Origin: Candidatus Magasanikiibacteriota bacterium | Lineage (GTDB): Bacteria; Patescibacteriota; Patescibacteriia; Magasanikbacterales; UBA922 | Direction: 5' to 3' | Length of the DNA: 64,000 nt | Assembly (NCBI GenBank): GCA_014729395.1 | Contig: WJJZ01000014.1 | Location: 1,955 to 65,954 of the forward strand | In this document: positions 1 to 64,000 of the stretch, piece by piece | Position numbering within the stretch: position 1 is the first letter of the stretch | How the letters are laid out: every line of letters begins with the position of its first letter | Position numbers and translations under genes: made by a program | The notes under the pieces: generated by a model | The model's input: the letters and a program-made list of their open reading frames with translations, nothing else | The model's database searches: none | Told to the model about the DNA's origin: nothing

Positions 1-783
<783 letters not shown>

Positions 784-890
784 AAAGGCTCGAAAAGCTT
801 TAAAGGCCGGAAAGGCCGGAAAGGCTTTTGGGTAATATTTAAAGAAGAGCCTTTTGAGCCTTTTAGGCATTTATGGCTTTTCAAGCATTT
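784..890. repeat. 9-bp-periodic AAAGGCNNN repeat block: 5 forward units then about 5 reverse (GCCTTTTNN) units; solo MITE-like copy filling the atpD-atpC intergenic region
   Basis: Read directly: aaaaggctc gaaaagctt taaaggccg gaaaggccg gaaaggctt ... agccttttg agcctttta ggcatttat ggcttttca agc; left end aaaaggctCgaaaagc differs by 1 nt from the 16-bp TIR at 1316-1331. Confidence 0.5.
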
Positions 891-894
891 TATT

Positions 895-1317
895 ATGATT
901 AAATTCAAAATTGCCACACCTGAACGAATTATCTATGAAGATGAAGTAAAACAGGTTTCTATTCCTACTATAAACGGAGAGATTACAGTTTTACCAAATC
1001 ACATCCCACTGGTTTCAGTTCTGAAAGCCGGTGAGCTTAGGATTGAAGACAAAGAGGGTGAACATCCTATTGCCATTGCCGGTGGTTTTTTGGAGGTAAG
1101 AGGTAACAATGAATTAATAATTTTGGCTGATAATGCTGAAAGGGCCGAAGAGATTGATATTGAACGAGCCAAAGAAGCTCGTGAAAGAGCTATAAAACAA
1201 ATGGAAGAAGCAAAAAATAGACAAGATGTTGACTTTGCCAAATTACAGGCAGTACTGGATAGAGAAATGAATAGGATTAGAGTGGGGAGGAAGTATAAAG
1301 ATGTAGGAAAGGCCTAA
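895..1317 (+). CDS. atpC: F0F1 ATP synthase epsilon subunit
   Basis: 140 aa directly downstream of atpD; N-terminal beta-sandwich motif (KIATPERIIYEDEVKQVSIPTINGEITVLPNHIPLVSVL) and C-terminal helical hairpin. Confidence 0.8.
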   Translation: MIKFKIATPERIIYEDEVKQVSIPTINGEITVLPNHIPLVSVLKAGELRIEDKEGEHPIAIAGGFLEVRGNNELIILADNAERAEEIDIERAKEARERAIKQMEEAKNRQDVDFAKLQAVLDREMNRIRVGRKYKDVGKA

Positions 1318-1474
1318 AAGGCTGGAAAAGCCAGAAAGGCCTGCTAAGTATAAATTTTAAATTTAAAATTTTGAATTTCGATTGAATTTTAAATTATTAA
1401 ATAATTGAATTATTAAAAATTGATTCAAAATTTGAAATTCAAAATTCTAGCGTCAGTCTTCAATAGTAAATAAA

Positions 1475-1498
1475 ACACCCAAGCCGGGTGTTATTTTT
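1475..1498 (+). terminator. Rho-independent terminator hairpin (ACACCC-aagcc-GGGTGT) plus T-run
   Basis: aacacccaagccgggtgttattttt read directly. Confidence 0.6.
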
Positions 1499-1531
1499 GG
1501 CTTATTTCAGCTAATAATTAATAAACTTAGC

Positions 1532-1560
1532 TTGACAAAACCTTATTTTTCTGCTATTAT
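1532..1560 (+). promoter_or_regulatory. Sigma-70-type promoter TTGACA-17-TATTAT
   Basis: ttgaca(1532-1537), 17-nt spacer, tattat(1555-1560); extended agcTTGACA also seen at 2418-2428. Confidence 0.55.
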
Positions 1561-1597
1561 TAAGCGTTAAAATCGGTTCATTTTATTAAGGTTTATC

Positions 1598-1659
1598 CTT
1601 GCTTTCTTTAGGTTTGTTTTTGCTTTTAAAGCAGATCAAAAGAAAGCTTTGGGATAAAC
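1598..1659 (+). ncRNA. Structured 5' leader: long imperfect hairpin GGTTTATCC...GGATAAACC with inner GCTTTCTTT/AAAGAAAGC pairing, upstream of the GC-rich ORF
   Basis: Inverted repeats read directly; function unknown (candidate cis-regulatory RNA). Confidence 0.3.
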
Positions 1660-1764
1660 CCTCGGCTAATACAAAAGTGTCTGCTAGTTTTAGCGGTAAT
1701 ATGCTTAAAGCATAGGGGCTATAAGTGTAGAACTGTTTGACAGCGGATGCGAAAGGAGCGAAAA

Positions 1765-2319
1765 ATGAAGATTACGGTAGAGCAAATTGGTGAGCTGGTG
1801 GAGCAGAGCAAGGGAGAAAACCCGAGAATCACCCGGGAAAGCCTGCAGGCCTTCCTGCGGAATCCCCATTCGGAGGTAAACGCCAAGTCGGTCGAGTACG
1901 TCGTCTCCGTCGATTACGGGATGAGCCTCGCCGAGATGATCGCCGCCGGTCAGTACGGCTGGAAGAACAGCGACATCAACGCGGACAACTTCCCTGTCGC
2001 GGGCGAGGGTATCGCCGAGACCAAGCTCGAGCTTGTCCACCTCAACAAGAAGGCGAGCACGGACGAGGTCGAGGCGTATCTCGAGGAGAACGACCTGCGT
2101 CCGGCGACGCTCGCGGAGCTCCTGGCGTTCGGGACCATGTTCCCCGAGATCCAGCGGGACTTCCCCGTGATCGCTCTCGGCTCGTCTTGTGTCCGCTCGG
2201 ACGGCAACCGGTTCGTGCCCTACCTCTACAGGGACGGCTCCGAGCGGAGCCTCAACCTGAGCTGGGACGACCACGACTGGTACGAGATCTTCCGTTTCCT
2301 CGCCGTCCGCAAGTCCTAG
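1765..2319 (+). CDS. Hypothetical protein, about 65% GC, horizontally acquired (actinobacterial-type codon usage)
   Basis: ATG at 1765 after SD aaaggagcg; GC3 near-saturated, unlike all neighbours; ORF track starts at the upstream in-frame ATG 1747; no recognisable domain. Confidence 0.55.
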   Translation: MKITVEQIGELVEQSKGENPRITRESLQAFLRNPHSEVNAKSVEYVVSVDYGMSLAEMIAAGQYGWKNSDINADNFPVAGEGIAETKLELVHLNKKASTDEVEAYLEENDLRPATLAELLAFGTMFPEIQRDFPVIALGSSCVRSDGNRFVPYLYRDGSERSLNLSWDDHDWYEIFRFLAVRKS

Positions 2320-2358
2320 GTGCTTGTCGCCTTGGGTCCTTGGAGCTGGTTCTTGGTT

Positions 2359-2378
2359 CCCTGCCTGCCGGCAGGCAG
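2359..2378. terminator. Perfect 20-bp GC palindrome cctgcctgccggcaggcagg ending the GC-rich segment; high-GC-style terminator hairpin without a U-tract
   Basis: Read directly. Confidence 0.4.
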
Positions 2379-2558
2379 GCTTGGTCCCATGACGCTTGTG
2401 TCTCATGAATTATGAACCAAGCTTGACAGCACAACAATTTTATGATTTATTTAAATTCTAAAATCGATCTTTTAACAATAAGTTAGTCTTGAATTTCCTC
2501 ATTTCCAATTTCGGCAAGGATAAACGTCTCCTCAAAATAGGAGACAAAGGAGAAAAAC

Positions 2559-2786
2559 ATGGAGACTTTGAAAGCAAAAAAAAATCTACCGATCGAAGGA
2601 CGTAACTATGAGGTTCTTGGTTTTTTTGAAACCGGCGAAGAATCAGAGAGCACCTCAACGGCGGAAGTGATGAATGCGAATTTCGGTAGAGAAGACGGGG
2701 AACACTTCCTAAACATCGGCGGATTGTTTATATTTAATTTATTTATAGCATCACGATGCTTAGAGCCTTGTGTTCTCAAAGCCTGA
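2559..2786 (+). CDS. Hypothetical small protein (75 aa) with hydrophobic C-terminus
   Basis: SD aaaggag 7 nt before the ATG; preceded by a perfect 7-bp hairpin gtctcct-caaaat-aggagac; followed by a terminator. Confidence 0.35.
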   Translation: METLKAKKNLPIEGRNYEVLGFFETGEESESTSTAEVMNANFGREDGEHFLNIGGLFIFNLFIASRCLEPCVLKA

Positions 2787-2811
2787 ATTTTCTTTTCATT
2801 AGACACAACAA

Positions 2812-2864
2812 AACCCCGCACGTGAAAGTTCAATAGAACGAGTAACGCGCGGGGTTCTTTTATT
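2812..2864 (+). terminator. Rho-independent terminator (aaccccgcacg...cgcgcggggtt + TCTTTTATTT)
   Basis: Read directly. Confidence 0.55.
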
Positions 2865-2939
2865 TATTATAACCATAGCCTTTTGAGCCTTTTAGGTTTT
2901 TTAAGCTTTTCCAGCCTTTTATTTATCCCCAAAAAAATC

Positions 2940-2968
2940 TTGATAATTTAGTACAATTTAGGTATAAT
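2940..2968 (+). promoter_or_regulatory. Promoter TTGATA-17-TATAAT upstream of the antiporter gene
   Basis: ttgata(2940-2945), 17-nt spacer, tataat(2963-2968). Confidence 0.5.
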
Positions 2969-3002
2969 ATTGCCGTCCCAAATGGGGCGGTTTTAAATTA
3001 CA

Positions 3003-3050
3003 AAAAGCCTTGTGAGCTTAGTAAGCTTCGCAGGCCTCGTAAGCATTTTA
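3003..3050. repeat. 9-bp-periodic RGCYT unit repeat block (agccttgtg agcttagta agcttcgca ggcctcgta agcatttta)
   Basis: Read directly; same period and flavour as the 784-890 and 4516-4560 blocks. Confidence 0.4.
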
Positions 3051-3055
3051 TATTT

Positions 3056-4360
3056 ATGCAAAAAATTAAATCATTTTTGCTTTTAGCTGTAGAGCTAATT
3101 GCTTTCTCCGCTATTTTATACTATCTGCGCGGAGCACTGGAACATTCTCATCATCATGAGATAAACACAATCATGCCAATCTTGATTGATATCGCATTTT
3201 TGGCAATTTTCGCTTCTTTTGGCGGGCGCTTGGCCAAGATAGTCGGTATTGCCCCGATGGCCGGTAAGATCATTATGGGTATTATCGCCGGACCTGCGTT
3301 GATTGGTGTGTTGCAACCAAATGCCGAGGGTGTAGAGATTGCCAGACTGGCCGGTGTGTTATTTATTTTGTTTGAAGCCGGTTTGCATTTTGATATGGAA
3401 TTACTCAAGAAAAATATCGGTATTGCCAGTCTTGTCGCTTTTTGTGGTGTTTTGATTCCTCTGGTTTCTATTGCTCTGTTAGGCCACTATGGTTTTGGAT
3501 TGACTTGGATGCCGGCAATATTTTTAGGGGGCGTATTCACTGCCACTTCAGTCGGTTTGTCGGTTGAAGCCTTGAAGCGAGCCGGGAAATTGTCAACCAA
3601 CATGGGGAACAAAATTGTCGGTGCAGCCGTGATTGATGATATTTTGGGTGTCTTAGTCCTAACTGTGCTGGCAAAGATGTCAGAAGGTCATTTAGAGGCT
3701 ATGAGCATAGTCTGGATCGGTGTGGCTGTGGTAGCTTTCTTCGGAGGTGCTTATGCTTTATGGAGTTGGGGTGTGGCTGATAAAATTGCCAAGTATCTTG
3801 ATAAACATTATTTGGATACCAGCACCGGACCTTATACCAGATTTTTCTTTGGCGCTCTTATGATGGCCGGAGCTCTTGCAGCCGTAGTTGGTTTGGAACC
3901 TGTTTTGGGTGCCTTTGGTATTGGTGTGGTTTTGTCAAAGGTGGATAATGAAATAAAACACAGTGCCTGGGAAAAAATAGAAGGCTATATGCATATTTTT
4001 GTCGGAGGCTTCTTGGTAAGTATTGGTACCATGCTGCCGCGCGAAGCTTTACTAGCGCCAAAAGCATGGATTCTGGCTATTATTTTAACGATTGTCGGTT
4101 TCTATGGTAAGTATGTCGTGAAATATTTATTCAAAGACAAAAAAGAAGGAAAATTGGTTGCTCTTGCCATGTCTATTCGTGGTGAGGTTGGTCTGGTGTT
4201 TGTAGCTGTAGCTATAAATTACCATGTATTGGATAGCGTTACCGCCGCCGCTGCATTACTCGCTGTAATTCTCGTAACCGTACTTGGGGCTATTTTATTT
4301 GAAAAAGGAGTTATGAAAGATAGTGGAAAGAAATTAGACGCACCGGGAGAAGCGATTTAA
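3056..4360 (+). CDS. Cation:proton antiporter, CPA2 (Kef/NapA-type Na+/H+ exchanger family)
   Basis: 434 aa polytopic membrane protein; glycine-rich TM segments typical of the sodium/hydrogen exchanger fold. Confidence 0.7.
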   Translation: MQKIKSFLLLAVELIAFSAILYYLRGALEHSHHHEINTIMPILIDIAFLAIFASFGGRLAKIVGIAPMAGKIIMGIIAGPALIGVLQPNAEGVEIARLAGVLFILFEAGLHFDMELLKKNIGIASLVAFCGVLIPLVSIALLGHYGFGLTWMPAIFLGGVFTATSVGLSVEALKRAGKLSTNMGNKIVGAAVIDDILGVLVLTVLAKMSEGHLEAMSIVWIGVAVVAFFGGAYALWSWGVADKIAKYLDKHYLDTSTGPYTRFFFGALMMAGALAAVVGLEPVLGAFGIGVVLSKVDNEIKHSAWEKIEGYMHIFVGGFLVSIGTMLPREALLAPKAWILAIILTIVGFYGKYVVKYLFKDKKEGKLVALAMSIRGEVGLVFVAVAINYHVLDSVTAAAALLAVILVTVLGAILFEKGVMKDSGKKLDAPGEAI

Positions 4361-4394
4361 TCTTGAGAAATATAGAAAAATATTGTAAACTAAA

Positions 4395-4419
4395 GCCGTC
4401 TCGTAAGAGGCGGTTTTTT
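4395..4419 (+). terminator. Rho-independent terminator (gccgtctc-gtaa-gaggcgg + TTTTTT)
   Basis: Read directly. Confidence 0.55.
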
Positions 4420-4515
4420 GGTAACAATGAACAAAATAATTTCTACTCGTCTTATTAAAGAATTTAAAATTTTCCACGCCTCTGACTAAGTCTGGAAAAA
4501 ATTTAATTCACCCTT

Positions 4516-4560
4516 GGCCTTTCCAGCCTTTCAGGCATTTCTGGCCTTTTAAGCCTTTTT
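4516..4560. repeat. 9-bp-periodic GCCTTT repeat block (ggcctttcc agcctttca ggcatttct ggcctttta agccttttt)
   Basis: Read directly; resembles the right-hand TIR gcttttccagcctttt. Confidence 0.45.
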
Positions 4561-4562
4561 AT

Positions 4563-4982
4563 ATGTCCCACACATGTTCGTCCGCGTTAATCCGTTGCAT
4601 GGATTTTCGCCTTACTAAAGCAATAAACAATTGGATGGAAGAAAAAAATATCATGAATGACTGTGATATTATTTCCATTGCCGGAGTGGTAAAAGAAATC
4701 GCTTTAAATAAAGATTCTGAAGCTGCTAAATTTATTCTTTCACAAATTGAATTATCAAAAAAATTACATGATATTCAAACTTTATATTTGATTCATCACA
4801 CAGATTGCGGAGCTTATGGTGGTCATAGTGCTTTTGATGATTTAGAAGAAGAAAAAAATAAACATATCAAAGATATGAATGCTGCCAAGGTTATAATTGA
4901 AGAGAATATTGATGGTGTACAAGTTAAATTGGTTTTAGCTGATATGAAAGATGATGGGGTGATTGATATAGGGGAGATTTAA
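4563..4982 (+). CDS. Beta-class carbonic anhydrase-like protein, short form
   Basis: CMDFR and HHTDCGA fit the beta-CA zinc-ligand motifs CxDxR and HxxCG; only 139 aa, so an atypical minimal member. Confidence 0.4.
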   Translation: MSHTCSSALIRCMDFRLTKAINNWMEEKNIMNDCDIISIAGVVKEIALNKDSEAAKFILSQIELSKKLHDIQTLYLIHHTDCGAYGGHSAFDDLEEEKNKHIKDMNAAKVIIEENIDGVQVKLVLADMKDDGVIDIGEI

Positions 4983-5075
4983 TACATGATACACAATTCA
5001 TGCCTGCCTTTGGCAGGGAACACGAGACAAAAATTTTGAATCGTGATATGTGTATCGTGAATCGTGTTTTGTAAT

Positions 5076-5104
5076 TTGACAGCATTTTAATAAAAATTTA
5101 TAAT
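5076..5104 (+). promoter_or_regulatory. Perfect consensus promoter TTGACA-17-TATAAT
   Basis: ttgaca(5076-5081), 17-nt spacer, tataat(5099-5104); about 30 nt upstream of the 44-aa Cys-rich ORF. Confidence 0.6.
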
Positions 5105-5135
5105 TATAAACAGATAACTTCTAAATAAATAAATT

Positions 5136-5270
5136 ATGGAAGAAAATAAATGCCAAAAGTGCGAAACTGTATTAAATGAAATGAATAGATGTTGTGATGG
5201 CGGCACATGCTGCAAAGACTGTCACTCAAATTGCGGTCCTGAATGTAATTGTCAGCCCAATAAAGAATAG
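5136..5270 (+). CDS. Cys-rich microprotein (44 aa, 10 Cys), metallothionein-like CxC / CC / CxxC spacing
   Basis: MEENKCQKCETVLNEMNRCCDGGTCCKDCHSNCGPECNCQPNKE translated by hand; below the ORF-track size cutoff; consensus promoter upstream, T-rich hairpin downstream. Confidence 0.45.
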   Translation: MEENKCQKCETVLNEMNRCCDGGTCCKDCHSNCGPECNCQPNKE

Positions 5271-5331
5271 ATCTAACGGTCTATTTTTTTGTTCTTTTCA
5301 TAAGGGGGTACGCAAAACAAGGAGGTAGTGT

Positions 5332-5502
5332 ATGAATCCCTGCTTCAAAAGAGCGATAGAGAAATTTGGACACCGGAGGGGTATGTTCCCAAAAGTGTTA
5401 AATAAATATTGCAGGAGGTGCAAAAAAGATCGTCGACTTATAAAAAAAACGGCACGATTTTACATTTGCCCCGGTTGCAATACGATGTTTGCCAAATTTT
5501 AA
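5332..5502 (+). CDS. Small zinc-ribbon protein (56 aa, CxxC...CxxC)
   Basis: MNPCFKRAIEKFGHRRGMFPKVLNKYCRRCKKDRRLIKKTARFYICPGCNTMFAKF; strong SD aaggagg 7 nt upstream. Confidence 0.5.
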   Translation: MNPCFKRAIEKFGHRRGMFPKVLNKYCRRCKKDRRLIKKTARFYICPGCNTMFAKF

Positions 5503-5588
5503 TACAACTACCTACGTTTTTTTTGGAGAGATCTTTATGGTCTCTTCTTTTATTTGTGTTATAATAAATATAGTATTAATAATAAAAT

Positions 5589-6122
5589 ATGAGTAAAAAA
5601 CCATACATGCCTTTGGTGCTTGGGACAGCAAGAAATGGTCGACGGTCTGAAAAAGTAGCTTTATACTTTTTTGAACTGTTAAAAAAGCATAATGTAAGTT
5701 CCCGTCTGGTAGATGTTCGTAAAATGATAACCCCATATACGGTCGCGGCTTGGATGGAAGATGAAAAGGCGGCCGATTGGCGAAAAATTGCCACCAAAGC
5801 TGACGCTTTAATAATAGTTACACCTGAATATAATCACGGTTATCCGGGTGAACTGAAGATTTTGCTCGATTATGCTTTTAAAGAGTATGAAGATAAGCCG
5901 GTTGGTTTGTGTACAGTATCCAATGGCGGATTTGGTGGCGTCAGATGTGCGGAAAATTTGTTACCCGTTTTACATGCTTTTAAAATGTGTGTTGTGTATG
6001 AAAAGATCCATATATCCAATGTGGAAAAAAGTTTTTCAAAAGATAAAAATGAATTGGATGCTGAATATAAAGAAAAATTTGATAATCTGGTAAAATCTCT
6101 TGACGAACATATTAAAATTTGA
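5589..6122 (+). CDS. NAD(P)H-dependent FMN reductase family (flavodoxin-like fold)
   Basis: LVLGTARNGRRSEKVA and ALIIVTPEYNHGYPGELKILLD motifs. Confidence 0.6.
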   Translation: MSKKPYMPLVLGTARNGRRSEKVALYFFELLKKHNVSSRLVDVRKMITPYTVAAWMEDEKAADWRKIATKADALIIVTPEYNHGYPGELKILLDYAFKEYEDKPVGLCTVSNGGFGGVRCAENLLPVLHAFKMCVVYEKIHISNVEKSFSKDKNELDAEYKEKFDNLVKSLDEHIKI

Positions 6123-6178
6123 ATCAATAATTGATATTTGATAATATTGACTAAATAATATAAATATTAAGCAATAAT

Positions 6179-6712
6179 ATGAGTAATATAAAAGCCAGAG
6201 TTTCAATGTTAAGTTCCGACGACGTACCTGAAGATATACAAATAATGTATCACACATGGGAGGAAAAATTAGGGAAAATTCCCGAATGGGCCCAGGTGAT
6301 GGCTCACAAACCGAAGATTTTGAAGCACTTTGCCGGTCTTATGAAAGCAACAATGGGTTCAGAGGAAGTTTCAGAAGAATTAAAATGGACAATAGCTTAT
6401 CATGTTTCTAAGATAAACGAATGTGAATATTGTGTAAAAGTCACCAGTAAGAAATTAGAATCAATGGGAATGAAGGAAGAGTTGGTGGACGAAGTTGAAA
6501 AAAGAGTTGAAGAGATGGAGGAAAAAGAAATGGTGGCCTTGAAATATGCTCATATTACGACCAAAGAGGCTTATAAATTACCTGAAGAAGTATTTAATAA
6601 CTTAAAAGAATATTATAATGAAAATCAGATTGTGGAAATTACCGCAGTGGTGGGGTTATTTAATTTTATTAATAGGTTTAATGATGCGTTGGGGGTTTTA
6701 CCCGGAGTTTAA
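6179..6712 (+). CDS. Carboxymuconolactone decarboxylase / AhpD-like family protein
   Basis: AYHVSKINECEYCVKVTSKKL resembles the CMD/AhpD catalytic core. Confidence 0.45.
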   Translation: MSNIKARVSMLSSDDVPEDIQIMYHTWEEKLGKIPEWAQVMAHKPKILKHFAGLMKATMGSEEVSEELKWTIAYHVSKINECEYCVKVTSKKLESMGMKEELVDEVEKRVEEMEEKEMVALKYAHITTKEAYKLPEEVFNNLKEYYNENQIVEITAVVGLFNFINRFNDALGVLPGV

Positions 6713-6723
6713 GATTTATATAA

Positions 6724-6796
6724 CTGACGGATTACGGTTGAAACTGATTTACGGATTGAAAAAATATCCGTAAATCGGTCTGTATCCGTAAATCAG
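6724..6796. promoter_or_regulatory. Cluster of four ACGGAT-containing inverted repeats (candidate operator) just upstream of the helicase-nuclease gene
   Basis: gacggattacgg, ctgatttacggat, atccgtaaatcgg, atccgtaaatcagt; the outer 14-mers ctgatttacggat / atccgtaaatcag are perfect inverted repeats. Confidence 0.4.
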
Positions 6797-6809
6797 TAAT
6801 CAAAGAAGA

Positions 6810-9779
6810 ATGAGTGATTACGCCTTAAACAATTTCCAAAAACAGGCCGTCGAATATAGCGACGGCCCTCTTCTTATTGTTGCCGGGGCGGGAACCGGTA
6901 AAACTTCTGTAATAACGAATAAAATTATTCATCTTATCAAAAAAGGTTTGGCAAAACCTGAAGAAATTTTGGCTTTGACTTTTACGGACAAGGCAGCCGC
7001 AGAAATGGAACTTAGGGTCGATGAGATGCTAGGTAATATAAAGGATGAAAATGCCGTAGGATATCTTGACTTGCAAATTTCAACTTTTCATACTTTTTGT
7101 CAAAGAATTTTGGAAAGTCATGCCATAGACATTGGATTGAGTAATTCTTTCAAATTATTAACTGAGACCGAAACTTGGCTTATGATGAGAGAAAATTTAT
7201 ATGAATTTGAATTTGATTATTATCGGCCATTGGGAAACCCCACTAAACATATCCATGAATTATTAAAACATTTCTCCAAATGTAAGGATGAGCTGATCGA
7301 AGCTTCAGAATATATGGAATATGCGGAAAATATTGAGATTGATAAGGACAATAAAAATATTGACGAAAAAAGTCGTCTGAAAGAAGTGGCCACATTGTAT
7401 CATCAATACAATCAAATGCTTCTTGATAATAATGCAATGGATTTTGGAGATCTGATTTTTTACACGGTAAAATTGATCAGAAAAAATAAGAAAATTGCAG
7501 AGTTGCTGCAAAATCAATACAAATATATTTTGGTCGATGAATTTCAAGACGTGAATTATGCACAATACGAATTGGTAAAATTAATATCAAAAAAAGCACA
7601 ATTAACAGTGGTGGGGGATGATGATCAATCCATTTATGCCTTCAGAGGAGCTTCTGTATCAAATATAATGCGCTTTAAAGATGATTATAGAAATTGCAAA
7701 GATTTGGTATTGAATAAAAATTATCGTTCTCATCAGGCAATTTTAGACATTGCTTATGATTCAATTCAATATAATAATCCGGATAGATTGGAGGTTAAAC
7801 TTGAGATCGATAAAAAATTAAAATTTTCAGGTAAAAATAAAAGAAACGATGAATCCGGAATTGTCAATTTTTTACATTGTAAAGACGTTGATAGTGAGGT
7901 GAGAGAGGTAATAAATAAAATTACTGAAATAAAGCAAAACAAAAAATGTCTGTGGGATGATTTTGCGATTTTAGTAAGAGCCAACAATCATGCGGAAGTT
8001 TTCGTTAATGCTATGGAATCTGCCGGGATACCATACGAATTTCTTGCTTCAAGCGGTTTGTTCAGGCAGGCAATAGTAATTGATAGTGTAAATTTTTTGA
8101 AACTGATCGATAATTATCATGAATCGATATTGGTATTCAGACTTTTAAAACTCCCTTTTTGGAATTTTAGTGAAAATGATTTACAAAAAATAACAAGTAC
8201 GGCAAAGCGAAAAACCATTTCATATTACACAGCTTTGAAAAAAGCGCAAGAATTTGGATTATCAAAAGAAGGGATAAAGACTTGTGACGAATTATTGAAA
8301 TTGATTCACAATGGAATGAAGACAGCCAGATTTGAAAAACCAAGTAAAGTTCTTTATGAATTTTTGGACAAAAGCGGTTATTTGAAATATCTTATTGAAG
8401 GTGAGGATCGTGGGCAAGCAAAAGTAATCAGAGAAATTTACCACATAAAGCAATTTTTTGAATACATTGATAAATACGAAAATGCCAATCCGGAAGCAAC
8501 AGTATCCAGTTTTATAGAATATTATTTGTCACTTTTGGAGTCGGGAGATGATGGAAATCTTTACCAGCCGGAAGATACACCGGATTCGGTTAATATTATG
8601 ACTATTCATGGAGCAAAGGGTTTGGAATATAAATATGTTTTTTTGGTAAATTTGGTTCAAGACAGATTTCCAACCAGAAGGAGATCCGAAGCAATTAAAA
8701 TTCCAAGATCTCTAATCAAAGAAGATTTGCCGGAAGGAGATATTCACGAACAAGAAGAAAGAAGGCTTTTTTATGTCGCTATTACCAGAGCAGAGGATAG
8801 ATTATTTTTTACATCCGCTGATTATTATGGTGGTGTAAGGAAAAAGAAAATCAGCAAATTTCTAGTAGAGCTTGGCTTTGACAGTAAAAATAAAGCAAAA
8901 GACGAAACAGGGTCGGTGATTAAATTTTTGCCAAAAGAATCAAAGTCTGTAGAAGAGAAAGCGGAAATGATTTATGAATTACCCAAGACTTTTTCATTTT
9001 CTCAAATTCGCAGTTATGAAACCTGTCCTTATCAGTATAAATTAAATTATATTTTAAAATTACAAACAAAAGGAAATGCCAGCTTTAGTTTTGGAAAAAG
9101 CATGCATTCTACCATGCAAAAATTTTATAGTAAAATTCAGCAGTTAAATGAAGTAAAGCAGGATTCTTTGTTTGGGTTGCCAAAAGAGACCGTTGTAAAA
9201 TCAAATATTAAAGTACCACCGGTTGCTAAATTGATTAAAATATACGAAGAGAATTGGATTGAAGATTGGTACAAAAGTAAACAGCAACGAGAAACTTATT
9301 ATAAAAAAGGAAAAAAAATATTAAAAGCTTTTTATAGTTCACAGGAAAATAACTGGACTATTCCGGTAGCTTTGGAAAAATGGTTTAAGATTAAAGTCGG
9401 CAATTATTTGATAAGAGGTAGTATTGATCGAGTTGATAAAATTGATGATAATAAACTGGAAATAATAGACTATAAAACCGGAAAGTCTAAGGAAAAATTA
9501 TCTACCAACGACAAGGATCAATTGTTAATTTATCAAATGGCTGCCGAGACTTTACCTGAATATAAAAATTTAGGTTTGGTAGACAAGCTGACTTTTTATT
9601 ATTTAAATGACAATTTACAAGTTTCTTTTTTGGGTAAAGAGAAAGAAATTGATAAGATTAAAAAGAAAATTGTAAAATCAATAGATGAAATACAAAATGG
9701 AAATTTTAAAGCTACACCAAGTAAATTCAAATGTAAATATTGCGATTTTAAAGATGTTTGCGGTTACAGGAAAATTTAA
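6810..9779 (+). CDS. UvrD/PcrA-family SF1 helicase fused to a C-terminal PD-(D/E)XK Cas4/RecB-like nuclease with a 4-Cys cluster
   Basis: N-terminal Walker A AGAGTGKTSVIT, motif II VDEFQD, motif GDDDQSIYAFRGA; C-terminal ETCPYQYKL...IDYKTGK...CKYCDFKDVCG. Confidence 0.8.
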   Translation: MSDYALNNFQKQAVEYSDGPLLIVAGAGTGKTSVITNKIIHLIKKGLAKPEEILALTFTDKAAAEMELRVDEMLGNIKDENAVGYLDLQISTFHTFCQRILESHAIDIGLSNSFKLLTETETWLMMRENLYEFEFDYYRPLGNPTKHIHELLKHFSKCKDELIEASEYMEYAENIEIDKDNKNIDEKSRLKEVATLYHQYNQMLLDNNAMDFGDLIFYTVKLIRKNKKIAELLQNQYKYILVDEFQDVNYAQYELVKLISKKAQLTVVGDDDQSIYAFRGASVSNIMRFKDDYRNCKDLVLNKNYRSHQAILDIAYDSIQYNNPDRLEVKLEIDKKLKFSGKNKRNDESGIVNFLHCKDVDSEVREVINKITEIKQNKKCLWDDFAILVRANNHAEVFVNAMESAGIPYEFLASSGLFRQAIVIDSVNFLKLIDNYHESILVFRLLKLPFWNFSENDLQKITSTAKRKTISYYTALKKAQEFGLSKEGIKTCDELLKLIHNGMKTARFEKPSKVLYEFLDKSGYLKYLIEGEDRGQAKVIREIYHIKQFFEYIDKYENANPEATVSSFIEYYLSLLESGDDGNLYQPEDTPDSVNIMTIHGAKGLEYKYVFLVNLVQDRFPTRRRSEAIKIPRSLIKEDLPEGDIHEQEERRLFYVAITRAEDRLFFTSADYYGGVRKKKISKFLVELGFDSKNKAKDETGSVIKFLPKESKSVEEKAEMIYELPKTFSFSQIRSYETCPYQYKLNYILKLQTKGNASFSFGKSMHSTMQKFYSKIQQLNEVKQDSLFGLPKETVVKSNIKVPPVAKLIKIYEENWIEDWYKSKQQRETYYKKGKKILKAFYSSQENNWTIPVALEKWFKIKVGNYLIRGSIDRVDKIDDNKLEIIDYKTGKSKEKLSTNDKDQLLIYQMAAETLPEYKNLGLVDKLTFYYLNDNLQVSFLGKEKEIDKIKKKIVKSIDEIQNGNFKATPSKFKCKYCDFKDVCGYRKI

Positions 9780-9849
9780 TTTTTATTTTTAGATTTGATT
9801 TAGTTGTTAAACTGTACTATTATATTAATATAGAATTAAATAATAAATC

Positions 9850-10149
9850 ATGAATTTTACTCCATTGGGTAAAGCCCTTGATAATAAAATGAATTCTCAA
9901 AATGATTTAAAAAAGCAAGTGGAAGCCTCGCAAATTGTTGAAATTACGGAAAAAGTATTAAAAAATATGTTTGATAATGATATAGCCAAACATGCCAAGC
10001 CTCTTTTTTTAAAAAACAGGACTCTGACTATTTCTTGCTCCAGTTCAGTAGCTGCCCAAGAAATTAGGCTTAATCAGGCAAAAATAGTGAAAAAAATAAA
10101 TAAAGAATTGGGTAAAAAAGAAGTAGATAGGATACGTTATTTGGCATAG
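9850..10149 (+). CDS. DUF721 (DciA-like) protein
   Basis: TLTISCSSSVAAQEIRLNQAKIVKKINKELG fits the DUF721 core LxVxVxSSxWxQEL...LN..LG. Confidence 0.5.
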   Translation: MNFTPLGKALDNKMNSQNDLKKQVEASQIVEITEKVLKNMFDNDIAKHAKPLFLKNRTLTISCSSSVAAQEIRLNQAKIVKKINKELGKKEVDRIRYLA

Positions 10150-10193
10150 GGGACAAGACTTGCCAACTGTATATAAACATTATAAAATAACAG

Positions 10194-10217
10194 TAGCCAT
10201 CAAAAGGCTACTTTTTA
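10194..10217 (+). terminator. Rho-independent terminator (gtagccat-caa-aaggctac + TTTTT)
   Basis: Read directly. Confidence 0.55.
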
Positions 10218-10229
10218 TTAAAAAAAGAT

Positions 10230-10613
10230 ATGACTTTTAGACAATATCTCTTTTCCATGTTATTAAGCTCGTCTATGTGTTGGGCAGCCTGGGTTTTGGT
10301 AATAATGAATATAAATCCTTTTGAAACAAACTGGATAGGTTTTATGTTATTTTATACAAGTTTATTTTTAGCCTTATTTGGAACCATATCAATTTTTATA
10401 TTGGCAATATATTATTTTTTGGCAAAAAATGTTCAAATTTATAAGATGGTAAAAAGAAGTTTTAGGGATTCTTTATTTTTATCAGCAATATTGGTGATTC
10501 TGCTTTTTTTACAAGGCAAGGGCCTGTTATCAGTTCTTAATTTTACTGTATTTATTTTGATATTGGTATTAACACTAACATTTATATATTCAACAAAAAA
10601 ATCTAATGCATAA
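10230..10613 (+). CDS. Hypothetical membrane protein (4 predicted TM helices)
   Basis: 127 aa, hydrophobic, no recognisable motif. Confidence 0.4.
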   Translation: MTFRQYLFSMLLSSSMCWAAWVLVIMNINPFETNWIGFMLFYTSLFLALFGTISIFILAIYYFLAKNVQIYKMVKRSFRDSLFLSAILVILLFLQGKGLLSVLNFTVFILILVLTLTFIYSTKKSNA

Positions 10614-10617
10614 TTTT

Positions 10618-11880
10618 ATGAGGCAATCAAAGTTGTTCGTGAAAACTAGAAAGGAAACACCGGCCGATGAGGTATCAACAAATGCAAAACTTCTTATAAA
10701 AGCGGGTTTTGTTTTCAAAGAAATGGCCGGCGTATACACACTTCTTCCTCTGGGATTTAGGGTAATAAAAAAAATCGAAGATATAATTCGTGATGAAATG
10801 AACAATGTCGGTGGTCAGGAAATTTTTATGACGGTTTTACAAGAAAAACAAGTTTGGGAGAAGACAAACAGATGGAGCGACGAGGTGGTTGATAATTGGT
10901 TTAAAACAAAATTGTCAAGCGGTACGGAACTTGGTTTGGGATTTACTCATGAAGAACCAATTGCACGGATTATGAGTCATTATGTGTCTTCGTACAAAGA
11001 TCTGCCATTTTATCCTTATCAAATTCAAACAAAATTTCGCAACGAAGCCAGAGCTAAATCAGGCTTAATGCGTTTGCGAGAGTTTTCTATGAAAGATTTG
11101 TATTCATTTTCCAGATCGAAAGATGAACATGATGATTTTTATGAGAAAATGAAACATGTATATATGAATGTATTTGAAAGGTTGGGTATGGGAGATAAAA
11201 CATATATTACTATTTCTTCCGGTGGCAGTTTTTCCAAATATTCTTTTGAATTTCAAACTTTATCTGAAGCCGGAGAAGATTTAATTTATATAGTCGATGA
11301 AGAGAAAAAAATTGCCATAAATAAAGAAGATTATAACGATGAAATAGTCAGAGATTTTGATTTAAAATTATCTAAAAACGATTTAACTGAAAAAAAAGCG
11401 ATTGAAGTCGGTGATATTTATTCGTTGGGTTACAAATATTCAAAGGCATTTGATTTGAAATTTGCAAATGAAAAAGGAGAGGATGAATATGTGTATATGG
11501 GTTCATATGGTATGAGTCCATCGCGATTGCTGGGATCAATTGTTGAATTAAATAATGATAAAGACGGAATTTTGTGGCCCGAATCCGTAGCCCCTTTTCA
11601 AATTCATTTGATATCACTGGTAAAAGATGATAAACAAGTAAAAGTGGTTGAAGAAGTTTATGAAAGATTAAAAAACAGCGGATTTGAAGTTTTGCTGGAC
11701 GATAGAAATGAACTGAGAGCAGGTGAGAAATTTGCTGATGCGGATCTGATTGGAATTCCAAAGAGGTTGGTTATTAGTGAAAAAACATTATTGGATGATA
11801 GTGTGGAATTAAAAAAGCGCAACGAGAAGACGAGTACGCTAATTCCAATTAATGAGATTGTAGAATTATTGAAACAATAA
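10618..11880 (+). CDS. proS: Prolyl-tRNA synthetase (short form lacking the insertion editing domain)
   Basis: MRQSKLFVKTRKETPADEVSTNAKLLIKAGFV...LLPLGFRVIKKIEDIIRDEMN matches the ProRS N-terminus; class II motifs and C-terminal anticodon-binding domain present; track start 10606 is an upstream in-frame ATG. Confidence 0.8.
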   Translation: MRQSKLFVKTRKETPADEVSTNAKLLIKAGFVFKEMAGVYTLLPLGFRVIKKIEDIIRDEMNNVGGQEIFMTVLQEKQVWEKTNRWSDEVVDNWFKTKLSSGTELGLGFTHEEPIARIMSHYVSSYKDLPFYPYQIQTKFRNEARAKSGLMRLREFSMKDLYSFSRSKDEHDDFYEKMKHVYMNVFERLGMGDKTYITISSGGSFSKYSFEFQTLSEAGEDLIYIVDEEKKIAINKEDYNDEIVRDFDLKLSKNDLTEKKAIEVGDIYSLGYKYSKAFDLKFANEKGEDEYVYMGSYGMSPSRLLGSIVELNNDKDGILWPESVAPFQIHLISLVKDDKQVKVVEEVYERLKNSGFEVLLDDRNELRAGEKFADADLIGIPKRLVISEKTLLDDSVELKKRNEKTSTLIPINEIVELLKQ

Positions 11881-11894
11881 ACAATTAGAGATAC

Positions 11895-12956
11895 ATGTTC
11901 AATTCGGTATTTAAAAAATTCAGCAAAGATTTAGGTGTTGACCTGGGAACGGCCAACACTCTTTTGTATGTAAGAGATAAGGGTATTGTAATTAATGAAC
12001 CATCGGTTGTGGCAGTTAACATCAAAACTGAACAAATTTTGTCTGTTGGTAATGAAGCAAAAAACATGCTTGGTAAAACACCTCCACATATTCAGTTAAC
12101 ACGACCATTGACACATGGAATTATTTCAGATTATGAGGTAACCGAAAAAATGTTAAAATATTTTATAGAAAAGGTACATGAAGGCAGTTTTACTTTTATG
12201 GCAAGACCAAGAGTGGTTATTTGCGTACCCTTGGAAGTAACAGAAGTTGAGACCAAGGCGGTTGAGGACGCCTGTATTGCTGCCGGTGCCAGGGAAGTAT
12301 ATGTGGTACAAGAACCATTGGCAGCCGCTGTTGGATCAAGAATGCCAATCGAAGATCCTGTCGGTAATATGATTGTTGATATTGGTGGTGGCAATACGGA
12401 AGTAGCAGTAATTTCTTTGGGCGGTATAGTAACTTGGAAATCAACAACTATTGCCGGTGACGAACTGAACAAAAATATTATTCAGTATGCTAGGGAAGTA
12501 TTCAATCTGTTGGTAGGAGAAACCTATGCTGAGCAGATTAAAATAAAAATAGGATCAGCAATGAGACAAGAAGAAAAAATGGAATTTCCCATGCGTGGCC
12601 GTGATGTTGTCACCGGATTGCCAAGGGAAGTGATGGTCTCCAATGAACATATTAAAGAAGCGCTTGATCGCTCAATAAAAGCCATAGTTGATCATATAAA
12701 GATGACCTTGGAAGTTACACCACCGGAGCTGACTGCTGATATTCATGAAAGGGGAATTTTGTTGACCGGTGGCGGTTCACTTCTACGAGGTTTGGATCAA
12801 GTAATTGCCACTATGGCTGAAATACCGGTTAGGATAGCGGATGATCCGCTAACCGCTGTCGTAAGGGGGACGGGTATTTTGCTTGACGAAGAAAAAATAT
12901 TAAAAGAAGTCTCATTACCTTCTGCCAGAGAAACAAAAAAACGCAGTAATAAATAA
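11895..12956 (+). CDS. mreB: Rod shape-determining protein MreB
   Basis: GVDLGTANTLLYV...EPSVVAV, actin-fold phosphate motifs (DIGGGNTEVAV). Confidence 0.9.
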   Translation: MFNSVFKKFSKDLGVDLGTANTLLYVRDKGIVINEPSVVAVNIKTEQILSVGNEAKNMLGKTPPHIQLTRPLTHGIISDYEVTEKMLKYFIEKVHEGSFTFMARPRVVICVPLEVTEVETKAVEDACIAAGAREVYVVQEPLAAAVGSRMPIEDPVGNMIVDIGGGNTEVAVISLGGIVTWKSTTIAGDELNKNIIQYAREVFNLLVGETYAEQIKIKIGSAMRQEEKMEFPMRGRDVVTGLPREVMVSNEHIKEALDRSIKAIVDHIKMTLEVTPPELTADIHERGILLTGGGSLLRGLDQVIATMAEIPVRIADDPLTAVVRGTGILLDEEKILKEVSLPSARETKKRSNK

Positions 12957-12958
12957 AT

Positions 12959-13765
12959 ATGAATTTAAATAGAAAAAAGACCCTCATTTCTATTAGTTTT
13001 TTTATTTTTTTTATTATTTTATTACATTATGTCGGTTGGTTATTGCCTGTAGAAAATTTTTTTAGAAGACTAATTGTGCCGGGATCAAAAGCAATGTATA
13101 CCTGGAGTTATTGGATCAATCCTGAAGAAATTGATAGGGTGGAAGAATTGGAGGAAATGAAAACTAAATATAAGGAATTGGAAGATAAATTATTATCTGT
13201 ACAGGTGGATCAGGTCCAACTGGATTTATTAAAAGAAGAAAATCAAAAATTGAGAACTCAGCTGAATTTTTATGATGAACATAATAATTATGAATATATT
13301 GGCGCTGAAGTTGTTGGAGAAAATATTGATCCCGTGGGTAGTACTGTGATATTGGATAAAGGTCAAAATTATAATATAAATGAAGGGGATCCTGTTATAG
13401 TAAATAACGGTATTATAATCGGAAGAATTTTGCGTGTTGAGGAAGATATATCGGTAGTAAGATTGATTAATGACAGTCAGAGCAAGATCGCAGCCACATT
13501 AACCAATGAGGATAGAAGTATCGGTCTGGTTGAGGGTGGTTATGGAATAAGTGTTCGTATGAATTTTATACCGCAAAATGAAAAAATAAATGTTGGCGAT
13601 ACGGTAGTAACATCAGGATTAGAGGAGGGTGTACCGAGAGGATTGCTTATCGGTAATGTAGAGGTGGTTGAAAAAGAGGCTTATCAGCCATTTCAAAAAG
13701 CTGTTCTTTCACCGTTTGTTGACTTAGATAAAATAATATTCGTGTCTGTCATTACAAATTCATAA
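12959..13765 (+). CDS. mreC: Rod shape-determining protein MreC
   Basis: N-terminal TM, coiled coil, C-terminal beta domain; directly follows mreB. Confidence 0.7.
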   Translation: MNLNRKKTLISISFFIFFIILLHYVGWLLPVENFFRRLIVPGSKAMYTWSYWINPEEIDRVEELEEMKTKYKELEDKLLSVQVDQVQLDLLKEENQKLRTQLNFYDEHNNYEYIGAEVVGENIDPVGSTVILDKGQNYNINEGDPVIVNNGIIIGRILRVEEDISVVRLINDSQSKIAATLTNEDRSIGLVEGGYGISVRMNFIPQNEKINVGDTVVTSGLEEGVPRGLLIGNVEVVEKEAYQPFQKAVLSPFVDLDKIIFVSVITNS

Positions 13766-13766
13766 T

Positions 13767-14306
13767 ATGAAATTATTATTTCAATTTTTATTAGCTTTGG
13801 TAGGCATTATCATCTTATCCATATTAAATATTGGTCTTTCTTATATATTGCCATATCCTTGGTCCAAAATTAATATAATATTTGCCGCCCTTATTTTATT
13901 GATGGTTTGGTGGGAGTCCGGTTTTATTGTTTGGGTTGCATTTTTATCTTTTTTTATAATTGAATTGTTTGCTGTCACACCATTTGGCCTCATTCTTTTT
14001 TCCAGTACCGTCAGTATATTGATAAGTTATTGGTTTTATCAGTTAATTTTTACAAATCAATCATGGTATACGGCAATTTCATTATCTTTTTTCTCTATTT
14101 TTTTATATCGTCTAATATATATTATTATTTTATTAATGTTGATTTTTTTTGGTTTTGATATTAATTATCCACAAAGTCAGTTTTATTATATTTTACTGTG
14201 GGAGATGATACTAACCTGCGCTTTAGTCGGGATTATTTACTTATTAAGTTTTTATTTCTCACATAAAAAGCAAAATAATACAAATTTTTTAGTTAACAGG
14301 CTATAG
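13767..14306 (+). CDS. mreD: Rod shape-determining protein MreD-like polytopic membrane protein
   Basis: 179 aa, 5-6 TM helices, position between mreC and PBP2. Confidence 0.5.
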   Translation: MKLLFQFLLALVGIIILSILNIGLSYILPYPWSKINIIFAALILLMVWWESGFIVWVAFLSFFIIELFAVTPFGLILFSSTVSILISYWFYQLIFTNQSWYTAISLSFFSIFLYRLIYIIILLMLIFFGFDINYPQSQFYYILLWEMILTCALVGIIYLLSFYFSHKKQNNTNFLVNRL

Positions 14307-14307
14307 T

Positions 14308-16317
14308 GTGAATGAAGCAAACACAAAAAATATTTTTTTTACTCCGGACTTGGAAGAGGAGTCTCTTGTTGATTTGAAAGGTAAATATAAAAATAATTGG
14401 GTAGAAGGATCATTTGATTTGAAGAATTTATCAGGAATGAAACCGGAGGGACTAAAAAAAAATAAATACCTTGGCAGTAGTTTGACTGAAACAAGAATTT
14501 TTTTATTTACATTGTTTTTACTTTTATTTTTTTTTGGTTTACTGGGTCGGGTGTTTTATTTGCAAATAATTAAAGGTTCCGACTACAGGTCAATGGCTGA
14601 GGACAATAGACAGAGAATTATACCTATAGCATCGGAAAGAGGTTTGATTTATGATAGAAATTTAGTTCAGCTGGCAAAAAATATACCAAATTTTTCAATT
14701 GCATTAATGCCACAGTATTTACCCAGGGATAAAGAAAAAAGGGAACTTGTAATTGACAGATTGGCGGATATTACAGGTGAAAGTAGTAATGAAATAAAAG
14801 ACATCTTCAATCGTTACGGTTCATATAGTCATGAGTCAATTATAATTAGAGAAGATATTGATTATGAAACAGCTTTAAAAATTTTAATAAAAAATTCCGA
14901 TTTGCCGGGCATTCATATTAAAAGAGGTTCCAAAAGATTATATTTGAATGATTTTGATAATTATGATTTGTATTATACTAGTAGTTCACGGGCGACATCA
15001 TTGGCTCATATATTGGGATATCAGGGAAAATTGAGTCCGCAGGAATTGGAGGAATTATATGACAATGGTTATTTGCCTTCTGATTATATAGGAAAAACAG
15101 GAGTTGAAAAAACATATGAATCAGTATTACGCGGTATATATGGCAGGGAGAGAGTAGAAGTGGATGCTTGGGGGAAGGAAAGATCGGAAATATCACAGGA
15201 AGCTCCGATTCCGGGATCACATTTGATTTTAAGTATAGATATTGAAGTGCAAAAAAAATTGGAGCAAATTTTAAAAAGTACACTAACTGAAAATGAAAAA
15301 ACCAGAGCGTCGGCGATAGCTTTGGACCCTAGAAGCGGTGAAATTATTGCACTGGTGAGTCTGCCGGGCTTTGACAATAATGATTTTTCCGGCGGAATTG
15401 ACGTGAGTAAATATCAGCAATATCTAAAAAATGAAGACAAGCCTTTATTTAATCGTGCGATTGCGGGTACGTATCCGTCAGGATCCACTATTAAACCCGC
15501 AATAGCTGCCGCCGCTTTACAAGAGGGAATAATCAACTCAGTCACATCTTTTCTAAGTACCGGTGGTATAAATGTCGGGCCCTGGTTTTTTCCGGACTGG
15601 TTATCCGGAGGACATGGGTCAACTAATGTTAGAAAATCATTAGCCTGGTCTGTTAATACTTTTTATTATTATATAGGAGGGGGGTACAAAGATTTTGCGG
15701 GTTTAGGTGTTAAAAGAATTAAGGAATATTTATCTTTATTTGGATTTGGTACGAAATTGGGAATTGATTTGCCTGGCGAGGAACCGGGGTTTTTGCCTTC
15801 AAAAGAATGGAAAGAAGAAAAAAAAGGTGAAAGATGGTATGTTGGTGATACATATAATTTATCAATCGGTCAAGGTGACTTGTTGGTAACACCTCTACAA
15901 ATTGCCAATATGACAGCAACAGTCGCTAATGGCGGTACCCTTTACAAGCCCAGAATTGTACGAGCAACTACAAATCCGTTGACAAAAGAAACCAAATATA
16001 CGCATCCGGAAGTGATCCGGGATACCTTTATATCGGAGGAAAATATCAATACTATTCGTTGGGGTATGAAGGACTGCGTTGATCATGGTACCTGTCAAAT
16101 ATTGAAAGGTTTACCTATTTCGATTGCCGGAAAAACAGGTACTGCTCAATGGAGTAATTCTGCTGATACTCATGCATGGTTCACTTCGTTTGCTCCGTTT
16201 TATAATCCGGAAATAGTAATTACGGTTTTAATTGAAGAGGGGGGTGAAGGTGGTATTGTGGCTATTCCCGTGGCTCGTGAATTTTATCAGTGGTGGTATG
16301 AATATAGGTATCAATAA
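14308..16317 (+). CDS. mrdA: Penicillin-binding protein 2 (peptidoglycan D,D-transpeptidase)
   Basis: N-terminal TM and dimerisation domain; SGSTIKP (SxxK), SxN and KTGT motifs; GTG start. Confidence 0.8.
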   Translation: MNEANTKNIFFTPDLEEESLVDLKGKYKNNWVEGSFDLKNLSGMKPEGLKKNKYLGSSLTETRIFLFTLFLLLFFFGLLGRVFYLQIIKGSDYRSMAEDNRQRIIPIASERGLIYDRNLVQLAKNIPNFSIALMPQYLPRDKEKRELVIDRLADITGESSNEIKDIFNRYGSYSHESIIIREDIDYETALKILIKNSDLPGIHIKRGSKRLYLNDFDNYDLYYTSSSRATSLAHILGYQGKLSPQELEELYDNGYLPSDYIGKTGVEKTYESVLRGIYGRERVEVDAWGKERSEISQEAPIPGSHLILSIDIEVQKKLEQILKSTLTENEKTRASAIALDPRSGEIIALVSLPGFDNNDFSGGIDVSKYQQYLKNEDKPLFNRAIAGTYPSGSTIKPAIAAAALQEGIINSVTSFLSTGGINVGPWFFPDWLSGGHGSTNVRKSLAWSVNTFYYYIGGGYKDFAGLGVKRIKEYLSLFGFGTKLGIDLPGEEPGFLPSKEWKEEKKGERWYVGDTYNLSIGQGDLLVTPLQIANMTATVANGGTLYKPRIVRATTNPLTKETKYTHPEVIRDTFISEENINTIRWGMKDCVDHGTCQILKGLPISIAGKTGTAQWSNSADTHAWFTSFAPFYNPEIVITVLIEEGGEGGIVAIPVAREFYQWWYEYRYQ

Positions 16318-16429
16318 TAGTATATAATCAACCTGAACATTACTGTGGATATTAAAATTTGACCATTATTTCAATTTTGATATACTAATTTTAACCGCAA
16401 CAAGCGGCTGTATTTTTTTAAAAAAGCGT

Positions 16430-16903
16430 ATGACAAATGATGAAAATCAACAGTACATTAGTGCCGATAAATTAGAAGATTTAAAAAAGGAATTGCAAGA
16501 TTTAAAGCAAAATAAAATTCCCGATTTGGCAAATAGAATAGATGAAGCCAAACAGCTTGGTGATCTTTCGGAAAACGCTGAATATCATGCGGCAAGAGAG
16601 GATATGGCATGGGCACAAAGCCGGGTCAAAGAGTTGGAAAATATAATTGACAGCTCGGTTGTTATTACTGAAACCGGATCGTCTGACGGCATCATTGAAG
16701 TCGGATCAAATATAAAAGTTACTTTAAACGGAGTAAGCAAAGAATATAAGATAGTTGGCCAACAAGAGGCCGATCCAAGTAGTGGAAAGATCTCCAATGA
16801 ATCTCCATTGGGAAATGCATTCCTTGGTAAAAAAGAAGGTGATGAAGTTGAAGTTGAAGTGCCATCCGGATTACAATTATATAAAATCATCGAAGTAAAC
16901 TAA
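16430..16903 (+). CDS. greA: Transcription elongation factor GreA
   Basis: Coiled-coil N-terminus with GDLSENAEYHAAREDMAWAQSRVKELE; FKBP-like C-terminal domain. Confidence 0.85.
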   Translation: MTNDENQQYISADKLEDLKKELQDLKQNKIPDLANRIDEAKQLGDLSENAEYHAAREDMAWAQSRVKELENIIDSSVVITETGSSDGIIEVGSNIKVTLNGVSKEYKIVGQQEADPSSGKISNESPLGNAFLGKKEGDEVEVEVPSGLQLYKIIEVN

Positions 16904-16908
16904 ATAAA

Positions 16909-16931
16909 AAACTTCCTCAAAAAAAGGAAGT
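16909..16931. terminator. Bidirectional terminator hairpin (aacttcctc-aaaaaaa-ggaagtt)
   Basis: Read directly; between convergent greA and the minus-strand hypothetical gene. Confidence 0.55.
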
Positions 16932-16947
16932 TATAATAGCTGAAAAA

Positions 16948-17652
16948 TTATTTGGGCAGGTAAAGTTCAAGTGGGGTAAAAATCAGGGATCGTATTTTTT
17001 GATGTCTAGCAACATTAATTTGCCAAACTCTCCCAAACATACCCGATCCTTTGCCAACGTCCTCAAGTACTCCGGCCATAATCATAAAATCAATAAATTC
17101 TTCGAATAATCCTTCATCATAATCAATATATTCTTCATTCCGACTAAAACATGAACTATTGGGTATACGCAGTTTTGCTTGACTAAAATTATTTTCAATA
17201 CATAATTCCAATTCTCTCAAGAGACTGCCATAAGGATTAATAAACCTTGGATTTTTTAGTATTCTGACATTTTGTGATGAGAATGGGAATGAAAAATGAT
17301 TTTTTTTGGTCAAGTCAATCAGACCATTACGGATTTTTTGTAACTGGTGAAGAATTTCTAAAGATTCATTCAGTTCACCGGTGAACATTCCTGGGAAAAA
17401 TCCGGCCTCTTGGTACAAAAAATTTTTTGACCAGCGAAAATGATCTTCAATACCCTCAATACGCACAAATTCAACAAATCTTTCCATATTGGCAAATCGC
17501 CTGAATGATGTTTTTAAAGAATTAATATTCTTATAATTGATCTTCAATATCAACTCTTCCTCCAATTTCGACGGGAATATATCCGCTCCCATCATAGCGT
17601 GACATAAGTGCAACATTTTCCATTTGGTCATTTTTACCCGGTTTTTGTTCAT
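16948..17652 (-). CDS. Hypothetical protein (234 aa), no recognisable domain
   Basis: Long ORF with its own AT-rich promoter region, convergent with greA. Confidence 0.4.
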   Translation of the reverse strand: MNKNRVKMTKWKMLHLCHAMMGADIFPSKLEEELILKINYKNINSLKTSFRRFANMERFVEFVRIEGIEDHFRWSKNFLYQEAGFFPGMFTGELNESLEILHQLQKIRNGLIDLTKKNHFSFPFSSQNVRILKNPRFINPYGSLLRELELCIENNFSQAKLRIPNSSCFSRNEEYIDYDEGLFEEFIDFMIMAGVLEDVGKGSGMFGRVWQINVARHQKIRSLIFTPLELYLPK

Positions 17653-17860
17653 TTTTAGCTCCTTTTGTATTTTAAAATAACGATTTTATATGATATCAGA
17701 AAAAAAAGCTACAGTCAATATCGACTTATTTTTAATTATTTATTTAAATTAAGCCAAATAATCAGATTGTTTTATATATTTTTTTCCATTTGAATTTTTA
17801 TACATTATTTGGTATTATATTTAAGTAAATAAAGGCAATTTAAGTGCTTAATTTTTATAT

Positions 17861-19333
17861 ATGAATCAGAAAGACAACGTTAATATTAATGATGAGCGTG
17901 AGGTTCGTCTAAAAAAATTAAAAGACCTAAAAGACAATGGGGTCAATCCATATCCATCAAAATCAAAGCGTCAGCATTCAATAAAGCAAGTTCATGATGG
18001 GGATATAGGGGATAAGTTTTTTGTGGTGGGTAGGATTGTATTAAAAAGAGAAATGGGGAAATTAACTTTTTGTCAGTTACAGGATGAAAGTGGAAAGATT
18101 CAGATTGTATTCAAGCAAGACGAGATTAAAAAAGGATCTTATAAGATTTTTACAAAAAAAATAGATATTGCTGACATAGTTTTTGTCAGTGGTGAAAAAT
18201 TTTTAACAAAAAAAGGGGAGGAATCCATATTGGTTTCAGATTGGAAGTTGCTTTCAAAATCTCTATTACCACTACCTGATAAATTTCATGGATTACAAGA
18301 TGAAGAAAAGCGTTTGCGTAAAAGATATCTTGATTTGTTAATTAATCCGGAAGAAAAACAGATTTTTATAAGAAAAGCTAAGTTTTGGCAGTCGGTTAGA
18401 AATTTTTTGTTAGGCGAAGGTTTTTTGGAAGTTGAAACTCCGGTATTGGAAGTTACACCGGGCGGAGCTGACGCAGAAGCATTTATTACTCACCACAACG
18501 CTCTGGATTTGGACGTGTATCTTAGGATTTCCATGGGGGAGCTGTGGCAAAAACGTTTAATGGTGGCCGGTTTTGAAAAAACATTTGAAATTGGCAGACA
18601 ATTTAGAAACGAAGGCATGAGTAGAGAGCATCTCCAAGATTACACTCAGATGGAATTTTATTGGGCTTATGCGGATTATCGAATGGGTATGGAATTAGTG
18701 GAAAAATTGTACAAATACATAGTAAAAGAAACTTTTGATACCATGAGCTTTGACATAGGTGAATTCAAGAATATTGATTTTGGTGGAAAATGGGAAGAAA
18801 TAGATTATACAGAGACAATAAAAGAAGTCACTGGAATTAATATTTTGAAAGCAAGTGACGCTGATATCAGAAAAAAATTAGATGAAATGAAGATTGATTA
18901 TGTTGATAATCAGTCACGAGGACGATTGATAGATTCCTTGTGGAAAGTGTGCCGAAAACAGATCAAAGGACCGGCCTTTTTAATAAATCATCCGGTAGTT
19001 GTTTCGCCACTGGCTAAAAGACAGGCTGATAATCCTGAATTAACCGAAAGATATCAAATTATTGTTGCCGGTAGTGAGCTGGGAAATGGATATTCGGAAT
19101 TGAACGATCCGATCGATCAAGCTGAGAGATTTAAACAGCAGGCTGCAATGAGGGAGGCCGGTGACAAGGAAGCGCAAATGCACGATAGTGATTTTGTTGA
19201 AGCACTTGAGCATGGAATGCCACCTACTACGGGTTTTGGGGTTTCTGAACGCTTATTTTCATTCTTAGAGGATCGCCCGATTAGAGAGTGTGTACTTTTT
19301 CCATTAATAAAACCGGAGGCCAGAGATCATTAG
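17861..19333 (+). CDS. lysS: Lysyl-tRNA synthetase, class II
   Basis: N-terminal OB anticodon-binding domain; class II motifs including FRNEGMSREH and GMPPTTGFGVSERL. Confidence 0.9.
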   Translation: MNQKDNVNINDEREVRLKKLKDLKDNGVNPYPSKSKRQHSIKQVHDGDIGDKFFVVGRIVLKREMGKLTFCQLQDESGKIQIVFKQDEIKKGSYKIFTKKIDIADIVFVSGEKFLTKKGEESILVSDWKLLSKSLLPLPDKFHGLQDEEKRLRKRYLDLLINPEEKQIFIRKAKFWQSVRNFLLGEGFLEVETPVLEVTPGGADAEAFITHHNALDLDVYLRISMGELWQKRLMVAGFEKTFEIGRQFRNEGMSREHLQDYTQMEFYWAYADYRMGMELVEKLYKYIVKETFDTMSFDIGEFKNIDFGGKWEEIDYTETIKEVTGINILKASDADIRKKLDEMKIDYVDNQSRGRLIDSLWKVCRKQIKGPAFLINHPVVVSPLAKRQADNPELTERYQIIVAGSELGNGYSELNDPIDQAERFKQQAAMREAGDKEAQMHDSDFVEALEHGMPPTTGFGVSERLFSFLEDRPIRECVLFPLIKPEARDH

Positions 19334-19339
19334 TTATTT

Positions 19340-19759
19340 ATGAAAAAAATTTTGTTGTTTGGCACATTTGACGTGGTGCATGCCGGTCATATTCATATGT
19401 TCAAAGAGGCGAAGGAATACGCCGATCGCTTAATTGTTGCTGTAGCCAGAGATGTAAATGTTGAGAAGATAAAATCTGTCGGAGCACTTCACGATGAAAA
19501 AGAACGAGTTGATTTTTTAAAGCATATTGATCTAATCGACCGGGCAGTGTTGGGCTATAAAAATGATCCATATAAAATAATATCAGAAGTAAAGCCCGAT
19601 ATTATTGGTCTTGGCTACGACCAAAAAGTATTTGTTGACAAATTGGCAGATGCAATAACGGAAATGAATTTGAAAATACAAATCGTTCGTTTGCAGCCGT
19701 ATCAAAAGGATAGGTTTAAATCCAGTAAAATAAAAAAATATATTGAAAGAATAGTATAA
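19340..19759 (+). CDS. Cytidylyltransferase-like nucleotidyltransferase (FAD synthetase RibL / TagD-like)
   Basis: GTFDVVHAGHIHMF (H/T)xGH motif. Confidence 0.6.
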   Translation: MKKILLFGTFDVVHAGHIHMFKEAKEYADRLIVAVARDVNVEKIKSVGALHDEKERVDFLKHIDLIDRAVLGYKNDPYKIISEVKPDIIGLGYDQKVFVDKLADAITEMNLKIQIVRLQPYQKDRFKSSKIKKYIERIV

Positions 19760-19760
19760 T

Positions 19761-20801
19761 ATGAATAAAATTTTGATAGCCACCGGAAATCAAGGAAAAT
19801 TTGAAGAGATCAGCTCTTTTTTAGATAATCAGAGCATTGATTTTATAAGTCTACAAGATATTGATACATCCATTCCTGAACCTGAGGAAACGGAAGATAC
19901 GATTGAAGGAAATGCAATTTTAAAAGCAAAGTATTATGCTAATAAAACAGGTTATTGCGCTTTGGCGGATGACACGGGTTTGTTTGTTGATAAGCTGGAC
20001 GGATGGCCCGGAGTAAAAACCGCCAGAATAGCAGGTTCGGACGAAGAGAGGAGGAGTACACTAATGAAAAAAATGAGAGGTCTTCAGGATACCGATCGAT
20101 CTGCCAGTTTTCAGTCAGCCCTCGCGCTATTTAACCCGGATGAAGATAGTATTTTTGTAGCCATAGGCAAGAAAAATGGCTATATAATCAGTGAAAAGGA
20201 AAGTTTTGAGGCGGTCGGTATGTGTTATGATCCAATATTTTATATAAAGGAAAAACATAAAACATATTCACAGATGGATGTTGTGGAAAAGAACGGTTTA
20301 AGTCATCGTGGCAAAGCGCTGACAATGATGAAATATCACCTTGATAAATCATATGGTCCTCGGCATATAGTGGTGCCGATTGGTATTTTAATCAAAGATA
20401 AAAAAGTCTTAATGCTTTTAAGAAATGATCCTTTTAGAAAAGAGTATCATAAAAAATGGGAGTTTCCCGGAGGTAGTATGGAAATAGGAGAGTCATTACT
20501 TGAAAACATTAAAAGAGAGATGAGAGAAGAAACCGGTTATAACGTAAATGTTGAAAAATTTTTACCATATGTGGGAGTAGAGGACCAAGCGGGAAAATGG
20601 TGGAAGTACCAAGTTTATTTATTACCTTTTTTATGCAGTATAAAAAGCGGTGATGGTAAATTTTCCGACCGTGAAGCAATTGAATCAAGATGGTTTGGAC
20701 TTGATAAGGTCTTGGATCAAGATTTGATAGGCTTAAATGATGTTTTGTATAAAAAAATATTACCTGAATTAAAAAAAATCACTAAAGAATTAAAATTATA
20801 G
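19761..20801 (+). CDS. Fusion of non-canonical purine NTP pyrophosphatase (RdgB/Ham1) and Nudix hydrolase
   Basis: N-terminal ILIATGNQGKFEEI (Ham1 signature); C-terminal Nudix box GGSMEIGESLLENIKREMREETGY. Confidence 0.7.
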   Translation: MNKILIATGNQGKFEEISSFLDNQSIDFISLQDIDTSIPEPEETEDTIEGNAILKAKYYANKTGYCALADDTGLFVDKLDGWPGVKTARIAGSDEERRSTLMKKMRGLQDTDRSASFQSALALFNPDEDSIFVAIGKKNGYIISEKESFEAVGMCYDPIFYIKEKHKTYSQMDVVEKNGLSHRGKALTMMKYHLDKSYGPRHIVVPIGILIKDKKVLMLLRNDPFRKEYHKKWEFPGGSMEIGESLLENIKREMREETGYNVNVEKFLPYVGVEDQAGKWWKYQVYLLPFLCSIKSGDGKFSDREAIESRWFGLDKVLDQDLIGLNDVLYKKILPELKKITKELKL

Positions 20802-20878
20802 GTATTTCAATTAACAATTCAGATAAATCAGATTTAAGCACAGCATTTTTTGTCTTGGCAGGAACAGCTTTCAACTGT

Positions 20879-20957
20879 GTCATTCCCGCGAAGGCGGGAA
20901 TCCAAATTAAGTAAGCAATACGCCTTTTGCCTGGATTCCCGCCTTCGCGGGAATGAC
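20879..20957. repeat. REP/MITE-like palindromic element: 25-bp perfect inverted repeats GTCATTCCCGCGAAGGCGGGAATCC / GGATTCCCGCCTTCGCGGGAATGAC around a 29-bp spacer
   Basis: Read directly; each arm is itself a hairpin ATTCCCGC-GAAG-GCGGGAAT; related copies at 35752-35948. Confidence 0.7.
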
Positions 20958-21060
20958 ATTGCTTTTTTCAATAATACCTATAGTGTTAACTTTAGGTATG
21001 GATGGGTATCATATTCTAAATTTTTTAATTAGTGCTAATCTTTATTAACAACTTACAATT

Positions 21061-21082
21061 AATAACTAACGGATTAGTTATT
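21061..21082. promoter_or_regulatory. Perfect palindrome AATAACTAA-CGGA-TTAGTTATT followed by 3x TGTTAATT, immediately upstream of serS
   Basis: Read directly. Confidence 0.35.
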
Positions 21083-21117
21083 TGTTAATTGCTCATTGTT
21101 AATTGTTAATTATTATT

Positions 21118-22377
21118 ATGTTAGACATCAAATTCATTCGTGAAAATGCAGGGACAATAAAACAAAATTGTAAAAACAGAAATGTTGATGTGAATATCAA
21201 TAGATTGCTTGAGTTGGATGAAGTAAGGCGTGAAAATATAGGAAAAATTGATGAACTAAGGGAGGAAAAAAATAAAAAATCAAAGCAAAAACCATCTGAC
21301 GAGGAAGTTGAACGCATGAAGACACTGGGGGAATCCATAAAAAAACTAGAAGAGCAAAATTCTAAAGTTATGGAAGAATATAGTGAATTATTATACAAAA
21401 TTCCCAACCTTACACATCCTGACGCACCTATCGGAAATGAAGATGACTATGTAATTTTGTACAATAATAAAGAACCGAAAGAGTTTAATTTTGAGCCGCA
21501 TGATCATGAGACATTATTAAGTAATCTGGATGCTTTGGATTTTGAGCGCGGGGCAAAAGTTACCGGTTCCAAATTTTATTTTGCCAAAAATGACTTGGTT
21601 TTGCTAAATTTAGCTCTTATAAATTATGGTATACAAGTACTAAAAAAACATGGATTTATTTTCATGCAAACTCCTGATTTGGCAAAAGAAAGAATAATAG
21701 AAGCATCCGGTTTTAATCCGAGAGGTGAGGAATCTCAAATATATAAAATAGAGAATAATGATTTAAATTTGATTGGAACAGCGGAAATTACGATGTTGGG
21801 TTACCATGCTGATGAGGTACTTGATATGAAAAAAGGACCAAAAAAATACGCTGCTATGTCGCATTGTTTTAGGACCGAAGCCGGTTCTTATGGAAAAGCC
21901 AGCAAGGGTCTTTATAGAGTACATCAGTTTGAAAAACTGGAAATGTTCGTATTTTGTAAGCCCGAGGAAAGTGAATCTGTTCATGAAGAGCTTCTGGAAA
22001 TAGAAAAGGAGATTTGCGATGGACTTAATCTACCTTATCGTGTAATTGATGTTCCCAGTGCCGACCTGGGTGGTCCGGCATATAGAAAATATGATATAGA
22101 ATGCTGGATGACAATGTTGGCAGAAGAGGGTGGACAGGGTAATTATGGTGAAATTACCAGTTGCAGTAATTGTACCGATTATCAAGCCCGACGATTGAAT
22201 ATCAAATATAAAAATGATCAAGGGGATACAAAATTTGTTCATACACTAAATGGTACGGCATTGGTTTTAAGTCGTTTTCCGATTGCCATAGTGGAAAATA
22301 ATCAGCAAGAAGATGGCAGTATAATAATCCCTGAAATTCTTCGGGGTTGGATGGGCAAAGATAAGATTGCTAATTAA
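21118..22377 (+). CDS. serS: Seryl-tRNA synthetase
   Basis: MLDIKFIRENAGT start; N-terminal coiled-coil arm; class II core. Confidence 0.9.
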   Translation: MLDIKFIRENAGTIKQNCKNRNVDVNINRLLELDEVRRENIGKIDELREEKNKKSKQKPSDEEVERMKTLGESIKKLEEQNSKVMEEYSELLYKIPNLTHPDAPIGNEDDYVILYNNKEPKEFNFEPHDHETLLSNLDALDFERGAKVTGSKFYFAKNDLVLLNLALINYGIQVLKKHGFIFMQTPDLAKERIIEASGFNPRGEESQIYKIENNDLNLIGTAEITMLGYHADEVLDMKKGPKKYAAMSHCFRTEAGSYGKASKGLYRVHQFEKLEMFVFCKPEESESVHEELLEIEKEICDGLNLPYRVIDVPSADLGGPAYRKYDIECWMTMLAEEGGQGNYGEITSCSNCTDYQARRLNIKYKNDQGDTKFVHTLNGTALVLSRFPIAIVENNQQEDGSIIIPEILRGWMGKDKIAN

Positions 22378-22378
22378 T

Positions 22379-23110
22379 ATGAAAGATTATAAATTAATTA
22401 TTTTACCCGGCTGGGGTGGTAGTCATGAAACATGGAGTGAATTTATTGAATTGTCAAAAAATGAGTTGGAAACGGTTTGTATAGATTTGCCCTGTTTTGG
22501 TGATCAACCATGCCCCGATGAAGTTTGGGGGGTTGAAGAATACGCTGAATTTGTCAAAGACAGAATCCGGGAAATTAAGAAAAAAAATGATTCAAAAAAA
22601 ATTATAGTGCTTGGACATTCTTTTGGTGGACAGGTAGCTGCATATCTATGCTCAAAAAATGGTTCGATATGCGATTTTTTGGTCTTATCCGGACCGGCTG
22701 TATTTAGACAGAAAAGTAGCTTGCGTAATTATATTTTTTACGCGTTTGCCAAATTTGGGAAATTATTTTTCAGACTACCTTTAATGGAAAAGTTTGAAAC
22801 GACCATTAAAAAAATCTTCTATAGATTAATTAAGTCACCTGACTATAACGATGCCGTTGGGGTAAAAAGAGAAATATTCAAAAAAATTATTCGTCAGGAT
22901 TTGTCCGGTGAAATAAGTAAAATTAAAAATCCAACTTTAGTCATCTGGGGCGAAAAAGACAAATATGTACCGGTCAAGTATGCCGCTAAATTGGATAATC
23001 TTTTAAGAAATTCAGAATTGGAAATTATCAAAGACGGAAAGCATGGCTTGCATATACAACAACCGGAAGCATTAATGAAATTTATTATAAATTTTGTAAA
23101 TAAACAATGA
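22379..23110 (+). CDS. Alpha/beta hydrolase fold protein
   Basis: GHSFGG nucleophile elbow; ATG 22379 preferred over the TTG start used by the track (22367). Confidence 0.55.
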   Translation: MKDYKLIILPGWGGSHETWSEFIELSKNELETVCIDLPCFGDQPCPDEVWGVEEYAEFVKDRIREIKKKNDSKKIIVLGHSFGGQVAAYLCSKNGSICDFLVLSGPAVFRQKSSLRNYIFYAFAKFGKLFFRLPLMEKFETTIKKIFYRLIKSPDYNDAVGVKREIFKKIIRQDLSGEISKIKNPTLVIWGEKDKYVPVKYAAKLDNLLRNSELEIIKDGKHGLHIQQPEALMKFIINFVNKQ

Positions 23111-24702
23111 TTTCAGTTTATAACACTATTACAATTTTAATCCTAGTTTCCTGGTTTTTTTTAATGCTGTTTGATTATGCTGAAATGTGCTATGTTTGGC
23201 AGCTCAAGTCATATCGCTGGGACAGGATAAGAGATTTTTTTTCAACCAAGCAAGGAAAATATTTTTTTAGAAAGATGCGCATTTTTTGGCGATGTTTGTG
23301 GTTGTTTGTTTTACTTGTGGTGCCTGTTGAAATACAGATAATATTACTAATTTTATTTATAATTCAAGAACTGGCAGTTTATGCCATTAGATTATTTAAG
23401 GGAAAATGGAAAAGACCGGCACTTTCATATAAAGTATTGATAATAATTATTAGCACAGCCACAGTTGAGTTTGCATTATTATTTTTTTTGAATTTCAAAT
23501 ACGAATTTTTGATGATATTTACAATTATAAGATTTCTCATTCTTTCGTTGGTGATAAGCTTGTATTATTTGGCTGATAGTTTATTGCTTTTACTGTATAG
23601 GGAATTGGCAAGACGGAAATTGGAGAAGTATGAAAAATTAACCGTAATAGGAATTACAGGTAGTTATGGAAAGACTACTGTCAAGGAATTTTTGTATCAG
23701 ATTTTATCAAATGAATTTAAAGTTATAAAAACTCCAAAAAATTATAATACTACAATTTCTATTGCCAAGTTTATTTTAAAAAATGATTTTAGTGATTATG
23801 ATATTTTTATAGTTGAAATTGGTGCTTATAAAATATATGATGTTAAATTTACGACTAAAATGCTGAATCCTAAAATAGGTATTTTGACAGCCATAAATGA
23901 GCAACATCTGTCGTTATTTGGGTCTATTGAAAAGATTCAAAATGCAAAATATGATCTATTGCGCATGTTGCCAAAGGATGGACTGGCGGTTACCAACATT
24001 GACAACAAATACTGTAGAGAAAAATTAAGTGAGATAAGCTGCGAGGTGAAGACTTTTGGAATCATAGAGGAATATAATCCCGACGCACTGGTTAAAGACA
24101 TAAAAGAAGTTGACAACGGTTTAATAATCAGCGGAAGAGTTAATGGTGTCGAGGGCACTTTCTTTGCTCCTGTGGTAGGTAAACATAATGCTTCAAATAT
24201 TGTCGCTTGTATATTGGTTGCAATGCATCTGGGTATGAAAAAAGATAAAATAATTGAATCAATTGGAAAATTAAAAATGCCGCGGGGAACCATGCAAATT
24301 TTCAATTATGGTAATTCAACTGTAATCGATGATAGTTATAACTCAAATCCTGATGGTTTTAAATCAGCCCTTGATGCAATGAAGGTTTACCCATCAGAGA
24401 GAAAGAGAATAGTGATAACGAGAGGTATACTGGAGTTGGGAGAAAAATCAGCTGAAATTCATGAAAAAATAGGTAATGAAATAGCTTTTGTAGTCGATGA
24501 GTTAGTGCTAGTGAGTAAGGATTATGAGGAATTTTTAAAAAAAGGTGTTGGCAAAAAATATAATACAGATGTTATTATCAAAGATGAAGAAAATGATTTG
24601 ATGAATTATGTAAAAAATTTGAAGAATAAAAATGCTGTAATTTTGGTAGAAAATAGGATTCCACACAAGGTTTATCAGGAGTTAACCGGTTATAACAATT
24701 AA
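23107..24702 (+). CDS. Mur ligase family protein (MurF-like) with a 170-aa N-terminal polytopic membrane domain
   Basis: P-loop GITGSYGKTT; C-terminal DDSYNSNPDGFKSALDAM typical of the MurF/MurE/Mpl C-domain; N-terminal 4-5 TM helices replace the usual N-domain. Confidence 0.55.
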   Translation: MISVYNTITILILVSWFFLMLFDYAEMCYVWQLKSYRWDRIRDFFSTKQGKYFFRKMRIFWRCLWLFVLLVVPVEIQIILLILFIIQELAVYAIRLFKGKWKRPALSYKVLIIIISTATVEFALLFFLNFKYEFLMIFTIIRFLILSLVISLYYLADSLLLLLYRELARRKLEKYEKLTVIGITGSYGKTTVKEFLYQILSNEFKVIKTPKNYNTTISIAKFILKNDFSDYDIFIVEIGAYKIYDVKFTTKMLNPKIGILTAINEQHLSLFGSIEKIQNAKYDLLRMLPKDGLAVTNIDNKYCREKLSEISCEVKTFGIIEEYNPDALVKDIKEVDNGLIISGRVNGVEGTFFAPVVGKHNASNIVACILVAMHLGMKKDKIIESIGKLKMPRGTMQIFNYGNSTVIDDSYNSNPDGFKSALDAMKVYPSERKRIVITRGILELGEKSAEIHEKIGNEIAFVVDELVLVSKDYEEFLKKGVGKKYNTDVIIKDEENDLMNYVKNLKNKNAVILVENRIPHKVYQELTGYNN

Positions 24703-24705
24703 ACT

Positions 24706-25947
24706 ATGAAACTTTTTAAAAAGACAATATTTACCGGTTTTGCTCCGAACATAACAAAAAAAGATATATCTATCTCACTATCTTTTTTACTATTCCCGTG
24801 GAATTGGCTTAAACTGAAAAATGGTAGTTGTGGCAAAAAAGTACTTAATTTTTTAAAAAATTATTTTGATGCCAATGTTTTTTTGTTTGATAGCGGTCGA
24901 AGTTCATTGTATTTTGCTTTAAAAAGTCTGGGTGTAAAAAAAGGAGACGAGGTTTTGGTACAAGCATATACCTGTGTAGTTGTTATTAACGCAATTAAAT
25001 GGACGGGCGCAAAACCAATTTTTGTGGATATAAATGATGATTTTAATATAGACATATTCGATCTAAAGAAAAAATTATCAAATAAATCAAAAGTTTTAAT
25101 ATTGCAGCACACATTCGGTTTACCTGCAGATATTGATAGTGCTTTAAAAATTTCCAAAGAATATGGCATTAAGGTAATTGAAGATTGCGCTCATTCTTTG
25201 GGGGTTAGATATAAAAATAAGCTAACAGGCACTTTTGCTGACATTGGCATGCTTAGCTTTGGTAGTGACAAGGTTATTTCCTGTATTCGCGGAGGTGCTT
25301 TAATTACGAATGATGAGAAAATTTCCAAAAAATTAGCTCAATATCAAGATAATTTGAAAAATTGCGGTATTATTAAAATCATTCAACATTTATTGCAAAT
25401 ACCCATTTTTAAAATTGGTAAGAGATTTTACAGTTTGGGAATTGGAAAATGGCTACTTTATTTTTCAAAGTTATTCAATATAGTTAATAGAATCGTTTAT
25501 AATCAAGAAAAGAGAGGTAAAAAAGTGCCATTTTACCCGACAAAATTACCAAATGCTTTGGCATGTTTGCTATTTTATCAATTAAATAATTTAGAAAAAC
25601 GGAATGAGCATCGCAAAAAAATAGCAAAAAAATATTTTAATTTAATCGATAATAAAAAGGTAAAATTACCCATTGAAGACAAAAACCATCTTTATCTAAG
25701 ATTTACTTTAATTACAGATCAAAGAGAAAAATTAAAAAAAATTGCTAAAGAAGAAAATATAATTTTAGGGGATTGGTATGATTGTGTCATTGCGCCAAAA
25801 GATATAAATATGAAAGCGACCGGATATAATTATGGATCATGCCCAAAAGCAGAAGAGCTGGCCGGAAAATCAATTAATTTGCCAACAAATTTAAATATTG
25901 GAAATAATGAAGTTAATAGAATTGTAGCAGTTGTAAATAATTTATAA
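24706..25947 (+). CDS. DegT/DnrJ/EryC1/StrS-family PLP-dependent aminotransferase
   Basis: DSGRSSLYFALKSLGVKKGDEVLVQAYTCVVVINAI...; PLP-lysine region SFGSDKVIS. Confidence 0.7.
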   Translation: MKLFKKTIFTGFAPNITKKDISISLSFLLFPWNWLKLKNGSCGKKVLNFLKNYFDANVFLFDSGRSSLYFALKSLGVKKGDEVLVQAYTCVVVINAIKWTGAKPIFVDINDDFNIDIFDLKKKLSNKSKVLILQHTFGLPADIDSALKISKEYGIKVIEDCAHSLGVRYKNKLTGTFADIGMLSFGSDKVISCIRGGALITNDEKISKKLAQYQDNLKNCGIIKIIQHLLQIPIFKIGKRFYSLGIGKWLLYFSKLFNIVNRIVYNQEKRGKKVPFYPTKLPNALACLLFYQLNNLEKRNEHRKKIAKKYFNLIDNKKVKLPIEDKNHLYLRFTLITDQREKLKKIAKEENIILGDWYDCVIAPKDINMKATGYNYGSCPKAEELAGKSINLPTNLNIGNNEVNRIVAVVNNL

Positions 25948-25952
25948 TTAAT

Positions 25953-26969
25953 ATGCCTGTTAATATTGTAAAAAATAAAACCGAATGGAATAATGACGAG
26001 GAATTTTTGCAATCCTGGGATTATGGTAATTTTTTAGAAAATTTAGGTAGGAAAATATTGAGATTGTCTGTACAATCAAAAGATGGTAAAACTACACCGG
26101 TACAAGGAGTTATATATAAAATGAAGCCGATGATTAAATATGCTTATTTTCCCAGAGTGGATATTAATGCAAATCAATTATCAGAATTAAGTGAGTATTT
26201 GAAGAAAGATAAAATTGATTTTATTCGAATAGAACCAAAGATGAAAATTGATTTAGGCGGATTTAATACACACAAAGTTATGAATAGGCAAACTCCATAT
26301 ACTTTAATTTTAGATATAGACAAAAGTGAAGAAGAGATACTAAAAAAAATGCATTCCAAAACCAGATACAATATTAGGCTTTCAAAAAGAAAGGGTGTAA
26401 CAGTTAAGGAAGAAATTAATTTGGATGTTTTTTGGGATTTGTATAAAATTACTACCGAAAGAAACGGGTTTCGCTTGCATCCAAAAAATTTTTTTGAAAA
26501 ACTTTTAAAACAAAATTTTACCACACAATTGACTTCCTATTTCAACGATAAAGCTTTATCAACTTCAATTGTTTTAAAACACGATAATAAGATATACTAT
26601 TTTTTTGGTGCTTCCGGTAATTTTCAAAGAAATCTAATGGCTCCATATTTAATGCATTGGGAGATAATTAAATGGGGCAAAAGACATGGTTGTGATAAGT
26701 ATGATTTATTTGGAATGGCAAAACCTCTTTCAAAAGAAGATGAAAAAGCAATTTGTTTTCATAATATGTGTTGGGATAGTACTGATCCACTTTCATCAGT
26801 AACCAGGTTCAAAGCGGGTTTTGGCGGTAATTCAAAAATATTTGGACAGGCGTTTGATCTTGTACTCAATGAGAAAAAATATAAATTACATAATTTAATC
26901 AGGAGGATCAAAGGGAATCCGGTTCCGGTAGGGCACCCTCAAAATAATAGATCTGCAATAAATTTTTAA
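25953..26969 (+). CDS. FemAB/FemX-family peptidoglycan aminoacyltransferase (paralog 1)
   Basis: FLQSWDYGNF N-terminal motif; GNAT-like duplicated domain; length about 340 aa. Confidence 0.5.
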   Translation: MPVNIVKNKTEWNNDEEFLQSWDYGNFLENLGRKILRLSVQSKDGKTTPVQGVIYKMKPMIKYAYFPRVDINANQLSELSEYLKKDKIDFIRIEPKMKIDLGGFNTHKVMNRQTPYTLILDIDKSEEEILKKMHSKTRYNIRLSKRKGVTVKEEINLDVFWDLYKITTERNGFRLHPKNFFEKLLKQNFTTQLTSYFNDKALSTSIVLKHDNKIYYFFGASGNFQRNLMAPYLMHWEIIKWGKRHGCDKYDLFGMAKPLSKEDEKAICFHNMCWDSTDPLSSVTRFKAGFGGNSKIFGQAFDLVLNEKKYKLHNLIRRIKGNPVPVGHPQNNRSAINF

Positions 26970-26970
26970 T

Positions 26971-27996
26971 ATGATAAAAATTATAGAAATATTGGATAAG
27001 AAAATGTGGGAAAATTTTGTTCTGGAACAAGAGAACACATTATTTGTTCAGTCTTGGAAGTATGGTGAATTTTATAAAAAAATAAATGAACGGTATTGGA
27101 TTTTTGGCATTTTTGATGATAATAAGCTGGTAGGGGGGTCCTTGGTGTTGAGTACTCATGCAAAAAGAGGTAATTATTTGTATTTACCATACGGCCCAAT
27201 AATGAGCAAAAAAATAAATGCTGAGTATTTAAAAAAGTTCAGCAAGTTTTTAAGACAATTTGCCATGAAAAATAAATTCGATTTTGTTAGACTTAGTCCT
27301 TTTATTGACGATACTGAAAAGAATAGGGAAATATTTAAGAATGCCGGTTTTAAAAAGTCACCAATACACGCGCTTGCTGAAAATACTTGGCTTTTGGACT
27401 TAAATAAAACAGAAGAAGAGTTATTGGCTGATATGAAAAAAAATCATCGTAATTTAGTAAACCGGTGTCTGAAAAAAGACGTAAAAATTGTCAAAACTAA
27501 AGACCCAAAAGAACTAAAAGATTTTAACAGAATACACGATGAAACGGCTAAGCGTCATAATTTTCACCGTTTTCCTGATGATTATGTTGAAAATGAATTT
27601 AAAATTTTTGCCGGTAATGATCAAGCATTACTTATCAAAGCATATTTGCCAAGTGGTGAATTGGATTCAGCGGCCATCTTTATTTACTATGGTAATATGT
27701 CTGCCTATCGACATAGTGGATCTTTAAATTTGGATAAAAAGTTACCAACGTCATATCTTATACAATGGGAAGCGATTCAGGAAGCATTGAAAAGAGGAAT
27801 TAAAATTCATAATTTTTGGGGGGTAGCACCGGATAATGCCGGAAAGAAACATCCTTTCAGAGGTATCACTCATTTTAAAAAAGGTTTTGGCGGATATCAA
27901 AAAGATTTATTACCCTGTCATGATTTGCCGGTATCAAACAGATATTATTTTGCATGGTTAATTGAAACCATTCGTAGAATAAGGAGGGGGTTTTAA
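26971..27996 (+). CDS. FemAB/FemX-family peptidoglycan aminoacyltransferase (paralog 2)
   Basis: FVQSWKYGEF; paralogous to the upstream gene. Confidence 0.5.
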   Translation: MIKIIEILDKKMWENFVLEQENTLFVQSWKYGEFYKKINERYWIFGIFDDNKLVGGSLVLSTHAKRGNYLYLPYGPIMSKKINAEYLKKFSKFLRQFAMKNKFDFVRLSPFIDDTEKNREIFKNAGFKKSPIHALAENTWLLDLNKTEEELLADMKKNHRNLVNRCLKKDVKIVKTKDPKELKDFNRIHDETAKRHNFHRFPDDYVENEFKIFAGNDQALLIKAYLPSGELDSAAIFIYYGNMSAYRHSGSLNLDKKLPTSYLIQWEAIQEALKRGIKIHNFWGVAPDNAGKKHPFRGITHFKKGFGGYQKDLLPCHDLPVSNRYYFAWLIETIRRIRRGF

Positions 27997-28031
27997 TCAC
28001 GTTCACCACAACTGAGAAGGAGAGAGAAATC

Positions 28032-28973
28032 ATGTCCGAGGACAATGAAATCATGATCGGTCTGGTAGCGGGAAGTGGTTTTGATATGGAGAGCAGTGGA
28101 GTTGAGCTCCAAAAGATGCCTGACGTTGAGTTTGTAGGTAAGATTCCAAAAGCTGATATAATTACTCCGTACGGTGCTCCATCAAGCGATATTTCCATTC
28201 TTAGGGTGCGAGGAGTATTGGTTGCTGTAATTCTTCGTCATGGCGAAGGTCATCAATTACCTCCACATTTGGTTCCATATCGCGCCAATTCGTGGATTAT
28301 AAAAGCACTTGGTGCTCATATCCATATTCAATTTACCGCTGTCGGTTCGCTTCAAGATCATATCAATTACGGGGATGTTGCGGTAGTTAGGGTGCTGGAA
28401 AATGCAACCGAACGACCGTTGCCTGACTTACTTGAGGATGTTAGGGTTGCAATTCATCCCAGTTTGGCTGAGCAGACCTGTGACGTTCTACCAAAGCTGG
28501 CAAGTGAAGCCTTTCGAAAAGCGGGTGTATCAAATGTACATCAACAGGCAGCACATGTCACCATTCCCGGCCCGGCTTTTGCGCCAAAGTTCAAAGAAAG
28601 ACAATGGAAGGATACCGGTTATGATTTAATTGGTATGACTAGTGTGAGACCGTCACTGGTTTTGCGCCAGCTTCGGCAGCACTGGGTCGAGATTGCGATT
28701 CCAACCGATTCAAGTTCGATTGGCGACGATGAAGAGGTAAATGCCTTGCTCGTATCGCGTAGGATGAAAGGACTTGAACAATTAATATCCACAGGTTTCT
28801 GTAATTTCGTTGAAGTATTGGGTTCAAAATTACATTTGGTCGACTGCGCTTGCCATTGGCCAATGGAAGTGGCAAATATGTCAAAAAAAATCACTGTAGA
28901 GGCTGAAAGACGATTAATTTTGTCAGAAAAACCTCATCCATACTCATGTGGTTGGTCTAAGCTGATTTCTTAG
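28032..28973 (+). CDS. Purine nucleoside / methylthioadenosine phosphorylase family protein (PNP-UDP family), divergent, elevated GC (about 45%)
   Basis: IMIGLVAGSGFD (GxxGGSG-like), PYGAPSSDISILRVRGVLVAVILRHGEGHQL, GMTSVRPS (GMTxxPE-like); SD aaggagag. Confidence 0.5.
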   Translation: MSEDNEIMIGLVAGSGFDMESSGVELQKMPDVEFVGKIPKADIITPYGAPSSDISILRVRGVLVAVILRHGEGHQLPPHLVPYRANSWIIKALGAHIHIQFTAVGSLQDHINYGDVAVVRVLENATERPLPDLLEDVRVAIHPSLAEQTCDVLPKLASEAFRKAGVSNVHQQAAHVTIPGPAFAPKFKERQWKDTGYDLIGMTSVRPSLVLRQLRQHWVEIAIPTDSSSIGDDEEVNALLVSRRMKGLEQLISTGFCNFVEVLGSKLHLVDCACHWPMEVANMSKKITVEAERRLILSEKPHPYSCGWSKLIS

Positions 28974-28999
28974 TAATCAATGGTAGTTCTTGCTCATTC

Positions 29000-29998
29000 A
29001 TGAGTGTGCAAGAACTACTTGATTTTTTTAAAATGATAAGAAAAAATAAAAAAAATAAAATTTTTCGCCGAGAATTTAGAAGCAAAAAAGATTTTGCGTG
29101 GCAGAAATCTAAGAGAAATCCTTTTGTAAAAAAAAGTAAACTTAGTCTATTACAAAAATTGGAATATCTATTTCTATCCTTGGCTTTATTTATAATGGCA
29201 GCTATATTTTTGTATCATCCATATTTTCAAATATCAGACATTAGTGTAGATGGTATTAAGCGAATTGATAAACTGGAGTTTAGAGAAGCCGTAAAAGGGG
29301 CTATGGATTATAAGAGATACTTTATATTACCGGCAAAAGCATATGTTATGACCGATACTACAGAATTGAAAAACCTGCTAAAATCTAAATATGCTTTGTC
29401 TGACATCAATGTTGAAAAAAAGTTTCCCCATTATTTAAAAATAACTGTAGAAGAACAATTGTCTACAATAATTTATGATAATGGAGATAGGTATAGCTAC
29501 CTGGGTAAGGATGGAACCATAGTCGAAGTTCTAAGAGAAACCGGAGAAGATGAGTGGATTATAAAAACAAAAATTGTTACATCAACAAATGAAAATGGTG
29601 AAATTATTTCAGAAGAAGTGGAAGAATCAAGGACACATATTCCCCCGGTTCACGCTATAATAAATGAAATAGGGGACTATCCGATAATTTACGACAAAAG
29701 ACACAAAAAAGGCGAGGTTAATGATGTAATGCTATCAGAGCAAAGCACTATGGGCATCCTGAGTTGGTTTAATAATATAAAAAAAATTGATTCGTTACCA
29801 AGGGGATATTTTTTATTGGAAAATGAACTTGGTGATTCAAAATATATTACAGAAAACGGTTGGTTTTTAAAAATTAATATTGCTGATAATAGTAAGGAAA
29901 AATTGAATAAACTTTTAATTTTGCTTGACGATCAAATTAATTTAGATCGGATTAGCTATGTTGATTTACGTTTTGATGGTAGGATTTATTGGAAATGA
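29000..29998 (+). CDS. Cell division protein FtsQ/DivIB-like (POTRA domain)
   Basis: N-terminal basic cytoplasmic tail, single TM, then ISVDGIKRIDKLEFREAV...KKFPHYLKITVEE POTRA pattern. Confidence 0.55.
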   Translation: MSVQELLDFFKMIRKNKKNKIFRREFRSKKDFAWQKSKRNPFVKKSKLSLLQKLEYLFLSLALFIMAAIFLYHPYFQISDISVDGIKRIDKLEFREAVKGAMDYKRYFILPAKAYVMTDTTELKNLLKSKYALSDINVEKKFPHYLKITVEEQLSTIIYDNGDRYSYLGKDGTIVEVLRETGEDEWIIKTKIVTSTNENGEIISEEVEESRTHIPPVHAIINEIGDYPIIYDKRHKKGEVNDVMLSEQSTMGILSWFNNIKKIDSLPRGYFLLENELGDSKYITENGWFLKINIADNSKEKLNKLLILLDDQINLDRISYVDLRFDGRIYWK

Positions 29999-30022
29999 GT
30001 AGAAATGACCAGGGTGGGGGAG

Positions 30023-30047
30023 AGGCTTAATAATGAGCCTTTTTTTA
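30023..30047 (+). terminator. Rho-independent terminator (aggct-taataatg-agcct + TTTTTTT)
   Basis: Read directly. Confidence 0.55.
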
Positions 30048-30124
30048 TATGAATTTTATAAAAATTTTATCATTATTTCATCTTATATAAGGCATAATAA
30101 GTTTATTATTCTAAGAATAATTTT

Positions 30125-30298
30125 ATGCCAAGTATAAATTGTATAGATCATTTAAACAAAAATGAAAAAAAAGGTGAATTATTAAGTGATCATTATGTTC
30201 ATGATTGGTCCATGATTGGTTGGGATGGGGTATATATGTTTAGAATTTGTCGCAATTGCGGGGTCAGGGAAAATGATAAAGGTTATGCCAGAGGCTAG
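30125..30298 (+). CDS. Possible small Cys/His-containing protein (57 aa) in a long convergent intergenic region
   Basis: MPSINCIDHLNKNEKKGELLSDHYVHDWSMIGWDGVYMFRICRNCGVRENDKGYARG; weak RBS. Confidence 0.25.
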   Translation: MPSINCIDHLNKNEKKGELLSDHYVHDWSMIGWDGVYMFRICRNCGVRENDKGYARG

Positions 30299-30855
30299 TA
30301 TAATAGAGGTGTCGCACATTGTATATTATGCGACATGTTAATAAAATATTGGCTCCACGATCGGTATTAAATACTTATATTACGATATTTAAATATAACG
30401 AATAATATAATAATTAATAATTTATTAAATAATTATATATTAATACTGTTTATGTAATTTGCTGTTATTCTGATTTTGCTCTGCATTTAATTTTCTGCTT
30501 ATTTTAGCCAAATAATACACATTTTGCGACACCACAAAAACCAGGCTTATTTTCAGAGGGTATAACATACCGGGTACTTTTGTAAAAACTTTTATTGAAA
30601 CATGAGGATGCTCTACTTTAACTATAAGATTGAGGACTGTAAATAAAATATTAACTTAAAAAGTGAAAAAAATAAATTTAACTGTAAAATTGCAATTCTA
30701 ATTATCAAATTTTTTAAAATTTTAAAATTATAACTATTCAATTTATTTTTTTGGATAATATGCTATTATTTTTATATTAACAAAGCAGAGTGTTTGTTTT
30801 ACCTCTCTCCCCTTTTGATTACAATTCGTCTTTCAAATATTGTGCGACACCAGTG

Positions 30856-31491
30856 TTATATACCTTTTGCTTTGATGACTGTTAGTAAAGTTTTGAATAA
30901 AATCCATACGTCTTTTAGGAAAATGCTAATACACCCTTTTTTGTCAATAAATTTAATATACTCTCTATCAACTTTTGTTTGATCTATCGCACTACCCTTC
31001 TCTGATTGAAAAGGTCCTGTTAGGCCACATTTCATAATATAATTATTAAAGTTTTTTTGCTGCCTCATCATTTTGGAATTTTCAACATTGGTTGGACGAG
31101 GACCTACCATCGTCATATCCCCTATTATTATGTTCCATAGCTGGGGTAGTTCGTCCATGTAGATTTGTTTTAAAAATCTTCCATAAAAGGTCAGATTTTT
31201 TTTATTTTTTTCCAGAGGTTTTGTGTGTATACAATCTGTATCTTTCAATTGATCAAGGACCTTTTTCTTAAAAATTCTGAACTTATAAAATTTAAATTTT
31301 TTACCTTGTGAAATTCTAGTTTCCTTATATAAAATTGGCCCGCGTGAACCTGGTATAAAAATTTGCTCCAATAAAATCCACAAAAAGATGAAAATTAAAA
31401 AAGGAACGGTAATCAATAATAAAATAAAACTGACCGCTAGGTCAAAAATTCTTTTAGTAACAGGTAATTTTATTTTTTTAGGATTTTTCAT
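30856..31491 (-). CDS. Bacterial sugar transferase (WbaP/EpsL-type polyprenyl-phosphate glycosyl-1-phosphate transferase)
   Basis: N-terminal TM; KRIFDL...PQLWNIIIGDMTMVGPRP signature. Confidence 0.7.
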   Translation of the reverse strand: MKNPKKIKLPVTKRIFDLAVSFILLLITVPFLIFIFLWILLEQIFIPGSRGPILYKETRISQGKKFKFYKFRIFKKKVLDQLKDTDCIHTKPLEKNKKNLTFYGRFLKQIYMDELPQLWNIIIGDMTMVGPRPTNVENSKMMRQQKNFNNYIMKCGLTGPFQSEKGSAIDQTKVDREYIKFIDKKGCISIFLKDVWILFKTLLTVIKAKGI

Positions 31492-32014
31492 GAATTTTAT
31501 CCATAAATTTTATGTAAACTTGCTGCAATAATTTAGCGTCTTCAAGAGCATTATGTCCATTATATTTCTCTTTATCAATGCCAAGTTCTTCAAAAAAACT
31601 TTTTTTACCCATACTATTAGGAGAATAGCCGCTGGCAAATAGCATGGAAGCAAAATCTATCGGGATCCAATATACCGGATGATCTTTTGCAGATTCGAAT
31701 AAGTCATACCAAAAAACAGAGTCAAATTGATTTACATAAGCCATTAGATAAGGTTTATCAATTTTTTTTCTGTTAGACCCTATAAATTTAATTATTTTTT
31801 CTGCAGCTTCTTTTTTGCTGATCTTTTTTTTATTAAGAACAGGTAAAACATTTTTTTCTACCCAGGGATGCACCGGTCCTTTGTAATCAAACTCTATATA
31901 TAGTTCTTCACCTGTTGGTTTTACAAGGCCAATTGAAAGTAATTCCCCTACCCTACAGTCCAGATGAGTAAACTCAGCGTCGTAAAATATAATATTATTT
32001 GAGTATGGTCGCAT
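31478..32014 (-). CDS. DEDDh-family 3'-5' exonuclease (DnaQ/oligoribonuclease-like)
   Basis: FYDAEFT (exo I), YNGHNALEDAKLL (exo III H-x4-D). Confidence 0.5.
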   Translation of the reverse strand: MRPYSNNIIFYDAEFTHLDCRVGELLSIGLVKPTGEELYIEFDYKGPVHPWVEKNVLPVLNKKKISKKEAAEKIIKFIGSNRKKIDKPYLMAYVNQFDSVFWYDLFESAKDHPVYWIPIDFASMLFASGYSPNSMGKKSFFEELGIDKEKYNGHNALEDAKLLQQVYIKFMDKIHEKS

Positions 32015-32052
32015 CTCTTTTAGATTAGATAACTTTTGTCAGTGAAGAAATT

Positions 32053-33294
32053 TTAGTAATCCTTGACAAGATAATTCAATGGGTTTACGGGTATACCTTT
32101 TTTTCTCACTTCAAAATGAAGATGTGGTCCGGTGGTGAATGGTCCGGCACCGGCAGTTTTTGGGCTTCCTCCCGAGTATCCCAATACAGCACCTCGAGCA
32201 ATAAATTGATCTTCACTTACATTGATTGAACTTAGGTGTCCATAAACTGTAGAGATCCCATTTGCGTGTACAATCATGACATAACTATAACATTGCCAAC
32301 TACTGCATCTTTTTGCTCTAGCGACATAGCCGGAAGCTGCCGCCTTTACAGCTGTACCCTGTGCGGATCTAATATCAACAGCGTTATGTTCAAATACATT
32401 TCTGTAAGGATAATCTTTGTCATGAAAATAGGCTGTTATGTAGCGGCTACCGGTTGGCCAAGATAATCTGGAAGCTCCATCTTGGGGAAGTTGATCCAAT
32501 TTATTTTCTTCTTCCAGTTTTTTTCTAATTTCATCTTCAATACTGCTGATTTCAGTTTCAATCTGTTCATACTGTTTGCGTAAATTTACCATTAATGTTT
32601 TATACATCAGCTCTGAAGATTGTGTTTGAGCCAATAATTCTTGTTTTTGGAAAACTTGTTCTTCCAGATCTTTCTTTTTATTGTCAAGCTTCATTTTCAA
32701 CTCCGCATAGGCTGAACGTCTTTCTTCTGTTTGTGCTTTTTTGGCTTCCAGTTCTTCTTTTACCAAACGCAGGCTGATCGCTGTTTTTCCCAAGTCTTCT
32801 TCTACATTTTCCAGATACTGTAAACGATCATAAAAATCCGAAAAATTGTCATACGCTGCCATAATTTCAATATATTTTTTGTCATCATTTTGAGCGATTT
32901 CTCTAATTAATTCGGATATCATCGCTTTTTGTTTTTCAATTACTTTATTTTTTTCTTCGATTGATAATTCCAGACTCTCAATCTCTAATGAGAGTGAATC
33001 CATTTTTTCTTGAGTCAGTTGGATATCCAACTCGACTTGAACCATTCGGTTATCAAGAATTGCCATTTGATTTGACAGCGAAGTTGCTTCAGTCTGCTTG
33101 TCTCTGATTTTATTTTTATACTCCTCTATACTTTTTTCCAGTTGCTCGATTTTTTCTTGTCTTTTTTGAATTTGTTCATTTAGTGCATCAATTTCATTTT
33201 TATTGCCACCGGTATTTTCTGTATAAGCCAAAAATGGTCCGCTAAAAAAGCCAACCGCTATGATTGCAATAATAATAGTTAATATTCTTCTCAT
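32053..33294 (-). CDS. M23 family metallopeptidase with N-terminal coiled coil (EnvC/LytM-like murein hydrolase)
   Basis: Signal/TM, long coiled coil, C-terminal HNAVDIRSAQGTAV...GPHLHFEVR. Confidence 0.7.
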   Translation of the reverse strand: MRRILTIIIAIIAVGFFSGPFLAYTENTGGNKNEIDALNEQIQKRQEKIEQLEKSIEEYKNKIRDKQTEATSLSNQMAILDNRMVQVELDIQLTQEKMDSLSLEIESLELSIEEKNKVIEKQKAMISELIREIAQNDDKKYIEIMAAYDNFSDFYDRLQYLENVEEDLGKTAISLRLVKEELEAKKAQTEERRSAYAELKMKLDNKKKDLEEQVFQKQELLAQTQSSELMYKTLMVNLRKQYEQIETEISSIEDEIRKKLEEENKLDQLPQDGASRLSWPTGSRYITAYFHDKDYPYRNVFEHNAVDIRSAQGTAVKAAASGYVARAKRCSSWQCYSYVMIVHANGISTVYGHLSSINVSEDQFIARGAVLGYSGGSPKTAGAGPFTTGPHLHFEVRKKGIPVNPLNYLVKDY

Positions 33295-33368
33295 ACTTAA
33301 ATTATAACATAATTCAAGTATCGATTCTAAGAAGTTATCAACAAAAAAAAAACGCTTAATTTAGTATA

Positions 33369-34862
33369 TTATTTGAGTTTGGAAATTGCATTTTCTATTC
33401 TTTTTAATGTTTCATTCTTTCCAATCACTGCTGCTATTTCAAAAGGCCCGGGTGAATTTTTTTGACCTGACAACGCTACGCGCATCGGCCAGAGTACATC
33501 TCCAACGTTTATATCATGTTCCTGTATGTATTTTTTGATTGTTTCTTCCAATTTTTTTTCCAACCAATTTTCATCTTTTATTGGATGCAGCAGTTTATGT
33601 AGTTTGAGTAAATTATCTTTGGTTGATTCTCTATCGGATTTTTTCCAAATTAATAATTCCGGTTCATAAACCAGTTCATCTGTAAATATAAAACCCAATG
33701 CTTCAACCAGCTCACTCAAATTGTTTACTCTGGATTTTTCCAAATTTATTGCATTGCTTAATTTTTCAAACTCATGAGGTTCGTCAATATCTATTTTTTT
33801 TAGAACGCCGGAATTTTTAAAAAAAGGAATAGAAAATGAGGTCAATTTATTTATTGGTAATTCCATCATATATTTTTTGTTGTACCAATTCAGTTTATCC
33901 CTATTAAAAACAGCTGCTGCTTTGGTCAGTTTGTCTATATCAAATTCTTTTTCGAGTTCTTCTAAACTGAAAATTTCTCTTTCATCACCCGGGTTCCAGC
34001 CCAAAAAGGCGGCGAAATTAATTAAAGCCTGTGGTAAGTAACCCTTTTCTCTAAAATCCTCCACTGAAACATCGCCATGACGTTTGCTTAATTTTTGTTT
34101 TTTTTCGTTTACAAGTAAAGATATGTGTGCAAATTCAGGAATCTGCCAGCCAAAGGCTTTGTAAATAGCAATATGTTTTGGTGTTGAAGAGATCCACTCT
34201 TCTCCCCTAATTACATGACTGATGCCCATCAAGTGGTCATCTATCACAACGGCAAAATGGTAAGTCGGGAAACCATCAGCTTTTATTAACACTTGATCAT
34301 CAATCAGCTTATTCTCAAATTTAACCTCTCCGCGAACGAGGTCACTAAATTTGGTAACACCATTATTTGGCATTTTTAGTCGAATTACATAGTTTTCCCC
34401 CGCCTTTAAGCGCTTTTCCACTTCATCCGGACTGCAATCACGGCAAGAACCATCATAACCCGTTGGTTTGTTGTTTTTTTGCTGAATTTCTCTTAATTCT
34501 TGTAGGCGCTCCTTCGAACAAAAGCAATAATAGGCTTGATTCTTTTTGATCAGTTCATCTATGTATTTATTATAAATTCCTAAACGTTCAGATTGAATGT
34601 ATGGGCCATTTTTCCCAATTTGAATTATATTTTTTTCTTCGTCGAATTTTACTCCCTCATCGGGTATTATTCCAGTCCAATAAAGTGAATTCAAAATATT
34701 TTCAACTCCACCCTCAACAAATCTTTCTCTATCTGTGTCTTCAATTCGCAAAACAAGCCGGCCATTATTTTTTTTGGCGAATAAATAAGCAAAGAGAGCT
34801 GTTCTAAGACTTCCAATATGTAAAAAGCCTGTTGGGCTTGGTGCGAAACGTGTTTTAATCAT
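33369..34862 (-). CDS. gltX: Glutamyl-tRNA synthetase
   Basis: RFAPSPTGFLHIGSLRTALF (HIGH), KLSKRHG (KMSKS), zinc-binding Cys cluster. Confidence 0.9.
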   Translation of the reverse strand: MIKTRFAPSPTGFLHIGSLRTALFAYLFAKKNNGRLVLRIEDTDRERFVEGGVENILNSLYWTGIIPDEGVKFDEEKNIIQIGKNGPYIQSERLGIYNKYIDELIKKNQAYYCFCSKERLQELREIQQKNNKPTGYDGSCRDCSPDEVEKRLKAGENYVIRLKMPNNGVTKFSDLVRGEVKFENKLIDDQVLIKADGFPTYHFAVVIDDHLMGISHVIRGEEWISSTPKHIAIYKAFGWQIPEFAHISLLVNEKKQKLSKRHGDVSVEDFREKGYLPQALINFAAFLGWNPGDEREIFSLEELEKEFDIDKLTKAAAVFNRDKLNWYNKKYMMELPINKLTSFSIPFFKNSGVLKKIDIDEPHEFEKLSNAINLEKSRVNNLSELVEALGFIFTDELVYEPELLIWKKSDRESTKDNLLKLHKLLHPIKDENWLEKKLEETIKKYIQEHDINVGDVLWPMRVALSGQKNSPGPFEIAAVIGKNETLKRIENAISKLK

Positions 34863-34968
34863 AGAAAATTTGAATATAGAATTTTGAATTATGAATTTTA
34901 AATCAATTTTTAGTGTTTCAATTCATTAATAATTTTAAATTCAATCAAAATTCGAAATTCAAAATTAA

Positions 34969-35736
34969 TTATTTTTGAACTACTATTTTTTTCAGTACTA
35001 TGCCCGCTGAAACCGCCACATTCAATGATTCAGCATTACCTTTGCCCGGAATTGTATATCTCTCCCCCATTTCAATAATCTCACTCCTAACACCATGTGA
35101 TTCACTTCCAAAAACGTAAATATTATTCTTCTTTGGTTGTAACTCTTTTAAGTTCTCACCATCCATTGTTAATGATACGATACTGTAATCTTTCTGTGTT
35201 AGATTTTTTAAATCAGAAACAATATCTTGGCTTTGGTATATTCCGGTATGAAAAATTGAGCCCATGGTAGATCTTACCGTCTTTTCATTATACACATCTA
35301 CGCAGTTTTCTGAAAGCAATATATTTGGCAGCCCAAACCAGTCGGCCGTTCTTATAATTGTTCCCAAATTACCCGGGTCCTTGACAGAGTCCAGGCAAAT
35401 TATTGGTTTGTCATTTATAATGTCCAGTAAAACTGTTTTTGAATATTTTATAACCGCTAAAATACCGGGGAAAGTTTCAGTTGTTTTTATATCTCCAATA
35501 TCTTTTTGGGCGCAATAGTGAATTTCTATATTTAAGCCTTCAGCTTTTTTAATAATTTCTAAAATATTTTTATCTTCTTTCTTTTTTTCTTCAATTACAA
35601 TAAAATTAACATTTGAATTTGATTCTAAAGCCCCTCCCACTCCTTTTATACCTTCAATAATAAACTCAGCATATTCTTTACGATATTTTTTTTGATGGAG
35701 CTTGTTTATATGTTTTTTAATATTTCTTTTTAACAT
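34969..35736 (-). CDS. TrmH/SpoU-family RNA 2'-O-methyltransferase
   Basis: SPOUT motifs VKDPGNLGTIIRTADWFG, VFGSESHGV, NVAVSAGIVL. Confidence 0.65.
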   Translation of the reverse strand: MLKRNIKKHINKLHQKKYRKEYAEFIIEGIKGVGGALESNSNVNFIVIEEKKKEDKNILEIIKKAEGLNIEIHYCAQKDIGDIKTTETFPGILAVIKYSKTVLLDIINDKPIICLDSVKDPGNLGTIIRTADWFGLPNILLSENCVDVYNEKTVRSTMGSIFHTGIYQSQDIVSDLKNLTQKDYSIVSLTMDGENLKELQPKKNNIYVFGSESHGVRSEIIEMGERYTIPGKGNAESLNVAVSAGIVLKKIVVQK

Positions 35737-35751
35737 AATTTCTAAGATAGA

Positions 35752-35948
35752 ATGTCATTCCCGCCCCCCCCTCTACACGAGGATAAACTCCAGCGGGAAT
35801 CTAGGAAATAGAAAGATGGATTTTTGAATACTGGATTCCCGCCGGAGCCTGTACCCTTGTAAAGGAAGTGGTATTCATATACTGGATTCCCGCCTTCGCG
35901 GGAATGACATTGAGACGATTTCTTCTGTAGGGGGCGGGAATGACATTG
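35752..35948. repeat. Cluster of 4 full or partial copies of the GTCATTCCCGC..GCGGGAATGAC REP-like element
   Basis: gtcattcccgcc..gcgggaatc (35755-35800), ggattcccgcc (35832-35842), full ggattcccgccttcgcgggaatgacattg (35883-35911), gggggcgggaatgacattg (35930-35948). Confidence 0.65.
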
Positions 35949-35970
35949 GCTTAGCTTTAATCAATGTTAA

Positions 35971-36600
35971 TTATTTTATACCACGAACAATCCAGCGTCC
36001 AATTTTGTCCAAATCTATTTTTAAATTTTTAAACTTTGAAAACATCTTTTGAACCTCCTTCTTTGTATAAAAACTATGTGGCAAGTCTTTTTCCGGCCCT
36101 GATTGTGGGGCAAAAGTACCTTCATCAATCTTTTTATTTTTTTCGAATGTTTCCCATTTTTTAGCACTTTCATAGTCGGGTACAGTAATAAATATTTTTC
36201 CATCCTGAATTATTGCCTTATATATTCTATTAATTAAATCTTGGACATCTTTTTTTGTGCCGTGGTGGATGGTAGAGATGGAAATAATAAGATCATAAGT
36301 ATTTTTTGGTATATCAAATTCAAACATATTGGCATGAATAATATTTGAATCACTACCTAACAATCTTTTACTCATTTGCACGGCTGTTTCACTGGAATCA
36401 ATTCCATCTGTTTTGAATCCACCGGCTTGCAAAAATTTTAAATATTTTCCGGTTCCACATCCTATATCTAAAACGTGTTTAATATCAAAATTTGTTTTAT
36501 TTAAAAATTTTTTAAAAACAGGGTGTATTTCTTCAGACAGAGTTGCCCAAGCTTCACCACCTTTTTGGTAATCTTTGTATATTTTATCCCAAATTGTCAT
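35971..36600 (-). CDS. Class I SAM-dependent methyltransferase
   Basis: VLDIGCGTGKY motif I. Confidence 0.6.
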   Translation of the reverse strand: MTIWDKIYKDYQKGGEAWATLSEEIHPVFKKFLNKTNFDIKHVLDIGCGTGKYLKFLQAGGFKTDGIDSSETAVQMSKRLLGSDSNIIHANMFEFDIPKNTYDLIISISTIHHGTKKDVQDLINRIYKAIIQDGKIFITVPDYESAKKWETFEKNKKIDEGTFAPQSGPEKDLPHSFYTKKEVQKMFSKFKNLKIDLDKIGRWIVRGIK

Positions 36601-36603
36601 AAA

Positions 36604-36960
36604 TTAATTTTTTACTTGATAAAATTCAATTACATTCCCTTCGGTATCCTTAGCCTGAAAGATCAGGTATTCCCCGATTGTGTCCAAAGGTAGAACAATT
36701 TCACAATTTTTGCTTTTTATCAATTCTAACATCTTATTTATATCCTCAACTTCAATATTTGGCACGACATTATTCCCCATTAAAACTTTTTCATCATCAA
36801 GCGCCGGATTAAAAAGAAGAAAACTAACATTTTCAAAATCAAATGAGCTCATTCTCTCATCTTTTGAAGAAACTGTAGTATCGAATATTTCTTCATAGAA
36901 TTTTACCGCTCTGTCCATGTCTTTAACAGCTAGATACACTGCATTAAATTTTGGTTTCAT
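36604..36960 (-). CDS. VOC/glyoxalase-bleomycin resistance family protein
   Basis: MKPKFNAVYLAVKDMDRAVKFYEEIF beta-alpha-beta-beta-beta module. Confidence 0.5.
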   Translation of the reverse strand: MKPKFNAVYLAVKDMDRAVKFYEEIFDTTVSSKDERMSSFDFENVSFLLFNPALDDEKVLMGNNVVPNIEVEDINKMLELIKSKNCEIVLPLDTIGEYLIFQAKDTEGNVIEFYQVKN

Positions 36961-36966
36961 ATGTAA

Positions 36967-37344
36967 TTAATCAAAAAAATGTCGTTTGATATTTATAGTT
37001 GCACTAATGACAAGTCCCGGCAATGAATATACAACAAAATTAATAAATATCAAAAAACTATAAAAGATTATGTCGGTGTAAATACTCGCTGGTATTGAAT
37101 GTAGTATAGTATCTATGCCAAATATATCGAATAGGAGGTCCAACAATAAAAATGTTGGTGTATTTACGAATTCCCCTATTTTGTATATATGACATACATT
37201 CACTTCTTTCATTTCAGAAAAACTCATGGACGAACAATATTCGTATTTTTCCGGAATAAAAAATAAAGGTATTACTACCAGGCTGGCAATCACAGGTAGA
37301 ATATATATGTATTTATTTAATATTATTTTTTTGATTAGTTTCAT
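36967..37344 (-). CDS. Hypothetical membrane protein
   Basis: 125 aa, 3-4 TM helices. Confidence 0.35.
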   Translation of the reverse strand: MKLIKKIILNKYIYILPVIASLVVIPLFFIPEKYEYCSSMSFSEMKEVNVCHIYKIGEFVNTPTFLLLDLLFDIFGIDTILHSIPASIYTDIIFYSFLIFINFVVYSLPGLVISATINIKRHFFD

Positions 37345-38101
37345 ACAACTTTTTATAATTTAAAAATAAAAATTTTCCGGTGGCCTTCCATATCCTTTTT
37401 ATTCTCCAAGGCTGCAAAATTAATCTCCAAAGCCACTCCAATCCAATAGTTCGTATCCACTTTGGTGCCCGTTTGACTTTACCGGAAATAAAATCAAATG
37501 ATCCACCTACACCCATAGCAATTTTTAGACTTGGCATTTCTTTTAAATATTGATTTATCCATTTTTCTTGTTTTGGATGACCAAAGGCGACAAATAAAAT
37601 ATCAGGTTTAGTTAAGTTAATATTATTAATAATTTGTTGGTTTTCTTCTTTATTTAAATCAATCTGTATTGTTATATTGTTATATTGTTTCATTGTTATT
37701 TTTGGGCCAGGATGAATACCTGAAATTTTTAATTTAGGAAATTTTTTAATTAATTCTTTTTTTGTTTTTTCAACCACATCTTCACTTCCTGAACCAAGCA
37801 AGTAAACACTTTTTTCTCGTTCTGCTGCCAATTTACAAATATCAAGCATGAGGTCAACTCCGGGAATTCGTCTAATCCTCCCTTTTGTAACAAACTCAAT
37901 CCCCTTTCCGTCACAAGTATTTAAGTCACTTGAATTTAAAATATCTCTAAACTCTTTATCTTTTTGAGCATCTACCAACATTTCAGGGTTTGGAGTATAA
38001 ATTTTATATCCCTTATTGTTGTCTAAAAAAGAAGTAATTTTTAATAGCACTTCTTTTTTGGTTAACATATCCAATTTAACACCCAGAACATCTTTTTTCA
38101 T
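37313..38101 (-). CDS. WecB/TagA/CpsF-family glycosyltransferase (N-acetylmannosaminyltransferase-like)
   Basis: VLGVKLDMLTKKEVL...IYTPNPEML...YLLGSGSEDVVEK pattern. Confidence 0.65.
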   Translation of the reverse strand: MKKDVLGVKLDMLTKKEVLLKITSFLDNNKGYKIYTPNPEMLVDAQKDKEFRDILNSSDLNTCDGKGIEFVTKGRIRRIPGVDLMLDICKLAAEREKSVYLLGSGSEDVVEKTKKELIKKFPKLKISGIHPGPKITMKQYNNITIQIDLNKEENQQIINNINLTKPDILFVAFGHPKQEKWINQYLKEMPSLKIAMGVGGSFDFISGKVKRAPKWIRTIGLEWLWRLILQPWRIKRIWKATGKFLFLNYKKLYETNQKNNIK

Positions 38102-38142
38102 AAAATAATCTTCTATAAATAGAGGGCAAGTTGATTATATTT

Positions 38143-38262
38143 TTACCCGGACACCAGTAAATATATCATAATTATAAATGAAATTATTATTATAAAAACA
38201 AAAATGAACCAAAGCGGACTATCCTCAATGACTACATTTTTTCGCTCTCTTTCTTTTTTCAT
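38143..38262 (-). CDS. Possible 39-aa membrane microprotein
   Basis: MKKERERKNVVIEDSPLWFIFVFIIIISFIIMIYLLVSG; SD aaaaggag 6 nt before the ATG; not in the ORF track (below cutoff). Confidence 0.3.
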   Translation of the reverse strand: MKKERERKNVVIEDSPLWFIFVFIIIISFIIMIYLLVSG

Positions 38263-38293
38263 GGTAGCTCCTTTTCTTGCCCTTGACCTCCAT

Positions 38294-38860
38294 TTATAGA
38301 TTATTATTAAAATGAACTTGGTTAATTATCTTATATCTTGGTCCATCAGAATTTAAAATACTTTCATATATATTTATTGTTTCCGGTTGCCAAACAATTT
38401 TTTCTACATCTATCGAATATAGTCCATCTATATGTCCTTTTTTCTTGTTTCTGGCAATAGTAACATGTGGTTTCCATTGTTTGTTAGCGTCTAAGGATTG
38501 ATTTAATATCAGGTTTCTTTTAAATTCTTTTAAAATTTTTTTGGCATAATTATTTTCTTCTTTTATTTTTATATGAATCATTGCCGGATTATTTTTATTT
38601 GGAAAAGCGTTTAAATTATCAAACCAGAATTGTGGTGCTTGTTTGGAGTGAATAATTGATTTTAATAATTTAAAAACCCTTTCAATATCTTCTTTGTTTA
38701 AATTGCCTAAAAAAATGAATGTGAGATGTAAATTTTCAGGACTAGTCCATTTTAAATGAGATTCTTTATTTAGTTTTTTTAATTTGTTTTGGATTTTTAT
38801 CGCTTCTTTGACCGCATTTTTTGACAAGGGAAAAGCAATAAATATTCTTTTTCTTTGCAT
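38294..38860 (-). CDS. RNA 2',3'-cyclic phosphodiesterase (LigT/ThpR, 2H family)
   Basis: Two H-x-T/S-x motifs: HLTFIFLG and HVTIAR. Confidence 0.7.
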   Translation of the reverse strand: MQRKRIFIAFPLSKNAVKEAIKIQNKLKKLNKESHLKWTSPENLHLTFIFLGNLNKEDIERVFKLLKSIIHSKQAPQFWFDNLNAFPNKNNPAMIHIKIKEENNYAKKILKEFKRNLILNQSLDANKQWKPHVTIARNKKKGHIDGLYSIDVEKIVWQPETINIYESILNSDGPRYKIINQVHFNNNL

Positions 38861-39022
38861 AAAATATGAAGGATAATAAAACCATTTTAATTTACTTATT
38901 CTAATAATATCTTATTTGACACCAAGTTTCAACCGTGGTATATTATCACTCTAAGCAAGTGAGTGATAATTTTAAATTCAAAAATTTATGATTTTGGATT
39001 TATGAATTATGATTAATTCTTT

Positions 39023-41671
39023 ATGATTCCACAAAATTTCACCCAAAAATCTCAAGAATCATTGTATAGATCTTCTCAATTGGCCTCAGAAAGAGGTCAT
39101 TTTCAAGTTGAACCACCACATTTATTTTTCGCCTTGTTAGAACAAGATGATGGTGTTGTAGTATCGGTATTGAAAAAATTAAATGTTAATCTCGAAGAGC
39201 TTAAACAATCAATTGTCAAAATGATTGACGCTATTCCGAAAAAAGACACCAATGCTCAGCCCAGTAATATTGGTCAAATACTTTTGGCACAATCAACCAT
39301 GTATTTATTGCAAAATGCAGCAAATGAGTCAAAAAAAATGCAAGATGATTATATTAGTGTTGAACACATTTTACTTTCTTTTTTAACAAATAAAAATCCA
39401 ATTAGTGATATTTTATCGAAACAGGGAGTACAATATGATGACGTCTTGAAGGTTTTGGCAACAGTAAGAGGTGGTCAAAAGGTTGACTCCCCTACTCCTG
39501 AGAGTAAATATCAGGCTTTGGAGAAATACGGTATTAACTTTACAGAAAATGCGCGTAAAGAGAAATTGGATCCGGTGATCGGAAGAGACGATGAAATCCG
39601 TAGAGTCATGCAGGTATTATCCAGAAGAACCAAAAATAATCCTGTACTCATCGGTGAACCGGGTGTTGGAAAAACAGCCATAGTTGAAGGTCTGGCTCAA
39701 AGAATTGTAAATAATGATGTACCCGAAAGTTTAAAAGATAAAGAAATAATTGCTCTTGATATTGGAGCACTTTTGGCCGGCACTAAGTTTAGAGGAGAGT
39801 TTGAAGAGAGATTCAAAGCCGTATTAAAGGAGGTAACTGACTCAAAAGGAAGAATAATCCTTTTTATAGATGAATTACACACCATTGTCGGGGCAGGTTC
39901 CAGTGAAGGTGCGGTTGATGCCAGTAATATGTTGAAACCCAGTTTGGCCAGAGGTGAATTACATACTATAGGAGCGACGACAATCAAAGAATATCAAAAA
40001 CATATAGAAAAAGATGCCGCATTTGAGCGGAGATTCCAACCGGTTATGGTCCACGAGCCGAGTAATGAAGACTCGATTGCCATACTGCGTGGAATAAAAG
40101 AAAAATATGAAGTGCATCACGGGGTGAGAATTACAGATCCTGCTATTGTAGCTGCAGTAGAATTATCATCTCGATATATAACTGATAGATTTTTACCGGA
40201 TAAAGCAATCGATTTGATTGATGAAGCTACTTCCGCACTTCGTATGGAAATAGATTCCATGCCCGATGACCTGGATAAAATGAGAAGACAAATTATGAAA
40301 TTGGAAATTGAACTGAGAGCTCTTAAAAAGGAAAAAGATACGGATTCAAAAGCCAGAATTGAAAAATTAAAACAAGAATTGGCTGATTTGAAAGAACGCA
40401 GCAATGAATTGGAAGTTCATTGGAATAATGAAAAGGAAATTATTACAAAAATAAGACGACATAAAAAAGAAATCGATAAATTAAAACAGGAAGCGGAAAT
40501 TGAAGAAAGAAAAGGAAGCTTGCAAAAAGTGGCTGAAATTCGTTATGGAAAAATTCCGGTGATGGAAGAAGCAATTGACAGAAATGAAAAAAAATTGGCT
40601 GATATTCAAAAAGGCAGAGCCATATTAAAAGAGGAGGTTAACGAAGAAGATGTCGCAAACGTAGTATCCAGGTGGACCGGTGTACCGGTAAAAAAGATGC
40701 TTGCAGATGAGAAAGAAAAATTGACCAATATGGAAAAAGTGTTGACAAAGCGCGTGATTGGACAGGAAAAAGCGGTTCAATCTGTCTCAAATGCCATACG
40801 CAGGTCAAGAGCGGGCGTTTCGGATGAAAAAAGGCCAATAGGTTCTTTTATATTTTTGGGTCCCACCGGAGTCGGTAAAACCGAGTTGGCTAAAACTTTG
40901 GCGGAATTTTTATTTAATGATGAGGATGCGCTGGTTAGAGTGGATATGACCGAATATATGGAACGACATGCAGTAAGCAAAATAATCGGGTCTCCTCCGG
41001 GTTATGTTGGTCATGACGAAGGTGGTCAACTAACTGAAATTATTCGAAGAAAGCCATATTCGGTTGTATTATTTGATGAAATAGAAAAAGCTCATCCTGA
41101 TATTTTTAATATAATGCTTCAAATACTGGAAGATGGACATTTGACTGATGCCAAGGGCAGGAAAGTAAATTTTAAAAATACGGTAATTATTATGACCAGT
41201 AATATTGCCAGCGACACCATAGCATCTATGGGAAAACGCGGTGAGTTTGGTTTTGATGATAAAAAAAGTGGAAAACAAGCTATAAAAAAGCAAGAAAAAT
41301 TAATTAAAGATAAGATAATGGATTCACTTAAAAATCATTTTAAGCCTGAATTTTTGAATAGAGTTGATGATATTATTATATTTTCTCCTCTTCAGAAAAA
41401 GGATATTGAAAAGATTGTTGATTTGCAGTTGAATAATATAAGACCTCGCTTGAAAGATAAAAAAATTAATATAATGGTTACTGAAAAAGTAAAAAAATAT
41501 CTGGCAAAAAAAGGTTTTGATCCTGATTTGGGCGCCAGACCACTGAAAAGAATTATTCAGACTGATCTTCTGGATAAATTGGCTATGGAAATTTTGGAAG
41601 GTAGCATTAAAGAAGGTACTAAAGTAGAGATAGATATTAAAAAAGGAAAACTGGAATTTCAGCAAGTCTAA
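39023..41671 (+). CDS. clpB: ATP-dependent chaperone ClpB
   Basis: N domain, AAA-1 ([15 protein letters not shown]), long coiled-coil M-domain, AAA-2 ([15 protein letters not shown]), 882 aa. Confidence 0.9.
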
Positions 41672-41691
41672 AATCATAAAGTAAAAAAAAG

Positions 41692-41724
41692 AACCCAGGG
41701 CTCGCATTGAGCGCCTGGGTTTTG
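41692..41724. terminator. Bidirectional rho-independent terminator (cccagggctc-gcatt-gagcgcctggg with a T-run on each strand), followed by a second hairpin tgtgtgctcag...ctgagcacaca (41727-41770)
   Basis: Read directly. Confidence 0.6.
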
Positions 41725-41789
41725 TGTGCTCAGTCGTTGTTGTGTTTACCTGCGGCTGAGCACACAAACGTAATCTTGGCAGAAAAAGT

Positions 41790-42028
41790 GAGCACCAAAT
41801 TTTTTTTTGGCACTCGTCGTTACTACGACAATGGCGTTCTTCCAGCAGACGGATCTGTTTTTCAACATCATCGGGATGTTCCTGTCCACCGGAATCCTCT
41901 TCTTTTTCACTTTCAGTGCTTATTACACTTTGGTCTTCATCGGTCTTTTCAATACCGATTAGGGAGCCTACAAGGATCCCAATAATGAAAGCTGAGAGAA
42001 GAGAAAGAATAATTGTACGTGTTTTCAT
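41790..42028 (-). CDS. Small GC-rich (about 50%) membrane-anchored acidic protein; 3' end undefined (no in-frame stop before the terminator hairpins)
   Basis: SD ggagg 6 nt before ATG at 42028; MKTRTIILSLLSAFIIGILVGSLIGIEKTDEDQSVISTESEKEEDSGGQEHPDD...; the frame stays open through 41692-41770 and on antisense into clpB, which is spurious. Confidence 0.35.
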
Positions 42029-42223
42029 ACCGAACCTCCTGCTGTAAAGAACGTTTTTCATCGTAAACCTACTCTGACCTTATAAAATAAGTTCAAAATA
42101 GGACTACGATTCCAGGTTGAAAAATACTAATCATCATATCAAAAAAAAAGCCTTTTGTCAAGAGAAAAAGGCCTTTATTTAGCTTATTTAAGCTATTTTT
42201 TGCAAGTCTTTTTTAAGAAATTT

Positions 42224-42583
42224 TTAAACCGTTTCTGATAAACCAACAATAGGCTTGATACGTTCAATATCTTTGTCATGTCGATCTACCTTGTCTGTTA
42301 ACTCTCTAATTCTATGAGTTTGTAGAGTAACTTCTTGATCTTTCTTTTCCGCAAGCCCAACAAGCTTATCAACATTATTTGAAATCTCTTGTAAATCTTG
42401 TTTTGCCGCCATGTTACATTCAATACGATCCAATCTCTCACCATGCTCAAGTTGGTTGATAGTAAGGTTATCAACAACACTGGAAAGATTTTTTAAATCT
42501 TGCTTAGTGGCCATATTGTCTTCAATACGATCCAGTCTATTATTGTGTTCAATTTGATTGAGAATGATTTTATCTTCGTTCAT
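42224..42583 (-). CDS. Hypothetical coiled-coil protein with two tandem 34-aa repeats
   Basis: NQIEHNNRLDRIEDNMATKQDLKNL / NQLEHGERLDRIECNMAAKQDLQEI; the repeat is also visible at nucleotide level. Confidence 0.45.
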   Translation of the reverse strand: MNEDKIILNQIEHNNRLDRIEDNMATKQDLKNLSSVVDNLTINQLEHGERLDRIECNMAAKQDLQEISNNVDKLVGLAEKKDQEVTLQTHRIRELTDKVDRHDKDIERIKPIVGLSETV

Positions 42584-42674
42584 AATTTTTTTTATTACAC
42601 TTTAAGTATAACTTAACAAGAAAAACAATGTCAACGAAAATTCGATAAAATCTATATAAAATTTTGATAAAATA

Positions 42675-42932
42675 TTATTCCTCTGGGAAAATTCTACCCC
42701 CCTCTTTATTGTAGAGTTCAATCGCCAACACCGGGCAGGACTGAGCGGCTAAAATAATATCTTCATCACTATGAGCATTCGGGTCAACTACGTAGGCAAG
42801 ATTTTCTTCATCTACCTGAAAAGTTTTTGGAGCTACAACAACACAGGATTGGGCACCAATGCATTTTTGTCTATTTATTTTTATAAGACGGATTTTACCG
42901 CTTTCTTTATGTACTTCTATTATCTTTTTCAT
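42675..42932 (-). CDS. Ferredoxin (single-cluster CxxxxC...CP type)
   Basis: CIGAQSC...CPV. Confidence 0.55.
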   Translation of the reverse strand: MKKIIEVHKESGKIRLIKINRQKCIGAQSCVVVAPKTFQVDEENLAYVVDPNAHSDEDIILAAQSCPVLAIELYNKEGGRIFPEE

Positions 42933-42941
42933 AATTTATAT

Positions 42942-43142
42942 TTATTCAATTTCTATCGCTCCCAGGGGACAGCTTTCTATTGCCTGCTTGATCATTTCTT
43001 CATCATCATGTGGTTCGGGTAAAACCGTACCTTTACCATCCTCGCCCACTTTAAAAGTTTTACTCGCTAAGATCTCACAAGTCCCGCAGCCAATACATTT
43101 TGTTTTATCTATTTTTAATTTCATATGCAGATTTGAGTTCAC
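42942..43142 (-). CDS. Ferredoxin (4Fe-4S, CxxCxxC...CP)
   Basis: CIGCGTCE...CPLGAI. Confidence 0.6.
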   Translation of the reverse strand: MNSNLHMKLKIDKTKCIGCGTCEILASKTFKVGEDGKGTVLPEPHDDEEMIKQAIESCPLGAIEIE

Positions 43143-43238
43143 GGCCAGTAGCTCACAGACATTGTTGTATGTCTTGCATGCTATTTGATGGCCGTGCCTA
43201 TTTTAAATTTAATTATTTTTTACAGACAACATAACATT

Positions 43239-43706
43239 CTACTGTGAACGGTGAACTGTTGGCTGCGAATTGTTGTAATCCTCTATCGCTTTTCTCAATG
43301 CCTGATCACCTAACACCGAACAATGAATTTTTCGCGGAGGTAAACCGCCCAGTCTTTTTAAAATATCTTGTGGTGTAATTTTCTTAGCCTCTTCGATATT
43401 CATTCCTCCATTTTCCAGTATCATTTCAGAAAGTATGGAGGTGGAGGCAATCGCACTGGCACAACCAAAAGTTTGCCAACGACAATCAGTTATTTTATTT
43501 GTATTCGGGTCAACTTTTATCATAAAAAGCATTTCATCACCGCATGCGGGCGACCCTACTCTACCCTCTCCATCGGATTTAAAATTTCCTTCTTCTTGTT
43601 TTTTTAAAATATTTCTGGGATTAAAAAAATGATCTTTGACTATTTCAGAATAAAGCCAATTATTTCCTTGCTTATCTATTATTTTTGCTTGTTGTTTATT
43701 ACTCAT
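43239..43706 (-). CDS. iscU: Fe-S cluster assembly scaffold IscU/NifU-like
   Basis: GSPACGDEM, CRWQTFGCASAIASTS, IHCSVLG conserved Cys motifs. Confidence 0.85.
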   Translation of the reverse strand: MSNKQQAKIIDKQGNNWLYSEIVKDHFFNPRNILKKQEEGNFKSDGEGRVGSPACGDEMLFMIKVDPNTNKITDCRWQTFGCASAIASTSILSEMILENGGMNIEEAKKITPQDILKRLGGLPPRKIHCSVLGDQALRKAIEDYNNSQPTVHRSQ

Positions 43707-44932
43707 ACTTTTGTGTTTAGTGGAGATATTTGTCGAAGTTTTTCAACTATTGGCGGCAGTATCTTCATTATATATTTTATATCCGATTCTGAATTTTTCT
43801 TACCCAGTGTCAAGCGTAAACTGCTGTGTGCCTGCTCTTGGCTAAGTCCACAAGAGATTAATACATGAGACGGGCTTAAAGACCCGGAAGAACAAGCTGA
43901 ACCTGTAGAACAGATGACTCCATATTCATCCAAATATAAAATCAGAGCCTCTCCTTCGACATCAAGGATGGATAAATTTAAGTTATTCGGCAGTCTTTTT
44001 CCTATTTTATCAGAAAGTTCCGGTCCATTTAATTTTACTTTATCTATCTTATCAGTAATTTCTCTCCACAATTTATTCCTAATTTTAATTAATCTTTCAT
44101 TTTCTTCTGTCTTATTTTTTTGAACTTTGTGAAGGGCGTCAGCTATACCAACTATTGCAGCTGTGTTTTCAGTGCCCGCCCGTAATCCCATTTCTTGGTG
44201 GCCACCAAGAATCATAGCTTCAATTTCCACACCTCGCCTCTTATATAATATTCCTACACCTTTTGGCCCATAAATTTTACTACCATTCAATGTCATCAGG
44301 TCAACATGTAATTTTTCGACATCCAAATCCAATACCCCTGCTGCTTGGCAAGCATCACTGTGGAAGTATGGATAAGAGGTGTTATTTTTTTTACGCCATT
44401 TCAGTATTTCTCTACCAATATCCGCAATCGGTTCTATTGTACCTATTTCATTATTTGCATACATGATTGAAATTAGGATGGTATTGCTTTTAATTTTATT
44501 TACCACATCCTCTATTTTTACAAAACCAAATTTATCAACAGGTAAGTAAGTGACCTCAAAACCTTTTTTTTCCAATTTTTTGCATGCGGATAATACGGCA
44601 GGATGTTCTATTTTTGAAGTGATTATGTGTTTACCTTTATTTTTGTGAGCCTCCGCTATTCCAAAAATAGCCAAATTATCAGATTCGGTTCCGCCACCGG
44701 TAAAAATAATACTATCCGAATTCGTATGTAGAATTTGAGCAATTTTTTTTCTAGAGTTTTCTATTGCAGAGCGAGTTTTACGCCCAAGATTGTATAAAGA
44801 AGATGGATTGCCATAAAATTCGTTTAAATACGGTTGCATTTTTTTTAAAACGGACTTTTCTATATAGGTAGTAGCAGCATGATCCAAATATATCTCTTTT
44901 TGATTTTTTGTTATTGTTGAGAGATCAGACAT
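43703..44932 (-). CDS. iscS: Cysteine desulfurase (IscS/NifS class)
   Basis: PLP fold; HKI lysine region; SACSSGS active-site Cys loop. Confidence 0.85.
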   Translation of the reverse strand: MSDLSTITKNQKEIYLDHAATTYIEKSVLKKMQPYLNEFYGNPSSLYNLGRKTRSAIENSRKKIAQILHTNSDSIIFTGGGTESDNLAIFGIAEAHKNKGKHIITSKIEHPAVLSACKKLEKKGFEVTYLPVDKFGFVKIEDVVNKIKSNTILISIMYANNEIGTIEPIADIGREILKWRKKNNTSYPYFHSDACQAAGVLDLDVEKLHVDLMTLNGSKIYGPKGVGILYKRRGVEIEAMILGGHQEMGLRAGTENTAAIVGIADALHKVQKNKTEENERLIKIRNKLWREITDKIDKVKLNGPELSDKIGKRLPNNLNLSILDVEGEALILYLDEYGVICSTGSACSSGSLSPSHVLISCGLSQEQAHSSLRLTLGKKNSESDIKYIMKILPPIVEKLRQISPLNTKV

Positions 44933-44933
44933 A

Positions 44934-45332
44934 TTAAATAAATTCTGCTAATTTTTTTTCTGATATTGAGTTTATAAACTTATTATTAACGTATTTAAAC
45001 ACATTTCTAGCTGTGCATGTATTCTTATTTGGACAAAAACCGCCCTTGCGTAGACATCCAACTACACCGGATGGACCATCAATGATTTCAATTATTTCTT
45101 TCAGAGTTATGTTTTCCGGTTTTCTTTTTAAAAAATATCCACCATGAGCTCCACGCAGAGATCCAATGATTCCGGATTTTCTTAGAGATCGGGCTATTTT
45201 TTGCAAAAAGAGAAAAGATATGTTACTCTCTTGAGAGAATTTGCGCAAGCTAAGATACTCGCCGGAATCCAGTTTTGCAAGTGCTATAGTCAGCTGAAAT
45301 GTATAGTCTACCTCTTTGCTAAAATGAAACAT
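44934..45332 (-). CDS. Rrf2-family transcriptional regulator (IscR-like, 3-Cys cluster)
   Basis: wHTH N-terminus; CLRKGGFCPNKNTC. Confidence 0.65.
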   Translation of the reverse strand: MFHFSKEVDYTFQLTIALAKLDSGEYLSLRKFSQESNISFLFLQKIARSLRKSGIIGSLRGAHGGYFLKRKPENITLKEIIEIIDGPSGVVGCLRKGGFCPNKNTCTARNVFKYVNNKFINSISEKKLAEFI

Positions 45333-45389
45333 ACAAAATCATACTTCTCAAGTATAATATACTATTTAATAAACTCCTGTCAATTTATT

Positions 45390-46079
45390 ATGAAACATTT
45401 GCAATCAATAAAACTTATTGAAAAAAAAGCCATTGCCGAGAATACTTATAGTTTTATTTTTACCAGACCTTCAAATTTTAAATTTATTTCCGGTCAATTT
45501 GTTCAGTTTCATTTCAAGGTCAACGAAAATAATGTTACCAGATCTTATTCCATATGCTCAACCGAATTTGATGAAAATATTGAATTTTGTATCAAATTTC
45601 TTGAAAATGGTTTAGCTTCAAATTATTTAAAAAAGATGAAACTTGGTTCAAAAATAAATATTTCAGGACCATTTGGTAAATTTGTTTTTAAAAATAATAA
45701 TATAAAGAATCATTTTTTTATCGCCACCGGAGTAGGAATTGCTCCTATTGCCTCAATTTTAGATAATCAATTAAAAGTAAAATCAAATTTGAATAACGAT
45801 TTTAGTCTTTTGTTCGGTTTGAGGCATGAAAATAATATTTTTTGGCTTGAAAAGCTAAAGAATTGGAATAAGTTTGAAAATTTTCAATATAAATTATCAT
45901 TATCCCAGCCTAGTCAATCTTGGTCCGGCTTACAAGGACGTGTTACGAGTCATTTGCCAATCAATACAAATGATACCATGTTTTACTTGTGTGGAAATAT
46001 GAACATGGTAAAAGAAGTGCGAAATTTACTGATGAAAAAAGGAGTCAAAACGGAAAATATTTGTTTTGAAATTTTTTAA
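45390..46079 (+). CDS. Ferredoxin-NADP+ reductase-like oxidoreductase (FAD/NAD(P)-binding)
   Basis: RSYSICS (RxYS FAD motif), ATGVGIAP (NAD(P) motif); ATG 45390 chosen to avoid antisense overlap with the Rrf2 gene. Confidence 0.55.
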   Translation: MKHLQSIKLIEKKAIAENTYSFIFTRPSNFKFISGQFVQFHFKVNENNVTRSYSICSTEFDENIEFCIKFLENGLASNYLKKMKLGSKINISGPFGKFVFKNNNIKNHFFIATGVGIAPIASILDNQLKVKSNLNNDFSLLFGLRHENNIFWLEKLKNWNKFENFQYKLSLSQPSQSWSGLQGRVTSHLPINTNDTMFYLCGNMNMVKEVRNLLMKKGVKTENICFEIF

Positions 46080-46081
46080 TT

Positions 46082-46663
46082 TTATATAGGTAGAGTTAAA
46101 TTAATATTACCGGCCTCTTCGCCCACAGAATTTTGAGGTTCGGTCGGCGGGTCAAAATTAACCCCGATTGGCATAACATCTCCCGTTAAAGTGGGATAAT
46201 AAATCATTCTATTTTTTCTACCATAGTCATAAACTTCTTTGGTGACTTTTACATCCTGCTCGCAGTATTCTTTAATTTTATCTATTTTACCTTCCTCAAA
46301 CCATTTCATTGCCGCCAATCCGTCAGCGCTTTTTTCTATTTGCAGAGTAGCTTTTGCAATATCGTTTAGCTTGTACCTTTTTCCACTTGATTCCTTGATA
46401 ACTTTTAATAAATCCAAATGAGGAAATTGCATTAAATCTCCGGTATAATATTTATTCATAATTGGCAGATCAAAATGTTCGCTATTGTAGCCTATCAATC
46501 TGCCGGCTTTTTCTAAAATTGGCCACAAATCTCCAAGTTCGGACTCTTCAAATGAGCTATATTTGTCATTTTCATAATTATATATCGAAACAACAGTTAT
46601 TCTTAGGTCATCAAATTTCTTAATATCACCTATAGTCTCAATATCAAGAACTATTTCATTCAT
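46082..46663 (-). CDS. RNase H-like 3'-5' exonuclease domain protein (DEDD-type)
   Basis: VLDIETIG, YNSEHFDLP, YCEQDVKVTKEVY motifs. Confidence 0.45.
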   Translation of the reverse strand: MNEIVLDIETIGDIKKFDDLRITVVSIYNYENDKYSSFEESELGDLWPILEKAGRLIGYNSEHFDLPIMNKYYTGDLMQFPHLDLLKVIKESSGKRYKLNDIAKATLQIEKSADGLAAMKWFEEGKIDKIKEYCEQDVKVTKEVYDYGRKNRMIYYPTLTGDVMPIGVNFDPPTEPQNSVGEEAGNINLTLPI

Positions 46664-46717
46664 AATTTTTTTGGGTATTAAAAATAATAAATTTAAAAAA
46701 TAGATTTTATAATAAAG

Positions 46718-46912
46718 TTAACAAAGATGTTCTTTGATAAGTTCGCTAAGCTCATTTACATGATCTTCTTTGTCTTTCTCCATTTTCTTCCAAAATTTTT
46801 CACATTTTTCACAACCATCGGTTTCATTCAAATAATGCTCTTTTATACGCCAAAGACTTTTTTGTTCCTCATTAATTTGAGCCATCAAATTATATAAGTG
46901 GTTATCCATCAT
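46718..46912 (-). CDS. Hypothetical small protein (64 aa) with CxxC
   Basis: DGCEKCEKFW. Confidence 0.3.
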   Translation of the reverse strand: MMDNHLYNLMAQINEEQKSLWRIKEHYLNETDGCEKCEKFWKKMEKDKEDHVNELSELIKEHLC

Positions 46913-47049
46913 TTAATCACCTCCTGTCAAATCAAAATTTTTAAATTAATTTTATGATATGAATAATACCATATTTGAATAATCAAAACAATTATTAGTA
47001 GTAAATTTCATTTGACTTTATTAATCAAAAAAACTAATATATTCATGTT

Positions 47050-48222
47050 ATGAAAAATGTAGTTTTGATACATTATGATGAAATAGGCCTGAAAGGAAAA
47101 AACAGGTCTGCTTTTGAAACGAAATTAATGGATAATATTCGAAGAAAACTGAAAATTTTGAATTTAAATCAATGCTCCCTGAAAAAAAATTACGGTTGCC
47201 TGGTAATTGAATATGATAAAAATTTAACAAGCCATGAAAAAATATCAGAAATATGCAAGACAAGTTTTGGAATATCAAATTTCAGCTTTTCATATGAATG
47301 CAATAGTGATTATGATGAAATTGAAAAAAGTGTAATGAATATAATTCAAAATAAAAAATATAAGACATTCAGAATAACCGCTCGACGTTCAAATAAAAAA
47401 TTTAAACTAAATTCTCAAGAGATTTGTATAAAAATTGGTGATATTGTTCGGACAAAATTTAATAAAAAAGTTGACTTGGAAAATTTTGATCTGAATATCT
47501 ATATAGAAATATATGATAAAAAAACTTATATTTATTTTGAAAAAATACCATCAATTGGCGGCCTACCCACAGGAGTAGGTGGAAAAATAGTTACTCTATT
47601 ATCAGGCGGCATAGACTCACCACTCGCTGCTTGGTATATGCAAAAAAGAGGCTTGGATACCGTATTGGTGCATTTTCATTCGTTTCCTTTTACAAATGCA
47701 GCCTCGATAGATAAAGTAAAAGAACTGGCCGAAAAATTATCAAGATATTCGCCTGAATTAAAACTTTACCTCTGCCCATTTGGAGAATTGCAAAAAAAAT
47801 TACTTTGTGAAATACCCGATGAGTATAGAATAATATTTTATAGACGATTCATGTTTAGAATTGCTAATAAAATAGCAAAAAAAGAGGATTGTAAAGCGAT
47901 ATCCACAGGTGAATCCATTGGACAGGTGGCTTCTCAGACAATCGAAAACATTTCTGTAATTCAAGAAGCGAGTGATTTACCTATCCTAAGGCCTCTTATA
48001 GGATTTGATAAAAAAGAAATAATAAATAAAGCAAAAGAAGTCGGCACTTATGAGACTTCTATTTTACCCCACCAAGATTGTTGTTCACTGTTTTTACCAA
48101 AACACCCTCAGACAAAAAGTAAACCGGAAACGGTCAAGATGATAGAAGAAAAATTGGATGTTGATTTGATGATTCAAAAAATTATCGAAAATGCAGACAA
48201 AGTCACAATTATTCCTCACTAA
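47050..48222 (+). CDS. thiI: tRNA 4-thiouridine(8) synthase ThiI
   Basis: THUMP domain plus PP-loop SGGIDSPLAAW. Confidence 0.85.
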   Translation: MKNVVLIHYDEIGLKGKNRSAFETKLMDNIRRKLKILNLNQCSLKKNYGCLVIEYDKNLTSHEKISEICKTSFGISNFSFSYECNSDYDEIEKSVMNIIQNKKYKTFRITARRSNKKFKLNSQEICIKIGDIVRTKFNKKVDLENFDLNIYIEIYDKKTYIYFEKIPSIGGLPTGVGGKIVTLLSGGIDSPLAAWYMQKRGLDTVLVHFHSFPFTNAASIDKVKELAEKLSRYSPELKLYLCPFGELQKKLLCEIPDEYRIIFYRRFMFRIANKIAKKEDCKAISTGESIGQVASQTIENISVIQEASDLPILRPLIGFDKKEIINKAKEVGTYETSILPHQDCCSLFLPKHPQTKSKPETVKMIEEKLDVDLMIQKIIENADKVTIIPH

Positions 48223-51200
48223 TTATTTTCTTTTTGTTTTTTGGCAAGATAACTCTTCTTTGTAAGACTGGTAAAAACTACCGGAATAAAAATCAGTGTT
48301 AGGACTGTGGAAAAAATCAATCCGAAGATAATGGAAAAACCAAGCCCTTGCCACATTTCTTCTGAAAGAGCAAGCGGTAAAACTCCAACAATAGTAGTAA
48401 GAGAAGTAAGGAAAATCGGCTGCATACGAGCTAGCCCAGCTTCTATAACCGAATCGGTAAATTCAACCCCTCTTTTTAAATTCTTTAATATTCTATCTAT
48501 TAAAACGATAGAATCATTAACTACAATTCCGGCTAAAGATACAATACCTATAAAAGCCGGCAAACTAAATGCCAGACCTAAGAATGCCAGACCTAAGAAT
48601 GCACCCACAATCGCCAGTGGTAAGGAAAAAATTATGACAAAAGGTGTTCTGAAAGAGTTAAATTGCAAAACCAATATAAAAAGAATTAAAAATACAGCCA
48701 GGATCATGGACAAAAACATTTCAGAAAAAGATTGCTCTATCTCTTCATTTTGTCCGCCAATTTCCACATTATATCCGTCGGGTAAATCCATGTTTGGTTT
48801 TATTTCATTGTTAAATTCTGCTATTATTTTTCTCAAATCGGCGGTTTTTGTTGTTTGTGCGCTCACTCTTACGACTTTCTCACCATCCAAATGACTAACA
48901 CTTAAAACTGATGGCTCCAAATTTAATGTCGCTACTTGTCGCAAAGGTACTGTACCCTGACTTGAATTAAGCATTATATTTTCAAGTTCATTAGTATTTG
49001 TGAGAGATGATTTATCGTATTTTACTACAATGTCAACATCATCACCGTTTATATTAAGAGTTGATACATTAATACCATATATAGCTTGACGAACGGTATT
49101 TGCTATATTTGTTACATCAAGTCCGTAATATTTAGCTTTTTCTCTATCAATTTTGAAGACAAATTCACCGCTTGTTTCTTCTATGCTATCAGTTACATTT
49201 ATCAGTCCATCTATTTTTGCAAGTTCTTTTTTTACTTGATTGGAAATTTGTATAATTTTATTCAATTCATCACCCTGAATCCTTAACTCAAACGGAGCTC
49301 CGGAAGGAGGACCTGCTTCAATTTCTTCTACATTTACCTCTCCGCTACTGATAGCCTGCAAGTCGTTTCTGATCGAATCAGCGATTTCATAACTTTTTCT
49401 ATCTCTTTGCTTGGTAGGAATTAAATTTATTACGATCGAACCAATATGTTCACCACTTGCGGAGGACTGACCTCCGTAAATGGAAAAACCTTGACCAATA
49501 TTGCTGACATAGTTATCTAATTCAGGTATTTTTCTGATTATAGTTTCAGCTTCTGCCATTACCAAAGAAGTTTCTTCCAGCGTTGAGCCCGGGGCAGTTT
49601 CGACACTTACAACAAAATATTCAAAATCAATTTTAGGGAACATTTCAATTTTCATAATTCCCAAAATAGGTAGCATAAGAGTCGCAAACAAAAGAATAAT
49701 AGCGGATAAGATGACCAGTCGGCGATTACTTTTTTTTACTAATAATTTCCTAAGAAATTCTGTATAAATAGCTTGTAATCGGGAAATATATTTTTTTATT
49801 TTAAATAAACGGTGGGTTTTTCCATTTCTTCTTTGTTTTTTATAAAATTTTGCAGATAAAGTCGGTATTATAATAAGAGCCACGAATAAAGAAGCTAACA
49901 AAGTGGCACTGAGTGTCAGAGGTAAAATACTCATGTATTCTCCTATAATTCCGGAAACTAAAAGCATGGGTAGAAATGCCCCAACTGTTGTCATTGTTCC
50001 TGATATGATAGGCCAGCGATAATTCCAGATTGATAACAATGCTGCATCCAATGGACTTCTGTCATGGTCATGAATATATTCATTTATCCCTTCCATTACT
50101 ATGATCGAATTATCCACCATTAAACCCAAAGATAAAACCATTGCAAAAAGAACCATGCTGTTTAGGGTCATGCCCTGAACCAGTATAATAATGAAAGATA
50201 ACAGGAATGCAATTGGTACAGACAATCCGGTAATTATCGATCCACGGATACCAAGGACTAAGAAAAGTAGAAATACTATTAAAATTACAGTCTGTAAACC
50301 GCTTGAACCCAATCTTTCAAAATCATTTTTTATGTATACGGAATTATCATTTGTTTTTAAAATCAACAAGTCTTCGGGAAATTTATTTTGACTCTGCAGT
50401 TCATCTATTCTTTTTTCGACATTGTCTGTAATTTTCAATATATTGCCGCCGGTTTTTTTGAAGATTTGTATGGAAACCGTATTTTGAGGTGCTGAATCCC
50501 CCACTCCAATTCTGGAATCATTTTTTATCTCTTGATAACTGTCCTCTATGATTGCCAAATCCTTTAGATATATAGGTGCATTTTCTATATAAGTAACAAT
50601 TATTTCATTTAAATCCTCTATTTCGTCAATTTCACCGACAACTCTTATATTATAGTTATGATTTTCTATTTCCAAATCTCCCGCCGGTAAATTGAAGTTT
50701 GATAAATTTATAGCGGATGCGATTTGGGATAATGATAAACCATAAGAAGCAATTTTATTTTGATCAACCTTGACCTGATACTCACGGGTCAAACCACCTA
50801 TAATAGGAGCTCTGGAGACATCAGGAAGATTTTCAAACTCTTCTTGTAATATATCGGCATACTTTTTCAATTCTATATCACTATAATCACCTACAAAACT
50901 GTAGGTGACAATTGGAAAATCACTGAAATTTATCTCCGAAACCATCGGATCTCCGGCATCATCGGGTAAATCGGGCTTTGCCAAATCAACAGCTTCTTTT
51001 AATTTATCAATGCTGTCCTGAATATCCGCCTCAGCTTCAAATTCCACAAAAATTGAGCTAAACCCCAAATTTGATGCTGATTGATAGGTCTTTATGTTTT
51101 CTACATTCTTTATTTTTTCTTCGAGTTCGTCCGTTACAAGTTCTTCGACATCTGTCGGGTTGGCCCCCGGATAAGAAACCGATACGGAAGCGTATGGAAT

Positions 51201-51398
51201 TTTCACCTCAGGTTCTGATTCTTTTGGTAAAACTACGATAGCATAGGCACCTAAAATAACAATAACCGTCAGAATGATATAGGTTACCCTGAAATTTTTA
51301 ACGAAAAAACCCGGAATCGAAGACTTTGTATTTATTATTGCTTCATCCAATTCTTCCTTCAATATTTCATTGTCTTTTTTATCAAAATAATTATTCAT
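48219..51398 (-). CDS. RND-family efflux transporter permease (AcrB/HAE1-like)
   Basis: 1059 aa, 12 TM with two large periplasmic loops; contains a perfect 15-bp tandem duplication (48571-48600) giving LGLAFLGLAF. Confidence 0.8.
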   Translation of the reverse strand: MNNYFDKKDNEILKEELDEAIINTKSSIPGFFVKNFRVTYIILTVIVILGAYAIVVLPKESEPEVKIPYASVSVSYPGANPTDVEELVTDELEEKIKNVENIKTYQSASNLGFSSIFVEFEAEADIQDSIDKLKEAVDLAKPDLPDDAGDPMVSEINFSDFPIVTYSFVGDYSDIELKKYADILQEEFENLPDVSRAPIIGGLTREYQVKVDQNKIASYGLSLSQIASAINLSNFNLPAGDLEIENHNYNIRVVGEIDEIEDLNEIIVTYIENAPIYLKDLAIIEDSYQEIKNDSRIGVGDSAPQNTVSIQIFKKTGGNILKITDNVEKRIDELQSQNKFPEDLLILKTNDNSVYIKNDFERLGSSGLQTVILIVFLLFLVLGIRGSIITGLSVPIAFLLSFIIILVQGMTLNSMVLFAMVLSLGLMVDNSIIVMEGINEYIHDHDRSPLDAALLSIWNYRWPIISGTMTTVGAFLPMLLVSGIIGEYMSILPLTLSATLLASLFVALIIIPTLSAKFYKKQRRNGKTHRLFKIKKYISRLQAIYTEFLRKLLVKKSNRRLVILSAIILLFATLMLPILGIMKIEMFPKIDFEYFVVSVETAPGSTLEETSLVMAEAETIIRKIPELDNYVSNIGQGFSIYGGQSSASGEHIGSIVINLIPTKQRDRKSYEIADSIRNDLQAISSGEVNVEEIEAGPPSGAPFELRIQGDELNKIIQISNQVKKELAKIDGLINVTDSIEETSGEFVFKIDREKAKYYGLDVTNIANTVRQAIYGINVSTLNINGDDVDIVVKYDKSSLTNTNELENIMLNSSQGTVPLRQVATLNLEPSVLSVSHLDGEKVVRVSAQTTKTADLRKIIAEFNNEIKPNMDLPDGYNVEIGGQNEEIEQSFSEMFLSMILAVFLILFILVLQFNSFRTPFVIIFSLPLAIVGAFLGLAFLGLAFSLPAFIGIVSLAGIVVNDSIVLIDRILKNLKRGVEFTDSVIEAGLARMQPIFLTSLTTIVGVLPLALSEEMWQGLGFSIIFGLIFSTVLTLIFIPVVFTSLTKKSYLAKKQKENN

Positions 51399-51401
51399 AA
51401 A

Positions 51402-53177
51402 TTAATTTACAAGAATTTCAACTTGGTCCCCCGGTTTAGTATTTCTTGTTGAATCGACAATATAATCAATTTCTTGTAATCCTGAAGTAACTTCAATTTT
51501 GTTACCAATAATTTTGTTGACCTCTATTTCAATTTCTTCAATCAGACCATCCCGGTTTACAATATAAACGGTTTTATTATCGGAATTTATACTTACTGCT
51601 TCAAGCGGTAATAAAATAGGTTTTTCAGTACCTTCCGTACCATTCTTTTCAATTTCAATATCAACAAATTGACCAACCACAAACGGCAGTTCTTTTTCGC
51701 TTAGAGCTATTATAACCTCGACTTTTTTCGTACTTGGATCAATGCTGGGTGCGATATGTGTGACAATACCATCATGTTCTTTATTTAATATTGCTTTGCT
51801 TCCTAAACGGATTGTATCTAGGTCATAACTGTCAACATAAGTTTTTACTTGTAATCCATCCAGATTTACAATCGAAGCAAGTAATTGACCCACAGAAACA
51901 AGCTCGCCTTTTTTCGCGTTCAATACCGCTACTTTGCCATAAATTGGAGAAGTTAAGATTGTTTTGGCAATTGAAGCATTAACAGAGCTAATTCCGGATC
52001 CCGCTCTTAAAATTTGTGCGTCTTGTGATTGTAATCCCGCTTCTAATTGTTTTATTTGCGCTTCTGAGGCGGCTATATCGGTCTTTGCTTGCAGTTTTGC
52101 GGTCTCTAAGTCACGAAGGGCTTTTTCATATGCAATTTTATATGATTCAAGACTGCTTTTGGCATTTTCAATTGATTGTTTTGCACCTAAAACAGAGTTA
52201 TAAACAGAAGAAACAGAAGATCTGGAATTTTGTATGGTATTAATAAAGCCATCTAATCTTGTTTGTGTAATAGAACCGATTGCCAATGTTTCATCCAGCA
52301 TTACCGTCATATCCAGCAAATGCTTATTAAATAAATCCAAAGTCTCAATCATTGAAGAAATCGTAGTATCCACTTCAGATTGGGCAAAATTAATATTTAA
52401 TCCGGCAACTTGGTTTTTTAAAATTTCATTCTTATCTCTGGCAATCTTATATGAATAATTTGCCGTTTTTTTATAACGTCTATCCAATGGTGACAATAAA
52501 ATTTCAAAATCATCATTAATTTTTTCATTATCTATACCTAAAATATTATCAGAAGCAATTAAAACTGAATTTAGTGTGTTTTGAGCATTTATAAGCACAG
52601 AAAGCGCATTCTCATAAGCGTCCTGAACCACTTGACTTTCACTGGTACTTTTGTTGAGGCGTAAATTATTTTCCGCATTTTTTACATTTGATTCTGCCGA
52701 ACTAATCATGTTTTGAGCTGTCACTAAAACTTTTTTATGATTCGCTTTTTGCGCTTCAAGCTGGGCTTTTAATTGATCTTTGCCGGCAAGAGTATTCATA
52801 TAGTCAGCTGACATTTGACCTCTTTGAGCCAAAAGTGAAGAATTGTCCAGTCTTGCGATTACCTGATCCGGATATACATCATCGCCCAATTTAACATTAA
52901 CTGCGGTTATACGACCCATGACTTCGCTTTTTATATCCACCTGCTCAAGTGATTCGACTTCACCGGTTACTTCGATAGTTTCTTTAATATTCCTAATGTC
53001 ATCCAAATTCAATAATTGGACCTGTGGTCGATGTTCAGTTGTGATAATGGTCTCAGTGTCATCACTTAATACTCCGGAAGCAAAAATTAGTACAATCGCT
53101 GTAATAAATAATATTAATAATGTGATTCTAATTTTTTTTGATATTTTAATTTTCATAACATTTTTTAAAATTTTCAA
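51402..53177 (-). CDS. RND efflux periplasmic adaptor (membrane fusion protein, HlyD family) with extended coiled coil
   Basis: N-terminal TM, biotinyl/lipoyl-like and beta-barrel segments, long alpha-hairpin. Confidence 0.7.
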   Translation of the reverse strand: MKILKNVMKIKISKKIRITLLILFITAIVLIFASGVLSDDTETIITTEHRPQVQLLNLDDIRNIKETIEVTGEVESLEQVDIKSEVMGRITAVNVKLGDDVYPDQVIARLDNSSLLAQRGQMSADYMNTLAGKDQLKAQLEAQKANHKKVLVTAQNMISSAESNVKNAENNLRLNKSTSESQVVQDAYENALSVLINAQNTLNSVLIASDNILGIDNEKINDDFEILLSPLDRRYKKTANYSYKIARDKNEILKNQVAGLNINFAQSEVDTTISSMIETLDLFNKHLLDMTVMLDETLAIGSITQTRLDGFINTIQNSRSSVSSVYNSVLGAKQSIENAKSSLESYKIAYEKALRDLETAKLQAKTDIAASEAQIKQLEAGLQSQDAQILRAGSGISSVNASIAKTILTSPIYGKVAVLNAKKGELVSVGQLLASIVNLDGLQVKTYVDSYDLDTIRLGSKAILNKEHDGIVTHIAPSIDPSTKKVEVIIALSEKELPFVVGQFVDIEIEKNGTEGTEKPILLPLEAVSINSDNKTVYIVNRDGLIEEIEIEVNKIIGNKIEVTSGLQEIDYIVDSTRNTKPGDQVEILVN

Positions 53178-53781
53178 TAACTTCGTTTGGAGAAATATTT
53201 TTCCAATTATTATCAGAAGTTACACCGTCAATAAATAGTTTAATTATTTTATCGGTATAAATTAAATCGATTTGATTATTTTTTTTATGTAAAAAAATTG
53301 TTTTTACAATCATTGAATAAAATTCTATAAATTCATCCGTACTAATATTTTTACTTATTTTTACTGAGTTATCTTCAAACAGCATGTTTAAGATTTTCTT
53401 TTTATATTTATCCACCTCAGATTTTGAAACTGATTCTGAAAAAAAATTTTTATTTCCCAAATACATTTCTCTCACAATAGGTCTATCATTGAGATAAAAA
53501 ATCGTTCCAAGTAGATTTTTGTAAAGACGTAACTTAGAATTTTTTTCTCGCTCTATCAATTTTCTAAGTTGCTTGGCTAATTTTGTTTTATCACACAATG
53601 AATCACAAATTTCCACATAGAGCATGTCTTTGTCCTTAAAATGAAGATAAAAAGTACCTTTTGCAACACCCGCTTTTTCAACGATTTCATCTATGGTAAC
53701 TTTTTTATAGCCATATTTTGAAAACAAATTTAAAGCCGCTTTTTTTATAATTTCTCTTCTTTTATTTATTTTTTGCATCAT
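53146..53781 (-). CDS. TetR-family transcriptional regulator
   Basis: KKAALNLFSKYGYKKVTIDEIVEKAGVAKGTFYLHF HTH. Confidence 0.8.
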   Translation of the reverse strand: MMQKINKRREIIKKAALNLFSKYGYKKVTIDEIVEKAGVAKGTFYLHFKDKDMLYVEICDSLCDKTKLAKQLRKLIEREKNSKLRLYKNLLGTIFYLNDRPIVREMYLGNKNFFSESVSKSEVDKYKKKILNMLFEDNSVKISKNISTDEFIEFYSMIVKTIFLHKKNNQIDLIYTDKIIKLFIDGVTSDNNWKNISPNEVIENFKKCYEN

Positions 53782-53889
53782 AAATGACTTTTTTAACTAA
53801 TTTAGTCATTATATACATATAATTTAATCCTGTCAAGACAAATAAAAAAAACCGTTTTGTTTAACGGATTTTTTATATTTATTAAAAAA

Positions 53890-54243
53890 TTAAACCATTT
53901 TCTTGAATTTTACAGTAAATCTCGGTTCGTATTCATTTCCATTTTTATCTTTAATTTCAATTGCTTCGCCTTTCATCATTTTTGTTACGGCTATATCAGA
54001 TAATAGTTCATTGTCAGATTCTATATCAATCTTTAAATCCTCTAATTTGGTGAACTCAGATGAAAACTGCTCTTTTATTGTATTTTCAATTTGTTTTTTT
54101 CGTTCACGTAATTGCTTCAATTCATCTTTTATCTCCCTGTATTCGCCTGAGCTTTCCAATGCATCTTTGTAGGCAGCTTTAATATCCTTTTGTTTTTGTT
54201 TGTGTTCTTGAATTCTGTCAAAAATTTGTTGTATATTTTGCAT
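53890..54243 (-). CDS. Hypothetical coiled-coil protein
   Basis: 117 aa, charged, no motif. Confidence 0.35.
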   Translation of the reverse strand: MQNIQQIFDRIQEHKQKQKDIKAAYKDALESSGEYREIKDELKQLRERKKQIENTIKEQFSSEFTKLEDLKIDIESDNELLSDIAVTKMMKGEAIEIKDKNGNEYEPRFTVKFKKMV

Positions 54244-54452
54244 ATTGATTATGAAAATTTAGTGCACTCATTATATCATATATATAACTAATGCTAAAGT
54301 CTTTAGCTCTAAAAAGTGTTGAATAGATAGTTTGGCAATTGGATAATTAGGTCTTATTTTCAAATTATTTATTAATCCAATTGTCTGGTTGTCTATTTAC
54401 TAACTCCACTCTACTATTGTATAATTAATATATAATTCATTAAATTGGGCAC

Positions 54453-54695
54453 ATGAGTGAATATACCCAAAAATCAATTGAATCTTTTTTCAGTGATTAT
54501 AATGTAACTGATCCGGACCTAAAGGCAAAACTTTTGCCCGAACTTACGGATATTATATATGATTATAATATGCATATTGTGAATTTGGAAAAAGAAACGG
54601 ATGAGTATAAGCGTAATCAGATTATGGTTGGAATAAAGGAGTTAAGAGACAAAATTGATGAAATTTTCAGCGACAACCTTAAATCTACAAAATAA
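54453..54695 (+). CDS. Hypothetical protein (80 aa)
   Basis: ORF only. Confidence 0.3.
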   Translation: MSEYTQKSIESFFSDYNVTDPDLKAKLLPELTDIIYDYNMHIVNLEKETDEYKRNQIMVGIKELRDKIDEIFSDNLKSTK

Positions 54696-54742
54696 TTGTA
54701 CTTAAAATTACTGTTTTAATTTTTTTTGTTAACCAATAAAAC

Positions 54743-56323
54743 ATGTCGCTACCAAACAGACCTATAGCATTAATAATTTTAGATGGTTTCGGAATCGCAC
54801 CGTCTAACCAGGCTAATGCAGTGACTCTGGCACAAAAGCCTTTTTTTGATTCACTTTTACAAAATTACCCGACCTTACTTTTGCAGGCATCCGGACTAAA
54901 CGTGGGATTACCGCAAACAGAAGTTGGTAACTCTGAAGTTGGCCATGTAAATATTGGCTCCGGGTTGCTAAAATATCAAAGTTTGCCACGAATAGATAAA
55001 TCCATATCCACCGGACAATTTTTTAAATTGAAGCCTTTGCAAGAAGCCGTTGAAATGGTTAAAAAAAATAAGAGCAAATTACATCTGGTTGGTATGATTG
55101 GTAATGGAGGTGTTCATAGCTCCCAAGAACACTTGGAAGCTTTAATAACTTTTGCAAAACTTTCAAAATTAAAAAAACAAACTTACTTGCATGTATTTCT
55201 TGATGGACGTGATACTGCTAAAGATTTAGGCAAAGAATTCATGGAAAAAACTCTTGAATATTGCAAAAAAGAAAAAACAGGACAGATAGCCTCAATTTGC
55301 GGTAGAGCTCTGGCTATGGACAGAAATAAAAACTGGGAAAAAACGCAAAAAGCATATAATGCAATATTTTTGGGCCAAGCTGAAAAAACTCATCGAGGTC
55401 CTGTAAAAGCCATTGAGGAATCCTATGCGGCCCAGGTTTACGATGAACAGATGGAACCGGTTGTAATTACCGATCGCAAAGGCAATCCCACAGCCACAGT
55501 TGAAGAAGGTGATGTGGTAATGTATTTTAATTTTAGAGCTGACAGAGCCAGACAACTTACACAGGCTGCGGTTGAACCGGAATTTAATAAATTTCCCAGA
55601 AAAGAACTGCAAAATTTTAAAATGATCACCTTTACCGAATACAAAAAAGGCTTGCCGGTTGATGTTTTGTTCCCGGTAGAAGTAATAAAAAATCCGATTG
55701 CCAAAGTTTTTAGTGATTACAATTTAAAACAACTTCACATTGCAGAAACTGAAAAATATGCTCATGTTACTTTTTTCTTGAATGGCATGCAGGAGGATTC
55801 TTTCCCCGGCGAAGAACGCGTTCTCATCCCCTCCCCCAGCGTTTCCACATATGATGAAAAACCGGAAATGTCGGCCTATGAAGTTACCAATAATATTTTA
55901 AGATGTCTCCGAACTGATGCATTTGATTTTTTTGTAGTAAACTTTGCCAATCCGGATATGGTGGGACATACCGGTAACTTACAAGCAACTGTAAAAGCGG
56001 TAGAGGCGGTAGATTCTTGTTTGGCAAAAATTATTCCCGAAATTGTAAAAAAGAACGGGATCGCTTTTGTTGTGGCAGACCATGGCAATGCCGAAGAGCT
56101 GATTAACCCGATTACAGGGGCGGTTGACAAAGAACACAATAACTATCCGGTGCCTTTTATAATAGTGGGAAATCAATTTGCCGGCCAACCAAACGAGCAG
56201 CTTGCCGGAACAGATTTATCACTTATTACACCGGTAGGAATATTATCTGACGTAACACCAACTATTTTAAGTCTTGCCGGGATTCCCCTACCACCGGAAA
56301 TGACCGGAACCAGATTGATTTGA
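54743..56323 (+). CDS. gpmI: 2,3-bisphosphoglycerate-independent phosphoglycerate mutase
   Basis: ALIILDGFG...SEVGHVNIGSG N-terminus; metal-binding ADHGNAE near the C-terminus. Confidence 0.9.
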   Translation: MSLPNRPIALIILDGFGIAPSNQANAVTLAQKPFFDSLLQNYPTLLLQASGLNVGLPQTEVGNSEVGHVNIGSGLLKYQSLPRIDKSISTGQFFKLKPLQEAVEMVKKNKSKLHLVGMIGNGGVHSSQEHLEALITFAKLSKLKKQTYLHVFLDGRDTAKDLGKEFMEKTLEYCKKEKTGQIASICGRALAMDRNKNWEKTQKAYNAIFLGQAEKTHRGPVKAIEESYAAQVYDEQMEPVVITDRKGNPTATVEEGDVVMYFNFRADRARQLTQAAVEPEFNKFPRKELQNFKMITFTEYKKGLPVDVLFPVEVIKNPIAKVFSDYNLKQLHIAETEKYAHVTFFLNGMQEDSFPGEERVLIPSPSVSTYDEKPEMSAYEVTNNILRCLRTDAFDFFVVNFANPDMVGHTGNLQATVKAVEAVDSCLAKIIPEIVKKNGIAFVVADHGNAEELINPITGAVDKEHNNYPVPFIIVGNQFAGQPNEQLAGTDLSLITPVGILSDVTPTILSLAGIPLPPEMTGTRLI

Positions 56324-56389
56324 TTTTAATTATCTTGACAGGCATCAATAAATGATTTATATTATCGCATCGAACCTAAGGAGGTAAAG

Positions 56390-56617
56390 ATGCAACATAT
56401 AATTCCATTTAGTCAGTTGGACAAATTTGAAATCTTTTGCTTGCAGACAATGATCAAACCGGACCATCGTCATCGTAAGATAGATTTTTGCTTGAAAGGC
56501 ACGATACCGAGATGTGTTATATTATGTCACGGTTGTCCGGAACTAAAAAAACAAAGAAGTAGTATATTAGATGTAGAAAATTTAAAAAAATGTTACAGGT
56601 ACCTTGTATCATTTTAG
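56390..56617 (+). CDS. Hypothetical Cys-rich small protein (75 aa, 7 Cys)
   Basis: SD aaggagg; CVILCHGCPE; followed by a terminator at 56641-56669. Confidence 0.4.
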   Translation: MQHIIPFSQLDKFEIFCLQTMIKPDHRHRKIDFCLKGTIPRCVILCHGCPELKKQRSSILDVENLKKCYRYLVSF

Positions 56618-56640
56618 TGGATATATGATTGTATGTATTG

Positions 56641-56669
56641 CCGTGAGTGTTAATCATCACGGTTTTTTT
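56641..56669 (+). terminator. Rho-independent terminator (ccgtga-gtgttaatca-tcacgg + TTTTTTT)
   Basis: Read directly. Confidence 0.6.
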
Positions 56670-56711
56670 ATTAAAATATGCTTATTTTAGCAAAATATTT
56701 GCACAATTATA

Positions 56712-56740
56712 TTGACAAAGAGCTTTTTTTGTGGTATAAT
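56712..56740 (+). promoter_or_regulatory. Perfect consensus promoter TTGACA-17-TATAAT
   Basis: ttgaca(56712-56717), 17-nt spacer, tataat(56735-56740). Confidence 0.6.
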
Positions 56741-56741
56741 T

Positions 56742-56862
56742 ATCCATTATTCTTAAATTTTTAAGGATAGTGAATAGGAAGGTCTTTACTCTCTTATAGC
56801 TACAAACAAGGGGTGTGTAGCTACTCAACTCACGATCAGGGGATCGTGGAAAGGTTTTTACA
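56742..56862 (+). ncRNA. Structured 120-nt 5' leader with three hairpins (tatcc..ggata; gctaca-aacaaggggtg-tgtagc; cacgatc-agggg-gatcgtg)
   Basis: Inverted repeats read directly; GGA/GGGG motifs in the loops; candidate cis-regulatory RNA. Confidence 0.3.
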
Positions 56863-57339
56863 ATGAAGACGGATAAAATTCAGCACAGTATCATCAACGC
56901 TCTTCAGCCGAGGCTTAGCTGGTTCGCATATGCAAAGAAATGGATAAGGGTTCCTGAAGATCTGTGGGGCACCCTCTGCCTAATCGCAGAAGCGGCTGCC
57001 AAGGCGGCAGAAAGTGAATGGTTACTGGCTCAAGCAGGTTCCCCGCATCGTAGCACGTTATCCTGCATGGAGCTTGAAGAAAAAACCCCGCAGCACGCAG
57101 GGTTCCATTTGTCCATTCTGACCTACCACGATGGTATTGATGAGACACTTAGTTTCATAAAATATGTAGGTCATGAATTTGAACTCGAAAAGGAGTCGCT
57201 TGGCAAGGCTCTCCAGCTGGCCGAGGAGGCAACACGTGAACCCCAAAATCTAGAAGTACAACTCGAGGTCAGTTGGGCCGAGTATCTCCCTTCTCGAATA
57301 ATCAATCCACTCTACAAATGGAGGAGGGATGAACAATAA
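56863..57339 (+). CDS. Hypothetical protein (158 aa), GC-rich (about 50%) island
   Basis: SD ggaaagg; compositionally distinct from neighbours; no recognisable domain; followed by nested hairpin cccgggtaagcg...gggaatg-tcttaccg-cattccc. Confidence 0.45.
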   Translation: MKTDKIQHSIINALQPRLSWFAYAKKWIRVPEDLWGTLCLIAEAAAKAAESEWLLAQAGSPHRSTLSCMELEEKTPQHAGFHLSILTYHDGIDETLSFIKYVGHEFELEKESLGKALQLAEEATREPQNLEVQLEVSWAEYLPSRIINPLYKWRRDEQ

Positions 57340-57435
57340 TAATCCCGGGTAAGCGTATTTGTTAATTTCGGGAATGTCTTACCGCATTCCCCTTCTAAAT
57401 ATTATCTTTAAGATTTAAAGCTAATTGAAGAAGAT

Positions 57436-58908
57436 ATGAAGAAAATTATAAAACTATTAACTATTATTTTCGTAATATCGGGAATCCTCTTCCCCAGTCT
57501 TGGTCTTGCAAAAACTGAACCGCTTGTATTACCTACTAATAGTTTCATTAAATATGAAAAAAGACCGGTAGTCTATTATGTCGCTTCGGATGGTCGCAGA
57601 TATGAATTTCCTAATGAGGAAACCTTTTATACTTGGAAAAAAGATTTTTCAAATATAAAAAAACTTAGTTACAGAGAAATTAGAAAAATAAAAAAAGGTA
57701 AACATACTATTACCGTTCACCCCGGCATAAAACTTGTTAAATTCCCGAAATCAAGTAAGGTCTATGCAGTAAGCTCCGGAGCAGAATTGCGCTGGATAAG
57801 TTCTGAGAAGGTTGCCAGAGATCTTTACGGATCAAAATGGACACAAGAAATAATTACCCTGCCGCTTGAAGATTTGGAAAACTATGTCTTTGGTAGCGAT
57901 ATTGATAATGTCACTGAATATGACAAACAATATCAGATTTATCATAACTATTTTATTGACAGGGAGCTTAGAAACAGAGACAAACTGAACCCGGTAAAAA
58001 CAAATAGAAAAACCACTATTACGTCTGTTAATCGACTACCTACACTTTCTTACCTTCGTGAAGACCTTCGAGGACGTCTACAACCTGGATTTAAACCTGA
58101 AATTAGTTCATATACTCTTAATGCTCGATATAATGAGGAAGAGGTCACCTTGAAACCAAAAACAAGAGATAAAAATGCTAAAATATTAGTAAATGATACA
58201 GTCATTGAATCCGGCATGAGCATTACTCTTAAGCTTAATCAGGGCGAAAATAATGTAAAGATTCGCGTCAAATCAGGTGTTAAATCAGTGGAGTATAATT
58301 TACGTATAGTTAGAGAAACTGAAGATGAAGTTGATCTTGGTTTAAAATATATTAAAGAAAACCTAAAATCTTCGATTTCACCAGAATTTGATCCAAATGT
58401 TAGAAACTATCAACTAAATGCCAAATATTCTGAAAGTATTCTAAAATTAAAAGCGGCTACAAAAGATAAGGACGCCAAACTTTACATCAATGGTAATCCG
58501 GTCCGGTCAGGTAAATATATATCCCTACCACTCAAAAAAGGTGAAAATAAAATAAGGATATTCGTCTCGGCCGGGAGCAAAAATAGAACTTATTATTTTA
58601 CTGTAAATCGTTCTAACTTTAAAAGTCTGGAAGATGCCCAACTAAAGTATATCCGTACCAATCTAAGAGATGATTTATCACCGGAGTTTTCTCCGGGTAG
58701 AACCGAATATTATATTAATGCGACTGAAAATGAAGATGAAGTAAGAATTACGACTAGCCCAATTGATAGATATGCCGACGTATATATTGAGGATCGAAAA
58801 ACAAAAAGAAGAGTTATTAAGCTTCATAAGGGTAGTAATATAATAAAAATCCAATCCTATTCTACTGAAGGCGCCAGGATGACTTACTACGTTAATATTC
58901 TAAAATAA
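57436..58908 (+). CDS. Secreted protein with signal peptide and three cadherin-like beta-sandwich repeats
   Basis: N-terminal signal-like segment; three about 85-aa repeats (LSPEF.P....Y.LNA.Y.E..V.LK..T.DK.AK..VN...V.SG...L.L..GEN...I.V..G). Confidence 0.55.
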   Translation: MKKIIKLLTIIFVISGILFPSLGLAKTEPLVLPTNSFIKYEKRPVVYYVASDGRRYEFPNEETFYTWKKDFSNIKKLSYREIRKIKKGKHTITVHPGIKLVKFPKSSKVYAVSSGAELRWISSEKVARDLYGSKWTQEIITLPLEDLENYVFGSDIDNVTEYDKQYQIYHNYFIDRELRNRDKLNPVKTNRKTTITSVNRLPTLSYLREDLRGRLQPGFKPEISSYTLNARYNEEEVTLKPKTRDKNAKILVNDTVIESGMSITLKLNQGENNVKIRVKSGVKSVEYNLRIVRETEDEVDLGLKYIKENLKSSISPEFDPNVRNYQLNAKYSESILKLKAATKDKDAKLYINGNPVRSGKYISLPLKKGENKIRIFVSAGSKNRTYYFTVNRSNFKSLEDAQLKYIRTNLRDDLSPEFSPGRTEYYINATENEDEVRITTSPIDRYADVYIEDRKTKRRVIKLHKGSNIIKIQSYSTEGARMTYYVNILK

Positions 58909-59052
58909 TCACTTCAAAAACAGGGCTCTTAAAAGCCTTGTTTTATTTATATTTGTATATTTTCATATTAAAGTCAGATTGTTTTTTGTATTATAATAGA
59001 TATTTTGCTAATATATATAAGGATCTTTCACATCCCAACATAGGAGGATAAA

Positions 59053-59988
59053 ATGGAAGATGAAAAGGCAAATGTTATCGCCTTCAAGAAATCGAAAACC
59101 GAAGATGATGATACGATTGAAGATATATGGCAAAATTCTGAAACATTGGACCAAGCTTTTCAGAGAGTTATGAAGCCTCTGATTGATGAGCGTGATGCAC
59201 TAAAGGAGAAAAATTCCGAACTTGTCGAACTTGTCGAAGAAAAAAACCGAGTAATCATTGATTTCTCACGTGAAAATTTATTTTTAAAACGACAAGTCCT
59301 TGATACGGATTTGGTACGCCACACTTTTCATGATATTAATAACTTACTGACGTCCATAATTGGAAATGGTATGATGATTCCGAGTTGTTCAAAACAACAA
59401 CAAACTGTAAAGCATGTTGAATCAGTCATATTTGCTGCTGAGCAAATGGGGGATTTGATTAGAAATGTTCAGGATATTTTGCACAAAGGGGGTACACAAA
59501 AAGTATCTGTTGATATCAATGATATAATTCGGCGTACCGCCGGTATGATCCGTGTAAAAATAAATCTAAACCTCGATCCATCGAGGCCCTACATACTAAT
59601 GAATAAAGCTGAATTTTTTCGCATCATCTATAATCTGGTACAGAATGCTTATGATGCACTCACGGATGAAGCCGGAAGAATCGAAATCTCTACTGCAATT
59701 TTTACCAAAGATGAATCTCTGAATGATATTTTTGCTGACCATAATAAAAAGAATGTATTGATAACCGTTAAGGATAACGGTCGGGGGATGACAAAAGAGG
59801 TAAGACAAAAAATCTTTGACCGCTCATTTACCACAAAAACTATAGAAAAGTGGAAAAGTGGTCTTGGCTTGACTCTGGTAAAACAACTGGTTGAAGCTAG
59901 TGGAGGTACTATATCGGTAAATTCATTGGAAGGTGTTGGTACATCCTTTTATCTTCAATTTCCTTTGATTGCAATGGGAAAGGCCTAA
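59053..59988 (+). CDS. Soluble sensor histidine kinase (coiled-coil N-terminus, HisKA-like H-box, HATPase_c)
   Basis: H-box VRHTFHDINNLLTSIIGN; N, G1 and G2 boxes (NLVQNAYDA, DNGRGM, GLGLTLVKQ). Confidence 0.7.
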   Translation: MEDEKANVIAFKKSKTEDDDTIEDIWQNSETLDQAFQRVMKPLIDERDALKEKNSELVELVEEKNRVIIDFSRENLFLKRQVLDTDLVRHTFHDINNLLTSIIGNGMMIPSCSKQQQTVKHVESVIFAAEQMGDLIRNVQDILHKGGTQKVSVDINDIIRRTAGMIRVKINLNLDPSRPYILMNKAEFFRIIYNLVQNAYDALTDEAGRIEISTAIFTKDESLNDIFADHNKKNVLITVKDNGRGMTKEVRQKIFDRSFTTKTIEKWKSGLGLTLVKQLVEASGGTISVNSLEGVGTSFYLQFPLIAMGKA

Positions 59989-60051
59989 TAATATTGGGTC
60001 TTTTTTTATTGAGACATGCTAGTAACCAAAATGATATTTTTTAAAATAATA

Positions 60052-60083
60052 ATACCCCACTCTTATGTAGGGTATTATTTTTT
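60052..60083 (+). terminator. Terminator hairpin (ataccc-cactcttatgta-gggtat + TTTTTT)
   Basis: Read directly. Confidence 0.5.
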
Positions 60084-60084
60084 G

Positions 60085-60433
60085 CTCGGCGGGCGAGATT
60101 CGAACTCGCGACCCATTGGTTACATCGATTCTTACTCTTTCGAATAAGGATGGACTATATCATCACCCGTGCCATAGACTTCTTTAAAAGAAGAACACTG
60201 GGGTGCGAGGCGCTTCCTCCTTACCAAATCAAATGATTTGCAGAAGTACTCCCGAAAGGGATAGTCTCTGAACCTTCCCAACTCCATATGTGGTGTTGGA
60301 CTCGGCTGCTGATCACCCATCCAGATTAATAAGGACTAGGGCTTCCAGCAATTCACCTCGTTTTCATCTTGATGTTTCCACCAAGAGCTGCTTTTAAATA
60401 CAGCCAATTGCTCTACCACTGAGCTACCGCCGA
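60085..60433 (-). tRNA. tRNA-Asn(GUU) interrupted by a group I intron; exons 60433..60400 (34 nt) and 60122..60085 (38 nt); no CCA encoded
   Basis: Minus strand: acceptor TCGGCGG/CCGCCGA (7 bp), D arm GCTC-AGTGGTA-GAGC, anticodon stem ATTGG/CCAAT, spliced loop CTGTTAA (anticodon GTT), T arm GCGAG-TTCGAAT-CTCGC, discriminator G. Confidence 0.8.
60123..60399 (-). ncRNA. Group I self-splicing intron (277 nt) in the tRNA-Asn anticodon loop between positions 35 and 36
   Basis: Core elements P AATTGCTGGAAG, Q GATCAGCAGCC, R GGTTCAGAGACTA, S GATGATATAGTCC; 5' exon ends ...GCTGT pairing with intron GCAGC (U-G at the splice site); intron ends with G (60123). Confidence 0.75.
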
Positions 60434-60486
60434 ATTAAGTTTAAATTTGCTTACGAATTGGACATTCATAAACAAATTTGACCTAA
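60421..60486. repeat. Direct repeat copy A (tRNA 5' end plus 53 bp upstream), repeated at 60665-60730
   Basis: ctaccgccgaattaagtttaaatttgcttacgaattggacattcataaacaaatttgacct is identical in both copies. Confidence 0.7.
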
Positions 60487-60664
60487 CATAACAAAAAAGC
60501 GAAGTGGTGCCCACTGCCTGCCCACCGAAGTCCCGAGCTTGTCGAGGGACGGAGGTGGGAGCTACCGCCGATCACGTAAAGCAGACTTCGTCTGCCACGT
60601 GACAAGATCATTTTATTTTAAAACCAAACTGCTCTTGTCGCGTGGTGAGCGAAGCGAACTTTAC

Positions 60665-60730
60665 GCGAAGCTACCGCCGAATTAAGTTTAAATTTGCTTA
60701 CGAATTGGACATTCATAAACAAATTTGACC
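60665..60730. repeat. Direct repeat copy B (12 nt of the tRNA-Asn 5' end plus the same 53-bp upstream segment)
   Basis: Read directly; a third 13-nt copy of the tRNA 5' end lies at 60548-60560. Confidence 0.7.
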
Positions 60731-60895
60731 TATTTTTAGTTTTGTGAACAAAAAAATTATAGCATCTGTGCTAAATTCAGTCAAGAAATGATTATTTTAT
60801 TTACATTTTAAAAAAAATTTATCAAAATTTTATTATAATTGTTTTATAATACTTGCATAAATAGCTCTTTATGATAAATTATAAAAAAAACTATT

Positions 60896-61561
60896 ATGAA
60901 AATTTTAGTGGTCGAAGACGAACCAGGTCTTCAAAGAGTATTACGAAATACTCTGAAATCTGAATGCTATGCAGTTGATGTCGCCAAAAATGGTGAACAA
61001 GGCGCTTTTTTGGGCACAACTGGAGATTATGATTTGATAATTCTTGATAACATGCTTCCCAAGCTATCCGGAGTTGAAGTTTGCAAAACGATCAGGAAAT
61101 CGGGTAAAAAGAACCCAATACTAATTTTGTCGGCTATCTCTGAAATTGAAAAAAAGGTAGAGATGCTCGAAGCGGGGGCTGACGATTATATGTCAAAGCC
61201 TTTTTCAGTTGATGAATTACTGGCTCGAATCAAAGCCCTTTTACGCAGACCTAAATCATTATCCAAAGAAAAAATAAAAATAGGCAATCTATCTATTGAT
61301 TTAGCTGATTACACAGTTAAATTGAATAACAAAGCAATTGAATTGACAAGAAAAGAATTCATGCTCTTGGTATATTTGGCAAAAAACAAAGGGAATGTAA
61401 TGTCGAGAGGAAAAATAATGGAACATGTGTGGGACATAAACGCAGACCCTTTTTCCAATACTATTGAATCACATATATTGAGTCTGCGAAAAAAAATCGG
61501 AGATAAGGGTAAAAATAATATTATAAAAACAGTTCCCGGCAGAGGATATAAAATAGATTAA
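60896..61561 (+). CDS. OmpR-family response regulator
   Basis: Receiver D residues (DD...ILDNMLP), K of SKPF, winged-helix C-terminus TVPGRGYK. Confidence 0.85.
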   Translation: MKILVVEDEPGLQRVLRNTLKSECYAVDVAKNGEQGAFLGTTGDYDLIILDNMLPKLSGVEVCKTIRKSGKKNPILILSAISEIEKKVEMLEAGADDYMSKPFSVDELLARIKALLRRPKSLSKEKIKIGNLSIDLADYTVKLNNKAIELTRKEFMLLVYLAKNKGNVMSRGKIMEHVWDINADPFSNTIESHILSLRKKIGDKGKNNIIKTVPGRGYKID

Positions 61562-61603
61562 AAAACAGCTGCGATCCTATGCAACTGTTTTTATATCTCT
61601 CTA

Positions 61604-62347
61604 TTATTCAAATTTTATGGGTATTTCCAGGGCATCATCATTTTCCGGAAGCCCGGATGGATTATCTTTTTGTAATATTAAACTACCATAGTCGTACAAA
61701 TCGGGCTTTTCAAATTCTAAAACTGCCGTAAAAGGAATAAAGTCTTCCGTCATCCAATCAGCACTTGTGGTGGCAAAAGATTCTGCTATTATCCTTCCGT
61801 CCCAATCTGTCAAAACTACCGGAAAAGATCCTTCAAAAAACCATGTGCCTCTTGCCTCTCCGCTTATACTGAGTGGACTATCAACACCTTGGTTCGGTCT
61901 TGGTTTATCCAATCTAATCAAATCTTCTTTTTCAAGTTCATTTCCAATATTTTCTGTATATGTCTTTCCTTCTTCGGTTCTACATTGTCTAGGATAGCTT
62001 TCCATTACAGCATTACCCGCTGCAACACAATCCTCAAAACTATCAATTTTAAACTGATCCTTGAAGTCTTCACAGTACTCCTCCCACATTCTTTGACACT
62101 TTTCAGTAGAGGGACACCAGCTATAGCCGGCTGCCACTAAACAATCGTGGTCGTCTTTGTCACCGCCTATCAGTTTTTCTTCGTCACAACCTGTCAGAGG
62201 CTTTGGTGTATCCGGAGAACCGTGTTCTATCCACTCCCCTTCTACACAAATCCAATTATCTTCCGGTGTTAACATCCTTAGAGATATTATAAAAATAATT
62301 GAAAGTGCCAAACCAATAAATATAAATAATACTAAACTTTTTTTCAT
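61604..62347 (-). CDS. Secreted Cys-rich protein with C-terminal Gmad2-like immunoglobulin-like domain
   Basis: Signal/TM N-terminus, 10 Cys in the N-terminal half, C-terminal ISGEARGTWFFEGSFPVVLTDWDGRIIAE... Confidence 0.45.
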   Translation of the reverse strand: MKKSLVLFIFIGLALSIIFIISLRMLTPEDNWICVEGEWIEHGSPDTPKPLTGCDEEKLIGGDKDDHDCLVAAGYSWCPSTEKCQRMWEEYCEDFKDQFKIDSFEDCVAAGNAVMESYPRQCRTEEGKTYTENIGNELEKEDLIRLDKPRPNQGVDSPLSISGEARGTWFFEGSFPVVLTDWDGRIIAESFATTSADWMTEDFIPFTAVLEFEKPDLYDYGSLILQKDNPSGLPENDDALEIPIKFE

Positions 62348-62372
62348 ATTAATAGTTATAAAACAAAATAGG

Positions 62373-63861
62373 CTAGATCATAAACTTATCCCCCAAAACA
62401 AAGCCTTCTTTTTTTATTTCATACTCAAAAATTGATTTATTATGGTCGCTGCCACGCATTTTAAGAATATTACACAATTTTCTTACGCTTTGTTCTCTCT
62501 CTACATACCGTAACAAGATAACACCGTCCACAATTGATCTTAAACGCATCTCATTACTTGATAAGTTACCCAAAAGCTGCCCTCTGGATGCTCCAAAATT
62601 TTCAGACATAAGATAATTTGCCAGACAAGTTATTTCCTTTGTTTTAAAAAAACCAACTAAATTAATCAAAAATTCCCTAACCTCAAATTTATCTATTGTA
62701 GCCGATATCAAACTTGAAATGGAATCAATAACTACTCTTTTTATATTTTTCTCATTCACGATATCCACGACTTCCTACAATATTTTATCAGTTACTAAAT
62801 TGATTAGAGGAGCATTTAAATAACTAAGTTGCCTTTTTTTTCAAAGGAATCAAAGTTCCAACCATGCTCTTTGGCTGTTTTAAATACCTGTACCTTTGAC
62901 TCTTCCAAACCTAACCATAAAACATTTTCACCCTTTTTAACGCCTTCAGTTAAAAAATGCATACCAATGGTTGTTTTTTCACTACCGGTGTTTCCCCCAA
63001 TTAAAATTGTATGCCCTTGGGGGATTCCTCCCCCCATTAATTTATCAAAAGCCGGTAAACCAAAAGATAAGCGCTTTTTAAAATTTGTTTTAAACACAGT
63101 CGTATCAATAGGGATTTTTGGAAAAACGGTTATACCATTATTATCAATAACATACTCCACCTTTCCGTTTCTATATTCCACACCTCTTAATTTTCTAACA
63201 TATAAATACCGACGAACACTATTAAAACTAAATTCGGTTTTTAGCTGGATAAACCCGTCCAAAGTATATTCCTCTACACCATATTTGGTGAGATGGTCGC
63301 CATCCGACCCAGCTTCTGAACTAAAAATCATAGTTATGCCGCTTTTTTCCAATTCTTCTGAAAGTTTAAACAAGATATTTCTTATCTTATCATGATTCTT
63401 GAATCGTGTAAACAAACAGGCCATAGAGTCAATGACAACTCGTTTAGCCTTAATCTTGCTAACAGCATGTTTTATTCGGATAATAATTGGTTTTAAACTA
63501 TATTCAATTTCTTGATCTACCCCTTCGCCATCCAATACTTTTAATTCAGTATATGACATATTAACAAAAGCGAGTTTTTTTTCATTAACAAGCTCCTCAA
63601 AATCCCAACCAAAACCGGAGACATTTTTTATGATTTCTGCAGCTGTTCTTCAAAAGTAACAAAAACACCATTTTCTTTATATTTTGTAATTCCATGATAC
63701 AAAAATTCAGATAAAAATACTGTTTTTCCTGCCCCAGCCTCTCCGGATACGAGTAAGGAACGTCCGGCCGGAAAGCCACCGGACAACACTTCATCTAAAC
63801 CCTCTATACCTGTTTTTACTCGATTAATTGATAATGGCTTTTTTTTATTTTTTTGATTCAT
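62373..63861 (-). pseudogene. KaiC-like double RecA-domain ATPase broken into three ORFs (63628-63861, 62816-63559, 62373-62768) by a frameshift near 63645 and a frameshift plus stop near 62770-62815
   Basis: Walker A GEAGAGKT (domain 1) and GGNTGSEKT (domain 2); hand translation upstream of 63559 in the second frame gives EIIKNVSGFGWDFEELVNEKKL, which continues KaiC-like FVTFEE of the first ORF in a different frame. Confidence 0.6.
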
Positions 63862-64000
63862 ATATTTAATACTATTAAATTTATTTTGTCATTTCATCCA
63901 TCTTTGTTAGCACTTTTTCACAAGCTTTTAAATTATAAAAACACCCTAAAATTGAAAGATCCTCTGAATCCTCCCTGCTCTCTATTTTTTTTCATAAAAC

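What the first reader, a model, noticed from the sequence alone, without database searches (positions are those of the whole stretch)
60085..60433. tRNA-Asn(GUU) gene split by a 277-nt group I intron in the anticodon loop
Seen directly: on the minus strand a complete tRNA is present only if 60123-60399 is removed. All standard elements are there (7-bp acceptor TCGGCGG/CCGCCGA, D arm, ATTGG/CCAAT anticodon stem, T arm GCGAG-TTCGAAT-CTCGC, discriminator G as in Asn tRNAs, spliced loop CTGTTAA). The insert carries the conserved group I P, Q, R and S boxes (AATTGCTGGAAG / GATCAGCAGCC / GGTTCAGAGACTA / GATGATATAGTCC). The 5' exon end GCTGU can pair with intron GCAGC to form P1 with the canonical U-G, and the intron ends in G. 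Bacterial tRNA group I introns are best known in tRNA-Leu(UAA), tRNA-fMet, tRNA-Ile and tRNA-Arg of cyanobacteria and a few proteobacteria. An Asn tRNA host with insertion between nt 35 and 36 in a small AT-rich genome would be unusual. The intron has no homing-endonuclease ORF; the 62-aa ORF at 60132-60320 overlaps the catalytic core and is spurious.
Basis: partly seen in the sequence, partly recalled or inferred. Interest (0 to 1): 0.8.

Follow-up and report, generated by a model that had tools for sequence, protein, structure and literature searches.

The report
Self-splicing intron inside a tRNA-Asn gene
The asparagine tRNA gene of this uncultured Patescibacteria (CPR) bacterium is interrupted in its anticodon by a 277-base self-splicing group I intron; the call is correct, but this arrangement is already published as common in this phylum and was shown to splice in vitro, so it is one more example, not a discovery.

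Summary
Rfam Intron_gpI matches 60131-60409(-) at 95.6 bits (E 2e-23). Intron-aware ARAGORN calls tRNA-Asn(GUU) at 60084-60433(-), with a 277-nt intron after position 35.

Thirty other HEG-less tRNA-Asn introns from other genomes support the structure I drew: P1-P9, the P3/P7 pseudoknot, and the IA-type P7.1/P7.2. In that structure 91% of cells pair, against 35-47% in slid controls. The anticodon stem split by the intron covaries at all 5 pairs.

The host is a Candidatus Magasanikbacteria MAG (Patescibacteria/CPR).
- Williams (bioRxiv 2020) catalogued this type as "Asn.4Ug".
- Nakagawa et al. (mSystems 2026) found it in 15 of 95 complete Patescibacteria genomes and showed precise in vitro self-splicing of a homolog.

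Verdict: a new member of a known kind, of low interest.

One side observation is unexplained. A lineage-specific 247-nt insertion sits between the gene and its strong promoter. It carries "ghost" copies of the tRNA's own 5' end and a terminator. Similar ghost 5' or 3' tRNA fragments flank roughly a quarter of the related intron-bearing tRNA-Asn genes.

The parts
60400..60433 (-). tRNA-Asn 5' exon (tRNA positions 1-35): acceptor 5' strand, D arm, anticodon-stem 5' strand, and C32 U33 G34 U35
   Evidence: ARAGORN on the spliced product and with introns allowed. It is 100% identical to the ortholog in L001.
60123..60399 (-). Group I intron, 277 nt, subgroup IA type, no homing-endonuclease gene
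   Evidence: Rfam RF00028 at 95.6 bits, E 2e-23. Covariation on 31 homologs supports the structure.
60085..60122 (-). tRNA-Asn 3' exon: U36 A37 A38, anticodon-stem 3' strand, variable loop, T arm, acceptor 3' strand, discriminator G. CCA is not encoded.
   Evidence: The anticodon stem split across the two exons covaries at 5 of 5 pairs.
60386..60405 (-). P1: exon GGCUGU (60405-60400) pairs with the internal guide sequence GCAGCU (60391-60386). U35.G wobble at the 5' splice site; 8-nt loop.
   Evidence: Seen in the sequence. The four pairs nearest the splice site (U.G, G-C, U-A, C-G) are invariant in 31 of 31 homologs.
60368..60385 (-). P2 hairpin with GAAA tetraloop
   Evidence: All 7 pairs show double-sided changes (helix 4).
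60342..60353 (-). P box (AATTGCTGGAAG): J3/4 plus the P4 5' strand
   Evidence: helix 6.
60304..60314 (-). Q box (GATCAGCAGCC): P4 3' strand plus P6 5' strand
60262..60274 (-). R box (GGTTCAGAGACTA): P6 3' strand, J6/7 and the P7 5' strand, including the presumed G-binding-site pair
   Evidence: Invariant in 31 of 31 homologs. The 6 P7 pairs are 100% paired but never vary (helix 9).
60217..60261 (-). P7.1 (60261-60250, UCCC-UUUC-GGGA) and P7.2 (60246-60217). These peripheral hairpins lie between P7 and P3' and define subgroup IA.
   Evidence: 4 of 4 pairs (P7.1) and 5 of 5 pairs (P7.2) show double-sided changes (helices 10 and 11).
60206..60212 (-). P3 3' strand (CGCCUCG), pairing with 60360-60354 (CGAGGUG). 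P3 and P7 together form the core pseudoknot.
   Evidence: helix 5: 94.9% paired, 4 pairs with double-sided changes.
60164..60205 (-). P8 hairpin
   Evidence: helix 12: 92.9% paired, 4 of the 5 counted basal pairs covary.
60152..60164 (-). S box (GATGATATAGTCC): J8/7 plus the P7 3' strand
   Evidence: invariant.
60131..60148 (-). P9 hairpin with GAAA tetraloop. The intron then ends ...AAUCGAUG, with omega-G at 60123.
   Evidence: helix 13 (6 of 7 pairs covary). Omega-G is invariant in 31 of 31 homologs.
60043..60079 (-). Hairpin (-17.3 kcal/mol) followed by a U-rich run: the probable intrinsic terminator of the tRNA gene
   Evidence: RNAfold.
60756..60784 (-). Strong sigma-70-type promoter: TTGACT, 17-nt spacer, TG-n-TATAAT (11 of 12 matches)
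   Evidence: L001 has an equivalent promoter about 25 nt upstream of its tRNA.
60669..60732 (-). Direct repeat copy A1: 52 nt of leader plus the first 12 nt of the tRNA (a ghost 5' exon). It is 100% identical to 60422-60485.
   Evidence: blastn of the window against itself; sequence.
60486..60668 (-). Unique 183-nt insert (52% G+C in a 34% genome). It holds a 97-nt hairpin X (60668-60572, -43 kcal/mol), a third copy of the tRNA 5' 13-mer (60571-60559), and segment Y, which ends in a terminator-like hairpin plus U6 (about 60515-60495).
   Evidence: Absent from the syntenic relatives L001 and L034. Y-like elements sit upstream of tRNA-Asn in L065 and L121.
60422..60485 (-). Direct repeat copy A2: the leader immediately upstream of the tRNA plus the first 12 nt of the functional tRNA

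Best explanation
This is a functional tRNA-Asn(GUU) gene of a Candidatus Magasanikbacteria (Patescibacteria) bacterium. A 277-nt subgroup-IA group I intron without a homing endonuclease interrupts it between anticodon nucleotides U35 and U36.

Inferred pathway:
1. The gene is transcribed as a precursor.
2. The intron folds into the P3-P8 catalytic core. IA-type P7.1/P7.2 and two GAAA tetraloops (L2, L9) are present and may help stabilise the fold.
3. The 5' exon end GGCUGU pairs with the internal guide GCAGCU to form P1. U35 sits in a U.G wobble there.
4. A free guanosine bound in P7 attacks after U35.
5. The terminal G (60123) then occupies the same site, and the freed U35 3'-OH attacks after it. 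This ligates CUGU to UAA and gives a normal anticodon loop, CUGUUAA.
6. End processing and CCA addition complete the tRNA.

What is shown here: the sequence elements, the structure supported by covariation, conservation in an ortholog, and membership of the published class. What is inferred: splicing activity, from in vitro assays on a homolog that is about 66% identical over the window gene's length.

The intron is most likely inherited vertically within this lineage. It is probably retained because imprecise loss from the anticodon would be lethal.
For: - Rfam RF00028 scores 95.6 bits, E 2e-23, over the full-length model.
The spliced product folds as a canonical cloverleaf.
- U at -1, G at omega and a 6-bp P1 with the U.G wobble are all present. 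The alternative Thr(UGU) boundary would give omega = A and no wobble.
- On 31 homologous HEG-less tRNA-Asn introns, 91.1% of cells pair against 35-47% in slid controls. 47 of 79 pairs show double-sided changes. The covariation score is 0.382 against at most 0.118, and 0 of 500 shuffles reach the observed values.
- In the cloverleaf test 98.8% of cells pair, and all 5 anticodon-stem pairs covary across the intron.
- The syntenic ortholog L001 is 75% identical in phosphoglycerate mutase and 67% in the response regulator. Its exons are 100% identical, its core is conserved, and its P5a, P6a, P7.1 and P7.2 differ in sequence but still form hairpins.
- The host is Patescibacteria.
- The published class has in vitro splicing, sequencing of the ligated tRNA, and an omega-G-to-C control (PMC13011429).
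- The window gene is 66-70% identical, over its own length, to three published members, and has the same boundaries.
- The same arrangement occurs in 59 further species-level genomes.
Against: - There is no expression or splicing data for this locus.
- Only 64 kb of the genome is visible, so a second intron-less tRNA-Asn cannot be excluded.
- A terminator-like hairpin with U6 (about 60515-60495) now lies between the only strong promoter (60784-60756) and the gene. No good promoter was found in the 52-nt proximal leader. Transcription therefore seems to depend on read-through.
- P7 and the four P1 pairs nearest the splice site never vary, so covariation says nothing about them.
- The subgroup IA assignment rests on the presence of P7.1/P7.2 and on the paper's statement. 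I did not run a subgroup-specific model.
Confidence: 0.9

Rival explanations
1. The gene is a decaying or silenced copy. The intron-bearing tRNA-Asn is no longer expressed, because the 247-nt insertion cut it off from its promoter, or it no longer splices. Another tRNA-Asn elsewhere in the genome does the work.
For: - A 247-nt insertion with a terminator-like hairpin and U6 separates the strong promoter from the gene.
- No convincing promoter lies in the proximal leader.
- Only part of the genome is visible; the contig is 85.5 kb.
Against: - Every catalytic-core element, the U.G wobble, omega-G and the whole cloverleaf are intact.
- The exons are 100% identical to those of an ortholog whose proteins have diverged by 25-33%. 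This argues for purifying selection.
- The two 64-nt repeat copies are still identical, which may mean the insertion is recent, so decay might not yet be visible.
- The terminator hairpin is weak, -7.9 kcal/mol, so read-through is plausible.
- L065 and L121 keep the same promoter-Y-tRNA layout.
- The published survey found intron-bearing and intron-less copies of the same anticodon together only rarely.
Confidence: 0.07
2. The host is tRNA-Thr(UGU) with the intron at 33/34. This is the boundary, shifted by 2 nt, that ARAGORN and tFind often choose for this class.
For: ARAGORN with introns allowed labels 32 of the 60 related loci Thr(tgt). In the window, the shifted splice product also folds as a cloverleaf that ARAGORN calls tRNA-Thr(tgt).
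Against: - In the window the shifted boundary makes the intron end in A rather than G. It also pairs the -1 U with A rather than in a U.G wobble.
- ARAGORN itself calls Asn here.
- U1-A72 and discriminator G73 are typical of bacterial tRNA-Asn (established knowledge of tRNA identity elements).
- Sequencing of the in vitro ligated product of a homolog showed the 35/36 junction (PMC13011429).
Confidence: 0.02
3. The match is a chance resemblance or an assembly artefact.
For: The source is a metagenome-assembled genome.
Against: - The Rfam E-value is 2e-23.
- An independent assembly, GCA_964433095.1, has the orthologous intron in the same syntenic position.
- There are 59 further genomes with the same arrangement, and they covary.
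Confidence: 0.01

Closest known systems
Group I introns at position 35/36 of tRNA-Asn(GUU) in Patescibacteria (Nakagawa et al., mSystems 2026, PMC13011429; 'Asn.4Ug' of Williams, bioRxiv 2020, 10.1101/2020.01.27.920355)
   Same: - Same host tRNA and anticodon, and the same insertion site.
- Same CUGU|...G|UAA boundaries and the same GCAGC guide sequence.
- Same phylum.
- Same IA-type core with P7.1/P7.2, and no homing endonuclease.
- Default tRNA finders miss it in the same way.
- Over the window gene's length it is 66% identical to the in vitro validated GCA_016700035.1 gene. It is 70% identical to GCA_016699245.1, which shares the P7.1 (UCCC-N4-GGGA), GUA, P7.2, GAAGCGCC layout.
   Different: - The window comes from a draft Magasanikbacteria MAG. 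It is not one of the 95 complete genomes surveyed, and the word 'Magasanik' appears nowhere in the paper or its supplement.
- Peripheral helices differ in sequence and length.
- Its upstream region carries a 247-nt insertion with ghost 5' exon copies. The paper's Results and Discussion, as far as I read them (parts 1-3 of 4), do not mention such copies.
Classical bacterial tRNA group I introns of subgroup IC3: cyanobacterial and plastid tRNA-Leu(UAA) at 34/35, tRNA-fMet at 33/34, Azoarcus tRNA-Ile(CAU) and Agrobacterium tRNA-Arg(CCU) at 36/37
   Same: Self-splicing group I ribozymes in the anticodon loop of a bacterial tRNA. They share the U.G wobble at the 5' splice site, omega-G, the P/Q/R/S core, and mostly the lack of an ORF.
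   Different: They sit in different host tRNAs at different positions. They belong to a different structural subgroup: IC3 lacks P7.1/P7.2, which are present here and covary. According to the paper, no Patescibacteria tRNA intron is IC.
Subgroup IA introns of phages, for example T4 td (recalled from the literature, not tested here)
   Same: IA architecture, with extra P7.1/P7.2 hairpins between P7 and P3'.
   Different: The phage introns interrupt protein-coding genes and usually carry homing-endonuclease ORFs. The window region has no match in the phage collection.

Membership tests
Group I intron (Rfam RF00028) | Covariance-model score above the curated gathering threshold | tested here: met
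   95.6 bits against 50, E 2.2e-23, model positions 1-253 of 253.
Group I intron (Rfam RF00028) | The 5' exon ends in U, which forms a U.G wobble in P1 with an internal guide sequence | tested here: met
   GGCUGU pairs with GCAGCU, and U35 pairs with G. The U.G pair is present in 31 of 31 homologs.
Group I intron (Rfam RF00028) | The intron ends in G (omega-G) | tested here: met
   G at 60123; invariant in 31 of 31 homologs.
Group I intron (Rfam RF00028) | Conserved core helices P3-P8, with the P3/P7 pseudoknot and the guanosine-binding pair in P7 | tested here: met
   P3, P4, P5, P6a and P8 pair in 80-95% of cells and show compensatory changes. P7 is 100% paired but invariant, so covariation cannot test it.
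Group I intron (Rfam RF00028) | Guanosine-dependent self-splicing | not testable with these tools
   Shown in vitro only for homologs (PMC13011429).
Patescibacterial tRNA-Asn(GUU) 35/36 intron class | The host is tRNA-Asn(GUU) and the intron lies between positions 35 and 36 | tested here: met
   ARAGORN on the spliced product and with introns allowed. The boundary rules exclude the Thr alternative.
Patescibacterial tRNA-Asn(GUU) 35/36 intron class | Host genome belongs to Patescibacteria (CPR) | tested here: met
   The phosphoglycerate mutase is 100% identical to a protein of a Candidatus Magasanikbacteria MAG. Most of the named homologs among the best hits are from Magasanikbacteria, Uhrbacteria or the Patescibacteria group.
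Patescibacterial tRNA-Asn(GUU) 35/36 intron class | Subgroup IA architecture (P7.1/P7.2 between P7 and P3') | tested here: met
   A 49-nt segment (60261-60213) between the R box and P3' forms two hairpins. Compensatory changes occur at 4 of 4 and 5 of 5 pairs. I did not run a subgroup covariance model.
Patescibacterial tRNA-Asn(GUU) 35/36 intron class | Sequence homology to published members | tested here: met
   66-70% identity over the window gene's length to three Table S3 sequences, including the validated one.
IC3 tRNA introns (tRNA-Leu(UAA) type) | Compact IC3 core without P7.1/P7.2, inserted at 34/35 (Leu), 33/34 (fMet) or 36/37 (Ile, Arg) | tested here: not met
   The insertion is at 35/36 of tRNA-Asn, and P7.1/P7.2 are present.
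Mobile group I intron carrying a homing endonuclease | An intron-encoded endonuclease ORF (HNH, LAGLIDADG, GIY-YIG or PD-(D/E)XK) | tested here: not met
   The intron is only 277 nt. Its single 62-aa ORF has no Pfam hit at E<=1 and overlaps the core.

The most novel reading that the evidence does not exclude
The ghost copies of the tRNA's own ends may be footprints of how these mostly endonuclease-less tRNA-Asn genes or introns move or get replaced.

The observations:
- In the window there are three 5' copies, counting the real gene. They lie within a derived 247-nt insertion that places a conserved 'Y' element and a terminator between promoter and gene.
- Across Patescibacteria, 5' fragments occur only upstream and 3' fragments only downstream, in roughly a quarter of the intron-bearing tRNA-Asn loci.

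Possible mechanisms:
- One-sided homing with illegitimate double-strand-break repair.
- Miniature integrative elements that target the D-arm or T-loop of tRNA-Asn.
- Alternatively, the promoter-proximal unit (5' fragment plus Y plus terminator) is a cis-regulatory attenuator or decoy RNA that controls tRNA-Asn supply.
Probability: 0.2. Interest if true: 0.55.

Novelty: new member of a known kind. Interest (0 to 1): 0.25.

Why it matters
For annotation the point is practical. Default tRNA finders miss this gene, so the MAG would appear to lack tRNA-Asn and would score as less complete. For biology it adds one Magasanikbacteria example, with a syntenic ortholog, to a class that is already documented and experimentally validated. 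It opens no new question about group I introns.

The only part that might lead somewhere is the flanking ghost exons and the insertion between promoter and gene. These could bear on two open questions: how tRNA introns without endonucleases spread or persist in reduced genomes, and whether expression of an essential single-copy tRNA is modulated. That part remains unexplained.

Tried and rejected
- Phage origin: blastn of 60000-60700 against 50,697 phage records found nothing. A Y-motif scan of viral contigs also found nothing.
- Exact-protein look-ups for the window's response regulator and phosphoglycerate mutase were not on record. The source record was therefore identified only through the homolog search.
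- Other RNA families near the tRNA: only sub-threshold chance hits. The GC-rich upstream insert matches no Rfam family.
- A permissive enumeration of all splice boundaries (+/-4 nt on each side) gave many competing ARAGORN calls and could not be read directly. I replaced it with an explicit rule: U at -1, G at omega, Asn at 35/36.
- I did not build a custom covariance model. The roughly 350-column model would exceed the calibration limit, so I used a MAFFT alignment with a hand-drawn structure instead.
- Control for the ghost 5' fragments: the fetched loci hold only 14 intron-less tRNAs with enough upstream flank (0 positive; Fisher p = 0.34). Whether the fragments are specific to intron-bearing genes could not be tested. 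Three of 19 non-Asn intron-bearing tRNAs had upstream 12-mer matches, but these may be neighbouring full tRNA genes and were not examined.
- Integrase hypothesis: between tRNA-Asn and its distant 3' ghost copy, L065 encodes a P-type ATPase and a DUF302 protein, and L067 encodes a 1519-aa SF1 helicase. No recombinase domain was found in the four large ORFs I searched.
- The possible 43-codon ORF inside the insert was dropped. The Pfam search on 60487-60618 failed because the range I submitted translated with two internal stops, and I did not repeat it.
Full report
**1. The observation**

On the minus strand, 60433-60400 reads TCGGCGGTAGCTCAGTGGTAGAGCAATTGGCTGT and 60122-60085 reads TAACCAATGGGTCGCGAGTTCGAATCTCGCCCGCCGAG. 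A 277-nt insert (60399-60123) separates them.
- ARAGORN in default mode finds no tRNA anywhere in the 64-kb window.
- On the joined exons it calls a canonical 72/73-nt tRNA-Asn(GUU). With introns allowed it calls tRNA-Asn c[60084,60433] with a 277-nt intron after position 35.
- A scan of the whole window against Rfam gives one hit above gathering: Intron_gpI (RF00028) at 60131-60409(-), 95.6 bits against a threshold of 50, E 2.2e-23, covering model positions 1-253.

**2. The genome**

The neighbouring genes are ordinary bacterial chromosomal genes. They include a cofactor-independent phosphoglycerate mutase, a TetR regulator, an efflux adaptor, a histidine kinase, an OmpR-type response regulator and KaiC-like ATPases. 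The region has no match in the phage collection.

The phosphoglycerate mutase is 100% identical to a protein of a Candidatus Magasanikbacteria MAG on an 85.5-kb contig. Most of the named homologs among the best hits are from Magasanikbacteria, Uhrbacteria or the Patescibacteria group. The host is therefore a CPR/Patescibacteria bacterium with 34% G+C.

**3. Anatomy of the intron**

I placed the helices using the Rfam alignment, a minimum-free-energy fold and inspection.

| Element | Details |
|---|---|
| P1 | exon GGCUGU with guide GCAGCU; U35.G wobble |
| P2 | GAAA tetraloop |
| P3 | CGAGGUG with CGCCUCG |
| P4, P5/P5a, P6/P6a | core and extensions |
| P7 | GAGACUA with UAGUCC, one bulged A |
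| P7.1 | UCCC-UUUC-GGGA |
| P7.2 | 30-nt hairpin |
| P8 | hairpin |
| P9 | GAAA tetraloop |
| 3' end | ...AAUCGAUG; the terminal G is omega-G |

The two hairpins between P7 and P3' are the signature of subgroup IA. The boundary shifted by 2 nt, which tRNA finders often prefer for this class and which gives tRNA-Thr(UGU) at 33/34, would make the intron end in A here. It would also destroy the U.G wobble. The 62-aa ORF at 60132-60320 has no Pfam match and overlaps the core, so the intron carries no homing endonuclease.

**4. Comparative test**

A syntenic relative, L001, comes from assembly GCA_964433095.1. Its phosphoglycerate mutase is 75% identical and its adjacent response regulator 67% identical to the window's.
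- It has the same gene in the same place.
- Rfam scores its intron at 93.5 bits.
- The exons are 100% identical and the core is conserved.
- P5a, P6a, P7.1 and P7.2 differ in sequence but still form hairpins.

I then scanned the species-representative genome collection with a pattern built from the R and S boxes at IA spacing. I resolved boundaries by the group I rules. In 59 independent genomes besides the window there is a tRNA-Asn(GUU) solution of the form CUGU|...G|UAA at 35/36. Intron lengths run from 238 to 668 nt.
- Forty of these genomes carry explicit CPR names.
- Most of the rest are unnamed, or carry automatic labels that are wrong at least for L001.

I aligned the 31 members with introns of 300 nt or less and counted pairs for my structure.
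- 91.1% of cells pair, against 35-47% when partners are slid by 1-3 columns.
- 47 of 79 pairs have changes on both sides.
- The covariation score is 0.382, against at most 0.118 in the slid controls. No shuffle out of 500 reached the observed values.
- P2, P3, P5, P6a, P7.1, P7.2, P8 and P9 all show compensatory changes.
- P7 and the four P1 pairs nearest the splice site are invariant, so covariation cannot test them.
- The cloverleaf, including the anticodon stem that the intron splits, pairs in 98.8% of cells, and all five anticodon-stem pairs covary. This is direct evidence that the two exon halves work together as one tRNA.

**5. Mechanism**

The best-supported explanation is the standard group I pathway.
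1. The precursor folds.
2. Exogenous guanosine bound in P7 attacks the phosphate after U35, which P1 presents in the U.G wobble.
3. Omega-G (60123) replaces it in the site.
4. The U35 3'-OH attacks after omega-G and ligates the exons. This gives the loop CUGUUAA.

The sequence and structure elements are shown here. Catalysis is inferred. It has been demonstrated in vitro, with sequencing of the ligated tRNA and an omega-G-to-C control, for a homolog (PMC13011429). The window gene is 66% identical to that homolog over its own length and has identical boundaries.

**6. Comparison with what is known**

Nakagawa et al. (mSystems 2026; preprint July 2025) report the following:
- 15 tRNA-Asn(GUU) and 3 tRNA-Asp genes with group I introns at 35/36 in 95 complete Patescibacteria genomes;
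- standard tools miss or mislabel them;
- they self-splice precisely;
- nearly all Patescibacteria tRNA introns are subgroup IA and none is IC;
- most lack endonuclease genes.

Williams (bioRxiv 2020) had already expanded the list of intron-interrupted tRNA types to 21. The 2026 paper cites the type 'Asn.4Ug' from that work.

The window meets every defining feature of this class that can be tested here; the membership table lists them. This is a new member of a known kind. The paper never names Magasanikbacteria. My scan shows at least six other MAGs labelled Magasanikbacteria with the same arrangement.

**7. An unexplained flank**

The strong promoter sits at 60784-60756 (TTGACT, 17-nt spacer, TG-n-TATAAT). 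It does not sit next to the gene as it does in L001.

*The insertion.* A perfect 64-nt direct repeat (60732-60669 = 60485-60422) consists of 52 nt of leader plus the first 12 nt of the tRNA. It brackets a unique 183-nt segment of 52% G+C. That segment contains:
- a 97-nt hairpin (X, -43 kcal/mol), itself flanked by 12-nt TCGGCGGTAGCT copies;
- a third copy of the tRNA 5' 13-mer;
- a segment (Y) that ends in a terminator-like hairpin plus U6.

*Relatives.*
- The syntenic relatives L001 and L034 lack all of this, so the 247-nt insertion is derived.
- Y-like elements occur just upstream of tRNA-Asn in two non-syntenic Magasanikbacteria loci, L065 and L121. Each begins with that species' own tRNA 5' end: TCGGTGG there, TCGGCGG here.
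- An X-like hairpin abuts the tRNA-Asn 5' end in L098.

*The wider pattern.*
- In 8 of 60 intron-bearing tRNA-Asn loci, from several CPR classes, the tRNA's own first 12 nt recur 41-247 nt upstream. They never recur downstream or on the opposite strand.
- In eight others the last 18-24 nt recur 145-223 nt downstream, each followed by its own terminator.
- The chance expectation is about 7e-4 per locus (my estimate).
- The available control of intron-less tRNAs is too small to tell whether this is specific to intron-bearing genes.
- No recombinase domain was found in the four large ORFs searched in the two larger intervals.

*Candidate explanations.* None was tested.
- Scars of illegitimate double-strand-break repair during homing.
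- Remnants of small integrative elements.
- A regulatory leader.

For the main finding, the consequence is that transcription of this tRNA apparently needs read-through of the Y terminator. This is the main reason for keeping a small probability on the silenced-copy rival.

**8. Verdict**

| Question | Answer |
|---|---|
| Observation | confirmed |
| Interpretation | correct on anatomy and mechanism; not unusual for this phylum |
| Novelty | new member of a known, experimentally validated class |
| Interest | low (0.25) |

The flanking ghost exons are recorded as an open side observation.

Noticed in passing
window 60422-60784 (minus strand): A derived 247-nt insertion lies between the strong promoter and the tRNA. 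A perfect 64-nt direct repeat (leader plus the first 12 nt of the tRNA) brackets a GC-rich 183-nt segment. That segment holds a 97-nt hairpin flanked by 12-nt tRNA 5' copies, a third 13-mer copy, and a terminator. The syntenic relatives L001 and L034 lack it.
   Followed up: partly
L003, L011, L059, L063, L065, L089, L092 (upstream of tRNA-Asn); L011, L032, L033, L067, L092, L093, L101, L109 (downstream): Ghost exons. The tRNA's own first 12-23 nt recur 41-247 nt upstream. Its last 18-24 nt (T-loop to discriminator, each with its own terminator) recur 145-223 nt downstream. About a quarter of intron-bearing tRNA-Asn loci across several CPR classes show one or the other. L059 has two tandem 82-nt units. 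L011, L092 and L093 share the flank GTACCGTCCATGTAATGGAA next to the 3' fragment. Williams (2020) mentions Aragorn 'ghost exons' but gives no explanation.
   Followed up: partly
L065 5036-5108 and L121 about 3700-3790 (minus strands); window 60495-60571: A conserved element of about 75 nt ('Y') sits between promoter and tRNA-Asn in three Magasanikbacteria genomes with different flanking genes. It starts with the host tRNA's own 5' 13-mer and ends with GGCAGGCAGTGG-NN-ACCACTTCGC. It has no Rfam match, no hit in viral contigs, and only one hit in the metagenome scan.
   Followed up: partly
L098 2828-2962; window 60572-60668: Long hairpins with related ends (CGCGTAAAG...CTTTACGYG) abut the 5' end of tRNA-Asn or of its ghost copy. 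An inner stem shows compensatory changes (GCAGAC-GAA-GTCTGC against GCGGAC-AAA-GTCCGC). They may be small palindromic mobile elements or processing signals.
   Followed up: no
L065 about 730-4583; L067 about 2497-7804: Gene islets lie between tRNA-Asn and a distant copy of its 3' end. L065 has a P-type ATPase plus a DUF302 protein, and L067 has a 1519-aa SF1 helicase with a Top1-type zinc ribbon. No recombinase domain was found in the four large ORFs searched.
   Followed up: partly
window 62373-63559 (minus strand): Two adjacent ORFs (131 aa and 247 aa) match consecutive parts of KaiC-family ATPases and are separated by 47 nt. This looks like a gene broken by a frameshift or a stop codon, or a sequencing error.
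   Followed up: no
L001 (= L057), L008, L016, L036, L038, L049, L108, L113: These third-party (TPA) assemblies are labelled 'uncultured Gammaproteobacteria' yet carry the Patescibacteria-type tRNA-Asn intron. L001 is clearly a Magasanikbacteria relative, judged by protein identity and synteny, so these taxon labels look wrong.
   Followed up: partly
window about 30000-31000: Cumulative GC skew rises steadily to about 30 kb and then falls. This suggests a switch in replication or gene-strand polarity within the window.
   Followed up: no

Follow-up and report, generated by a model that had tools for sequence, protein, structure and literature searches.

The reading that we favor for the upstream region of the tRNA-Asn gene in the window (the whole 64-kb stretch of DNA that was analyzed), with a probability of about 50%, is that of a scar left by recent, lineage-specific insertion and duplication in the transcribed leader of an intact, intron-bearing tRNA gene and not that of a separate gene. 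The leader is about 300 bp longer than the promoter-29-nt leader-tRNA layout of the syntenic relative L003 (GCA_964433095.1), and the tRNA exons and the intron are untouched.

A repeat search of the window revealed a direct repeat of 64 bp with 100% identity at 60422-60485 and 60669-60732 (spacing, 247 bp). Each copy consists of the 52 nt upstream of the tRNA, here called L52, and tRNA positions 1 to 12 (TCGGCGGTAGCT, minus strand). Copy A1 (60422-60485, minus strand; L52 at 60434-60485) is attached to the intact tRNA, and copy A2 (60669-60732, minus strand; L52 at 60681-60732) is an upstream orphan. The original prediction had described a perfect repeat of 62 bp at 60425-60486 and 60669-60730; the repeat is indeed real and perfect but is 64 bp long, and these positions were out of register by a few bases. 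A third copy of the tRNA 5′ end, reported as the 13-mer GAGCTACCGCCGA in reverse complement at 60548-60560, also exists but lies 11 nt away, at 60559-60571 (minus strand), where it comprises tRNA nt 1 to 13 (TCGGCGGTAGCTC, here t13) in the same, direct orientation as the other two copies. With up to 2 mismatches allowed, the tRNA 5′-end motif occurs 4 times in the window, versus 0.27 occurrences expected. The 183 bp between the long copies (60486-60668) is composed of a palindrome (H), the third tRNA 5′ end, and a GC-rich segment (S). That the intervening DNA is GC rich had been predicted correctly: its GC content is 52%, with 59% in S and a peak of 64 to 66% per 100 nt, versus 34% in the window. 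On the tRNA-sense (minus) strand, the order is promoter, 23-nt leader, A2, H, t13, S, A1, and the remainder of the tRNA. If H and one 12-mer are taken out of the sequence, S is flanked by a perfect repeat of 65 bp, made up of L52 and tRNA nt 1 to 13. All of the breakpoints are at tRNA position 12/13.

No tRNA was found by ARAGORN in the raw 64-kb window because the tRNA-Asn gene is interrupted by a 277-nt group I intron. The intron was recognized by Rfam as a full-length RF00028 match (60409-60131, minus strand; 95.6 bits, E = 2e-23). The 5′ splice site was placed at the U·G pair of P1 (U35) and the 3′ splice site at the G preceding TAACCAAT, and the spliced sequence was called by ARAGORN as a 73-nt tRNA-Asn(gtt); the tRNA is intact. 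Assignment to the group I introns is based on the RF00028 match, the P1 U·G pair, the terminal G, and the canonical tRNA obtained after splicing. Exon 1 of the tRNA-Asn(GUU), as defined by in silico splicing and ARAGORN, covers positions 1 to 35 (60400-60433, minus strand), with its first 12 nt within A1; the intron (60123-60399, minus strand) interrupts the anticodon loop, separating anticodon nucleotides 35 and 36; and exon 2 covers positions 36 to 73 (60085-60122, minus strand), with CCA not encoded, and is identical to that of L003. Just 3′ of the tRNA, an inverted repeat forming a hairpin with a T-run (60044-60083, minus strand) is probably the tRNA terminator. The intron is found at the same position in the window (tRNA-Asn locus 60085-60433, minus strand), in the CPR contig L003 (4461-4810), and in a second CPR contig, L002 (5763-6152), with lengths of 277, 278, and 318 nt, respectively. 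By itself, the intron is not new, since group I introns in tRNAs of CPR bacteria have already been reported (PMC8172020). The arrangement resembles the group I introns in anticodon loops of other bacterial tRNAs (cyanobacterial tRNA-Leu and tRNA-fMet; CPR [PMC8172020]) in that an RF00028 intron interrupts the anticodon loop, here that of tRNA-Asn; the likeness, however, concerns the host gene and not the duplicated block. Nothing was found to connect the intron with the rearrangement upstream of the gene.

L003 was found through the closest homolog of the response regulator encoded near the tRNA (P0047), and its gene order (iPGM, tRNA-Asn with intron, response regulator, Gmad2 gene) matches that of the window. 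The syntenic comparison is one with a single, distant relative whose response regulator is 67% identical. Its tRNA exons are identical to those of the window, and its intron (93.5 bits) is 78% identical. L003 has a single tRNA 5′ end behind a 29-nt leader and the promoter TTGACT/TG-TATACT. L002 was the sole contig returned by a metagenome scan with the 34-nt exon 1; exon 1 is identical there, a group I intron (70 bits) occupies the matching site, the 5′ end occurs once, and the promoter is TTGACA-17-TATAAT. The "empty" tRNA-Asn locus that the original prediction had proposed to look for in related genomes is thus at hand: L003 is without L52, H, S, or the duplication, and L002 is likewise single copy. 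Since both loci are simple and single copy, the structure in the window is best described as a lineage-specific insertion, and this comparison implies that L52, H, S, and the duplication each arose in the lineage of the window. A scan of genome contigs by way of the histidine kinase gene near the tRNA yielded no relative, and the loci of the other response regulator homologs (L004 to L008) are nonsyntenic, with no tRNA nearby. The histidine kinase itself (59053-59988, plus strand), which is convergent with the tRNA-Asn gene, has no homolog with more than 36% identity among 5.8 billion proteins and is not present at this position in L003; for the adjoining response regulator, homologs with about 60% identity number in the thousands.

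A strong, TG-extended σ70-type promoter (TTGACT-17-TATAAT; 11 of 12 positions) is predicted at 60756-60784 (minus strand), 5′ of both repeat copies. According to the alignment, it is the ortholog of the tRNA promoter of L003, and orthology extends through the 23-nt stretch of leader that follows (60733-60755, minus strand), covering most of the 29-nt tRNA leader there; the two loci are collinear over the promoter, the T-run/GTTC, and TAAAAATA. When the core of L52 is deleted, the window reads CTAAAAA-AT followed by TCGGCGG, versus TTAAAAATAT followed by TCGGCGG in L003. L52 forms a hairpin, which as tRNA-sense RNA has a 21-bp stem and a folding energy of −17.9 kcal/mol, versus −9.1 kcal/mol for the opposite strand, and its 3 G-U pairs are all on the tRNA-sense strand. 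The whole leader is a string of independent hairpins (z = −7.6). A TTTGAC box had been taken for part of the duplicated upstream region, and it is indeed present in both copies (60477-60482 and 60724-60729), but it is on the plus strand, antisense to the tRNA, and belongs to the stem of the L52 hairpin; no promoter was called within the 52-nt leader in a promoter scan. The best candidate found by hand, TTGTTA-18-TATGAA at the S/L52 junction, matches at 8 of 12 positions and is under the threshold of the scan.

H (60572-60668) is a 97-bp imperfect palindrome set exactly between two direct copies of the 12-mer TCGGCGGTAGCT. It folds with −43.2 and −41.3 kcal/mol on the two strands (z = −6.3 and −6.9). 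Its arms pair at 28 of 40 positions by Watson-Crick rules and at another 8 by G-U-type pairs, and since these G-U rescues are split evenly between the strands (4:4), the symmetry is at the level of the DNA. The nested hairpin that had been noted earlier is present (within 60572-60609) but is merely one arm of this palindrome. H has terminal inverted repeats, is small, and is noncoding, with spurious open reading frames (ORFs) of at most 48 amino acids only; the 12-bp duplication flanking it is perfect, and the adjacent bases differ on each side. These features are those of miniature elements of the MITE type, and H also resembles MITEs and the palindromic intergenic elements of the Correia, RUP, and ERIC type in its arms of about 37 to 40 nt without an ORF and in its position in a transcribed intergenic leader. 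In contrast to MITEs, one copy of H is known, with no other in the 64-kb window, in L002 to L008, in viral contigs, or in phage and plasmid records; no related autonomous insertion sequence (IS) or transposase was found among the window ORFs scanned; and the target duplicated here coincides exactly with tRNA nt 1 to 12. Since no second copy was found, we call H MITE-like by its architecture. IS4-group transposases generate target duplications of 10 to 13 bp (PMC2266710), but the ends of H (TCRCGTAAAG) do not fit the IS4-group end consensus (PMC2266710). Elsewhere in the window, REP/dRS3-like GC-rich palindromes built on ATTCCCGCGAAGGCGGGAAT are present at 20878-20958 and 35754-35930; in one of them, perfect arms of 27 nt are separated by 27 nt, and at least 3 copies are clustered near 35.8 kb. 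They represent a repeated family distinct from H.

S (60486-60558, minus strand) is a 73-bp filler for which no homolog was found. It has no terminal inverted repeats, and its folding is not significant compared to shuffled sequences (z = −1.0 and −1.5). At its 3′ end, a weak terminator-like hairpin with a U-run is predicted (60493-60519, minus strand; terminator scan 60515-60503 plus TCGCTTTTTT), with a 5-bp stem (9 bp if bulged), a folding energy of −7.2 kcal/mol, and a U-run that begins 4 nt past the short stem. Very long and variable target duplications, from 8 to 514 bp, are known for IS1634/IS1549 (PMC2266710), and a short insert flanked by a perfect direct repeat, here of 64/65 bp, is reminiscent of these. 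However, S is only 73 bp long (183 bp with H), is without terminal inverted repeats, and is not an IS, and there is no IS1634-like transposase near it.

A search of the insert against noncoding RNA and phage databases had also been proposed and was carried out, with no Rfam, phage, plasmid, or viral match. In Rfam (59900-60900, E ≤ 10), only subthreshold miRNA and snoRNA noise touched the insert, and RF00028 alone passed the gathering threshold. Neither the window nor the fetched loci yielded further copies of H, S, or L52. A search of viral contigs with four exact patterns (S core, H arm, tRNA exon 1, and S/t junction) gave 0 matches, and blastn against phages and plasmids gave only noise for the insert; the tRNA part matched phage tRNA-Asn genes. 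Since gene callers might have translated homologous elements, six-frame peptides of the insert, concatenated, were searched against 5.8 billion proteins, with nothing at E ≤ 1. Integrases, transposases, and reverse transcriptases were not found; Pfam analysis of the tested ORFs of at least 120 amino acids spanning the 64-kb window revealed housekeeping functions only. A similarity of the H loop to the tRNA anticodon arm (P ≈ 0.04) was not significant with genome-wide controls, and a similarity of S to the flank of a GC-rich cassette (P ≈ 0.007, uncorrected) was put down to chance, as other windows scored equally high genome-wide. Indeed, no local similarity of H or S to the tRNA, the intron, L52, or the GC-rich parts of the window was significant after such controls. 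Retron, diversity-generating retroelement (DGR), IStron, CRISPR-like, attC, and split-tRNA candidates were rejected on the basis of wrong sizes and motifs and the lack of a reverse transcriptase gene, of a Cas gene, and, within the insert, of a complementary 3′ acceptor strand.

A stepwise history is the simplest explanation for the locus because a perfect 65-bp repeat is left once H and one 12-mer are removed. In the first step, an AT-rich hairpin of 46 to 50 bp (L52) would have entered 2 nt upstream of tRNA +1, possibly with duplication of TA. In the second step, the foreign GC-rich S (73 bp) would have entered together with a 64/65-bp duplication of L52 and tRNA nt 1 to 12/13, giving an A-X-A arrangement; a long-staggered target duplication, a single-crossover (Campbell-type) integration, or a bridged unequal exchange could have produced it. 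In the third step, the palindromic H (97 bp) would have inserted into the orphan copy A2, duplicating 12 bp (tRNA nt 1 to 12). Each duplication would rebuild a complete 5′ end beside the tRNA body, and the tRNA gene would therefore survive. The last two events are probably recent, since the repeat copies are 100% identical, whereas the leader otherwise cannot be aligned between relatives. Transcription from the promoter at 60784-60756 would run through a leader of hairpins (L52, H, S, L52). The weak terminator in S could cause a partial stop, so that either read-through would be needed or the weak promoter at the S/L52 junction would be used. RNase P would then trim the real tRNA 5′ end, and the orphan fragments of 12 to 13 nt would be discarded with the leader. 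Against this history stands the finding of no transposase among the window ORFs scanned, and the lack of terminal inverted repeats in S leaves no enzyme to which its entry with a duplication of 64 bp can be ascribed. Moreover, two independent random insertions would hardly be expected both to end at tRNA 12/13, a hint of site specificity or of one complex event.

Because the breakpoints coincide in this way, we retain a site-specific, att-like model or a single complex event as a minority reading. According to the att model, one or two integrase- or Campbell-type elements would have integrated in tandem at a core within tRNA nt 1 to 12 and would then have been deleted almost entirely, leaving the layout attL, remnant 1 (H), att, remnant 2 (S plus L52), and attR; S-L52-t12 would be a module carried by the element (terminator, leader, 5′ end) that restored the tRNA. 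Such a history would account for the same 12-mer in three direct copies with every breakpoint at tRNA 12/13, for the terminator-like hairpin that closes S directly ahead of the restored leader and tRNA, and for the A-X-A arrangement, which is expected from single-crossover integration; the direct repeats carrying tRNA nt 1 to 12 flank the insert, and the site is empty in L003 and L002. Like the duplications that integrase-mediated islands and prophages leave at tRNA genes, partial-tRNA repeats surround DNA of foreign composition next to an intact tRNA. Here, however, the 5′ end and not the 3′ portion of the tRNA is duplicated, whereas the known tRNA-targeting integrases reportedly duplicate the 3′ part of the gene. 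Furthermore, scanning of ORFs across the 64 kb revealed neither a tyrosine nor a serine recombinase gene, the insert has no real ORF, and the "island" or its remnants sum to just 183 bp. The identity is mostly in the leader: 52 nt of nonconserved leader are shared, so that attP would need a host-specific leader. A simple integration also predicts the ancestral leader directly ahead of the upstream copy, but this is preceded by L52, and neither S nor the S/t junction has a match in viral contigs or phage records. Taken together, these findings make an att-site scar unlikely. The original prediction had interpreted the locus as the scar of integration or excision events with the tRNA 5′ end as the attachment site. 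A derived insertion at the tRNA 5′ end is what the empty loci of L003 and L002 argue for, but there is no evidence for an integrase or an att site, and use of the tRNA 5′ end as an attachment site is unsupported: the ORFs scanned gave no integrase, transposase, or reverse transcriptase, the size is only 183 bp, and the identity extends into the nonconserved leader and not into the tRNA body. We agree with its caution that the sequence alone leaves the history unsettled, although stepwise insertions describe the locus better.

A second alternative, which we consider improbable, is that the block encodes a functional RNA, i.e., a small RNA or regulatory leader of about 255 nt (L52, t12, H, t13, S) extending from the tRNA promoter to the S terminator. 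The tRNA 5′ fragments might then act as decoys or partners of the tRNA 3′ acceptor strand, or the output of tRNA-Asn might be attenuated. A GC-rich, strongly folding leader in an AT-rich genome, a strong promoter just 5′ of it and a terminator-like site at its end, and the better folding of L52 as tRNA-sense RNA with its G-U pairs on that strand are consistent with this. However, the block is absent from the syntenic L003 and from L002, and no homolog was found in Rfam (E ≤ 10) or in the phage, plasmid, viral, or peptide searches. In addition, H has no strand bias, S is no more structured than shuffled sequences, and the predicted terminator is weak, with a bulged stem. A tRNA-primed RNA element, the other possibility raised originally, is unsupported: no Rfam family matched at E ≤ 10, a reverse transcriptase was not found, and the structure of S is not significant.

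Another GC-rich insertion was found near the other end of the window. Relative to L003, there are about 830 extra bp at 1622-2494, mostly an ORF with 62 to 70% GC (1765-2319), and at the 3′ end of this block (2401-2497), the upstream promoter and leader (1510-1606) recur as a diverged direct repeat, with a local score of 46, versus maxima of 41 in 1,568 control windows and 39 in 500 shuffles. The region 1510-2497 is therefore a possible older A-X-A analogue, with a foreign, GC-rich X just 3′ of a promoter; because the statistical support is modest, we treat it as a lead and not as a result. It hints at a recurrent route of DNA acquisition and speaks against an assembly artifact. Such an artifact, an A-X-A loop made by a metagenome assembler or by chimeric reads, is very improbable: the source is a short-read metagenome-assembled genome, no independent copy of the contig was found through exact gene products, and X is of foreign composition, but each of the two junctions (A2/H and S/A1) would need read support, the 13 nt shared by X and the tRNA are too few for k-mers to form a bridge to another genome, the usual assembler settings have no k − 1 of 64 bp, 12-bp repeats that exactly bracket a palindrome and a 65-bp repeat after its removal follow a biological logic, and assembly error could not have produced the possible older, diverged analogue on this contig.

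If the preferred reading, an insertion-duplication scar, is right, the locus is a snapshot of a reduced, AT-rich CPR genome taking up small pieces of foreign GC-rich DNA, with the DNA entering a transcribed leader and target duplication preserving a tRNA that is probably essential and single copy. Intron-bearing tRNA genes, invisible to standard tRNA finders, can hide rearrangements, and the orphan tRNA 5′ fragments and the unseen tRNA-Asn call for caution in annotation. The locus is also a candidate marker of strain-level variation. The scar alone opens no new mechanism, and it would gain greater weight only if H or S were found again in related genomes or if these held additional promoter-proximal A-X-A insertions. 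It is a long shot that H, S, and L52 represent an undescribed class of small, nonautonomous CPR elements that insert just 3′ of strong promoters, in this case right at the 5′ border of a tRNA gene. If this were true, such elements would hitchhike on host transcription, duplications of 12 to more than 60 bp would rebuild the interrupted start of the gene, and the possible older insertion at 1510-2497 would represent an instance of this process with cargo.

The protein encoded by the ORF at 1765-2319 (plus strand; 184 amino acids) has no Pfam, PHROG, or NCBIfam match but belongs to a large unnamed family, with 4,554 cluster representatives at E ≤ 1e-3, some with 2 or 3 tandem domains. A second ORF with 55 to 61% GC (56863-57339, plus strand; 158 amino acids), located between the iPGM gene and a cadherin-like gene, also has no match in Pfam, PHROG, or NCBIfam. 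Finally, an AT-rich promoter with a long 5′ leader is conserved between the window (1529-1622) and L003 (4272-4179, minus strand), with 78% identity over 95 nt and the motif GGTT(T/C)ATCCTTGCTTTCTTT, which is unusual for genomes so divergent. This leader precedes a small ORF in both, at 2559-2786 in the window and at 3608-4069 in L003 (153 amino acids, about 56% GC).
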